Shown here one piece after another: positions 1 through 35,881 of a stretch of DNA of 35,881 bases. The DNA comes from a virus (Duplodnaviria > Heunggongvirae > Uroviricota > Caudoviricetes), in the IMG/VR virus record IMGVR_UViG_2541047915_000013. The stretch is one strand, 5' to 3'. Both the position numbers and the translations under genes were made by a program. The notes beneath the pieces are model-generated. The model had not been told where the DNA came from and did not search any database. It saw nothing but the letters and a program-made list of their open reading frames with translations. Position 1 is the stretch's first letter, and each line of letters starts with the position of its first letter.

Positions 1-483
1 ATGACGAAGAAAAAAGCACATAAACCTGGTTCAGCGACCATCGCGCTTAACAAGCGCGCCCGTCACGAATACTTTATCGAAGAAGAGTTCGAAGCGGGAC
101 TTGCCCTGCAAGGCTGGGAGGTTAAATCCCTGCGCGCAGGAAAAGCCAATATCAGCGACAGCTATGTCCTTCTGCGCGACGGAGAGGCATTTCTGTTTGG
201 CGCTAACATCACGCCAATGGCTGTGGCCTCCACGCATGTGGTGTGCGATCCTACCCGTACCCGCAAGTTACTTCTCAACCAGCGCGAACTGGACTCATTG
301 TACGGTCGCGTCAATCGAGAAGGCTATACCGTAGTGGCGCTCTCCCTGTACTGGAAAAATGCCTGGTGCAAAGTGAAAATCGGCGTCGCCAAAGGTAAGA
401 AACAGCACGATAAACGTTCAGATATCAAAGAACGCGAATGGCAGGTGGATAAAGCGCGTATCATGAAAAATGCCCACCGTTAA
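1..483 (+). CDS. smpB: SsrA-binding protein SmpB (host core gene)
   Basis: 160-aa ORF whose translation I recognise as enterobacterial SmpB; lies immediately upstream of ssrA as in E. coli. Confidence 0.95.
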
Positions 484-697
484 ACCTATATAAGCGATAC
501 TAATCAAATCCTCACCGCGCCTCCCTATCCGGTGGCGCGAATGAACATCTTATCGACTGTCAAATCTGACACAGATGTAGCCATCCCATTGCTTAATCGA
601 AAAAAAATCATACTATGCAGGCGCTAATTCCAGGATGATAACGCCTTTTGGGCTAGTCATGCTGCTCATAAATCTGGTATACTTACCGTTACACATT

Positions 698-1060
698 GGG
701 GCTGATTCTGGATTCGACGGGATTTGCGAAACCCAAGGTGCATGCCGAGGGGCGGTTGGCCTCGTAAAAAGCCGCAAAAAATAGTCGCAAACGACGAAAA
801 CTACGCTTTAGCAGCTTAATAACCTGCTTAGAGCCCTCTCTCCCTAGCCTCCGCTCTTAGGACGGGGATCAAGAGAGGTCAAACCCAAAAGAGATCGCGT
901 GGAAGCCCTGCCTGGGGTTGAAGCGTTAAAACTTAATCAGGCTAGTTTGTTAGTGGCGTGTCCGTCCGCAGCTGGCAAGCGAATGTAAAGACTGACTAAG
1001 CATGTAGTACCGAGGATGTAGGAATTTCGGACGCGGGTTCAACTCCCGCCAGCTCCACCA
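698..1060 (+). ncRNA. ssrA: tmRNA (transfer-messenger RNA), 363 nt
   Basis: Starts GGGGCTGATTCTGGATTCGACGGG and ends CGCCAGCTCCACCA; internal tag template GCAAACGACGAAAACTACGCTTTAGCAGCTTAA (787-819) encodes ANDENYALAA-stop. Confidence 0.95.
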
Positions 1061-1061
1061 A
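1016..1061. repeat. attL core: 46-bp direct repeat formed by the ssrA 3' end
   Basis: ATGTAGGAATTTCGGACGCGGGTTCAACTCCCGCCAGCTCCACCAA is identical to 35254-35299; identity breaks on both sides. Confidence 0.85.
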
Positions 1062-1070
1062 ATAAATCAA

Positions 1071-1103
1071 GGGGTTACGTGAAAGCGTAGCCCCTTTTTC
1101 TTT
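1071..1103 (+). terminator. Rho-independent terminator downstream of ssrA
   Basis: GGGGTTACG-tgaaag-CGTAGCCCC hairpin followed by TTTTTCTTT. Confidence 0.6.
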
Positions 1104-1118
1104 GGTAGTGGCGGCAAA

Positions 1119-1157
1119 ATGGCGACAGACTTTTGCGTCCATCTTGCCTGTCGCCAT
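1119..1157. promoter_or_regulatory. 10-bp inverted repeat upstream of the WYL-BRCT ORF (candidate operator)
   Basis: ATGGCGACAG (1119-1128) and CTGTCGCCAT (1148-1157), 19-bp spacer; AAGAGG ribosome-binding site at 1171-1176. Confidence 0.35.
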
Positions 1158-1183
1158 CTTGAAATCATGCAAAGAGGTTTCAC

Positions 1184-1666
1184 ATGGAAGAACTTCACTT
1201 TGTTTACATCAATGCAAATGGTCGTATCGGTGTTCACTCAATACAGAGCATCAGTTATAGCGAAAATCATATACAGGGCATTTGTAAGAACACCGATCGA
1301 ATAAAAACCTTCCGAAAAGACCGCATTCTTAAACAGTACGATTCACCAGAACAAGCCATTCAGGAATGCGCGTCATTCCTCCCCGAAAACTACTCACATC
1401 TCACTAAGCAGTCTGGTCCGAAAAAAAATACATTCGATGTGTGCTTCACCGGATTTAAGAAAGCAGATAAAGAAAGATTGGTTGATAAGGCGAATGAACA
1501 AGGATTAACGGTAAGAACCTCTGTAACCCAAAGCCTTCAGATGCTCTGTTGCGGTTACAATGCAGGCCCATCAAAAGTATCGGCAGCCAGGATGAAAGGC
1601 ACAATCATCATAGATGAGCCTGGCTTTATACATTTTCTTGAAACGGGTGAGATCCCAGATGAATAA
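1184..1666 (+). CDS. Hypothetical protein, WYL-like N-terminal domain fused to BRCT-like C-terminal domain (accessory gene)
   Basis: N-terminal FVYINANGRIG...RIKTFRKDRI resembles the WYL motif; C-terminal CFTGF...ERLVDKANEQGLTV...GPSKVSAARMKGTIIIDE resembles a ligase-type BRCT domain; good RBS. Confidence 0.6.
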   Translation: MEELHFVYINANGRIGVHSIQSISYSENHIQGICKNTDRIKTFRKDRILKQYDSPEQAIQECASFLPENYSHLTKQSGPKKNTFDVCFTGFKKADKERLVDKANEQGLTVRTSVTQSLQMLCCGYNAGPSKVSAARMKGTIIIDEPGFIHFLETGEIPDE

Positions 1667-1692
1667 AAACCTGCCGTAGCAGGTTCTCTTTC

Positions 1693-1911
1693 TCAAAAAT
1701 TCATATGCCCCTGACCACCTGGCAATGGATGTGGAGGGGCTGTAGCAATCAATGCAGGTGTCACAATAAACCGGACCACTGTTTCATGGGTAACAAAAGT
1801 GCTCCCGCAGTTAATATTTTGGCACTGGCAGTAACGCTCTTTGGTGCTTTCTGTTACTTGAAAACTGCTCCTTGTGTGCGCCGCATGACCACACTTCGGA
1901 CAATTCATCAT
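1693..1911 (-). CDS. ogr: Late-gene transcriptional activator, Ogr/Delta zinc-finger family
   Basis: MNCPKCGHAAHTRSS...ERYCQCQNINCGSTF matches the Ogr C4 zinc-finger pattern; the ORF extends to 1956 but the internal ATG at 1911 gives the 72-aa size typical of Ogr. Confidence 0.85.
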   Translation of the reverse strand: MMNCPKCGHAAHTRSSFQVTESTKERYCQCQNINCGSTFVTHETVVRFIVTPALIATAPPHPLPGGQGHMNF

Positions 1912-1979
1912 ATCCAGATCCCTACCTTTGCTATCAGAATCATTGTAATGATACACAAAATATCAATATTGAGAACACA

Positions 1980-3080
1980 TTATTCCATTTCAAGATCATC
2001 AATCTTCACTTCGAGTTCAATACTGGTTGTAAAACCGTTATCCGGGCTGACGGTATGTGTCAGAGTCGTAATGGTCCATTCCGCATCATCTATCGGCTGT
2101 TTAAAGCCACTGACTTTCACTGGCATTTCCGTGTAGAGATCTGCCCGACCTTCCGCCAGTTGTAGCGAGAATGACGCAACGCCGCGTTGCAGGCGTTCCC
2201 ACTGCATTTTCGCTGCCCGTTCAGCGTTGTTCCGGTTGGCATAAGTGCGATTAAGTACCAGCACGTTTTCATCCGTACCCACCAGGTAATCGCCCTGCTT
2301 CGCTTCCGGCTCTTTCTTCTGCTTTGCGGTCCTGCGCTTACGCTTCACCGTGGTGCTTTCTTTCTTCACGGGTTCGCGGGTATGCAACCAACTGGCAATT
2401 ACCCCCGTATAGGCTCCGCGATCTGCCAGGGTAAAGCGGTGACTGTCGCCGTCCTTGCGTGTGATAGTGATCACCGGCAGAGGTTTACCGCTGGCGCTTT
2501 TGCCCTGTCCCTGCCGGATGAATAACAGATTGCCATTTTTCACCGACGCAATAGCACCGTACTGGCGCGCCAGCCGCATCAGAAAACTGCCGTCACTCTC
2601 ATTGGTCTGGTCTATATGTTCCACGGGCTTATCCGACAGGTCTTTACCCAGTGCCATCTTCAGCTTGTGCCGCGCGGCTATTTCCTTCACCACTTCCCCG
2701 ACGGTGGTCTTGTGCCACGATTTTTCACGGCGGGTATTCAGCGTTTCCCTAAAATCAGCACTTCGCGCCCGGATAGTCAGGCGATCCGGTGCGCCAGTGT
2801 GTTCAATCTCGTCCACCGTGAATGCCCCTTTCGGGAAAAGCGGCTGCCCCTTCCAGCCCAGCGCCAGCGTGATGACCGCACCACGGCGCGGCAGCACGAT
2901 TTTTCCGTCGGCGTCGTCCAGCTCCAGATCAAGCTGGTCTGCTTCAAAGCCCCGATTGTCCGTCAACGTCAGACTCATCAGGCGGTTATCCAGCACAGTG
3001 GTGATATCCTTCCCCTCAATACTGATGCTGAATGCGGGAGTTTTGTTGCCTTTGTTAAGCAGTTCAGAGCTGAAATTCAC
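1980..3080 (-). CDS. D: Tail protein D (late control gene D)
   Basis: 366-aa ORF with P2 gpD-like sequence; position directly upstream of ogr. Confidence 0.9.
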   Translation of the reverse strand: MNFSSELLNKGNKTPAFSISIEGKDITTVLDNRLMSLTLTDNRGFEADQLDLELDDADGKIVLPRRGAVITLALGWKGQPLFPKGAFTVDEIEHTGAPDRLTIRARSADFRETLNTRREKSWHKTTVGEVVKEIAARHKLKMALGKDLSDKPVEHIDQTNESDGSFLMRLARQYGAIASVKNGNLLFIRQGQGKSASGKPLPVITITRKDGDSHRFTLADRGAYTGVIASWLHTREPVKKESTTVKRKRRTAKQKKEPEAKQGDYLVGTDENVLVLNRTYANRNNAERAAKMQWERLQRGVASFSLQLAEGRADLYTEMPVKVSGFKQPIDDAEWTITTLTHTVSPDNGFTTSIELEVKIDDLEME

Positions 3081-3562
3081 GACAGCAGCCCTCCCACCGT
3101 TTTACTGATATCGCTTAAGGCAGACGTTGCCGTATCCTGCAAATTATTCAGCTGCGCACTGAGATCACCGAACATATCGGACAGGGATTCATCCACACGT
3201 TTGAGCGACAGGGTAAACTCAATCCGGCGCGGCATACCATCGCGGAAAAACTCCGTTTTAGTCTGATTCAGTCCCTCAATCACATACATGCCGTAAATCG
3301 TGCCGCTGCCTTCAATCAGGGGCCATGCTTTTCCCTGTTCTGCCATCTGCTCCAGAGCCAGCAACGACAGCCTGCCGCCCGTTATCTCCGGCATAAGAAC
3401 ACCAGAAAGCGTCAGCATGTCGTTGTCCGGTCCCAGAAACTGCGTGGACGGACGACGGTTTACCCGGCTGTTTGCCGCATGTCGCCAGCTGCGTTGATAC
3501 TGCAGTTCCTGATACGGAACGGTGCTCAGCATAAACACGTACAATCCCAGCACCATCATCAT
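3077..3562 (-). CDS. U: Tail protein U
   Basis: 161 aa; 4-bp overlap with D and T; P2 gene order. Confidence 0.85.
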   Translation of the reverse strand: MMMVLGLYVFMLSTVPYQELQYQRSWRHAANSRVNRRPSTQFLGPDNDMLTLSGVLMPEITGGRLSLLALEQMAEQGKAWPLIEGSGTIYGMYVIEGLNQTKTEFFRDGMPRRIEFTLSLKRVDESLSDMFGDLSAQLNNLQDTATSALSDISKTVGGLLS

Positions 3563-6500
3563 GCGTCGTATCCCCCCTGATCGCTGTAGTTACTCCTGGC
3601 TTTTGCCTTCAGCCTGCGTTCACGTTCATCAAGCTGGCGTGCCACCTCCCGCGCAATATCCTGCGCACTTTGTCCTGGCTGCGTCTGAATGATGATCTGC
3701 GTCGGTGCCTCAATCCGGTGAACGGGCGGCACAGTGGCTGCACGACTCACCATCGCTTCGCCGCCTTTCGCGGGAAGTGCCAAAGGATGCAACGGTGGAA
3801 GCTCTGCAGGCGCGGCAGCAACGCCCATCATTCCGGCAACAACGGCAGCCAGTGCAGCTGTATTTCTCCGGCTGGTCACATTTGCCGGGCCGTTAACAAT
3901 TTCCGGCCCGTTTTCACCGACGATGCCAAACTGCCCGCGCGGGATATAGCCGCCGCTGTCATACATCCCCGCAAAGCCATATCCCCATGACGGAAAACCA
4001 CCCGATGGCATCATCACTTTACCGTCTGCATTCACCGTCGCAGGTTGCTGACGCGTCACTCTTTCCGGCAGTTTCGCCTTTGCAGCCTCTTTACTGACAA
4101 TGCCGAGTTTTTCCAGCAACCAGGAAACGCTGGATTTCAGGGAGTCCAGCGGATGCATGACCATATTCAGCCCTTCCGCCAGTGCCTCCCCGAATCGTCG
4201 CCCCATTGCCGCTGCGCTCTGCAGTTCGGCAGAGGTCGACTTAACGGGCGTCAGCAGATCAGTAAACCAGCCCCACAACGCCTGCACTTTGTCGCCAATC
4301 CACTGAAACACAGGCTTAAGTGGTTCGAATGCTGCACTGATGGGACCTGCCGCCGCTTTGAATCCTTCCACCACACCAGCGAGAAATGCGGTGATGGGTT
4401 GCCAGTATTTCCAGACAACCAGCGCCACGCCCGCCAGTGCAGTAACCACAAGACCTATCGGACTGAGCAGAGCACCTAACAGACCAGATATGGCATACAG
4501 GGCAACGCGCAGCATCGCCAGCGGACCGGATGCCAGTACTCGCAGCACCGAGCCTGCGGCAGCCAGTCCACCGCGTAGTGCCGCCAGTGGATTCATAAAC
4601 ATCACAGCAACAGCACGTAAACCGGATAATCCAGACCGCAACAGTGCAACCGGCACAACTGCTACAGTTTTCAGGACATTCCCCGTCAGTGATGCCGTGC
4701 GGCGCAAAGACGACAACGGCGCAGTAAGTAAACCCGCTGCGTTGCCCGATGAAGCAAGCCCGCGTCGCAGCAGTGCCAGTGGAGCGCCAGCTAACCAGGA
4801 CAACGCGCTGCTGGTTCGTGTTACTGCTGCCGTAACGGAAGATAACGTTTTGATACCCAGCACAGAGAATCCCAGACGGATGACTGCCAGCGGCCCCAGC
4901 ACTGCAGCCAGCGCCACCGCTAAGGTGCCGAGGCCTACGGTAACCGCAGCCACAATAGCGGCTACTTTCATCAGTGTGCCCGTCAGTTCCGGGTTAGCTT
5001 CCACCCAGCGACGCAACGCTCCCGTAACACTTTTCACCGTGTACAGAATATCCATCAGCGGCTGGCGCAGCGTTTCGCCCAGGCTACTGAAGGTGTTCTG
5101 CGTTCCGGTTTTGACCAGCAACCACTGAGCAGAAAGTGAGTCTTTGTTGATGTCGGATTCTTTCTGCATGGAACCGAGCGCATCATTGCCCGCTGTCAGT
5201 TTTAGCTGGCGCTGCAGTTCCGGCAGGTTGTTTGCCAGTTTCGCCGCGTCATCGCCAAACTCTTTGCCAAACAACATGGTCATGGCAGACAGACGCTTGT
5301 CCTGCGGCAGCGCGTTCACCTTCTCCAGCACACGCTGGATAGTTCCCATCGCATCCTTCGTCATCTGCTTTTCAATCACTTCAGGATTGAGTTTCAGCAG
5401 ATTCATCCCTTCAAAGAAACTCTTGCTTTGCATGGTGGCAATGGACAATTCACGCACCATCGCGTTTGCTGCACTGGCTGCAACCTCCGGCGCAGCGCCC
5501 AGTGTCAGAAAGGTGGAACCCAGCGCCGCCGCTTTACGATAATCCAGACGGTCAGCCACACCGCCCAGACGTTGCATGACATCAATAATGTCTGCCCCTT
5601 TCGACATGGCGTTATCATCCAGATAGTTCAGCGCATCACCGAGCTGTTCAATATTGCGGGTAGGGATTTTGTAGAGCTGGGCGATTTTCCCCAGACTTTC
5701 TGACAGTTCATCCGCTGGCAGCTCAAAGGCTGTTGCCGCCTTTGCTGCCGTACTGGCGAAGGCCAGCAGGTCACGTTTCTGGTCTTCCCAGCTGTCGTCA
5801 GGGTTTGCGACGTTCATGCGCGCACCACCTTCAACCAGTGCAGCGAAGTCTACCGCACCGTTTTCCATCGGCAACTGTTCGCTGGCAGCCTTGATGGCAT
5901 CCTGCATTTCATAAAAACGTGCAGTGCGGTTGCCATTATCGTCACGCAGACCATTGACCTGCTTTGCCACACCTTTCATGGCATCTTCCATGCTGGTATA
6001 GCTTTTTACTGCCGCCATCACTGGCGTCCCCATTGCCAGCCCTGCCGCCGTGGTGGTGGCTCCTGCTCCTGCGATGCGATCGCGCACCTCCAGCGAACGG
6101 GCATAACTGGCACGCGCCACATTCATCCTGCGCTGAGCTTCCCCCAGTCGCTTCAGCCGCGCCTCCTGTTTCGACAGTTCCTGGTTATAACGTGATGTTT
6201 CACGGGCTAAACGGGCAGTTGCTCCCGCATCATCTTTCGCAGAAATTCCCGCCCGGTACAGTTCAGCACGCACAAGCGCCGTTTGCTTCTGCAAATATTT
6301 TTGTTGTTCTTCCAGACGTTGGACTGCCAGCGTTTGCCGACCTAAAGCCACAAGATGCCTTTGTGATGGTTGTTCCATCGCCTCCAGCTCAGAGCTAAGC
6401 AAATTAGCCTTCTGTCTGGCATAGTTCAGCCTGTCGCCTAACTTCTTGTTATCGGCCTGCAGCTTGCGAAATTTTTCCAGGCTGTTACCCGCCTGATTGA

Positions 6501-6636
6501 GTTGCTTTAATGCGTCACGGGAGTTTCTGATTGCGCCAGCCAGCTCTTTCGAACTGGCCTGTGCAGCACGGAATGGGCGGGTGAGTTTGTCAACCGCATT
6601 AAGAATGACCTGCAGGCGCAGGTTGTTATCACTCAT
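3559..6636 (-). CDS. T: Tail tape measure protein T
   Basis: 1025 aa, Ala/Leu-rich with long helical and transmembrane-like segments; position after E/E'. Confidence 0.9.
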   Translation of the reverse strand: MSDNNLRLQVILNAVDKLTRPFRAAQASSKELAGAIRNSRDALKQLNQAGNSLEKFRKLQADNKKLGDRLNYARQKANLLSSELEAMEQPSQRHLVALGRQTLAVQRLEEQQKYLQKQTALVRAELYRAGISAKDDAGATARLARETSRYNQELSKQEARLKRLGEAQRRMNVARASYARSLEVRDRIAGAGATTTAAGLAMGTPVMAAVKSYTSMEDAMKGVAKQVNGLRDDNGNRTARFYEMQDAIKAASEQLPMENGAVDFAALVEGGARMNVANPDDSWEDQKRDLLAFASTAAKAATAFELPADELSESLGKIAQLYKIPTRNIEQLGDALNYLDDNAMSKGADIIDVMQRLGGVADRLDYRKAAALGSTFLTLGAAPEVAASAANAMVRELSIATMQSKSFFEGMNLLKLNPEVIEKQMTKDAMGTIQRVLEKVNALPQDKRLSAMTMLFGKEFGDDAAKLANNLPELQRQLKLTAGNDALGSMQKESDINKDSLSAQWLLVKTGTQNTFSSLGETLRQPLMDILYTVKSVTGALRRWVEANPELTGTLMKVAAIVAAVTVGLGTLAVALAAVLGPLAVIRLGFSVLGIKTLSSVTAAVTRTSSALSWLAGAPLALLRRGLASSGNAAGLLTAPLSSLRRTASLTGNVLKTVAVVPVALLRSGLSGLRAVAVMFMNPLAALRGGLAAAGSVLRVLASGPLAMLRVALYAISGLLGALLSPIGLVVTALAGVALVVWKYWQPITAFLAGVVEGFKAAAGPISAAFEPLKPVFQWIGDKVQALWGWFTDLLTPVKSTSAELQSAAAMGRRFGEALAEGLNMVMHPLDSLKSSVSWLLEKLGIVSKEAAKAKLPERVTRQQPATVNADGKVMMPSGGFPSWGYGFAGMYDSGGYIPRGQFGIVGENGPEIVNGPANVTSRRNTAALAAVVAGMMGVAAAPAELPPLHPLALPAKGGEAMVSRAATVPPVHRIEAPTQIIIQTQPGQSAQDIAREVARQLDERERRLKAKARSNYSDQGGYDA

Positions 6637-7065
6637 CGTTGGCCCCGCATCTCTGAATCGCTTTATACCGCCATTCCAGCACTTCGGTCAGCGGCATAAC
6701 GTCAGTAACGGATGGCGGCCAGTGAAAAATGGTGGCGATATCTGCCACCAGATCGTCAACCGTCAGGCTGTCGGTAAACCGGCAAGCACCGACTTCTTCA
6801 ACAAAAAAGTGACAACCTCAACCGACATGGCTGTGAGATCTGCCGGGTCCATCTCTGCGATTTCCTGTGCAGTCAGTGCCGGACTGGAGATGCGGGGGAT
6901 CACGGTCATCATCGCGTTCACATCCATATCCATAATGGCCTGCAGGCGTGTACCGCGCAGCGCACCGGACTGCGGTTTACGCAGCACAATTTCGGTAATT
7001 TCTGTTTTACCGCGCTTGATAGGGGTATCCAGTTGAATGGTCTTTTCAGTCTGCTTATCGCTCAT
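6629..7065 (-). CDS. E+E': Tail assembly chaperone E+E' (-1 programmed frameshift product)
   Basis: After the T TTT TTG heptamer the -1 frame stays open for about 58 codons (VEEVGACRFTDSLTVDDL...AIQRCGANDE) and stops at a TGA overlapping the T start codon. Confidence 0.7.
6763..7065 (-). CDS. E: Tail assembly chaperone E
   Basis: 100-aa ORF matching P2 gpE; contains the slippery site near its 3' end. Confidence 0.85.
   Translation of the reverse strand: MSDKQTEKTIQLDTPIKRGKTEITEIVLRKPQSGALRGTRLQAIMDMDVNAMMTVIPRISSPALTAQEIAEMDPADLTAMSVEVVTFLLKKSVLAGLPTA
6802..6808 (-). other. Slippery heptamer T TTT TTG for the E/E+E' -1 frameshift
   Basis: Minus-strand reading ACT TTT TTG in the E frame (plus strand CAAAAAA). 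Confidence 0.7.
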
Positions 7066-7119
7066 TTTGTTGTCCTGTAAATTGGGTTCTGGCGCGGAAT
7101 CCCGCGCCGTTCAGATACA

Positions 7120-7635
7120 TCAGAGGCCGAGGGCGTTGCGGTGCGCTTCCATCAGGTCCACACCGTCCACAATTTCCACCATGTTGATAAGGTCCACTTC
7201 ATAGAGCACCTCACCATTGATGGTCAGCTTCGCGTAGCTGTTGGTACTGGTCACTTTGGTGGTGTTGCTTTCGCCCGTCTTCCACTCGCCGGAATCTACT
7301 TCTTTGTGACGTCCACGCACGACAAGCTCCACGGCCTGCACTTCCCCGGTATCGTCACGCTGGATAGAGCCGGTAAAGCGCAGCTGGATGCCATCCACCG
7401 TGGATTTGCCCATCTGCTTAAACAGCAGCAGTTCAGTACCACCAATGGAAAATTCTGTATCCAGTGCACTGTCATCCAGTCCCAGATCCACATCCACCGC
7501 CCCCGGCATACCGCCGCCGCGATACTTCTCATATTTGCGGGTGAATTTCGGCAGCGTCAGCGACTCAACGATCCCCTGCCAGTTGTTCCCGTCGTTAAAC
7601 AAGTTCAGATGTTTTAATTTGCGTGGTAAAGCCAT
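7120..7635 (-). CDS. FII: Tail tube protein FII
   Basis: 171 aa, P2 gpFII-like. Confidence 0.9.
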   Translation of the reverse strand: MALPRKLKHLNLFNDGNNWQGIVESLTLPKFTRKYEKYRGGGMPGAVDVDLGLDDSALDTEFSIGGTELLLFKQMGKSTVDGIQLRFTGSIQRDDTGEVQAVELVVRGRHKEVDSGEWKTGESNTTKVTSTNSYAKLTINGEVLYEVDLINMVEIVDGVDLMEAHRNALGL

Positions 7636-7644
7636 GTTGTCCCC

Positions 7645-8817
7645 TTACGCGCTGACCTGGCTGGCGAAATTCACCAGGTACTGATCGGTGATGCGCTGGC
7701 GCAGCATCAGATTTTCAAGTGGCGGCACTGGCGTGTAGTCGTAGTCGATGGTGAGTTTTCCGGCTTTAAGCGTGTCTTTGTCGTTCACCGACTCGTCCAG
7801 CCAGCAATCACCACCAATGAGATAGCCCTGACTGACCAGGTTGCGCATTTTGGCGCGGATACCTTCGATAATGTCGCGGGCCAGCGACGGGTTAAGCGGT
7901 TTATCCACCGCCCACATGTGTGCTTCTGCCATCGTGTCCATCAGCACCTGCGCCGTGCGGGTGTAGTTTTCGAAGGCAAAGAGCGGGTCATCACTCAGGC
8001 AGCGGGAACCCCAGAAGCGGAAACCGTCTTTACGCACAAGCGTGGTGACATCGTTCTGGTTCAGCAGACCTGCATCGGTTGCCGGGTCCTGCAGATCCCA
8101 GAACACATCTGCAGAAATTCCGGTGACACCGTTCACGCCCACGTTGGACAGGCTTTTGTGCCACCCGGTCTGCTCATCAATTTTGGCACGCAGACCAAGC
8201 GCACGGGCGGTGGCATATGCCATTGCTTCGGCGTTCAGCACCGTGTCCCAGCCAGTAAAGTCAGGCCAGATCAGCATCCCTTCGCGCTGGCTGAAGTTTT
8301 CACGGTAAGTGATCGCCTCCTGTACCGTCTTGCAGCCATACGCTGACAGGTAGGCAAACCCACGCAGGCTTTGCGCCACACTCAGCAACTCAGTAGCAAC
8401 GGCTTTGTTATCGTGACCTGGCACGCCGAGAATGCGCGGTTTAACGCCGAGCTGTGACTGGGCAGATAACAGGGCTTTCATGCCTGTTTTTTTACCTTCA
8501 GCGGTCACTGCTCCGATGATATTGGTCGTGGTTTCGTCTTCCGTTTCACCCTGCGGCACACGCACAACAACGGTCACGGGTTTTGCCTGGTCAGCGATGG
8601 CGTCCAGCGAACGGGCCAGCGTTCCGGACTCACCCGCTTTACCGCTGGCAGTCAGCACATCAGTGATCAGCACGGGTTTATTAAGAGGAAACATTTTTGC
8701 ATCGGCATCATCGCCCGTGCAGACCATACCCACGATGGCGGTGCTCACCGTGGTAATGGATCGGGTGCCTTCGTTGACTTCAACAACGCGCACCCCGTGG
8801 TGGTAATCCTGAGCCAT
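7645..8817 (-). CDS. FI: Contractile tail sheath protein FI
   Basis: 390 aa, P2 gpFI-like. Confidence 0.9.
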
Positions 8818-8892
8818 AAGGCAGTCTCTCCGGTTGTAGAGGGGGTCTGCCTATGTTCTGGTTGATACGCGCAGGGTGCACGCGATGGGGTT

Positions 8893-8910
8893 TGTATGGG
8901 AAATGGCACA
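8893..8910. promoter_or_regulatory. TGT-N12-ACA element upstream of FI (candidate Ogr-dependent late promoter)
   Basis: TGTATGGGAAATGGCACA in the G-FI intergenic region. Confidence 0.4.
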
Positions 8911-8951
8911 ACGACGGGGTGAAAAGATCCCCGCAGGCGCGGGGCAGGAAT

Positions 8952-9554
8952 TTAAAATTCTGGTAGTTCGGGCCAGTTAATATCAGGGGCTGTGCTGATA
9001 TCTATTGCTGCTACCACGTCGATATAGTCAAGAACGGAATCGAGCTTTACTGTTTCTTCCGCAGTTAATTTTCTTCCCGCCTGCAATTTTAGTTGAATCA
9101 GAACAATGGAAGACATGGCATCATCAATCAGTGACTGGCGTTGCAGTTCAGCCCCTTCCACTGCTGCGTTATGTTGCGCTTTGGTATCCGTCACCCATTT
9201 CTCACCATCCCACTTATCGTATGGTGTTAACGGAGCAATAGTGGTTGTCTTTTCAGGGTAATCTCCCGGCACTGTGATTTCTTTTGAGTCCCCCGTTTCG
9301 GTGTTATAGACGATTTCACCGCGATGGTCTGGCACATATTCCCATGATCTCAAATCCAGAGTTCGACAGGACACATAACCTGACTTATATGAACCAGGAG
9401 CATCTAAACACGAATGTGCGGGAATACCGACGCCAACAGCAAGATATTCAGTTGATTCAGAAATATATTCCCGTGTTTCACCATCATAGTTATAGACGGT
9501 AATATTCCCCGCCTTCGTGGCAATAAGTTCGCTATTTAATACGGCTTTATCCAT
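8952..9554 (-). CDS. G: Tail fibre assembly protein (gpG-like)
   Basis: 200 aa directly downstream of the tail fibre gene. Confidence 0.8.
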   Translation of the reverse strand: MDKAVLNSELIATKAGNITVYNYDGETREYISESTEYLAVGVGIPAHSCLDAPGSYKSGYVSCRTLDLRSWEYVPDHRGEIVYNTETGDSKEITVPGDYPEKTTTIAPLTPYDKWDGEKWVTDTKAQHNAAVEGAELQRQSLIDDAMSSIVLIQLKLQAGRKLTAEETVKLDSVLDYIDVVAAIDISTAPDINWPELPEF

Positions 9555-11179
9555 TACGCAGCTCTCACGATATAGTTAAATGCAATATTTCGTGGACGGG
9601 TTTCGCTCCCACCTGTGTTACCAATACTCCCTCGTGTATGTAGCGTTGGTGATGGAATCAGAGTCCCTCCGGCATCGGCAGCATCAAGCCCCCGGCCTTG
9701 CGTATATGCTTTTCTGAAGATTGCCGCCAGTTCCCATTCCTCTTTTGAATCATACCCATCGTTGGCTACAACCATATGGCGGTGTTTTTCCAGCATTCCA
9801 GCCTGAAGGCTCAATAAAGCACGCCCAGCATCAATACCACGCCCATCATCCCAGCCACGAATAAACTCACCACGTAAATCGGGCAATTTATTTGTCGGAT
9901 AAACCTTTGCCAGTTTGGGATATTCTTCAGCCGAAAAAGCCGCTCCGTTGCATTTCAGCCAGCCTGTCGGTGGAGTGGCAGAAGGCCACGGAACAGGGAC
10001 ACCAACAGGTAATGCAGAGCCATCCCCTAAACCAAGATAATCAAGAACGCCCTGTGCGCTGGGCTTGCTAAGAATGGCACGCCCAACACTTGTCAGTGCA
10101 GTTAAGGCAGCCCGATCTTCCCCTGTAAAATAAGGGAGTTTATCTTTTGATGTAGAAAGCCCTGCCAACGCTGTTAAAGTAGCATCCTTTGGCTGCTTCC
10201 CCGCAAGGGAGTTAGTTATTGTCGTGGCAAAGTTCGGATCATTCCCCAGCGCCGCTGCCAGTTCGTTCAGCGTATCCAGTGCCGCAGGTGCAGAACCCAC
10301 CATGGCTGCAATTGCCGATTTCACAAAAGCGGTAGTGGCAATCTGTGTATTGTTGACCGACTGCGCCGCCGTGGGAGCTGTTGGCGTTCCGGTAAGTGCC
10401 GGACTCGACAGCGGCGCTTTCAGTGCCAGCGCATTGTTAATGGTGGTGCTGAATTTCGGGTCATTGTTTATGGCTGCGGCTATTTCTTTCAGCGTGTCCA
10501 GCGTGGCTGGAGCACCATTAATAACGGCCTTCAGTGCCGCCTGAACAAACGCGGTGGTCGCAAGTTGCGTGGTATTATTCCCCGCCGCTGGCGTTGGCGC
10601 TTTGGGGGTTCCGGTAAATGTTGGGCTGGCTTTTGGCGCATACTGTGAATGTGGATCTGGTGCGGCAAGGTGTTTTGCCATCAGATCATCCACGTACACC
10701 TTCAGCTCCAGTGCCTTGTCATCCACATACTTGCGGGTTGCCAGCACTATAGCAGGATCGATTTTCAAGGTGATATTGTCCGTGCTGCTGGTAATCAGCA
10801 CCATGCGCACGGTCTGGGTGCGCCCGCTGCCTTCAGCCAGTTGCGGCTTATAGCTTTCCGGGCAGTTGCCCACGGCAATCAATGCCCCTGACTCATCAAA
10901 CAGGCCCACTTCACGTATCCACCAACCGCCCTCGTTTTCAGGGATCACCTGTTCAGCAATAATCTGGCTGCTGTTCTGCGGGTCGATATAGAGCATATTC
11001 AGCGCAGCCCGGCGTTTCTCATTTACCAGTGCAGTCTGCTTTGAGTCTGGCGTTGGCAATACTCCGCCGCCATCGCCGACCGCCATATGGGTAATTTTTA
11101 GCGGCACACCGAGCGCGGCGGCGCTGGCAAGTTTCGCCGCGCCAATATCCGTCAGCAGGGTATAAAATTTTGTGCTCAT
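9554..11179 (-). CDS. H: Tail fibre protein H
   Basis: 541 aa; N-terminus MSTKFYTLLTDIGAAKLA is gpH-like; internal tandem repeat; variable C-terminus. Confidence 0.85.
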   Translation of the reverse strand: MSTKFYTLLTDIGAAKLASAAALGVPLKITHMAVGDGGGVLPTPDSKQTALVNEKRRAALNMLYIDPQNSSQIIAEQVIPENEGGWWIREVGLFDESGALIAVGNCPESYKPQLAEGSGRTQTVRMVLITSSTDNITLKIDPAIVLATRKYVDDKALELKVYVDDLMAKHLAAPDPHSQYAPKASPTFTGTPKAPTPAAGNNTTQLATTAFVQAALKAVINGAPATLDTLKEIAAAINNDPKFSTTINNALALKAPLSSPALTGTPTAPTAAQSVNNTQIATTAFVKSAIAAMVGSAPAALDTLNELAAALGNDPNFATTITNSLAGKQPKDATLTALAGLSTSKDKLPYFTGEDRAALTALTSVGRAILSKPSAQGVLDYLGLGDGSALPVGVPVPWPSATPPTGWLKCNGAAFSAEEYPKLAKVYPTNKLPDLRGEFIRGWDDGRGIDAGRALLSLQAGMLEKHRHMVVANDGYDSKEEWELAAIFRKAYTQGRGLDAADAGGTLIPSPTLHTRGSIGNTGGSETRPRNIAFNYIVRAA

Positions 11180-11781
11180 GGATTCACTCTCATTGTGTCA
11201 ATAACATGGACCGCCCCGCCTTCATGCGCGGTGCTGCCGGAAATAATTGTTTCGTTGATATACGGATAGATCGTGATTTCTTCGCCAAGATAGCTGGCGG
11301 CTCCCACCCAATGCGGGCCGCTGGTCTGCAGGTTGATGGACATGCCGATCATGTGACGGCTACATGGTTTGGCATCGCTTATCAGTCGCTCAAGTTCCAG
11401 ATAGGTATCTTCAGTGATGCCCTGGTCCTGCACGCCGATATCCAGACGAAACGTGCCCGGTGCCTCTCCGGTCTGCCACCACTCAATAATGCGGATCAGA
11501 AAGCCGAACGGCTCCACCACCCGCCGCACGGCACTGGTGGTTCCTTTATGCTGATGAATATAAAAAGCATCCTTCACCACCTGGCGCTTGACGCTTTCTG
11601 TCCAGCCCTCGTCCCAGCGATCCACAGAGAACGCCCAGGCGAGATAAGGCAGGAAACTGATCGGACAGGTTGCCGGATTCCACAAGTCACGCAGCGGCAC
11701 CTGCAGATCAGAAATCCCGCTACAGGTCTGCGCCAGTCGGCGCTCCAGTGGCGTTGAACCCGGTGGCAGCAGACTATTCAT
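11176..11781 (-). CDS. I: Baseplate protein I
   Basis: 201 aa, P2 gpI-like, overlaps H and J by a few nt. Confidence 0.85.
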   Translation of the reverse strand: MNSLLPPGSTPLERRLAQTCSGISDLQVPLRDLWNPATCPISFLPYLAWAFSVDRWDEGWTESVKRQVVKDAFYIHQHKGTTSAVRRVVEPFGFLIRIIEWWQTGEAPGTFRLDIGVQDQGITEDTYLELERLISDAKPCSRHMIGMSINLQTSGPHWVGAASYLGEEITIYPYINETIISGSTAHEGGAVHVIDTMRVNP

Positions 11782-12682
11782 CCGTTCCTCCGTTGGTCAC
11801 GCTCCACTGCGTACATGATGCCGCCTGCGTTTTGTTCAGAACCACATCCGCCAGCGGAGAAGCCAGTTCCACACGTTGAACACCCTCAACATGCAGCGCG
11901 GCAAAAATAGCACTACGGCGAATATCCCGACCGAGCCGCGTCTGACTGGCGATGTACCTCTGCAGGCTGACTTTTGCCGCTGCCATTACCGGCTCTGCTT
12001 CCGGTCCCGGATAAAGAAAAATGGTGGCTTCCACACGGTACGGGATGATTTCTGCGCTGCGAACCGTCAGACGGTCAGCCACCGGGCGGACATTCTCACT
12101 GTTCAGGGCTTTCTCCACCACATCCAGCAAATCTTTTTCTGCTGTTCCGTCGCCTTCACGGCTCAGGACAGTCAGTACCACCTCTGCAGGTGCCGGACTG
12201 GTTGCACTGGCATCCGCCACCCGACCGTCGGCGCTTCGGGCATGAAATTCATAAGCGGCAGTTGGCCCCGCAACAGAAAGCCCTTCAAAGGCTGCGGGCA
12301 CACGCAGGCGTAACGCTTCATCGCTTTCCATCACAGCCGCAACGGGTGGCACAGCGTCATTATCAGCAGGCGTCACCGTCAGGCGTTTCACGTTGTAGTT
12401 GGCAGCGAGCTGGTCAAGATCGCCGCCCATCGCGTAAGCCACCATCACCGCCTGCGCGGCTTCGTTAATGCGCTGGCGCAGAAGCAACTCACGGTAAGCG
12501 TTCTCCTGCAGCAATTTGGTGACGGGTTCAGATTCCAGTTCCAGCGTGCGGATCACTGCTTCCTGCTCATCTTTCGGATGAAGCGCCACAAATTCTGCCT
12601 TGCGTTCGGCAAGCAGCGTCTCAAAGTCCGGCACATCCACAATCTGCGGCGCAGGCAACTGCGAAAGGTCAATCACTGCCAT
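11774..12682 (-). CDS. J: Baseplate assembly protein J
   Basis: P2 gpJ-like; start placed at the ATG at 12682 (MAVIDLSQLPAP), giving 302 aa; the ORF is open to 12721. Confidence 0.85.
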   Translation of the reverse strand: MAVIDLSQLPAPQIVDVPDFETLLAERKAEFVALHPKDEQEAVIRTLELESEPVTKLLQENAYRELLLRQRINEAAQAVMVAYAMGGDLDQLAANYNVKRLTVTPADNDAVPPVAAVMESDEALRLRVPAAFEGLSVAGPTAAYEFHARSADGRVADASATSPAPAEVVLTVLSREGDGTAEKDLLDVVEKALNSENVRPVADRLTVRSAEIIPYRVEATIFLYPGPEAEPVMAAAKVSLQRYIASQTRLGRDIRRSAIFAALHVEGVQRVELASPLADVVLNKTQAASCTQWSVTNGGTDE

Positions 12683-13028
12683 TCTCTGCTCCTGTTGATA
12701 CGGAAAGGGACACAGGCACACCGTTATTCCGCCGCCCGGTCAGCTCCACCACCATAGAACCGTCAAAGTTGCTGTTGATGGTGATGGAATCCAGCGTCAG
12801 CCGTGGCTCCCAGCGACTCAGCGCCACATACACTGCCGACATGACCTGCAGGCGTAACGCCGGATTTTGTGGCTGGTCTATCAGTGCCGACAGCAGGGAA
12901 CCATATTCACGGCGAGCAATGCGGCTACCCTGCGGCGTCAGCAGAATGTCCCACACCGACTGGCGCAGATGGTCAATATCAGTAATGACTTTGCCACTGG
13001 TATTGTTCATCCCGCTATAAAGCGTCAT
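12669..13028 (-). CDS. W: Baseplate wedge protein W
   Basis: 119 aa, gpW-like. Confidence 0.85.
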   Translation of the reverse strand: MTLYSGMNNTSGKVITDIDHLRQSVWDILLTPQGSRIARREYGSLLSALIDQPQNPALRLQVMSAVYVALSRWEPRLTLDSITINSNFDGSMVVELTGRRNNGVPVSLSVSTGAENGSD

Positions 13029-13603
13029 ACCGGGCCTCCGGTTGTATCGCCGCCTTTCAGGACGCCAGTATGCTGATGCGCATCAACCACGATCCCGTTA
13101 GAACTCATCGCTCCGCCGCCCTGGGTAACGCCACCATTGATCACCACTTCGCTGTTAATGCGCGTGCGGTCAGCCTCCAGTACAAACTCACTGGTTTTCA
13201 TGGTGATGTTGTCAGCGGCCTCAATGACCATTGATTTGATGCCCCTGACATACCAGCGCCCGGTGGCGGGTTCGTATTCAAACCAGCCACCGTCAGGATG
13301 TTCTGTCACGCAGGCGTCCGCCGACGTCGACGGTGGTGCGAACTGATTCGAATAGACAGCGGGCAGCGCAAAGGCAGTCTCCAGATTGCCGCCCAGACTC
13401 AGCAGCACCACCTGCTCACCTTCTGATGGTTTCCACCATGTGCGGGCATTACCCGCGCGCAGCGTCAGCCAGTTAATCCAGTTAGTTTCAAGGTCGCCCG
13501 TTTTCACCCGGCAAAGCCAGTTTGTCCTGTCCACTTCGGTGACTACCCCAGTGCGGATCAGGTTGGTGATAAGGCGCATGATTTCGGTTAATTGTGCGTT
13601 CAT
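13025..13603 (-). CDS. V: Baseplate spike protein V
   Basis: 192 aa, gpV-like. Confidence 0.85.
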   Translation of the reverse strand: MNAQLTEIMRLITNLIRTGVVTEVDRTNWLCRVKTGDLETNWINWLTLRAGNARTWWKPSEGEQVVLLSLGGNLETAFALPAVYSNQFAPPSTSADACVTEHPDGGWFEYEPATGRWYVRGIKSMVIEAADNITMKTSEFVLEADRTRINSEVVINGGVTQGGGAMSSNGIVVDAHQHTGVLKGGDTTGGPV

Positions 13604-13639
13604 AGGGAAAGGTTGCCATCAGGGGAAGAAAGGCGGCAG

Positions 13640-13657
13640 TGCTGCAACTTGTATCAG
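13640..13657. promoter_or_regulatory. TGT-N12-ACA palindrome in the S-V intergenic region (candidate Ogr-dependent late promoter)
   Basis: TGTATCAGTGCTGATACA, a perfect 8-bp inverted repeat. Confidence 0.45.
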
Positions 13658-13671
13658 TGCTGATACAAAAA

Positions 13672-14118
13672 TCACCCCGCCAGCCATTGCAGAATCATGT
13701 CGCGGGTCATTGCCTCAACATCATCATTTACACCCAGAAGGCGACGCTCTGCGTAACGGACCTCCGGTCCTTTGCGGCTGACGCGATCACGTAAGCCGTA
13801 GTGATGAACACGGGCAATGCGCTGTACCTTGCCTTCAAACTGCACGCTGGCAGAGTCGGCGCTGGCGGCAGTTTTCAGGTATTTTGTGGTGCGCAGCTTT
13901 GTAAACATCTGACGTTTGATGCGCCCCTTCTTGCTGCGTGCTGTGACCCTGCGCGGTTCATAACTGCTGCCATCTGGATTGCGCTGCATCCTGATATTCT
14001 GCTGCTGTGTCCGGCGCAGTTCCTGCGCCAGCTGGCGCATCATTCGGCTTCTTGCGGCTGGTTCCAGATTCGCCAGCAAAGCACTCAGCCAGTCGTCCAC
14101 CTTCTGCAGTTCAGCCAC
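13672..14118 (-). CDS. S: Tail completion protein S
   Basis: 148 aa, gpS-like. Confidence 0.85.
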   Translation of the reverse strand: MAELQKVDDWLSALLANLEPAARSRMMRQLAQELRRTQQQNIRMQRNPDGSSYEPRRVTARSKKGRIKRQMFTKLRTTKYLKTAASADSASVQFEGKVQRIARVHHYGLRDRVSRKGPEVRYAERRLLGVNDDVEAMTRDMILQWLAG

Positions 14119-14563
14119 GTTTCACCGTCCACATTTCTTCAGGTTCATCGGGTTCCGCTACAGCTTCAACGCTCGACACACTGCCGTCAGTGCTGACCAC
14201 CACACGCTCTGTCAGCTGCAGGGTAAGGCTGATATCACAGACATCGTTGCGCAGAATATCCACCTCAAAGGTGAATAGCTTTTCCCGTAACGTCGGGTTA
14301 TTGATGGCATCAGGCTGGTTATCCCGCAGCCACAGCAAAACCGGGGCCATCAGCAGATTCTGGTCGCCGCTGAAATCTTCAATCACCACGTTCAGGGTGT
14401 AGCGGTACTCCCATGACATGGAGCTGGCCCCGGTGGCAACCAGCGAACCGTTATCCACAAACAGATGCAGTTTGTCCGGGTTATTACGGACATAAGGCAC
14501 TGCTTTATTGAGGGCGTGGCGCAGGGATTGTGGTTTGTTCACTGTTTCGCTCCTGACACGCAA
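14111..14563 (-). CDS. R: Tail completion protein R
   Basis: 150 aa, gpR-like. Confidence 0.85.
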   Translation of the reverse strand: MRVRSETVNKPQSLRHALNKAVPYVRNNPDKLHLFVDNGSLVATGASSMSWEYRYTLNVVIEDFSGDQNLLMAPVLLWLRDNQPDAINNPTLREKLFTFEVDILRNDVCDISLTLQLTERVVVSTDGSVSSVEAVAEPDEPEEMWTVKRG

Positions 14564-14795
14564 TAATCATGTCCACTTTGTCTGCACAGACCGCCCAGGC
14601 GGCCTCCGTTTCATCCAGCAATGCGTTCAGATCACCGTTATTGTGTGGCGCTGCCTGATCCAGCTGACACGGCGTCACTCGCGGACAACCACTGACGGTA
14701 AGCTGCACCTCCGGTGAGTGCCGGACGTTCCCGCAGCCGGATAATGTCAGCAGGCAAAGGAGTATCAGCCCAGCGGCGTAAATCCTCGTTCTCAC
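14505..14795 (-). CDS. lysC: Outer-membrane spanin lipoprotein (Rz1-like LysC), nested in the lysB 3' region
   Basis: Signal peptide with lipobox LTLSGC; out-of-frame overlap with lysB. Confidence 0.75.
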   Translation of the reverse strand: MRTRIYAAGLILLCLLTLSGCGNVRHSPEVQLTVSGCPRVTPCQLDQAAPHNNGDLNALLDETEAAWAVCADKVDMIIACQERNSEQTTIPAPRPQ

Positions 14796-15066
14796 GTTTC
14801 AGTTCCTCAATCCGATGTTGTCGTTGTCTCAGCAGCGCGCTGGTCTGTTCTGCTTCGGCATAGAGCCGCGCCTGCTCCCGGTTATTGGTTTCAGTCAGAA
14901 TGGACAGGCTGGTAAGCTGGCTGTTGCTCTTTGCCAGTGCCTGACTTTTGCTCCGCAGCTCGTCTGCCTGCGTGCTGATGGTCTGGCTGGCATCAGCCAG
15001 CCGCCACGTCTGCCAGCCCAGCGACGCCAGTAATAACGCCAGCACAACCAGCAGCAACCGGTTCAT
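14638..15066 (-). CDS. lysB: Inner-membrane spanin (Rz-like LysB)
   Basis: N-terminal transmembrane segment followed by coiled coil; position after lysA. Confidence 0.8.
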   Translation of the reverse strand: MNRLLLVVLALLLASLGWQTWRLADASQTISTQADELRSKSQALAKSNSQLTSLSILTETNNREQARLYAEAEQTSALLRQRQHRIEELKRENEDLRRWADTPLPADIIRLRERPALTGGAAYRQWLSASDAVSAGSGSATQ

Positions 15067-15440
15067 GCTGCTACCTGTTGCGCCATCTGATTACGGGTGA
15101 TCCAGAAGGCAATAACGGTCAGCAGATAAAAGACCAGGGTCATAGCCCACCCCGTCCAGGCGAGACTTACGATAATCAGCAATCGCATCACCCAACTGAT
15201 AAATACGTTTTCTTTTCGGGTAATTGTCTTCAGCAAAGATGCCCTTAACTCCTGCCAGAGCGGGCCATTCTTAATTAACGCAGCCAGTGCTACCGGAATT
15301 ACCGCCCATGTCAGCAAACAGGCTACCCAAACGCCGGACGCTGCCAGTACCGGAAAAATCCCCTGCGGATACACCATTGCTGCGATTAACAGCGCCATCC
15401 ATAACATCAGAAACAGTCCGCTGATTAATTTCTTTTTCAT
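15063..15440 (-). CDS. lysA: Lysis regulatory membrane protein LysA
   Basis: Multi-transmembrane protein; start set at the ATG at 15440 (MKKKLISGL), which abuts the K stop; the ORF is open to 15512. Confidence 0.7.
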   Translation of the reverse strand: MKKKLISGLFLMLWMALLIAAMVYPQGIFPVLAASGVWVACLLTWAVIPVALAALIKNGPLWQELRASLLKTITRKENVFISWVMRLLIIVSLAWTGWAMTLVFYLLTVIAFWITRNQMAQQVAA

Positions 15441-15441
15441 T

Positions 15442-15954
15442 TCAGTTTGCTCCCTGTAAACACCAGGCCATCTCCCGCGCACGGCGGTTATCCAGCCCCT
15501 GATTAAACACACCTTTTACATAAACCCAGCGCGGCAACTGTCGGCACGCATCCGCCCAGCGCCGCTGATTGAGCAATTTCACCAGCGTAGAACTGCAGGC
15601 ATTGCCTGTCCCCACGTTGAAGGCAAATGACACCACCGCGTCATACACTTTCTGCGGTGGCTGTTGCTTCACACACCTTTCCAGTGCCCGCTCCACACGC
15701 AGCACGTTGGAGATCAGCCCTTCCGCGGCCTGTCGTTCCGTAATGGTTTTGCCTGGAATGACGCCAGATGTATTACCAATGCCGTCGGTCCAGACACCCG
15801 CGCTGCACTGATACGGCTGCAGACGACAGCCTTCGTAATCGGCAATCAGTTTCAGCCCCTCCACGGAGGTGTGAAGCTGCTGAAAACCCGGTAGCGCGGC
15901 AGCAATAGCCAGCACGGCCCCGACAAGGCAGCGTTTAACGATTGATGGATTCAT
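15442..15954 (-). CDS. K: Endolysin (lysozyme, gpK-like) with signal-anchor-like N-terminus
   Basis: 170 aa; hydrophobic N-terminus then lysozyme-like core. Confidence 0.85.
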   Translation of the reverse strand: MNPSIVKRCLVGAVLAIAAALPGFQQLHTSVEGLKLIADYEGCRLQPYQCSAGVWTDGIGNTSGVIPGKTITERQAAEGLISNVLRVERALERCVKQQPPQKVYDAVVSFAFNVGTGNACSSTLVKLLNQRRWADACRQLPRWVYVKGVFNQGLDNRRAREMAWCLQGAN

Positions 15955-16150
15955 AGTCCTCCCGCGAGATCTGCCCGTCGCGCAGAAGCTGGTAGGCTTT
16001 GTGTTTGTAGTACCAGTTGATAGCCAGCATCAGCACACCAATCATCAGGCCGCCCAGCGTTGAGGCATCCTTGATGGACAAATCGCCCAGCCAGGCCAGC
16101 ACGACGGCGATGCAATACGTGATAAAGGCGCTGATTCGCTCAAGCGTCAT
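15935..16150 (-). CDS. Y: Holin
   Basis: 71 aa with two predicted transmembrane helices and a charged C-terminus, immediately upstream of the endolysin. Confidence 0.75.
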   Translation of the reverse strand: MTLERISAFITYCIAVVLAWLGDLSIKDASTLGGLMIGVLMLAINWYYKHKAYQLLRDGQISREDYESINR

Positions 16151-16153
16151 AAT

Positions 16154-16357
16154 TCAGTCCCATAGCTGGACGGTCTGCACGGTGGTGGTTGTCGGTATGT
16201 CCGGCAGCTCCACCTGCAGCCCGTGAGGTAAAAAGGGGCCGTATTCGGCAAGCCCCGGATTTGCCTTCAGTACCTGCTCCGTGACACCCTGCGTGCGCCC
16301 GTAATGACGCCAGCAAAGTGCGTCCACCGTGTCATACTGATGCGCACGCACTTTCAT
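16154..16357 (-). CDS. X: Tail protein X
   Basis: 67 aa; MKVRAHQYDTVDALCWRHYGRT...ANPGLA is gpX-like. Confidence 0.85.
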   Translation of the reverse strand: MKVRAHQYDTVDALCWRHYGRTQGVTEQVLKANPGLAEYGPFLPHGLQVELPDIPTTTTVQTVQLWD

Positions 16358-16821
16358 CAGATAAGCTCCACTGTGCAGTGCGGCGCATCCTGCACCCGGC
16401 TGATGGCCCAGCGGGCGTCACGCCATAAATCACCGCTTGCTTCCGCCAGTTCCTCGCCTCGCTTCGCACCGGATGCCGTGGCGTCATAGTCCTGGTAACG
16501 TTCGTTGAGCATGGCGCGTGCCCAGCAGTAAACCGCGTTGAAATAGTGCTGAATGCGCTCGCTTTTGCCGTCCAGTTGTTCCGCCGGAACCTCTGCCAGC
16601 GAGGCATATCCCAGCATCTGCTGACGTCTGCGAAACTCATACAGCTCTGCGTTGACCTCCGAAATTGCCGACAGCGCAACCTGCTTTAAACGCGGCTGCG
16701 TCACCGTGCCGTCAGTGCGCATGACACAGCGAAACTCCGACAGGTCCACATCAGGCCAGAACGGCGTATTTCTGATGATTTCCGCCTGTTCCGGTGCCTG
16801 TTCTGGCGCAACAAACTTCAT
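16357..16821 (-). CDS. L: Capsid completion protein L
   Basis: gpL-like; start set at the ATG at 16821, which has an AGGAGA ribosome-binding site; the ORF is open to 16884. Confidence 0.75.
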   Translation of the reverse strand: MKFVAPEQAPEQAEIIRNTPFWPDVDLSEFRCVMRTDGTVTQPRLKQVALSAISEVNAELYEFRRRQQMLGYASLAEVPAEQLDGKSERIQHYFNAVYCWARAMLNERYQDYDATASGAKRGEELAEASGDLWRDARWAISRVQDAPHCTVELI

Positions 16822-16916
16822 GCTGCTTTCTCCTGAAATAAAGGGCGGTGGACGGGGTTTTGATGTGGCAGTGCCTTTCGCCACCCCGTGCCGCCCGTGC
16901 GCGGGGGCACGTTCTG

Positions 16917-17567
16917 TCAGCGGCTGTCATTGCGCAGTCTGCGCTCCAGCTGCTGTTTGTCTTTTTTCACGCCACAGCGGGGATCGAGCTGTAACGCATG
17001 GTTGAGATGATTAAGGGCGGAAGCCGGATTACTTTCACTCAGGACAGCGCCAATCGCTTTATGCAGACGCGCCCGTGACTGGTCCGGCATATCCAGACCG
17101 TCTGTCAGCTCCAGCGTCTGCAGCAACAGATCGGCATCAAAGCCGGTAGTGGCAAGCATTGCGCTCTGTGCCGCGTCTGCCATTTCCTCTGCCAGCACGG
17201 TCTGCACGTTGCGGTTACCCAGCGGCATCACCCAGCCATGACGCAGGGCATGACGCCCGATCTCCAGCGCCCCGGCATAATCTCCGGCATCAATACGCCA
17301 CAGCATCACGTACATCAGCACGTCATCCTGTTGAGCGCCTCCGGCAGCCAGAACACCCTCCGCCCAGGCGGCGTACTTCGGCAGCAGCTCCACTTTGATT
17401 TCCGCTTTTTTGACCGTGGACTGAACACCCTTGAGACGGCGTCGGTCTTCCGCCAGTTGCAGCAGCATCAGGTCATAGCCCGACGCGTGGCGAACGCTGC
17501 CGCCCTCGCGGGCGGCCTGTTCAGCCTGAACGCGCAGGCGATGCTGCCGTGCGGGACTCAGGCTCAT
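16917..17567 (-). CDS. M: Terminase endonuclease (small) subunit M
   Basis: 216 aa, gpM-like. Confidence 0.85.
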   Translation of the reverse strand: MSLSPARQHRLRVQAEQAAREGGSVRHASGYDLMLLQLAEDRRRLKGVQSTVKKAEIKVELLPKYAAWAEGVLAAGGAQQDDVLMYVMLWRIDAGDYAGALEIGRHALRHGWVMPLGNRNVQTVLAEEMADAAQSAMLATTGFDADLLLQTLELTDGLDMPDQSRARLHKAIGAVLSESNPASALNHLNHALQLDPRCGVKKDKQQLERRLRNDSR

Positions 17568-17570
17568 GGA

Positions 17571-18629
17571 TTACGCTCCGGTTTCTGCTGCGGCGGCGCT
17601 GAAGTCGCCAATCTGGATGTTTTCCACCAGTGCGGCGCAGCGGTAGTCCTCAACCACATAGGCTTCGTTAACGGATTCAAAGTTTTCAATCCGGTCACGT
17701 TTCGGGTTGTCGATAACTGAACGGCGGCGGGTATCCTCCTGCCAGTAGATGGACAGGTTATCCAGACGGGTGATCAGCAGCGCATTCGGCGGGAAGAACG
17801 GCGCACGCACGGCCTGCAGGCCACCCATGCGTTTCTGGCTGATGATCATATCTGCAGCCAGTTTTTCACTGTTCTCCTGCTCTTTGTTGACCAGCGGGAA
17901 ATACTTGTCAGACAACAGTTCACGACCGCAAATCACCACCAGATCGTCATCGTCCTGGTAGACCACGTCGATAAGCTCATTGACGGCATCCATCACCACG
18001 GCGTCCAGGTTGGCATATTCGCCACCTTTTCCGACTTTCACCGCACCCGGTGTGGTTTCACCGCCCGTGGTGGTGCTGCCCATGACGTGATCCGGTGCAT
18101 CCTCACGGATTTTCTGCAGCCAGCCTTTATTCACATCCTGCAGCAGCGGGTTTTCGCTACGGTTTGAGGTTTTCGCACGCTTCACGCCGTTAAAGCCGAT
18201 CATGATGCGGTCCAGTGCCTGACGTTTCACGATCGCGTCACGAATACGCACCTGGAAATCCTGAAACTTCGCCCACAGGTCCAGCTTCGCGTAGGTCAGC
18301 ACCGTGTCAAAGTTGGTCTGCTCGCATTTGTATTCCACATCGACCATCAGCGTCGGATCGACAGGCTCACGCTCTTTTGCGGTGGTATCAGTGGTTCCGG
18401 CAATGGTGCTGCCAACACCCAGCCCCAGCAGCTGACCAGACTGCTCGGTCACTGGCGTGACGTTAATCAGCGTCAGGAAAGCGGCGGATTGCTGGATCTG
18501 GTCTTCCAGCGTCTGCTGCACAGACGGCTCCACGGTGAACTTGCTGGACAGTTCTTCAACTGCCACACCGTTCAGACGCGCCAGCTGCTGCAGGTAAGCG
18601 TTAAAAGCAAAGCGGGTATTCTTCTTCAT
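17571..18629 (-). CDS. N: Major capsid protein N
   Basis: 352 aa, gpN-like. Confidence 0.9.
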   Translation of the reverse strand: MKKNTRFAFNAYLQQLARLNGVAVEELSSKFTVEPSVQQTLEDQIQQSAAFLTLINVTPVTEQSGQLLGLGVGSTIAGTTDTTAKEREPVDPTLMVDVEYKCEQTNFDTVLTYAKLDLWAKFQDFQVRIRDAIVKRQALDRIMIGFNGVKRAKTSNRSENPLLQDVNKGWLQKIREDAPDHVMGSTTTGGETTPGAVKVGKGGEYANLDAVVMDAVNELIDVVYQDDDDLVVICGRELLSDKYFPLVNKEQENSEKLAADMIISQKRMGGLQAVRAPFFPPNALLITRLDNLSIYWQEDTRRRSVIDNPKRDRIENFESVNEAYVVEDYRCAALVENIQIGDFSAAAAETGA

Positions 18630-18645
18630 CGGGTTTTGTGCTCCA

Positions 18646-19479
18646 TCAGCAATTGGTCAGAGTGTCAGCGGGGGCGTTACCGCCTGTTGCACGCTGGCGG
18701 TAGTCCTTGCGGCTGTCTTCATGACTCAGCTTGTCCACCAGTTCGTTAAAGGCGGTTTGCTGTGCCTGCAGGGCAGTCTCCAGCTCAGACAGGCGTTCTT
18801 CCTGCTCAGACAGGGATTTTTCGGTGCGTGCGCTCAGGTTCTGCTGCTCAGTGGCGACCAGCTCCACGGCCTTATGCACATCAGAGAACCGGGCGTCATC
18901 GGACTGATCTTTTTTGGTAAACAGCGCCGTGACACGGGCAAACAGGGACGGTTTGTCGTCCTGGATTTCTTCCAGTTCGATCACCGTTTCCTCTGCAGCG
19001 GTAAAGAGATTGGCAGGATTCTGCTTGCGGTTTGCCAGTGGGTTATGGGCTGCACTGGCGCTGAATGTCAGCATTTCAGTGCCCAGACTGGCAGGGTCAT
19101 CAGTGGCAGCCAGGCCGACCAGGTAGGCTTTGCCCGTATCAGCGAACTTCGGGCTGACTTCCATAGAGGTGAATAATTTCTGGCCTTTTTTCACCAGCTC
19201 CACCAGGGACTCCGTTGGCTCAACGTCGGCATACAGCGCCATCTTGCCTGCCAGCGGACCTTCCGTGATTTCTTCAGCAAACAGCGCCGTCACCTTGCCG
19301 TAGCGGTTAAAGGTGCTGTCCGGCAGATAAGACTTGATGTGCTCAAGGTTAATCAGCGCGGTATACACCGCCGGGTTGTAGCTGGCTGCCATCTGTTCCA
19401 GCCATTCACGCTGGATTTCGCGTCCGTCGGTGGTGGCACCTTCCACCCCGATGCGAAAACGCTTTGCTTTCACTGTCAT
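18646..19479 (-). CDS. O: Capsid scaffolding protein O
   Basis: 277 aa, gpO-like with acidic coiled-coil C-terminal part. Confidence 0.9.
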   Translation of the reverse strand: MTVKAKRFRIGVEGATTDGREIQREWLEQMAASYNPAVYTALINLEHIKSYLPDSTFNRYGKVTALFAEEITEGPLAGKMALYADVEPTESLVELVKKGQKLFTSMEVSPKFADTGKAYLVGLAATDDPASLGTEMLTFSASAAHNPLANRKQNPANLFTAAEETVIELEEIQDDKPSLFARVTALFTKKDQSDDARFSDVHKAVELVATEQQNLSARTEKSLSEQEERLSELETALQAQQTAFNELVDKLSHEDSRKDYRQRATGGNAPADTLTNC

Positions 19480-19557
19480 GAGCCGTGCTCCGTTAGAAAA
19501 AACTTACTGGAGCCTTATGGTTGCGGTGATGGGGGCAGTGAAACAATGCGCGGTATT

Positions 19558-19575
19558 TGTACCGACAACCACACA
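19558..19575. promoter_or_regulatory. TGT-N12-ACA element in the divergent O/P promoter region
   Basis: TGTACCGACAACCACACA in the 142-bp O-P intergenic region. Confidence 0.4.
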
Positions 19576-19621
19576 AACCGCAGGCGGGGAAAGCCGTCAT
19601 TCAAGGCTGTAGGTTTGTGCC

Positions 19622-21388
19622 ATGAACACCACACTGACACCCGCAGATCTCGATCCCCGTCGGCAGGCCATGCTGCTGTACTTTCAGGGATACCGCGTAG
19701 CCCGCATTGCTGAAATGCTGGGCGAGAAAGTTGCAACCGTTCACAGCTGGAAAAAACGCGACAAGTGGGGTGACTATGGGCCGCTGGATCAGATGCAGCT
19801 CACCACCGCCGCACGCTACTGCCAGCTCATTATGAAGGAGCACAAAGAAGGGAAAGATTTCAAAGAGATTGACCTGCTGGCGCGCCAGTCTGAGCGCCAC
19901 GCGCGGATCGGCAAGTTTAACAATGGCGGCAACGAAGCCGACTTAAACCCTAACGTCGCCAACCGCAATAAAGGCCCACGCCGTCAGCCGGAAAAGAATG
20001 TTTTCACCGATGAGCAGATTGAGAAGCTGGAAGAAATCTTCCATTCCTCCATGTTCAACTACCAGCGCCACTGGTGGGAAGCCGGAAAAACCAACCGCAT
20101 CCGCAACCTGCTGAAGTCACGCCAGATCGGCGCGACCTTCTATTTTGCCCGTGAAGCCCTGATTGACGCCCTGCTTACCGGACGTAACCAGATTTTCCTT
20201 TCTGCCAGTAAGGCTCAGGCCCACGTCTTTAAACAATACATCATCGACTTCGCCAAAGAAGTCGAGGTGGAGCTAAAAGGCGATCCGATGGTGCTTCCTA
20301 ACGGAGCTACGCTTTACTTCCTCGGCACCAATGCCCGCACGGCCCAGAGTTATCACGGCAACCTGTATCTGGATGAATATTTCTGGATACCGAAATTCCA
20401 GGAGCTGCGCAAAGTGGCTTCCGGGATGGCTATTCACAAAAAATGGCGACAAACCTATTTTTCCACGCCATCCAGCCTGACCCACAGTGCTTATCCGTTC
20501 TGGTCCGGTGCGCTGTTCAACCGTGGACGCAACAAAGCTGACAAGGTGGACATCGACCTGTCCCACAGCAATCTGGCCCCCGGCCTGCTGTGCGCAGACG
20601 GGCAATACCGCCAGATAGTCACCGTGGAAGATGCGGTGCGCGGCGGCTGTAACCTGTTCGACCTCGACCAGCTACGCTTGGAGTACAGCCCGGACGAATA
20701 CCAGAACCTGCTGATGTGCGAGTTCGTGGACGATCTCGCGTCCGTGTTCCCGCTCAGCGAACTGCAGGCGTGCATGGTGGACAGCTGGGAAGTCTGGACC
20801 GACTTTCATGCACTGGCCCTGCGCCCGTTTGGCTGGCGCGAAGTGTGGATCGGTTATGACCCGGCAAAAGGTACGCAGAACGGCGACAGTGCCGGATGCG
20901 TGGTGGTGGCTCCGCCAGCCGTGCCGGGTGGTAAGTTCCGCATTCTTGAGCGTCACCAGTGGCGCGGGATGGACTTCCGCGCCCAGGCTGACGCCATCAA
21001 AAAACTCACCGAACAGTACAACGTGACCTATATCGGTATCGACTCAACCGGCGTTGGTCACGGGGTTTATGAGAACGTGAAAGCGTTCTTTCCTGCCGTC
21101 CGGGAGTTTGTCTACAACCCCAATGTTAAAAACGCCCTGGTACTCAAGGCCTATGACATTATCAGCCACCGCCGTCTGGAGTTTGACGCCGGGCACACCG
21201 ACATTGCGCAGTCATTCATGGCAATCCGTCGCGCAACCACCGCCAGCGGCAACCGCCCGACCTATGAAGCCAGCCGCAGCGAAGAAGCCAGCCACGCCGA
21301 TCTGGCCTGGGCAACAATGCACGCACTGTTTAACGAACCGCTGCAGGGCGAATCCGCCAATACCAGCAATATTGTGGAGATTTTTTGA
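19622..21388 (+). CDS. P: Terminase ATPase (large) subunit P
   Basis: 588 aa, gpP-like. Confidence 0.9.
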   Translation: MNTTLTPADLDPRRQAMLLYFQGYRVARIAEMLGEKVATVHSWKKRDKWGDYGPLDQMQLTTAARYCQLIMKEHKEGKDFKEIDLLARQSERHARIGKFNNGGNEADLNPNVANRNKGPRRQPEKNVFTDEQIEKLEEIFHSSMFNYQRHWWEAGKTNRIRNLLKSRQIGATFYFAREALIDALLTGRNQIFLSASKAQAHVFKQYIIDFAKEVEVELKGDPMVLPNGATLYFLGTNARTAQSYHGNLYLDEYFWIPKFQELRKVASGMAIHKKWRQTYFSTPSSLTHSAYPFWSGALFNRGRNKADKVDIDLSHSNLAPGLLCADGQYRQIVTVEDAVRGGCNLFDLDQLRLEYSPDEYQNLLMCEFVDDLASVFPLSELQACMVDSWEVWTDFHALALRPFGWREVWIGYDPAKGTQNGDSAGCVVVAPPAVPGGKFRILERHQWRGMDFRAQADAIKKLTEQYNVTYIGIDSTGVGHGVYENVKAFFPAVREFVYNPNVKNALVLKAYDIISHRRLEFDAGHTDIAQSFMAIRRATTASGNRPTYEASRSEEASHADLAWATMHALFNEPLQGESANTSNIVEIF

Positions 21389-22419
21389 TGGGAAAGAGTA
21401 AGAAGAACCGCGCTGCGGCGACGAAACAGATCCAGCTTAAAAGCCAGACTACAGCCGAAGCATTCAGCTTCGGCGATCCCGTTCCTGTTCTGGATCGCCG
21501 AGAACTGCTGGACTATGTGGAATGCGTACAGATGGACCGTTGGTATGAGCCGCCCGTCAGCTTTGACGGACTGGCGCGCACCTTCCGCGCTGCCGTGCAT
21601 CACAGTTCCCCGATTGCAGTAAAGTGCAACATTCTGACCAGTACCTATATCCCTCATCCGCTGCTCAGCCAGCAGGCTTTTTCGCGTTTTGTACAGGACT
21701 ATCTGGTATTTGGTAACGCCTACCTGGAGAAACGCACGAACCGATTCGGTGAAGTTATCGCCCTTGAGCCTGCGCTGGCAAAATACACCCGACGCGGGTT
21801 AGACCTGGATACCTACTGGTTTGTGCAATACGGTATGACAACCCAGCCGTATCAGTTCACGAAAGGCAGCATTTTTCATCTGATGGAACCGGACATCAAC
21901 CAGGAGATCTACGGCCTGCCCGGTTATCTTTCTGCCATTCCGTCAGCTCTGCTCAACGAGTCCGCCACGCTGTTCCGCCGCAAGTATTACATTAACGGCA
22001 GTCATGCAGGCTTCATCATGTACATGACCGATGCTGCGCAGAACCAGGAGGATGTGAACAACCTCCGCAATGCGATGAAAAGCGCCAAAGGTCCTGGTAA
22101 CTTCCGTAACCTGTTTATGTACTCGCCTAACGGTAAAAAGGACGGGCTTCAGATTATCCCGTTGTCAGAAGTGGCGGCGAAGGATGAGTTCCTGAATATC
22201 AAGAACGTGAGCCGGGACGACATGATGGCGGCGCATCGTGTGCCGCCACAAATGATGGGGATAATGCCTAATAATGTCGGGGGGTTTGGGGATATCGAAA
22301 AGGCAAGCACAGTATTTGTACGAAATGAGCTACTGCCTCTACAAAAAATGTTTCTAGAAATAAATAATTGGTTAAACGATAGAATTATAAATTTTTCAAC
22401 CTACGAACTAAAAATTTAA
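21385..22419 (+). CDS. Q: Portal protein Q (3' end low-GC)
   Basis: 344 aa, gpQ-like; the last ~45 codons are AT-rich like the adjacent cargo. Confidence 0.9.
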   Translation: MMGKSKKNRAAATKQIQLKSQTTAEAFSFGDPVPVLDRRELLDYVECVQMDRWYEPPVSFDGLARTFRAAVHHSSPIAVKCNILTSTYIPHPLLSQQAFSRFVQDYLVFGNAYLEKRTNRFGEVIALEPALAKYTRRGLDLDTYWFVQYGMTTQPYQFTKGSIFHLMEPDINQEIYGLPGYLSAIPSALLNESATLFRRKYYINGSHAGFIMYMTDAAQNQEDVNNLRNAMKSAKGPGNFRNLFMYSPNGKKDGLQIIPLSEVAAKDEFLNIKNVSRDDMMAAHRVPPQMMGIMPNNVGGFGDIEKASTVFVRNELLPLQKMFLEINNWLNDRIINFSTYELKI

Positions 22420-22436
22420 TTAAGATAATTTAGTCG

Positions 22437-22454
22437 GCCTCATTTCTGAGGCCA
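22437..22454. terminator. Hairpin between the convergent Q and ATPase genes
   Basis: GGCCTCA-tttc-TGAGGCC, followed on the plus strand by ATATTTT. Confidence 0.4.
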
Positions 22455-22459
22455 TATTT

Positions 22460-23890
22460 TCATCTTGAAAGTATCACCCGTTCAAACAATGGCATTAATT
22501 GAGAATAAACATTATCATAATGTTCATCATTTAAAAGATGATATTTATTTTCAAGTTTGATGCTATTAAAACCATCCATGAAACTCTCATAACCAACAGT
22601 GCCAATAATAATCTGATTTGTAAGGGAAAACCCATCCAAGCATAGTTTTATAAGCTTATGCGTATGCTCTGGATCCAAATCTTGTTGCTTTGGAGAGTCT
22701 ATTACTATAGGCATATTCTCAACTGAAGAGTTGCTTTTCATAACACTAAGTAGCGCGTAGTGAAATGCAAATATACCTCGAGGACCTCGACTACCAGTCT
22801 TACCCTTAGTAATATTATTATAACTACTAAGGCCACCTACCTTTGTATTTTCGACACCAAGCTCTTTAAGAGCTTTAGCGAAATACTCTTTGAAACAGTC
22901 ATTTATTTTAACAGTTCTTTTCTTATCATTGTATACTTCTAATTCTTCTTGTAATTCTGTCAACTCGCCTTCTTTTCGACCAATCTCAACGAATAACTCA
23001 TCTAACTGTGAAACAAAAGTAGATTCAATTTCATGGTATGCAGCAGATTTAATAACATCATGAAGCGTTATTTCCGATTGAGTTTCTAAAATCAGCGCCT
23101 GCAACGCCTCTGAAGCAGCCCTTGACTCTTCTAGCTTTTGATTCAATTTAGGAATATTTTCCTCAATCTTGCTTTTCTCATCTGCAAGAACAGCAATGTT
23201 TTTGAGCATTTCATCTCTATGGTTTATATAATTATATTCATTTACTGAATAAGCAACATTATCATCTCGAAAATTCGAAATCTCAAATTCATTATCAATA
23301 ATCGCAGTTATCTCTTTGAGTTCACTCTCAAGGAAATTCTTCCTAGAATATAACCTCAAAAGATTCAATCTATATTCTGTCTGAACTAAATTCAAATTAG
23401 AATATTCATTTAATATACGTTCTAACTTTGATTTATAAAAATCCAAATCAACATCAAATAAAACCACACCAAAAGATTCATCAATCTTACTTTTGCTTCT
23501 TTTTAGAACCTTAACAAAACCATCTAACTCTGAAATTTTAACTTTAACTTCTTTGATTTTCCCTTGAACTGTGTAATATTCCTTTGGCTTAATTCCAGAG
23601 TGATAGTAAAGAATGTTTTTTTGCCATTCTGAGTACATACTCATGTTTTCGAAAGAATTTATCACCGCTTTCCATCCTTCATCCTGATCAATAAAGAATG
23701 GGGCAAACAAACAAGCAGGGTTTGCCTGAGTCGTAGCACCCGTATATTTATTATGTAATTCCAGTTTAAAACCAAATATATTTGAAACACGAGATGCTAA
23801 TGACGAAATCGTGTTATACACGACTAGATCATCATTCTTCAAATCAAAGACACCAATAATCTTTTTATAACGCAAAAAAAATAAAATCAC
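22460..23890 (-). CDS. SMC/ABC-type ATPase, C-terminal part (LmuB/DUF3732-like), separated from its P-loop by a frameshift
   Basis: Long coiled-coil region, then PIVIDSP (Walker-B-like) and DPEH (H-loop-like); no Walker A in this ORF; about 30% GC. Confidence 0.6.
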   Translation of the reverse strand: MILFFLRYKKIIGVFDLKNDDLVVYNTISSLASRVSNIFGFKLELHNKYTGATTQANPACLFAPFFIDQDEGWKAVINSFENMSMYSEWQKNILYYHSGIKPKEYYTVQGKIKEVKVKISELDGFVKVLKRSKSKIDESFGVVLFDVDLDFYKSKLERILNEYSNLNLVQTEYRLNLLRLYSRKNFLESELKEITAIIDNEFEISNFRDDNVAYSVNEYNYINHRDEMLKNIAVLADEKSKIEENIPKLNQKLEESRAASEALQALILETQSEITLHDVIKSAAYHEIESTFVSQLDELFVEIGRKEGELTELQEELEVYNDKKRTVKINDCFKEYFAKALKELGVENTKVGGLSSYNNITKGKTGSRGPRGIFAFHYALLSVMKSNSSVENMPIVIDSPKQQDLDPEHTHKLIKLCLDGFSLTNQIIIGTVGYESFMDGFNSIKLENKYHLLNDEHYDNVYSQLMPLFERVILSR

Positions 23891-24134
23891 TTTCCCCGTT
23901 ATTAATTTCCACCAGTGTAACTATATCATCTGATTTCCAAGCATCATCAAGCCTTAAATCTCCACCTAATGTGTAATAAAGACTTTTAATCAGGCTTGAT
24001 TTACCAACATCATTTGTACCATATATGAAGTTAACCCCTTCTGAAAACTCATAAGAAAAAGCTTTTCTGTCTCTTAATGAGAGTATTTTTATATTTTTAA
24101 ATTTAACGTTATTCTTCATAAGAAACATCCTCAA
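23865..24134 (-). CDS. SMC/ABC-type ATPase, N-terminal P-loop fragment
   Basis: Walker A GTNDVGKSSL; frame ends inside a T8 tract where the downstream ORF continues in the +1 frame. Confidence 0.6.
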   Translation of the reverse strand: MRMFLMKNNVKFKNIKILSLRDRKAFSYEFSEGVNFIYGTNDVGKSSLIKSLYYTLGGDLRLDDAWKSDDIVTLVEINNGESDFIFFAL

Positions 24135-25188
24135 AAGTCAACTTTATAATTGCATATATAGCAATCATAAATTTCTCTTCTTGATTTAATAAAGAGAAAT
24201 CCCCGTCCCCCGCTGCAATTGTTTTTTCGAGTGTAAAGAAGAGGTCTCGAACAGGTATCTCACGATAATGCTCTATACTCTTTAGAGCCGATTGAAATTC
24301 CAGAAAATAAAGATAGTATATTGAATTGACATTGAGCACTTTTATTGATATGCGTGTAAAAACTGATTGTAATTTAATCCCCTCATAAGGATCTGAGAAA
24401 GTACCAAGCAACATACAAACCTGTTCCCATTTTGGCGTTATTTTTATGCTTGCAATGAGTCCAGATAATAAATCAGTTACAAATTCTGAAGATATACCTT
24501 TCTTTAGTACTAAATCTTCAAAAGTTTTGATATCACTAGAAGCAACACTAACCTTCTCATTACACTTATTGATTAATAATTTAGTGAATGCTGTTGAATT
24601 AATACCATGATCATCCCCAAAGTAAGAATTCAAAAAAACTGCAACTTTCCCGTATAAATGTGAGTTAGGATCTAACAAACTAAGATCAGATGTTTTAAAT
24701 TTTATTTTATCAAGAGGAACTTCTTTTTTAGTATTTAGCTGCTCTTGAACCTTACTAATTATAATTTCCTTATGCTCATTATTAAGATCACTACCTTTTT
24801 CGTTATTATCATTTAAGAAATCGAATCCAGCATTCGATAACAGAACCATATAAATTTCGTGACCAACGAATTGATAGAAATGGTCATATAGTTTTGCAAC
24901 AAATGATTTAGGTTTAGCTTTTGTTGCGTTCACTATTGCTGCGAGTGTCCATTTACCATCTTTTTTTGTTTTAACTTGGATAAACTCAGCACTAGTCGGA
25001 GAAACAGATGAATTCAATACAAGAATATCGTCATGATATTCAAATAGAAATAAATATTTCTCCTTTTCTTTTTGTTTCTCAAGTAAATAATTTATCCCCC
25101 AAGAGGCTTGATATGAAAAGCCTCTCAACGCGTTTTCACCGCCCCGTTCTGCTTGATTTACTGTAATTAACGCATCTGATAACGCCAC
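24109..25188 (-). CDS. PD-(D/E)xK nuclease-like protein of the Cap4/DUF4297 type (LmuA-like)
   Basis: N-terminal GGENALRGFSYQ ... YHDDILVL ... EFIQVK motifs; GTG start with AGGGA ribosome-binding site; about 30% GC. Confidence 0.55.
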   Translation of the reverse strand: MALSDALITVNQAERGGENALRGFSYQASWGINYLLEKQKEKEKYLFLFEYHDDILVLNSSVSPTSAEFIQVKTKKDGKWTLAAIVNATKAKPKSFVAKLYDHFYQFVGHEIYMVLLSNAGFDFLNDNNEKGSDLNNEHKEIIISKVQEQLNTKKEVPLDKIKFKTSDLSLLDPNSHLYGKVAVFLNSYFGDDHGINSTAFTKLLINKCNEKVSVASSDIKTFEDLVLKKGISSEFVTDLLSGLIASIKITPKWEQVCMLLGTFSDPYEGIKLQSVFTRISIKVLNVNSIYYLYFLEFQSALKSIEHYREIPVRDLFFTLEKTIAAGDGDFSLLNQEEKFMIAIYAIIKLTFEDVSYEE

Positions 25189-25273
25189 TCTATATATCCC
25201 TATTGTACTGCTTTTTTTGATACAAATTACCTTAGCTTCACCATCAAGTCCACAGATTCATGGCTAAGCGCGC

Positions 25274-25293
25274 GCTCGTATCCCCGCCACGCC
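25274..25293 (-). other. cos-like site (putative cohesive-end sequence)
   Basis: Minus-strand GGCGTGGCGGGGATACGAGC; the first 13 nt match the P2/186 cohesive-end sequence as I recall it. Confidence 0.4.
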
Positions 25294-25337
25294 TGCCCGC
25301 TTTATGTAGTGGTTTTCATGCACCTGCATGATCTACG

Positions 25338-25362
25338 CAAAAGCCCGCCAGTTCTGGCGGGC
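25338..25362 (-). terminator. Rho-independent terminator after the dinI-like operon
   Basis: GCCCGCCAG-aac-CTGGCGGGC hairpin followed by TTTTG on the minus strand. Confidence 0.55.
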
Positions 25363-25497
25363 CTTAGCAAAAACGATCCTCAAACGATCATGCGATCTCA
25401 TGCGGCATAGACATGCACTACAGAGCTAACGCCTCGCAAGGGCTCGTTGTTCAACCTTGCTGACGCCAGAAGCAAGTTCAGACGCCAGCAACGTTTC

Positions 25498-25731
25498 TTA
25501 ATGCAGCCAGCTGTCGTCTTCCCACACCTTCTGCATAATTTTCATCACTTGTTTTCTTTCTTCGTCCTGTTGCAGTCCGGTCAGTTCCACACCGTTAGAG
25601 CTACCTTTGCGGATACGAATTACCGTTTTGGGATACAGGGAGCGCAGATTGCGGTAAAGCTCGGATTCAAGGGCGTCCATGGTAGACTGGCTAATCTTCT
25701 GCTCTTTATCGATCATTATTTCAATGCGCAT
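25498..25731 (-). CDS. DinI-family protein (DNA-damage-inducible protein I-like)
   Basis: MRIEIMIDKEQ...LESELYRNLRSLYP...VWEDDSWLH resembles DinI; start set at the internal ATG at 25731; the ORF is open to 25803. Confidence 0.7.
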   Translation of the reverse strand: MRIEIMIDKEQKISQSTMDALESELYRNLRSLYPKTVIRIRKGSSNGVELTGLQQDEERKQVMKIMQKVWEDDSWLH

Positions 25732-25741
25732 AAAAGTCACC

Positions 25742-25930
25742 TCAGCTGATGACATCCATTGAGCGGTTGTATTCGTGGGTTCTGATTTTTGCCATGAGTT
25801 CATCAGTCAATTCAGAAACCCACTGCAGAGCCAGCCCCTTATCTTCATCACTACACTCACTAGCCGCTACAAGCTTAAGAAAAAAATCAATGCGCTGGAG
25901 CTTCAAAGACTCCAAAAAATAGTCCTGCAT
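25742..25930 (-). CDS. Hypothetical protein, first gene of the LexA-box operon
   Basis: ATG at 25930 preceded by AGGAGG; LexA box about 45 bp upstream. Confidence 0.5.
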   Translation of the reverse strand: MQDYFLESLKLQRIDFFLKLVAASECSDEDKGLALQWVSELTDELMAKIRTHEYNRSMDVIS

Positions 25931-25971
25931 CTTTCCTCCTATGACACCACACGCAATACTGTATGTATAAT

Positions 25972-25991
25972 CACTGTTTATATTTACAGTA
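25972..25991. promoter_or_regulatory. LexA (SOS) box
   Basis: CACTGTTTATATTTACAGTA fits CTGT-N8-ACAG. Confidence 0.65.
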
Positions 25992-26083
25992 TATAATAAT
26001 CTTACTGATGTAAAACGTTTTTTTACGTTCATCAGCCTGATATGCCTGGTATTATTAAGAGCACGAATTGTTAACCCGCGTAA

Positions 26084-28498
26084 TTAATACAGGTTCCGCC
26101 ACTGATCATCTTCCTGCAAACGCTGGTTCCGATAGAAGATACGCAGGCCTGCTCCTGACGGAATACTGCCTCCGCGAAGGAGTAAATCGACCTCTTTCTC
26201 GCTGCCATCAAATCCTCTGGACTTCAGCTCATACACGAGCTGCAGTCGCTGATGGTCTGTAATTCGCTGTTTGTAGTCTTTACGCCGTTTCGGTTTCACC
26301 TGGCGTAACCTTGCAGCCAGTTCCCGGCGCTCTTTTTTGCTCATACTGTGCAGGTAATCGTGCAACTCCTTGTCATTCATACAGGTAATATCCGTTCTGG
26401 AGTCCCCATCAGCTGATTTGTCTTTCCCTTGTTGGTTCAAATTTTCAGCAAGGGGACAGTTATTGCCACGAGTCCAAGGGGCGCAAGCGCCCTGGTCGGC
26501 TGCCGCCTCCTGAACGTCAACGGCCTTACGAACTATTTTCCACTTCACTGCATGAGTGCAGATCTTGCCCTCTGCAATGGGTGACCAGATGCCATAAATA
26601 CGAATGCCGTGATCGCCATAGGCGGTCGGCTCTTCGTTGATTTCATAAGCGGTTCTGATCAGGTGATATTTGCGGGGAACCAGTACGCCGCCCTGCTTCA
26701 TGATGTAGGTGGCAAAACAACCAGCATCAGCAGCAGCCAGGATTGCATCAAGGCGCGGGTTATCCAGTACCGGCGCACCTGCTTTTTTGTCCCCCTGTTG
26801 CCTTGCCGCCTGACCAGCCAGCAATCGCAGTTCACGGTAAGCCTGACGCCCCGGAATGCCAAAGAAGCGGAATTGCTGAACACGATGCAGAGACGCCCAG
26901 GCATTAACGTATTCAGCGTTATCACGCAGGGATTTACCCGTTTCCTTGCTGATCTCGCCAGCCAGACCACGCCCGTCAATGTTCTTACTAATGTATTTCG
27001 CGATGTAGCTTGTCGGCGTTCCTTTGCGCGGGTTAATCAACTCAGACTTAAAGCGCGGCCCTGTGTTATTGCCCAGCTCCTCGCGGTCTTCACGGATGGC
27101 AAACTTACGCAGTAATGCAGTGATGGCGCGGCGGTCTTTTTTGCGCATAAAACACAACAGGTGCCAGTGAACTGTACCGTCATGATGCGGCTCAGCCACC
27201 CGCACGCCATACCACCGCAATCCGGCTTTGTGCATCGCCTTACGAAATGCAGCAAACATGCCGACCAGATAATCACTGCTTTGTCTTACCGTCGCATTTG
27301 TCCAGGTTGGGTTGGGCCTGCCGTTATTTAGCGTGGAATGGAAACGTGACGGACAGGTGATGGTGTAGAAAACGGCGCAGTCACCGCGCATTTCCGCGAT
27401 AAGCTCCAGACCTTTAACACAGGCCATCATCTCATTGCGGCGATGCGCAGGGTTGCTGCTGCTGGCGTTTACCACATCTTCCATATCCAGCGTGTCGCCG
27501 TCTTCGTTCACCAGTTCATGAGAACGAAAAAACTCCAGCGACTTACGGCGCTGCTCACGTTTATGCATCACGGCTTCATAGCTGACATAGGGGGATGCTT
27601 TTTTGCTGACCAGGCAGACAGCACGCAACTGCTCTTCCCGCCATTCGCAACGCATCTTCCATAATTTCCGATACCACCAGTCGGCACACAACATACGCGC
27701 CAGCGAACCCGGAATGAGTTCATAGGGCACGGGTTTACGGCGGTTTCTTTTCCGACGGAGTTGCTCAAACGCAGGCGGAATAACATCCAGACGCAGGGTT
27801 TCCGCTGCCACCTTTTCCCATGTTTTGCGGATTTCTTCTGGCTTAACGTCATCGGTGGCATACAAATCGCCACAAGCTGCATCAAGACACATGCTCATAT
27901 GCGCAGCAACAAGGGTGGACAGGCGTTTCACCTGATCCTGACTCATTTCAGGCAGGATCAGCAGGCCGTCCAGCCCTTCATGGCTTGCCATAAAGCGAAA
28001 AGAAGTGGATAGCTGACTCTCGCGTACATGCTCCAGTCGTTCCAGACATGGCTTAATCGTCTCACGCAAATAGCGGGAATAAGCCTTTGGCCTGCCCAGG
28101 CTGCTGAAGTATTCAATACGTTGCATCAGCGGCTTGCTGATATGGGAAGGCTGGGCGTTGACGTCCGCCAGAATGACCATGTCTGGATTAAAACGCTGCT
28201 GCTCATGCGCCAGCTTTGCCCGGCTAATGAGCTTATCCTGCTCCATTTCGCGCTGGACAGGATCACGGGATTCATTAAAGAAATAACGCTCCCAGACCTG
28301 ATCACTCAGTGCCTCACGGCGCAGTTGTTCCTGCTCGTTATCGGCAGCGTACAGAGTGATCAGGTTTGAAAGCGCAGAAACCGGCGCAACTTCCGCCGGG
28401 TCCAGATAAGGGTTAATAGCCTTTTTCGGGCTGTTCCATGAGAATGCTGCGGCGGCCTCGTTAAAGCCGCTGCAGTTGTTCATATCAGCATGGCTCAT
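26084..28498 (-). CDS. A: Replication initiation endonuclease A (rolling-circle initiator)
   Basis: 804 aa; HxH motif (VHWHLL) and YIAKYISK tyrosine motif; gpA-like. Confidence 0.9.
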
Positions 28499-29352
28499 GC
28501 ACGCACTCCGTACACGGCAGAACTATCCACGCCACGCGAAGGATCAAATCCCACCCAGCAGCGCGCCCCAGAAACAGCGATGATTTCTGTTGCAGATTTA
28601 CTCTCACCAGCTGCTACGCCGATGCTGCGTTTTGCCTTGATGTAGTGGTGAGTAAAATTGCGATACAGCGAACGGATCAGGGATGTGTCACTGTTAGAAA
28701 CAATGACCGGATGTCCTTCTGATGACCGATGTTCAAGAACGGATGCCAGGTGATACTGGTCATCTTCAGTGAAGCCGTCAGTGTGATAACCGGAAAACGT
28801 GCCGTCATACGGCGGATCGCAATACACCACATCCCCCGCCTTCAACATCGCCAGCGTTTCATCAAAGCTGGCGCAGATAAACGTTGCCCGCTGGGCTTTC
28901 TCTGCAAATGCGCGAATTTCTTTTTCAGGGAAATACGGATTTTTATAATTACCGTAGGGAATGTTGAAATACCCGCTCTTGTTATAGCGACATAACCCAC
29001 GGTAACCATGACGATTGAGATACAGAAAATATACCGCTTTCATGAAATCAGTAATTTCAGTGGAGTAATTAAACTTCTGCCTTATGTTGTAATAAGCCAC
29101 CTCCCTGTTTGCTTCCTCAAATAAAGCTCTGGCACGAGATATAAATGCCTCACAATCAGCAGCAACCTTTTTATAGAGGTTGATTAAATCAGGATTAATA
29201 TCCGCAACAAGATAGCTGGGGTAATCCGTCTCCATCATCACAGCACAGGAACCCGCGAAAGGTTCAACCAGTCGCGGGCCAGCAGGAAGGTGTTTTTTCA
29301 GTTCGGACATAATGGCGGTTTTATTTCCCGCCCATTTCAGGATGGTGCTCAT
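28495..29352 (-). CDS. dam: DNA adenine methyltransferase (Dam-like, N6-adenine)
   Basis: N-terminal SAM-binding region and DPPY motif (YCDPPYDG); start set at the ATG at 29352 ([11 protein letters not shown]). Confidence 0.8.
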
Positions 29353-29576
29353 ACAGCACCTCCGTTGTAATGTTTGCCTTTCAGCTCTGCAATTTCCTGG
29401 CAGGTAATGCAAAGCTGCACACCCGGAATGGCACGGCGGCGTGCTGGCGGAATTGGCGCTTCACACTCAATGCAAAGCACGCGAGACACGCCCGGTGTTT
29501 TGGCACGGGCAGCACGGATATGGCGCTGGCGTTCTTCTTCAACGCGCTGCTGTACGAGATCCATTGCATCAGCCAT
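29349..29576 (-). CDS. TraR/DksA-family C4 zinc-finger protein
   Basis: CIECEAPIPPARRRAIPGVQLCITCQ motif. Confidence 0.7.
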   Translation of the reverse strand: MADAMDLVQQRVEEERQRHIRAARAKTPGVSRVLCIECEAPIPPARRRAIPGVQLCITCQEIAELKGKHYNGGAV

Positions 29577-29815
29577 TAGTGGATCTCCTGCGCTTCGTTC
29601 TGGATTGCTTCAGCAGTCACACGCAGCAGTTCTGCCGCTTCCACGTGGTTTAGCTGACGGGATGAGATATGACACGCCAGGCTATCAAGGCGAGCTGCCA
29701 TTGCTTCAGCCCTTGCCCGGCGTTCTTCCAGACGAGCCTCTGTCAGTAAAATATTAAGCCCTGCATCATCCGGTCCGGTTTTAGTCGTGAGGATTTCAAT
29801 ATTACGCATAATCAA
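29576..29815 (-). CDS. Hypothetical early protein
   Basis: 79-aa ORF in the early operon, tightly packed with neighbours. Confidence 0.5.
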   Translation of the reverse strand: MIMRNIEILTTKTGPDDAGLNILLTEARLEERRARAEAMAARLDSLACHISSRQLNHVEAAELLRVTAEAIQNEAQEIH

Positions 29816-29876
29816 TTCTCCTGAATTTAGATAAAGGGATGCCCGGCGGGTTTACGCCATTAATTTCATTAGTTGG

Positions 29877-30218
29877 TTAATTCGGCATGGTTAGCCGTCT
29901 GGGAAATAAGCTCACCACTGCACGAAAATGATTCATTGCTTTAATCAACTCCCGCTTTTCGTCAGTGGTCAGCTCATTGATGCTGATGCTATGACGTTCA
30001 GCCGGAATTTTTGCCATAAAGAATATGGCTGCCAGTGCTCGTTTATTTTGTTCGTTATTGATATCCCGTGGATCACGCATATCTTTAATAAACCGCTCAA
30101 GCTCTGACTCAATATTCAGGCCAAAAACTTTCGCCCTTAATTCCGCTATGTGATTAAGTCCATTCAGGCGTTCACCGGGGCTTAATGGAACAGTCGCCGC
30201 AGCGCCTTCAATAGCCAT
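29877..30218 (-). CDS. Hypothetical early protein
   Basis: 113-aa ORF in the early operon. Confidence 0.5.
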   Translation of the reverse strand: MAIEGAAATVPLSPGERLNGLNHIAELRAKVFGLNIESELERFIKDMRDPRDINNEQNKRALAAIFFMAKIPAERHSISINELTTDEKRELIKAMNHFRAVVSLFPRRLTMPN

Positions 30219-30382
30219 TTGTTCCCCCGTTTTTTCGTAGATAGTTCTGCCAGCAATTCATCTTGTGAACGGCACGGATGCCAGCGTTTACCATCCTCAC
30301 CCATGATCCAGCCGTGACCGTAGTACATTGCCGGACTTTGTTTTACCAGCAGCGATGCAAATGATGGTTCTTTCGTCAGCAT
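30182..30382 (-). CDS. Hypothetical early protein (positionally like the 186 fil/dhr region)
   Basis: ORF open to 30412; internal ATG at 30382 chosen to avoid deep overlap with cII. Confidence 0.4.
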   Translation of the reverse strand: MLTKEPSFASLLVKQSPAMYYGHGWIMGEDGKRWHPCRSQDELLAELSTKKRGNKWLLKALRRLFH

Positions 30383-30389
30383 AAGCACC

Positions 30390-30899
30390 TCACAGCAAAC
30401 CGAATGAAGCACCGAGGCCGGTTACAGTATCAACTGCACTTGCCATCGCAGGATTAACCTGTAAACGGGCCTGCAATGAAACAGCAGCTAACGCCATCAG
30501 TCGTGTAACAGAGTTAATGCTGCTGATAGCATCACGACGACCTGCACTGGTTTTTACATCGCCAGATACCGCACCTGCAGCAACACGCCCGATCTCTGCG
30601 GTTGCACTCATGACGTAATGTGGCAGTTTCTCTTTTGCCACCTCATTAATCGGTACACATGGCAGGCAGTGAATCTGTGCCAGAAAACCGTCTACCAGCG
30701 TTGAATCTTCCGTCAGATCGGTAAGTAGCCAGATATCTGGCGCATTGAGCTGATGCGGTTGATCTGGGTTGAGTTTGTTTCGCAGAGTCTGGACATTCAT
30801 TCCTGAACGTTCTGCCAGCTTCGCCATATTGTGACGAAGTGCAAAAGCTCTACAGGCTTCATCAAAATGCGGGTGTTTGGAAATCTTATAATCAAACAT
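30390..30899 (-). CDS. cII: Phage regulatory protein CII (186 CII-like)
   Basis: 169 aa; N-terminus MFDYKISKHPHFDEACRAFALRHNMAKLAERSGMNVQTLRNKLNP closely resembles 186 CII. Confidence 0.85.
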   Translation of the reverse strand: MFDYKISKHPHFDEACRAFALRHNMAKLAERSGMNVQTLRNKLNPDQPHQLNAPDIWLLTDLTEDSTLVDGFLAQIHCLPCVPINEVAKEKLPHYVMSATAEIGRVAAGAVSGDVKTSAGRRDAISSINSVTRLMALAAVSLQARLQVNPAMASAVDTVTGLGASFGLL

Positions 30900-30931
30900 G
30901 CTACCCCCTTAGAAAGTTCTCATAATTGAAC

Positions 30932-31174
30932 TTACTTACCAACAATGACGCGGAAGTTGGAATGACCGAGGGATTCACGGACCTGATCGGTTTTGTACAT
31001 TAAATAACGCAGGCTTACGCGGCCTTTGTTTTTTTCTTTCTTGACCATGTATTTAGCAAGCTGACCATGATGAATTTTTTGATACACAGAGCCGCGGGAG
31101 ATACCTTCCCATTCCGCGAACTCTGCAGGCGTAGCCATCTCTTTTGGTACACGAATTGAAATATCAGTGCTCAT
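30932..31174 (-). CDS. apl: Apl/Cox-like excisionase-regulator (helix-turn-helix)
   Basis: 80-aa helix-turn-helix protein, first gene of the lytic operon, divergent from cI. Confidence 0.55.
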   Translation of the reverse strand: MSTDISIRVPKEMATPAEFAEWEGISRGSVYQKIHHGQLAKYMVKKEKNKGRVSLRYLMYKTDQVRESLGHSNFRVIVGK

Positions 31175-31293
31175 AGTGCAGTATCTCCCGATTAAGGTTT
31201 GGTTTACGTCGTTTTATCTCGTTTTACTTGATTCAATATTTGATACATCGAGATACTACGATCCAATATTTAATACGTCAACAGGATTAAAAA
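31175..31293. promoter_or_regulatory. Immunity switch region with repeated candidate operator sites
   Basis: Intergenic region between the divergent apl and cI; repeats TTCAATATTTGATAC (31232-31246) and TCCAATATTTAATAC (31262-31276); tandem CGTTTTAYYT at 31209-31228. Confidence 0.5.
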
Positions 31294-31926
31294 ATGATAC
31301 AGGTAAAGGTTGGAGAGAATACAGGGGGAAGAGAGGCTATCCATAGACTAATGGCAGCCTATGATTTCAAGTCCAGACAGCAACTTTGCGATCACTTAGG
31401 CGCATCAAAAAGTACCATGGCAAACAGATACTTAAGAGATAGTTTTCCTGCAGAGTGGGTGATTCAGTGCGCCTTGGAAACAGGAGTTTCTTTACTGTGG
31501 CTAACCACCGGACAGGGGGAGCCAGGTCCAAACATTGAACCTAAAAAAAATATCAATTCCGTGAACTCCAGCAAGGTTGTACCTCTTTCTGAACTAGTAT
31601 CTCCTGAAATTGACAAGGCGACTCTCAACGGTGGTTTATTGGTCGATGCTGGAAAAGCAATCATTGATAGCAGCATACTCCCCTCAGACTCAAGCAACCT
31701 ACTGCTGGTGACTACTTCTGGTGATTCTTATTTAATAGATCGCAACCAAACACCACCAGTAAATGGTATGTGGTTAGTCGATATTGACGGGATAAAAAGC
31801 ATTGTTAAATTGACTCGACTTCCGGGAAACAAATTAGTAGTGCATCAGGATGATTCATCGTTTGAGTGTGGCCTAGATGACATTGAGGTAGTAGGCCGCG
31901 CACTGAAAATCATTAAGAGCCTTTGA
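31294..31926 (+). CDS. cI: CI-like immunity repressor
   Basis: 210-aa protein with N-terminal helix-turn-helix-like region; co-oriented with int. Confidence 0.7.
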   Translation: MIQVKVGENTGGREAIHRLMAAYDFKSRQQLCDHLGASKSTMANRYLRDSFPAEWVIQCALETGVSLLWLTTGQGEPGPNIEPKKNINSVNSSKVVPLSELVSPEIDKATLNGGLLVDAGKAIIDSSILPSDSSNLLLVTTSGDSYLIDRNQTPPVNGMWLVDIDGIKSIVKLTRLPGNKLVVHQDDSSFECGLDDIEVVGRALKIIKSL

Positions 31927-31927
31927 T

Positions 31928-32944
31928 ATGACCATCAGAAAACAGCCGAACGGAAAATGGTTGTGTGAGTGCTATCCCAATGGACGCAATGGTAAGCGCG
32001 TGCGTAAGCAATTTGCTACGAAAGGCGAAGCCATTGCTTTTGAAAGCTTCACAATGGAAGAAGTGAATAAAAAACCGTGGTTGGGTGAAAAGGATGATCG
32101 GCGACGCCTATCAGAATTAATTGAGCTTTGGTATTCCCTGTATGGTCAGACACTCGCAGACCCCAAGCGCCTCATGGCGAAACTTAGAATTATCTGTAAT
32201 GGTCTAGGCGACCCCATCGCCTCAGAACTGACAGCCGGTGACTTTACGAAATACCGCGAAGCACGGTTAAAAGGTGACGTTCGTAACGAAGACGGCACAC
32301 TAATGTCGCCAGTAAAACCACGCACGGTGAATCTTGAGCAACGTAACCTATCATCGGTTTTCGGCACATTGAAAAAACTAGGCCACTGGTCAGCACCAAA
32401 TCCTCTCGCCGGGCTGCCAACATTTAAAATCGCTGAGGGGGAACTGGCGTTCCTGACCTCGGAAGAAATTAAACGTCTGCTAGATGCCTGCGCTGATTCT
32501 CAAAACCCCAGTCTGCTTTTGATTGCAAAAATATGCCTGGCCACCGGCGCACGCTGGAGTGAAGCTGAAAACCTGCAGGGCCATCAGTTATCTAAATACC
32601 GCATCACTTATACCAAGACGAAGGGTAAGAAAAACCGCACCGTGCCGATATCTCAAGATCTGTATGACGAACTCCCCAAGAACAGAGGGAAGCTATTCAC
32701 CCCGTGCAGAAAAGCCTTTGAACGAGCAGTAAAGCGAGCTGGCATCGAGCTGCCAGAGGGCCAATGCACTCACGTGCTACGTCATACATTCGCCAGCCAT
32801 TTTATGATGAATGGCGGAAACATACTGGTGCTGCGCGATATTCTGGGCCATGCCGATATAAAAATGACGATGATTTACGCCCACTTTTCGCCCGATCACC
32901 TTGAAGATGCGGTAACTAAAAACCCTTTATGCAACTTAAGATAG
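31928..32944 (+). CDS. int: Tyrosine integrase (P2/186 family)
   Basis: 338 aa; ...ATGARWSEA..., ...HVLRHTFASHFMMNGG... and ...MIYAHF motifs typical of P2-type integrases. Confidence 0.9.
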   Translation: MTIRKQPNGKWLCECYPNGRNGKRVRKQFATKGEAIAFESFTMEEVNKKPWLGEKDDRRRLSELIELWYSLYGQTLADPKRLMAKLRIICNGLGDPIASELTAGDFTKYREARLKGDVRNEDGTLMSPVKPRTVNLEQRNLSSVFGTLKKLGHWSAPNPLAGLPTFKIAEGELAFLTSEEIKRLLDACADSQNPSLLLIAKICLATGARWSEAENLQGHQLSKYRITYTKTKGKKNRTVPISQDLYDELPKNRGKLFTPCRKAFERAVKRAGIELPEGQCTHVLRHTFASHFMMNGGNILVLRDILGHADIKMTMIYAHFSPDHLEDAVTKNPLCNLR

Positions 32945-33260
32945 AGTAACTTATGAAAACAAACTCAAACTATTTACAAATATAATATTCAGCAGGTTAT
33001 CCATTCTCATTTAACTCTTCAGACTGAGTTTAGGTTTTATTTATAGAATAAGATAATTTTTACATCACAAAAAAACCTATAAGCCCTCATCTTTGTTGTA
33101 TAAAAACATCAAAGATGCCACATTCAAAAATAGTAGAAAAGCATAGCATTGCAACATTAAAAAGAAACCAATAAAAAACAGTCATTAGAAAATGAAAAAA
33201 ACAAAAACATTTTTTATCGAAGCTTCAGTCTGACTACTAGTTTGACTCTGCAATTAACTT

Positions 33261-33290
33261 TCAAGATGATCAATATTTATTGATCATCTT
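33261..33290. repeat. Perfect 13-bp inverted repeat (hairpin) carrying two GATC sites
   Basis: CAAGATGATCAAT-attt-ATTGATCATCTTG, 35 bp beyond the deaminase stop. Confidence 0.7.
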
Positions 33291-33324
33291 GAAGCTTACC
33301 TCAGGAAGGATGAGTATAATATTT

Positions 33325-35058
33325 CTACTCAAGGAGATATTCTAACTCATCTTTTATCGGGATAATTTGCTCATAAAGTCGGTGATATGACTTCCCAATT
33401 GCGCCTCTAAATTGTATTAACTTTGGTGGCTTACTACCTATATTAATAATATGGTCTTGAGCTATACCTGGGTAGGGATCAATAAATACAATTTCAGATA
33501 TACCTAACTGATAAGCTTTTTTCGCACACAACTCACAGGGACTGGCAGTTGTATACAACTTCCCCCCCAGAACGCCAATACCACCATATTTTGCAAGTTG
33601 CAAAAATGCGTTTTCCTCAGCATGTAATGCACGTGTATGAACTTGATTACCTTTTTTCTCTTTATCAAGATCATTATGTATATCTTTAAAACAATAAGAT
33701 AAGTTCCTGCCTCTATAAATATCACCAGTTTTATCTATCGCCCTAAAATTTAAGAGTTTCTCATTAGCTTTAATTCTGAAAGAACTATTATTTCTCTCAT
33801 AATGACTGTACGTTTTTTCATCAAAATCGTTCATTAGGCCATCTAGAGATCTCATAGAGCAAGGAATCTGACCGTTGGCAACATCATTCCAACCAACTGA
33901 TTTTATTGAATTATCACCATCAGTTACTACAGCTCCCACCTGTCTAGATATACAGCCAGAGTTTAATTTTACCGTATACGCAACTTGCATAACCCTTTCC
34001 ATTGCAGTAGGTGTTATCAGACCAGGATGCTTCATCAGTGCGATGTACCACGCTAATTGTGCTTTTAAAATATTGTCATTATCAAATTCATTTTTTGGGT
34101 TAAAAATGTGTATATCTGATAGTTCAATACATTTAGTTACATTTGGATTGGTGAGATGTTTGTAAGAGTTATCACCTTTACCTGACTCTACAGAATCTAT
34201 TTCCTCTATCTGCTTTTCTGAAAACTTATGTAGTTTCCGCAAATAGTTTGTTCGATGTTCATCCGGGGCATTTATTGACATTAAATGAAATGCAGAATAT
34301 CTATCCTTAAAAAATTTTGCCTCATATGGATTTCTAATAGCATCTATGACAATTAATGCGTTATCTCTTTTGCTTTTTCTTATTAATTTAATAACCCTAT
34401 TAATAGTTTCCGGCAAATGAAAAACAGATTTAGGCATAAACTCTTTATCTTCAAAATCGACTTCAATACGCCCACGACGTCTAATTGACTTACCTGCTAA
34501 CTGATAGGCTGAAACATATAAATTTGAGTTTATCTCATTTAGTTCAGCTTTGAATTCTTTAGTAAATTTTCTAACTAACTTCAAAATTGATATAAATTTA
34601 TTAATCGTTTTTTCATCAAGCTTCAATTCACTATTATGATCAAGCAAATTCTCAATTACATTTTTAAATCTTGTCAAAATGAGATTATCTGAGAATACAC
34701 CAAAAGTTAATACAATATCTAAATGCTCTTTACTGATAGATTTATTAGATGATAGAATGAATTCAGAAGCTTCCTCAGCTGTTAACATCAGAAGATACGC
34801 TGAGATTAGGTCACTCACCTTAATTGAGTAAAAATTTTCCCAGTGATTTTCTGCGAATTTTTTAACTATATTATAACGATGGACATCCAATCCCTTGTAA
34901 AACCCCTGTAATTTACTTACATCAGGGAAGACTGTTTTTTCGTTTTCAAGAATATTAGCTGTTGTTGTGCAACCAGAACCAGTTCGACCTGTCAAACCGA
35001 CTAAAATAAACTGCCCATTTTCAAGGAAAAGCTCACTAACGAATTTTTTTTCTTTCAT
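33325..35058 (-). CDS. P-loop kinase-like / cytidine deaminase fusion protein (AvcD/dCTP-deaminase-like accessory gene)
   Basis: N-terminal P-loop GRTGSGCTT; C-terminal deaminase zinc motifs HAEENA and SPCELC; ATG at 35058; about 30% GC. Confidence 0.7.
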   Translation of the reverse strand: MKEKKFVSELFLENGQFILVGLTGRTGSGCTTTANILENEKTVFPDVSKLQGFYKGLDVHRYNIVKKFAENHWENFYSIKVSDLISAYLLMLTAEEASEFILSSNKSISKEHLDIVLTFGVFSDNLILTRFKNVIENLLDHNSELKLDEKTINKFISILKLVRKFTKEFKAELNEINSNLYVSAYQLAGKSIRRRGRIEVDFEDKEFMPKSVFHLPETINRVIKLIRKSKRDNALIVIDAIRNPYEAKFFKDRYSAFHLMSINAPDEHRTNYLRKLHKFSEKQIEEIDSVESGKGDNSYKHLTNPNVTKCIELSDIHIFNPKNEFDNDNILKAQLAWYIALMKHPGLITPTAMERVMQVAYTVKLNSGCISRQVGAVVTDGDNSIKSVGWNDVANGQIPCSMRSLDGLMNDFDEKTYSHYERNNSSFRIKANEKLLNFRAIDKTGDIYRGRNLSYCFKDIHNDLDKEKKGNQVHTRALHAEENAFLQLAKYGGIGVLGGKLYTTASPCELCAKKAYQLGISEIVFIDPYPGIAQDHIINIGSKPPKLIQFRGAIGKSYHRLYEQIIPIKDELEYLLE

Positions 35059-35253
35059 CACGTCCCACTTATGAATGCAAGAACAATTAACATATTAATT
35101 GTAATTTATTAACTAATTTTATTCTAGATACTTGATGTAATGGCGGCACTTTGGCGGCAGAGCATTAAAAACGCGTAAGACGAGCAAATACAAAATAACA
35201 CTAACACATTGTTTTCAAACATAATCTACTGTTTTTACTATAATAAAAATGGT

Positions 35254-35299
35254 ATGTAGGAATTTCGGACGCGGGTTCAACTCCCGCCAGCTCCACCAA
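35254..35299. repeat. attR core: second copy of the 46-bp ssrA 3'-end repeat
   Basis: Exact copy of 1016-1061; not a second tmRNA gene, only the terminal 46 bp. Confidence 0.85.
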
Positions 35300-35428
35300 T
35301 CATGATTGGACGGTGTAAGGACAACACCAACAAAAACAGGAAGTTAGAAGTCTCAGCAGGACACCGACCAGACGGTGAGGAGACATAAAAGGATACGCAA
35401 AGGAGCCGCGGCTCCGAAGTGAAATGAA

Positions 35429-35452
35429 AGCCCGCTGATGCGGGCTTTTTTG
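35429..35452 (+). terminator. Rho-independent terminator in host flank after attR
   Basis: AGCCCGC-tgat-GCGGGCT followed by TTTTTT. Confidence 0.55.
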
Positions 35453-35881
35453 CTTCTTCTCTTTAGCCTGATTCGACACTCTCAATGCGGCCATAAACAA
35501 CAACCCACTTTTCTTATACCGTAGCCTGTCCCCCTCTTCCTGCTTTCTAACCATAACAGATGTGAGCGTTTGCTATGAGCGATATATAGTCATTCGTACC
35601 CTCCGATACTAATCATCACAGAAATTAATATATTCATTCCTTACTGAAAAGCTATGAAGTAGATATATAGGATTGGGGCGCGTATGGCACTGGACAGTTA
35701 TGCATCTCCGAATATTATTCCGGAGCTAAGACAACCGAATGCCGCAGCAGGTAAGATCACGCTAGGGGGGCTGGACAGAATGGCTGTTACGCCCAGTGTG
35801 AAGAAAAGAAGGCTAAGTATGGTAGAATTTCCATACGCACAGACCTTGTTATCCGACTATACAGCCTGGAAGGCACTATGA

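Follow-up and report, generated by a model that had tools for sequence, protein, structure and literature searches.

Anti-phage dCTP deaminases, as delimited by Tal et al., join a kinase-like P-loop domain at the N-terminus to a zinc deaminase domain at the C-terminus and are longer than 350 aa (bioRxiv 10.1101/2021.04.26.441389). Two such genes were cloned in that study, from E. coli U09 (577 aa; IMG 2677870675) and AW1.7 (576 aa), and both are described as 'validated experimentally'. The U09 gene, together with its native upstream region, defended E. coli MG1655 against several phages, and AW1.7 showed the broader defence range of the two (bioRxiv 10.1101/2021.04.26.441389). When AW1.7 cells were infected with T7, dCTP, dCDP and dCMP were lost and dUMP accumulated within minutes, the ribonucleotides being untouched. 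The G29A and C30A substitutions, as well as replacement of C370 and C401 by alanine, abolished defence, and in mutants at these four positions dCTP depletion was also lost. T7 mutants that escaped defence were altered in gp5.7, which inhibits the RNA polymerase of the host (Tal et al., bioRxiv 10.1101/2021.04.26.441389), suggesting that the enzyme is switched on by tampering with host transcription.

A second described system is AvcD/AvcI (DcdV/DifV), found on VSP-1 of V. cholerae and on plasmid p58 of E. coli ETEC H10407. AvcD has the same P-loop kinase-like N-domain and a dCMP deaminase domain with HAE and PCxxC motifs; it converts dCTP and dCMP to dU nucleotides, with the same defence logic (Hsueh et al. 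2021/2022; PMC10511110). In V. cholerae, AvcI is an abundant, labile small RNA that is encoded immediately upstream of avcD, co-transcribed with it, and inhibits AvcD post-translationally (Hsueh et al. 2021/2022; PMC10511110). AvcI is needed to silence the AvcD proteins of V. cholerae, V. parahaemolyticus, P. mirabilis and E. coli H10407, although the AvcI homologues share no sequence similarity with one another (Hsueh et al. 2021/2022; PMC10511110).

The locus described here lies in a stretch of 35,881 nucleotides from a Caudoviricetes virus record (IMGVR_UViG_2541047915_000013), hereafter the window. It very probably represents a single-gene nucleotide-depletion defence, namely a dCTP deaminase of the U09/AW1.7 clade carried as a moron in the integrase–att slot of a 186/P2-like prophage at ssrA. 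The gene family, the allele, the enzymatic mechanism and the cargo slot have already been published and are not new; the value of the analysis lies mostly in correct annotation.

Position and distribution of the gene

The following features place the gene within the prophage:

1016–1061, plus strand: attL, the 3' end of an intact ssrA gene (698–1060; tmRNA match)
31294–31926: CI repressor, a P2/186-type prophage gene
31928–32944, plus strand: prophage tyrosine integrase (Pfam Int_N, 1.8e-29; Phage_integrase, 9e-25)
33325–35058, minus strand: anti-phage dCTP deaminase CDS, 577 aa, with an ATG start coinciding with the RefSeq start
35254–35299, plus strand: attR, a 46-bp copy of the ssrA 3' end (46/46 versus 1016–1061; partial tmRNA match)

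Since the end of ssrA is repeated perfectly over 46 bp, the 34-kb interval between the two copies is a prophage integrated at ssrA. Besides the integrase and the CI repressor, its P2/186-type genes include those for the replication protein gpA and the portal protein, and the segment searched, from gpA to the integrase (25200–32950), shares about 94% identity with P2-like Klebsiella phages. The deaminase gene sits between int and attR, convergent with int; if an alternative in-frame GTG start one codon upstream is included, the ORF spans 33325–35061 (minus strand, 578 aa).

The slot between integrase and att site has been described in the literature as a minor defence hotspot of P2-like phages, and its content is variable: E1433 holds there an allele with 72% identity, and CFSAN061761 an unrelated 408-aa gene. 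The other AT-rich slot of the prophage, between gpA and portal (22460–25188), is occupied by a Lamassu pair whose LmuB carries an apparent frameshift, at a poly-A tract (23867–23874). The GC fraction is 0.331 for the deaminase CDS and 0.318 for the module, against 0.50 for the prophage and 0.557 for its late genes. The first-pass annotation had called the gene strongly AT-rich and had placed it between int and attR, in a second cargo position of the prophage, and each of these points agrees with our data. The locus can be regarded as a natural example of a P2/186-like prophage that supplies its lysogen with two defences as cargo, the dCTP deaminase and the Lamassu pair.

The allele group occurs in 20 of 5426 complete E. 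coli genomes, and the same int and CI neighbours accompany it in all five copies inspected (the window included). Most related prophages are devoid of the deaminase gene, and genomes exist in which ssrA is directly followed by the right flank of the window, with no prophage in between. Elsewhere in the family, the gene is found in a tRNA-Phe island, in a Vibrio integron cassette and on a small plasmid. The dCTP deaminase is a rare accessory gene of mobile elements and defence islands, not a core gene. Among the matching blastn records, 38 of 44 contain a gene annotated 'anti-phage dCTP deaminase' or 'deoxycytidylate deaminase'. A search of genome contigs for related loci returned a single locus, in Photobacterium.

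Family assignment and protein architecture

The protein encoded by the window gene is 100% identical to RefSeq WP_021565872.1 ('anti-phage dCTP deaminase', E. coli FDAARGOS_1337), and its exact sequence is present on 33 NCBI contigs, carrying the 'anti-phage dCTP deaminase' name. It scores 425.4 bits against the NCBIfam equivalog NF041025 'anti-phage dCTP deaminase' (cutoff 400), over profile positions 1–437 of 437, and matches the PADLOC dCTPase model PDLC02373 at 1.7e-145. It also has the two domains and the length (over 350 aa) by which Tal et al. delimited the family. These profile searches bear out the identity proposed by the first-pass annotation, a dCTP deaminase defence protein, as well as its description of a 577-aa fusion between a kinase-like P-loop domain and a zinc deaminase. 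The parts of the protein are as follows:

34024–35058, minus strand: N-terminal P-loop nucleotide-kinase-like domain (about residues 1–345)
34963–34998, minus strand: deviant Walker A motif GLTGRTGSGCTT (residues 21–32), in which Cys30 replaces the canonical Lys
34327–34350, minus strand: Walker-B-like strand VIDAIRNP (residues 237–244), invariant in 35 homologues
33409–34011, minus strand: C-terminal zinc-dependent dCMP/cytidine deaminase domain (about residues 350–550)
33859–33954, minus strand: stretch bounded by Cys400 and Cys369, both invariant in 35 homologues
33616–33624, minus strand: HAE motif (residues 479–481), invariant in 35 homologues
33526–33540, minus strand: PCELC motif (residues 507–511), invariant in 35 homologues

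In the N-domain, residues 21–31 of the Walker A motif are invariant across the 35 aligned homologues and Thr32 is nearly so; the VIDAIRNP strand would correspond to Walker B. In the C-domain, Pfam dCMP_cyt_deam_1 matches residues 353–525 (E = 1.6e-14), and phmmer aligned the HAE and PCELC motifs with the HAE and PCxxC motifs of the T4 and cyanophage S-TIM5 dCMP deaminases. By this alignment, His479 is a predicted zinc ligand, Glu481 the predicted catalytic proton shuttle, and Cys508 and Cys511 further predicted zinc ligands. The first-pass annotation had named absence of the catalytic Glu or of the zinc ligands as grounds for abandoning the defence reading; all four residues are present.

The AW1.7 enzyme (WP_045268677.1) is 72% identical to the window protein over its full length, has the same two domains and passes NF041025 too. 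In a pairwise alignment, the AW1.7 residues essential for defence, G29, C30, C370 and C401, correspond to G29, C30, C369 and C400 of the window protein, and all of them are invariant in the 35 homologues. Cys400 and Cys369 also align with Cys49 and Cys19 of T4 dCMP deaminase. The two genes differ in their surroundings: AW1.7 has its gene in an integrase-bearing island at tRNA-Phe, whereas the window gene is in a P2/186-like prophage, and the non-coding DNA of AW1.7 is unrelated to that of the window both upstream and downstream.

The resemblance to U09 is closer. The comparison covered the upstream DNA (399 nt in the stored construct) and the protein length. Read as its reverse complement, window 35062–35450 matches the upstream DNA of the synthesized U09 construct at 97.2%; the match of that construct DNA to the FDAARGOS_1337 locus, which encodes the same protein as the window (100% identity), is 99.5%. 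From the shared upstream DNA and the 577-aa length, we infer that the window gene is a U09-type allele. The shared upstream DNA includes the ssrA-derived att copy, and no substantive difference from U09 could be demonstrated. Beyond attR, the window flank (35300–35881) differs from the U09 locus, because the chromosomal surroundings of ssrA vary between strains.

In the structure model, the N-domain is predicted to be NMP-kinase-like and the C-domain dCMP-deaminase-like, the confidence for the deaminase domain being mediocre. Sequence and fold searches of the PDB returned single-domain deaminases and kinases only, with no full-length solved homologue. The nearest solved structures to the C-domain are phage and cellular dCMP deaminases, among them T4 Cd. 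The structures 1vq2 (T4 Cd), 2w4l (human DCTD), 2hvv (S. mutans ComEB-type) and 7fh4 (PBCV-1 bi-DCD) have in common with the window protein the deaminase fold, the catalytic HAE and PCxxC motifs, as well as the Cys pair that occupies positions 19 and 49 in T4 Cd. For the N-domain, the resemblance is to dNMP and NMP kinases, T4 dNMP kinase (1dek) among them.

These likenesses could point to a phage metabolic gene, in which a T4 Cd-like dCMP deaminase fused to a dNMP kinase would raise dTTP precursors during lytic growth, and tblastn against phage genomes indeed matches T4-like cd genes. However, these matches cover the deaminase core only, at about 30% identity, whereas the full-length architecture lies above the cutoffs of curated defence families. 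The same allele type defends when cloned alone; the invariant Cys in place of the Walker A Lys argues against ordinary phosphotransfer; and the gene, of foreign GC and lacking in most related prophages, is located not within the conserved replication and late modules of P2/186 but in a cargo slot of variable content. We thus consider a metabolic role highly improbable.

A housekeeping dCMP deaminase orthologue, which the first-pass annotation had expected to turn up at this locus in prophage-free genomes if the defence reading were wrong, was rejected. The ComEB equivalog TIGR02571 gave 36.3 bits, far below its cutoff of 219; housekeeping and phage dCMP deaminases are single-domain proteins of 140–190 aa that lack the kinase-like N-domain, whereas the window protein has 577 aa; and the gene is a rare accessory one.

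The gene might also be an inactive relic, a decaying cargo of a defective prophage with no current function. LmuB, belonging to the other defence cargo of the same prophage, appears frameshifted, and the same gene in FDAARGOS_1337 lies within a degraded prophage. On the other hand, the ORF is full-length with all invariant family residues intact, and the identical protein recurs on the 33 contigs. The 14 substitutions that separate it from a 97%-identical allele all spare the invariant family residues, a pattern indicative of purifying selection. Loss of function is, in our judgement, very unlikely.

Predicted mode of action

For the preferred reading, a nucleotide-depletion defence, the identity, domains, motifs and position of the protein were computed here, and activity and trigger are taken from the published work on U09 (defence) and AW1.7. 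In a lysogen, the enzyme would be made from its own promoter yet stay inactive. Activation would come with infection by a lytic phage that interferes with host RNA polymerase or transcription, upon which the zinc deaminase domain (His479, Glu481, Cys508, Cys511) would convert dCTP, dCDP and dCMP to deoxyuridine nucleotides. The dCTP pool would be emptied and phage DNA replication would stall. The kinase-like N-domain with its Cys-containing P-loop would be required as well, probably for nucleotide binding or regulation.

By analogy, the same chemistry should operate in the window enzyme, because all catalytic and essential residues are present, and the enzyme would presumably protect the lysogen from lytic phages. 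The carrier prophage probably tolerates the gene, since phages of the P2/186 type depend on the host RNA polymerase rather than shutting it off.

Relation to AvcD and control of the enzyme

The first-pass annotation had also described the protein as AvcD-like. This comparison stands at the level of the family, as H10407 AvcD passes the same equivalog (NF041025), but it does not extend beyond that. H10407 AvcD, the one member by which the AvcD clade was represented in the identity comparison, is 26% identical to the window protein over 364 residues, a similarity restricted to residues 228–572; AvcD proteins have about 530 aa (532 in H10407), the window protein being about 45 residues longer; the P-loop reads GLCGFAGCGMKT in AvcD versus GLTGRTGSGCTT in the window protein; and no AvcI could be demonstrated. 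Judging from these comparisons, AvcD in the strict sense would be a different clade of the same family.

How the enzyme is kept off is the question on which the two clades might diverge. The leading model would be a labile RNA of the AvcI type, such as the V. cholerae AvcID system employs. The DNA upstream of the window gene that could encode such an RNA is made up as follows:

35059–35140, minus strand: module-specific upstream region of 82 nt, with a candidate promoter
35141–35253: phage att arm (113 bp), with two TGGCGGCA repeats (at 35141 and 35152)

The first of these regions contains a candidate –10 box (TACAAT, 35098–35103) and a weak –35 box (TAGAAT, 35121–35126), which may form a promoter for the deaminase gene; a consensus scan did not flag them, and the –10 box reads TATAAT in the Citrobacter and CV839-06 alleles. 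The second region is 80–84% conserved in related prophages without the deaminase and is likewise conserved in a prophage with a 72% allele. It is therefore a phage att arm, leaving 82 nt of module-specific DNA. The TGGCGGCA repeats are probably arm-type sites of the integrase. Conservation upstream of the gene is limited to the att core, the TGCCGCCA arm repeats and a handful of bases at the start codon. Comparing the window with AW1.7/Citrobacter freundii and Vibrio alleles revealed no detectable similarity in their upstream DNA, close relatives excepted.

If the locus were a two-part, type III toxin–antitoxin system of the AvcID kind, a small RNA antitoxin would be encoded within 35059–35300, in the same orientation as the deaminase and possibly overlapping the att arm; it would decay fast after phage-induced shutoff of transcription and so release the enzyme. 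The four AvcD proteins named above are silenced by an AvcI encoded immediately 5' of avcD and co-transcribed with it, and the AvcD of H10407 passes the same NCBIfam equivalog as the window protein. The functional U09 construct had about 390 nt of upstream DNA, and a labile-transcript model would be compatible with T7 escape through mutations in an RNA polymerase inhibitor.

Rfam searches for an AvcI-like RNA (at gathering thresholds and at E ≤ 1) yielded only the att-derived tmRNA fragment and chance-level matches, and the upstream 272 nt are no better folded than shuffled sequences (z = +0.78). As AvcI homologues lack mutual similarity, a miss by similarity is to be expected, and an AvcI equivalent may have escaped these searches. 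But the prophage-internal upstream DNA amounts to 195 nt, of which the 113 nt of the att arm are present in prophages without the gene, the AW1.7 construct defended with only 83 nt upstream of the ATG, and identity with H10407 AvcD is low. Moreover, the AvcI of H10407 is encoded in or near a small upstream ORF (2618–2803 of p58, 61 codons) that has no counterpart in the window. An 84-aa ORF at 35300–35554 (minus strand) was considered for this role and rejected, because it falls beyond the prophage, in the DNA that naturally follows ssrA and is also present in prophage-free genomes. Taken together, we regard an AvcID-type arrangement as possible, though rather doubtful.

It may tentatively be proposed, in turn, that the 576–577-aa U09/AW1.7 clade is held in check without a separate AvcI-type RNA, a suggestion we would not call probable. 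The Cys-P-loop domain may be autoinhibitory, or the signal may reside in the short leader or coding RNA of the gene itself. The 82 nt of module-specific DNA upstream of the window gene and the function of AW1.7 with 83 nt upstream of its ATG would fit such control. If true, this clade would sense RNA polymerase tampering in another way than the V. cholerae AvcID system does. What novelty remains at this locus concerns whether, and how, the long clade (576–577 aa) is silenced without a recognisable AvcI, given the scant upstream DNA.

On the other side of the gene lies one more non-coding region:

32945–33324: AT-rich non-coding spacer between int and the deaminase gene (380 nt; GC 0.27)

Directly after the deaminase stop codon, this spacer contains a hairpin with a 17-bp stem (about 33258–33297), and its overall fold has z = –3.2. 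A role for the spacer as a regulatory RNA or an essential part of the module was considered. Although structured, it is not conserved in other alleles and was therefore rejected as an essential part; its place is taken by 9 nt in E1433, by 15 nt in the Vibrio integron cassette, and by a 208-aa gene in some Citrobacter-type loci. The hairpin itself probably serves as a transcript end or stabiliser.

Lamassu cargo in the gpA–portal slot

Besides the anti-phage dCTP deaminase gene, the prophage carries a second AT-rich cargo, a Lamassu defence pair (window 22460-25188, minus strand, GC 0.32). This pair occupies the gpA–portal position, a classic P2 hotspot, and is separated from the gene for the replication protein gpA by a gene for a DinI-like protein.

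25498-25803, minus strand: DinI-like protein gene (Pfam, 5.8e-23)
24109-25188, minus strand: LmuA (PADLOC, 4e-143; Pfam Cap4_nuclease, 1.4e-33)
22460-23890, minus strand: LmuB (PADLOC, 1e-208)

The LmuB gene appears to be frameshifted (window 23866-24124, minus strand), with the indel at 23874. The Walker A motif GTNDVGKSS, together with the rest of the initial ~86 codons of LmuB, lies in a different frame, and a sequence comparison with the intact 552-aa copy of E. coli 23CRST028 revealed one additional A in a poly-A run of the window gene. This extra A could be a sequencing error, the mark of a pseudogene or part of a phase-variable tract.

Surroundings of the attachment sites

Features near the two ends of the prophage:

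1184-2136, plus strand: a pair of short ORFs, of 160 and 143 aa, in a lower-GC stretch immediately inside attL
35141-35161: two TGGCGGCA direct repeats, spacing 11 bp, in the att arm
35426-35449: rho-independent terminator, within the downstream flank of ssrA

The TGGCGGCA repeats are kept in related prophages that carry other cargo or none, including one with a 72% deaminase allele; they are probably arm-type binding sites of the integrase. As for the ORFs next to attL, the 160-aa product gave a weak match to the PADLOC candidate PDC-S48 (1.8e-7) and no match in a Pfam search. The stretch may represent a third cargo position, adjoining the other att site.

The sequence past attR (window 35300-35881) is the native downstream flank of ssrA, which is matched over its whole length by a subset of E. 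coli genomes only. Other genomes that carry this prophage have a flank that changes past 35450 to ypjA or to a different integrase island; this shows that ssrA is a multi-occupancy integration hotspot.

A deaminase homologue in Vibrio vulnificus

In the Vibrio vulnificus loci L012-L014, a deaminase homologue, 68% identical (gene at 3001-4734), has a ParE toxin gene and repeated short ORFs of 30 codons around it. The setting resembles an integron cassette array of the chromosome, which would be a third type of vehicle for the deaminase gene, in addition to prophage slots and small plasmids.

Follow-up and report, generated by a model that had tools for sequence, protein, structure and literature searches.

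A cysteine occupies the Walker A lysine position in a predicted prophage-borne anti-phage dCTP deaminase and in nearly all of its homologues

Closest described systems

Members of the AvcD/DcdV family of anti-phage dCTP deaminases have been studied in Vibrio and in Escherichia coli. The Vibrio cholerae AvcD/DcdV (VC0175), a phage-defence protein encoded on a mobile island, has 532 amino acids, with a P-loop kinase-like domain and a dCMP-deaminase domain, both of which are required. Its Walker A motif is non-canonical, and its authors mutated this motif to lysine. These Walker A/B mutants, S52K on the one hand and D162A combined with Q163A on the other, each led to loss of toxicity with normal protein levels (bioRxiv 10.1101/2021.03.31.437871). 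Three of five DcdV mutations that gave insensitivity to the inhibitor RNA map to the N-terminal domain, which the authors term “of unknown function” (bioRxiv 10.1101/2021.03.31.437871). For the Vibrio parahaemolyticus enzyme, the inactive control was S47K+E376K (PMC10511110 supplement). In AvcID toxin-antitoxin pairs, the inhibitor is a small RNA of about 150-280 nt, AvcI, whose gene directly precedes that of the deaminase on its 5' side and is read in the same direction.

The reaction products reported in the V. cholerae work are deaminated nucleotides of otherwise unchanged mass. This homologue was not inhibited by dTTP. With V. cholerae DcdV present in a lysate, dCTP at 1 µM was recovered as about 1 µM dUMP. 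The authors raised, as speculation, a contribution of both domains, and they could not exclude host factors in dUMP formation.

The closest homologue that has been assayed is that of E. coli AW1.7 (WP_045268677.1; Tal et al. 2021/2022). It is 72% identical over its full length to the protein described here and possesses the same two domains. Its P-loop, GLTGRTGSGCTTT, is the same, and the numbering of G29 and C30 does not differ either. In AW1.7, the double mutant G29A+C30A neither gave defence nor depleted dCTP (Tal et al., bioRxiv 10.1101/2021.04.26.441389). Since the P-loop and its numbering are identical, C30 itself was mutated in that study, jointly with an invariant glycine. The loss of function is not assignable to the cysteine, because the mutant was a double one and G29 is invariant. 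Judged by these mutants, the N-terminal domain is indispensable in the characterised homologues. No structural or mechanistic study of this domain turned up in the literature that was searched, and no kinase assay, nucleotide-binding assay or structure for it was found in the accessible papers.

Prophage context

The window, which is the whole stretch of 35,881 nucleotides that was analysed, contains a 186/P2-like prophage with ssrA as its integration site. The attL copy (1016-1061) of a 46-bp exact repeat lies within the tmRNA gene (ssrA, 698-1060), and attR (35254-35299, plus strand) is a 46-bp exact copy of the ssrA 3' end. The family’s association with mobile elements is thus seen here as a prophage between the two ssrA repeats. 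The prophage possesses genes for terminase, the replication protein gpA, the tail protein gpD, CI, CII, Fil, and integrase. The CI repressor (31294-31926) and the tyrosine integrase (31928-32944, plus strand) mark its right end. Lamassu genes were also found on the same prophage.

The deaminase gene fills the slot between the integrase gene and attR. In E. coli C2, two unrelated hypothetical genes are present there, which indicates a variable cargo site. The AW1.7 gene likewise adjoins an integrase on a mobile element, but this is an island at tRNA-Phe rather than a 186/P2-like prophage at ssrA, and its upstream region is unrelated to the leader found here.

This leader, from attR to the start codon (35059-35253, minus strand), is 195 nt long. 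Its attR-proximal portion of about 125 nt is phage backbone that is common to prophages without the deaminase gene. The leader contains a direct repeat, TGCCGCCA, present twice at 35141-35159, and a palindrome, ACAATTAA-N4-TTAATTGT, at 35083-35102. Its predicted fold is weaker than that of shuffled sequence (z = +2.1). Neither an Rfam match nor a promoter-like site was found in it. V. cholerae has a 152-174-nt AvcI/DifV inhibitor RNA directly 5' of its gene, whereas no equivalent and no convincing AvcI-like RNA were found in the 195-nt leader. AvcI RNAs are reported to be without sequence conservation, so one may still be present here.

Gene identity and domain architecture

The open reading frame (33325-35061, minus strand) encodes 578 amino acids from a GTG start or 577 from the ATG at 35058. 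In E. coli FDAARGOS_1337, whose gene is 99.9% identical, NCBI's pipeline PGAP placed the start at this ATG, which is also the basis of the residue numbering used here. Membership in the AvcD family, which the original prediction had guessed, was supported by two curated models. The NCBIfam equivalog NF041025, “anti-phage dCTP deaminase,” matched amino acids 18-570 at 425.4 bits against a cut-off of 400, and the PADLOC dCTPase model matched at 1.2e-145. The DNA is 99.9% identical to E. coli RefSeq genes that already carry the annotation anti-phage dCTP deaminase, and near-identical genes are found under the same annotation in at least 11 complete E. coli genomes. By these matches, the gene is assigned to the AvcD/DcdV family as an anti-phage dCTP deaminase carried by a prophage. 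A search of sequenced phages for full-length homologues found none; apart from matches to the deaminase domain, Burkholderia phage phiE094 alone gave a partial one.

The protein has the two-domain layout of the family, a P-loop kinase-like domain at the N-terminus and a zinc deaminase at the C-terminus. The N-terminal domain (34024-35058, minus strand; aa 1-345) has an NMP-kinase fold with a helical insertion of about 100 amino acids. Conserved within it are Q186-x-x-G189-x-x-I-R193, D239-A-x-R242-N243-x-x-E246, R253, R269, C310, D315, and N320. The layout is similar to that of V. cholerae AvcD/DcdV, although that protein has a shorter N-terminal domain, with its HAE motif at residue 382 rather than 479.

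The C-terminal domain (33484-34002, minus strand) is a zinc-dependent dCMP/cytidine deaminase domain. Pfam PF00383 matched it at 1.6e-14 (aa 354-526), and dCMP deaminases in the PDB matched it as well. The zinc and catalytic motifs, H479-A-E481 (encoded at 33616-33624) and P507-C508-x-x-C511 (encoded at 33526-33540), are intact, and the columns of H479, E481, C508, and C511 are invariant in 107 homologues. The fold and these zinc/Glu motifs are those of the dCMP deaminases of T4 (Cd, 1vq2), human (DCTD, 2w4l), S-TIM5 (4p9c), and PBCV-1 (bi-DCD, 7fh4). Those enzymes are stand-alone proteins of about 140-190 amino acids with a dCTP/dTTP allosteric site, whereas here a kinase-fold domain is present instead. 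When a solved structure of the family was sought in the PDB by sequence and with Foldseek, only stand-alone dCMP deaminases and kinases were matched.

The deamination of dCTP/dCMP and protection against phage can be predicted from homologues, the nearest assayed one being 72% identical. By analogy, the zinc deaminase would convert dCTP/dCMP to dUTP/dUMP once phage infection halts host transcription. From the literature on homologues, this deamination may leave the phage starved of dCTP.

Position of the cysteine

The plus strand reads GCA at 34969-34971, which is TGC (cysteine) on the coding strand. The codon is number 31 of the 578-amino-acid frame counted from GTG and number 30 from ATG, and the residue is therefore called C30. 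It is located in the P-loop GLTGRTGSGCTT (34963-34998, minus strand; aa 21-32), and the peptide around it is GLTGRTGSGCTTT. The original prediction, that the Walker A lysine of a kinase-like domain is replaced by cysteine, was borne out, and the P-loop string that it gave, G-R-T-G-S-G-C-T-T, matches the peptide exactly. Thus, where the Walker A motif GxxxxGK[ST] has its catalytic lysine, a cysteine is found.

The position is that of the lysine in known kinases. A profile was built from 22 diverse N-terminal domains. It aligned GLTGrlGSGCttt to ITGMPGSGKSEF of SSO1041 (3lw7/3h0k, E 2e-4) and to GVTGKIGTGKST and GITGNIGSGKST of dephospho-CoA kinases (2grj, E 1e-3; 1uf9, E 3e-3), and in each of these alignments the cysteine falls on the lysine (GSGKS/GTGKST). 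The P-loop of dephospho-CoA kinase (CoaE), GxTGxIGSGKST, is nearly the same string, with lysine replaced by cysteine here. The arginine motifs are at equivalent places in CoaE and in NMP kinases (UMP, CMP, adenylate, and T4 dNMP kinases).

SSO1041 of Sulfolobus solfataricus (UPF0200, “AdkA-like”; PDB 3lw7, 3h0k) has the P-loop, D-x-x-R-x-x-x-E, a LID arginine, and a terminal D-x-x-x-x-N strand in common with the N-terminal domain. In the profile alignment, DAxRNxxE is placed on DGVRSLAE of SSO1041. The archaeal protein differs in having the canonical lysine of GSGKS and in lacking both the helical insertion of about 100 amino acids and the fused deaminase, and its identity is 17%. The kinase-like character of the domain was thus confirmed as an NMP-kinase/dephospho-CoA-kinase fold, with the Mg-site aspartate and the NMP-site and LID arginines present. 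Two curated kinase models scored below their cut-offs, TIGR00152 (dephospho-CoA kinase) with 13.7 bits against 65.55 and Pfam AAA_18 with 14 bits against 29.4.

Structure prediction placed the motif in the same way. In AlphaFold2 predictions for the entire protein (pLDDT 91.1, pTM 0.90) and for the N-terminal domain by itself (pLDDT 89), the motif is the loop that joins strand 17-23 to helix 30-38, with a local pLDDT of 93-96. This strand-loop-helix placement is the classical position of a P-loop. The only other Walker-like string is AYQLAGKS (aa 184-191). It is helical, and no more than 22 of 107 homologues have its lysine, and it was rejected as a chance match. The suggestion that the true Walker A motif could lie elsewhere in the domain can thus be set aside, as the cysteine aligns to the kinase lysine.

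Conservation among homologues

The family P-loop signature is G-L-T-G-x-x-G-S-G-C-[TS]. Cysteine was found in all 115 close homologues that have the N-terminus (58-89% identity). A homologue in E. coli LF82, which is 56% identical and located on an integrative conjugative element, has the cysteine too. The N-terminal domain alone was then searched against 1.84 billion cluster representatives (50%-identity clusters), where identity reached down to about 27%. Among the 150 matches listed, 140 align across the P-loop, with 137 cysteines, two serines, one valine, and no lysine. A second, distant clade has 85 cysteines, six serines, two valines, and one phenylalanine. Pooled, there are 345 distinct homologues, of which 334 have cysteine, seven serine, three valine, one phenylalanine, and none lysine. 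Some of the pooled homologues are only about 30% identical in the N-terminal domain.

Other positions invariant or nearly so are G21, G29, Q186, G189, R193, D239, R242, N243, E246, R253, and R269. C310, a second cysteine of the N-terminal domain, occurs in every one of 107 sequences.

The alignment that the original prediction had called for therefore has a near-invariant cysteine (334/345), and its question whether characterised homologues share the substitution can be answered with the AW1.7 enzyme, whose P-loop is identical. It had also implied a peculiarity of this gene, and in this it was wrong, as the cysteine is the norm of the family. The Walker A lysine was lost in the ancestor that the whole family shares, and a small uncharged residue is kept in its place, which in about 97% of the proteins is cysteine.

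That the codon results from faulty sequencing, or that the gene is decaying after a recent inactivating mutation, could be suspected from the departure from the textbook motif, and nothing else speaks for it. Across the loci that were fetched, the codon is TGC in L001, L027, and L028 and TGT in AW1.7, E. coli 600468, and L030-L032. The use of both cysteine codons, in independent assemblies and species, shows that selection maintains the residue and that it did not arise in assembly. In addition, the reading frame is full length, every invariant family residue is present, and the family HMM score is above its curated cut-off. Error or decay is thus refuted as an explanation, and its probability is regarded as negligible. 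The gene is intact and already annotated in RefSeq, and the cysteine is an established trait of a defence family that has already been described. What seemed a defect becomes an annotation, that of an intact, prophage-carried anti-phage dCTP deaminase.

S52 of V. cholerae and S47 of V. parahaemolyticus likely share a column with the cysteine, so that a Walker A serine was mutated in V. cholerae where a cysteine is found here (column equivalence is presumed). A homologue search seeded with the serine variant P0264 returned relatives from Sulfurimonas and other Campylobacterota and none from Vibrio. A genome scan with the published V. parahaemolyticus primer gave chance matches only.

The cysteine could possibly be kept for its thiol, which might respond to redox state or to electrophiles, bind a metal, or form a covalent (thiophosphate or nucleotidyl) intermediate by which the enzyme is gated. 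It is favoured 334:11 over all other residues, which goes beyond “anything but lysine,” and the second cysteine, C310, is invariant (107/107). However, natural serine (7), valine (3), and phenylalanine (1) variants occur with C310 unchanged, so not every member can need a metal site, a disulfide, or a nucleophile at this position. A Walker A serine, presumably in this column, is also present in the enzymes of V. cholerae and V. parahaemolyticus, which are reported to be active. A thiol role of this kind is considered quite improbable. A C30-C310 disulfide or metal site in particular was rejected as a universal feature, as position 30 varies to serine, valine, and phenylalanine while C310 is invariant.

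Role of the N-terminal domain

The original prediction proposed that the domain may not be an active kinase. That is reasonable and is adopted here as the most likely reading, as we infer from the P-loop. Its further suggestion of a nucleotide-sensing or regulatory module goes beyond the published mutants, which show no more than that the domain is indispensable. A P-loop without the lysine can bind nucleotide and is a very poor phosphotransferase. The absence of lysine from all 345 sequences, in a domain that is nonetheless essential, argues against naming it a kinase; it is an essential kinase-fold module and probably not a kinase. The accessible published work makes use of this without discussing it, and the tabulation spells it out: the “kinase” domain is without the Walker A lysine in 345 of 345 sequences.

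An active enzyme with a non-canonical P-loop is one alternative. The domain might still be a phosphotransferase or an NTP (pyro)phosphatase; for example, it could take dCTP/dUTP towards the monophosphate, so that both domains would funnel dCTP to dUMP, with a basic residue such as R25 (GLTG-R) replacing the lysine. The other residues of a kinase site are conserved (D239, E246, R193, R242, R253, and R269), dCTP ends as dUMP in lysates with V. cholerae DcdV, and an arginine or lysine directly follows GLTG in 249 of 345 sequences. However, the R25 column is alanine in 46 of 107 diverse members, and R25 is without a counterpart in the whole clade with GLTGA[LIV]GSGC. R25 was therefore rejected as a general substitute for the lysine. 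A host dUTPase accounts for the conversion of dUTP to dUMP in an E. coli lysate. Substitutions of the Walker A lysine, which occurs in none of the 345 sequences, are established to lower kcat by orders of magnitude. Persisting catalysis in the N-terminal domain is considered unlikely.

The explanation that is favoured, and that is held to be probable, is that the N-terminal domain is a non-catalytic phosphate/nucleotide-binding module that licenses the deaminase, with the cysteine located within the binding surface and with RNA probably bound as well. The domain appears to descend from P-loop kinases of the NMP-kinase/dephospho-CoA-kinase type and would no longer transfer phosphate. It would keep the glycine-rich anion hole, the Mg-site aspartate D239, and, by their roles in NMP kinases, the acceptor-phosphate arginines R193 and R242 and the LID arginines R253 and R269. 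By motif order, GxxIR193 and DAxR242 are the putative pair of acceptor-phosphate-binding arginines of NMP kinases.

The retention of the anion hole, the aspartate, and the arginines suggests that the domain acts as a phosphate/nucleotide-binding module. It is probably a site for an inhibitor RNA as well, and it may be needed to switch on the deaminase or to position its substrate. The cysteine would then be part of a binding surface and not a lesion. Since the mass of the reported products is unchanged, phosphotransfer is not needed to explain them. Several points can be raised against this reading. A nearly complete catalytic site could equally mean that chemistry persists, the strong preference for cysteine over serine or alanine points to a role of the thiol itself that a simple binding module leaves unexplained, and no AvcI-like RNA was identified at this locus. 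What the N-terminal domain does is the main point in understanding how such enzymes become activated.

It is also conceivable, though rather unlikely, that the GLTGxxGSG-C-[TS] loop marks a functional class of P-loops of its own, one whose thiol carries out a dedicated task. Its sensing or binding of a ligand such as a nucleotide or the inhibitor RNA, or of a signal induced by the phage, could trigger the deaminase, which would make the kinase-like domain the actual sensor of infection. The Cys-loop module is also present behind TIR, caspase, and DUF4062 domains, and such an arrangement would fit a reusable sensor or switch.

Conserved cysteines and domain architecture

Besides the cysteine of the P-loop, the dCTP deaminase contains three further cysteines that are invariant in the 107 homologues. 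These are Cys310 (window 34129-34131), which lies in the kinase-like domain, Cys369 (33952-33954), and Cys400 (33859-33861). In the E. coli AW1.7 deaminase, C370 and C401 were mutated to alanine as presumed zinc ligands (Tal et al., bioRxiv 10.1101/2021.04.26.441389). These residues correspond to C369 and C400 in the protein encoded here. The canonical zinc ligands of the deaminase are H479, C508, and C511, not C369 and C400. This may point to a second metal or structural site.

The kinase-like domain with the cysteine P-loop is also joined to other domains in some relatives. It is preceded by a TIR domain in P0222 and P0241, by a caspase/Peptidase_C14 domain in P0220, and by DUF4062 in P0239; no deaminase was detected in P0239. 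Other relatives, of approximately 800 aa, carry a C-terminal extension of approximately 250 aa. The P-loop cysteine is kept in all of the relatives with extra domains or C-terminal extensions. The phage-search matches H58/H59 correspond to a gene annotated as cytidine deaminase in Burkholderia phage phiE094 (32378-33223). Its product is 27% identical to the window deaminase in an alignment that starts at aa 237. The region of similarity thus covers the latter half of the kinase-like domain but leaves out the P-loop.

The integrase-attR interval

Between the prophage integrase and attR lies a variable cargo slot (window 32945-35253; 4621-6996 in the E. coli C2 locus). In the window it is occupied by the dCTP deaminase, and E. 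coli C2 has a pair of unrelated hypothetical genes there. Within the slot, approximately 125 nt of conserved backbone adjoin attR. This backbone contains a direct repeat, TGGCGGCA, present twice (TGCCGCCA on the minus strand) at 35141-35159 with 11-bp spacing and kept in related loci. The pair is possibly a set of integrase arm-type binding sites. A perfect 8-bp palindrome, ACAATTAA-N4-TTAATTGT (35083-35102), precedes the deaminase start by approximately 25-45 nt and could serve as an operator or promoter element; the AW1.7 gene has a degenerate version of it in its upstream region.

Directly 3' of the deaminase stop codon is an inverted repeat (33255-33298) with 21-nt arms that are 90% complementary and a 2-nt loop. 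It sits in the 380-nt gap between the deaminase and the convergent integrase gene. Being AT-rich and lacking a T-run, the repeat is not a classical terminator.

A second defence system

The prophage that carries the deaminase also carries a second defence system, Lamassu, on the minus strand (22460-25188). LmuA (24109-25188, minus strand) was identified by PADLOC (4e-143) and matches the Pfam Cap4_nuclease family. LmuB (22460-23890, minus strand) was also identified by PADLOC (1e-208). The lmuB gene looks frameshifted, either as a pseudogene or through an assembly error, because the LmuB N-terminus, including the Walker A motif GTNDVGKSS, is encoded in a different frame by an ORF of its own (23865-24134, 89 aa).

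Follow-up and report, generated by a model that had tools for sequence, protein, structure and literature searches.

In the AvcID (DcdV-DifV) system of phage defence, the toxin AvcD is accompanied by a small RNA, AvcI (DifV), of 152-174 nt. This RNA lies immediately 5′ of avcD, has the same orientation, is transcribed together with it and is far more abundant than the avcD mRNA (bioRxiv 10.1101/2021.03.31.437871; PMC10511110). AvcIs have been validated from four species and have no sequence similarity to one another (bioRxiv 10.1101/2021.03.31.437871). In the case of the anti-phage dCTP deaminase of E. coli AW1.7, the enzyme is functional as a single gene cloned with its own promoter region (Tal et al., bioRxiv 10.1101/2021.04.26.441389).

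In phage 186, attP has sites for Apl and IHF in addition to the Int arm sites (PMC7498355). The arm-site consensus of 186-type integrases is tgccGCCActt, and an N-terminal W..E.Y pattern discriminates the integrases that bind such arms (PMC3448106). Here we compare with these systems a stretch of 195 bp that separates an AvcD-family gene from the attachment site of a prophage. We conclude that this stretch is very likely a composite of two ordinary elements, a 186-type attP arm and a moron promoter with a short 5′ UTR. The leader feature is already explained by known elements.

The prophage and its deaminase gene

The window (the whole stretch of DNA analysed, 35,881 nt) holds a complete P2-family prophage of the Fels-2/186 type located in ssrA, the gene into which Fels-2 and SopEPhi also integrate (PMC3448106). 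Its right end is ordered as cI, int, a 380-bp non-coding spacer, the 577-aa deaminase gene on the minus strand, the leader and the attR core. The main landmarks are as follows.

698-1060, plus strand: tmRNA gene (ssrA)
31294-31926, plus strand: cI
31928-32944, plus strand: 186-type tyrosine integrase (Pfam Int_N, E = 1.8e-29, and Phage_integrase)
33325-35058, minus strand: anti-phage dCTP/dCMP deaminase (AvcD/DcdV family), 577 aa
35254-35299: attR core, an exact 46-bp copy of the ssrA 3′ end at 1016-1061 (attL core)

Rfam reports a partial tmRNA match at 35229-35298. On the other side of the prophage, the phage side of attL brings a replacement terminator hairpin for ssrA at about 1068-1096. 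In the host flank past attR we noted a weak Rfam match resembling PrrB/RsmZ (35312-35454, plus strand; 20 bits, E = 0.066), which ends at the native ssrA terminator (35426-35449) and probably arose by chance.

The deaminase is matched by PADLOC dCTPase (E = 1.2e-145), by the NCBIfam equivalog NF041025 (425.4 bits, with a cut-off of 400) and by Pfam dCMP_cyt_deam_1. The match is full length and above the curated cut-off, which is how NF041025 and PADLOC dCTPase define an anti-phage dCTP deaminase. As expected of an AvcD toxin, a P-loop kinase-like domain is fused to a dCMP/dCTP deaminase domain, and Walker A and zinc-binding motifs are present in the translation. Among 5426 complete E. coli genomes, 20 carry the locus, which is annotated by PGAP (RefSeq) as anti-phage dCTP deaminase and in E. 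coli FDAARGOS_1337 and VG888-46E9 is 99.9% identical to the window. We also observed another AvcD-like kinase-deaminase in a prophage of E. coli SF-468 (L175, 1993-3771), a 592-aa protein described as “hypothetical” that is 38% identical to the window protein. Its gene neighbours tail-fibre genes and is preceded by 944 nt of non-coding DNA. The AvcID locus of ETEC H10407 gave no blastn match with either the window deaminase or the SF-468 gene, the homologue being too distant.

The leader exactly fills the interval between the deaminase ATG (35058-35056, minus strand) and the attR core, so that it covers 195 bp (35059-35253). The preliminary description had characterised it as AT-rich, without a plausible ORF and with a GGCGGCA direct repeat, and all three statements proved accurate. 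Its GC content is 30.3% vs 50% in the whole window. The single ORF is a 32-aa frame on the minus strand (35124-35222), which we rejected as spurious as the frame is broken in close relatives (L101 and L089) and in Fels-2. GGCGGCA occurs twice, at 35142-35148 and 35153-35159, with a spacer of 4 nt and a period of 11 bp. In 5000 dinucleotide shuffles of the leader, a 7-mer repeat of any composition is common (32%), whereas a repeated 7-mer with at least five G/C within 15 nt is rare (0.12%). Thus, what is non-random about the repeat is its GC-richness.

The attP arm and its cargo slot

The GC-rich repeat lies in a segment that is shared with phages that have no deaminase gene. The elements of this segment, and their counterparts at the other end of the prophage, are listed here.

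35141-35253, minus strand: int-proximal arm of a Fels-2/186-type attP, assigned by homology to deaminase-less phages
35152-35159, minus strand: Int arm-type binding site 1, TGCCGCCA, predicted by consensus match; its columns are invariant in alignments A1 and A3
35141-35148, minus strand: Int arm-type binding site 2, TGCCGCCA, 11 bp from site 1 and predicted on the same basis
35202-35214, minus strand: putative IHF-like site AAACAATGTGTTA, with one mismatch to WATCAANNNNTTR
1109-1156: int-distal attP arm sites at attL, comprising TGCCGCCA at 1109-1116 (minus strand), TGTCGCCA at 1120-1127 (minus strand) and an inverted TGTCGCCA at 1149-1156 (plus strand)

A megablast search of phage genomes with the window matched 35133-35299, at 82-88% identity, to the attP regions of Cartapus, RE2010, SEN8, SopEPhi, Fels-2 and others, all of which lack the deaminase. 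In Fels-2 the arm segment directly follows the int stop codon, and the record annotates the end of the segment as attP. In the alignments of phages and four deaminase-bearing prophages (A1 and A3), homology runs from the core to just beyond both repeats and ends at about 35139. Fels-2, RE2010, Cartapus, LF82 and the four deaminase alleles show no variation in the repeat columns (two copies of TG.CGCCA on the minus strand). Most arms in A1 and A3 also retain the pattern A(A/T)CA(A/T)N4TTA at the putative IHF-like site.

Read on the minus strand, the GGCGGCA direct repeat of the plus strand is two copies of TGCCGCCA, which fits the 186-type arm-site consensus. Pairs of TGYCGCCA are present on both arms (35141/35152 and 1109/1120, minus strand), each with a period of 11 bp, and the intact attP of Cartapus has the same int-distal pair on the corresponding side. 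The integrase of the window has the N-terminus KWLCECY, which bears the W-x2-E-x-Y pattern (W..E.Y), and it is the protein expected to bind the repeats.

In combination, the segment adjoins the att core, has at least two direct repeats per side, is conserved independently of the cargo and is accompanied by a cognate 186-type integrase. By homology and motif, we assign 35141-35253 to the int-proximal arm of attP, and the GGCGGCA pair to integrase arm-type sites. Binding of Int to the repeats at 35141-35159 is predicted from the homology, such binding having been demonstrated for 186/P2 relatives. In the arm, a bendable AT-rich spacer that includes the putative IHF-like site leads up to the two direct TGCCGCCA repeats, which are offset by one helical turn. 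The integrase would bind these repeats through its N-terminal domain and so assemble the intasome for integration and excision. As the arm is equally conserved where the deaminase is missing, its sequence appears to be constrained by recombination and not by a cognate toxin. The idea that the repeat is an element specific to the deaminase is therefore not sustained: it belongs to an attP arm common to Fels-2-like phages without the gene, and it fits the Int arm-site consensus.

The junction between int and attP of ssrA-integrating Fels-2/186-like prophages is a cargo slot (32945-35140 in the window; loci L001-L007 and L089-L125). Fels-2 has nothing in this slot, Cartapus, RE2010 and the LF82 prophage have a RES-domain gene there, and elsewhere it is occupied by four distinct deaminase alleles. 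These alleles are 70-77% identical to that of the window, start 82-121 nt after the second arm repeat and have unrelated leaders.

The cassette-specific leader and the search for an antitoxin RNA

Between the arm and the deaminase start codon lies a segment that travels with the deaminase cassette, in which we distinguish the following elements.

35059-35140, minus strand: cassette-specific leader of the deaminase, 82 nt, 23% GC, with the promoter region and a short 5′ UTR
35121-35126, minus strand: weak -35-like hexamer TAGAAT, 17 nt upstream of the -10
35098-35103, minus strand: candidate -10 hexamer, TACAAT in the window and TATAAT in all relatives of the allele type, proposed from its conservation
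35063-35068, minus strand: Shine-Dalgarno-like GTGGGA, which can pair with TCTTGC at 35077-35082 in a weak 6-bp stem

This leader is common to near-identical loci (L096-L105) and to Citrobacter/Siccibacter relatives (L089-L093; protein 89% identical), in which it is roughly 75-80% identical to that of the window with an indel of 11 nt. No conservation of the cassette-specific part was found beyond these close relatives. In detail, a comparison with the sequences around homologous loci, 78 of them genomic and about 30 viral, returned similarity to the same allele type only, and there was none to phages with other cargo. The conserved blocks within the leader are TCTAGAAT, TAAATTA(T/C)AATTA and the final 28 nt preceding the ATG.

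The -35-like hexamer reads TAGAAC in L101-L105, a change that would disable a -10 but is tolerable in a -35, and TAGAAT was placed as the -35 for this reason. A consensus scan with a minimum of four matches out of six per hexamer reported no qualifying promoter, either in the window leader or in those of relatives; we attribute the failure of the scan to call the candidate to its weak -35. Given that the scan calls no site, the start of transcription was placed from one conserved hexamer. We infer that the leader holds a weak sigma-70 promoter, TAGAAT-17-TACAAT, from which transcription would start near 35092 to give a 5′ UTR of about 34 nt. The GTGGGA and TCTTGC elements are conserved in allele types A and A′ and are paired in the alifold consensus, with one G-U/A-U change. 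The segment 35059-35140 would then be the 5′ end of a moron-like deaminase cassette inserted in the hotspot between int and the arm, and the cassette would supply its own weak sigma-70 promoter, a 5′ UTR of about 34 nt and a weak Shine-Dalgarno sequence that may be partly sequestered. A promoter in the leader, as the preliminary description had proposed, is accordingly probable in view of the TATAAT/TACAAT hexamer kept among relatives.

The close spacing of arm and promoter raises the question of whether the repeats double as an operator. Int, with IHF, would occupy 35141-35159, roughly -45 to -65 of the deaminase promoter, and cargo expression would respond to integrase occupancy or to prophage state, an arrangement compatible with the explanation by an attP arm and a promoter. 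The -35-like hexamer lies 14 nt downstream of the end of the second repeat, all four deaminase alleles begin directly after the repeat, and RDFs and Int-site complexes regulate adjacent promoters in P4 and KplE1 (PMC7498355). However, this argument is purely positional, the distance from the repeat to the promoter elements varies among alleles, and the insertion point is explained more simply by the need to keep int and the arm intact. We consider such a dual role improbable and retain the reading of the repeats as recombination sites.

We also evaluated the leader for an RNA of the AvcI type. The 5′ leader had been singled out as a place to look for a small RNA, and this was well chosen, given that the published AvcI/DifV sits 5′ of avcD in the same orientation. 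The cassette-specific part measures 82 nt, with about 34 nt past the likely -10, compared with the 152-174 nt of AvcI. No RNA of that length fits between the predicted promoter and the start codon, so an AvcI-like RNA in the leader is unsupported, and the sequence offers no candidate for the co-oriented, co-transcribed 5′ RNA of about 150-175 nt that defines AvcID.

Searches for other traces of such an RNA gave the following results. Rfam, at the gathering threshold and with E up to 10, returned nothing in the leader or the 3′ spacer beyond the tmRNA fragment and chance-level matches, and Rfam may hold no AvcI model. No terminator-like site was recognised by a consensus scan of the leader in the window or in relatives. 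Of 200 shuffles, 195 fold better than the sense leader RNA (z = +1.69), and the antisense strand shows average folding (z = -0.29). Nothing unusual emerged for allele types A, A′, B and C either, whose leaders have z from -0.5 to +0.4. For five type-A leaders, alifold produced a weak consensus of -10.7 kcal/mol with a negligible covariation term (-0.72). When the regions around 78 genomic homologues (400 nt on the upstream side, 450 nt on the downstream side) were compared all against all by blastn, no conserved element shared with the window was detected except the att arm and the 3′ end of int. In these 78 homologues, the nearest upstream ORF of ≥100 aa was found at a distance of -4 to >500 nt. 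The primers of the V. parahaemolyticus avcI probe had zero matches among the fetched loci. As the validated AvcIs are themselves mutually dissimilar, absence of similarity is weak evidence. Taken together with the length of the leader, these results suggest that an AvcI-type RNA is absent from it. Of the reading that had been proposed for the leader, the promoter therefore stands as likely, whereas the small RNA and a regulatory role for the repeat are unsupported.

Two observations on other leaders may be recorded here. The leader of allele D (L094, 2880-3020) has a z of -3.1 and an unrelated sequence, and could hold an allele-specific structured 5′ element. In the clade of the AW1.7 enzyme (L005, 2150-2494, and L011-L015), a TTGttGAt-17-GATAAT promoter about 65 nt before the ATG is kept even in the divergent L015; a further 160 nt upstream are conserved among closer relatives only, and a long AvcI-like RNA is thus not obvious there.

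An inhibitory RNA could be accommodated if it were a long 5′ leader that starts in the attP arm or core and runs from 35253 to 35059 into the deaminase, with the arm sequence doubling as a recombination site and as part of the RNA. Its location and orientation would be those of the published AvcI, 195 nt would be a sufficient length, and the deaminase belongs to the same enzyme family. Moreover, T7 escapers of the AW1.7 enzyme, which is 72% identical, had mutated gp5.7, an inhibitor of the host RNA polymerase, which is consistent with a labile RNA as the controlling element (Tal et al. preprint). Against this, the arm is conserved equally in phages without a deaminase, and the four alleles 70-77% identical to that of the window share the arm yet have unrelated proximal leaders. 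The arm also has no promoter-like site on the minus strand, no terminator or processing hairpin precedes the ATG, and the poor fold of the sense strand and the empty Rfam search count against the proposal as well. There is, in our judgement, little chance that such an RNA exists, and we favour a leader composed of an attP arm and a short cassette-specific promoter region.

The 3′ spacer between int and the deaminase gene (32945-33324; 380 bp, 27% GC, non-coding) had been put forward as an alternative site for a small RNA. Two features were identified in it.

32955-33131, plus strand: decayed N-terminal remnant of a second cargo gene (tblastn, 42% identity over residues 2-61, E = 5e-8)
33256-33296: strong palindromic hairpin with a near-perfect 18-bp stem (minimum free energy -29.3 kcal/mol, z = -5.15)

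The parent of the remnant is a gene for a predicted membrane protein of 208 aa, which is intact between int and the deaminase gene in the Citrobacter/Siccibacter relatives L090, L091 and L093; at the nucleotide level the remnant matches L093/L089 at 70-74%. Neither this 208-aa neighbour gene nor the RES-type cargo was assigned to a PADLOC or Pfam family. The hairpin begins about 29 nt past the deaminase stop, with an outer stem from 33304, about 21 nt past the stop. A canonical intrinsic terminator was ruled out for this hairpin by the absence of a U-tract on either strand, and it is probably a 3′ stabiliser or a terminator for convergent transcripts.

An antitoxin RNA encoded in this spacer would draw on its length, its AT-richness and lack of coding sequence, on the very stable hairpin inside it and on the fact that it accompanies the allele in all 20 E. 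coli carriers. However, characterised AvcI RNAs are 5′ of the gene and not 3′, and part of the spacer (32955-33131) is the decayed gene remnant. Alleles B, C and D have no spacer at the same site, their deaminase stop being 6-14 nt from the int stop. Between two E. coli haplotypes the spacer diverges faster than the gene (identity of about 93.5% vs about 97.5%), and it has no similarity to the flanks of other homologues. We give almost no credence to an RNA in this spacer, and the 3′ alternative falls with the pseudogene remnant and the alleles that do without the spacer.

Comparison with AvcID, 186-type attP arms and moron hotspots

The slot between int and attP is a recurrent site for anti-phage deaminases, and its four short-leader alleles offer a simple test of whether AvcI-type control is universal in the family. 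It is conceivable that the AvcD-family deaminases of the hotspot (four alleles, 82-121 nt from arm site to ATG) function with no canonical AvcI RNA (≥150 nt), and that restraint comes via a very short 5′-UTR element, the kinase-like domain or Int/IHF occupancy, although we regard this as unlikely. If occupancy by Int and IHF were the means of restraint, expression of a defence gene would be tied to the state of the prophage recombination machinery. The locus also calls for some caution in annotation. A GC-rich direct repeat in an AT-rich stretch beside a defence gene seems regulatory, and here it is assigned to a recombination site; att-arm sequence should be subtracted first when AvcI-type RNAs are annotated.

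Compared with AvcID, the window deaminase has the same architecture, with a P-loop kinase-like domain at the N-terminus (GLTGRTGSGCTT) and a dCMP/dCTP deaminase domain at the C-terminus (HAEENA...PCELC). As for the AvcID loci of V. cholerae VSP-1, V. parahaemolyticus, P. mirabilis and ETEC H10407, the gene is located on a mobile element and has an AT-rich non-coding 5′ stretch on the same strand. Unlike in AvcID, which is a type III toxin-antitoxin system of phage defence, the leader is 82 nt with a predicted UTR of about 34 nt, leaving no space for a co-transcribed RNA of 152-174 nt, and neither a small annotated ORF nor a hypothetical gene lies on the 5′ side of the deaminase gene.

The anti-phage dCTP deaminase of E. 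coli AW1.7 is 72% identical in amino acids to the window protein over its full length, and both exceed the NF041025 cut-off. The AW1.7 gene is located in a different integrative element beside tRNA-Phe, with an upstream intergenic region of 524 bp, and its leader is unrelated to that of the window. In the most divergent member of the AW1.7 clade, only the promoter and a 5′ UTR of about 45-60 nt are conserved.

The arm sites resemble those in the attP of 186, Fels-2, SopEPhi and PhiECO1-3 in their consensus motif, in the spacing of approximately one helical turn and in the N-terminal signature of the 186-type Int. The window differs from Fels-2 in that 2.2 kb of cargo (the deaminase gene and the gene remnant) parts int from the arm, whereas the Fels-2 arm abuts int. 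Otherwise there is no substantive difference from 186-type attP arm sites, with binding in the window being a prediction from sequence. Like the defence (moron) hotspots of P2-like prophages, the slot holds an AT-rich single-gene cassette with its own promoter between conserved phage modules, and its occupants are interchangeable. Unlike other P2-like moron hotspots, it is located at the int-attP junction, in the 186/Fels-2 branch.
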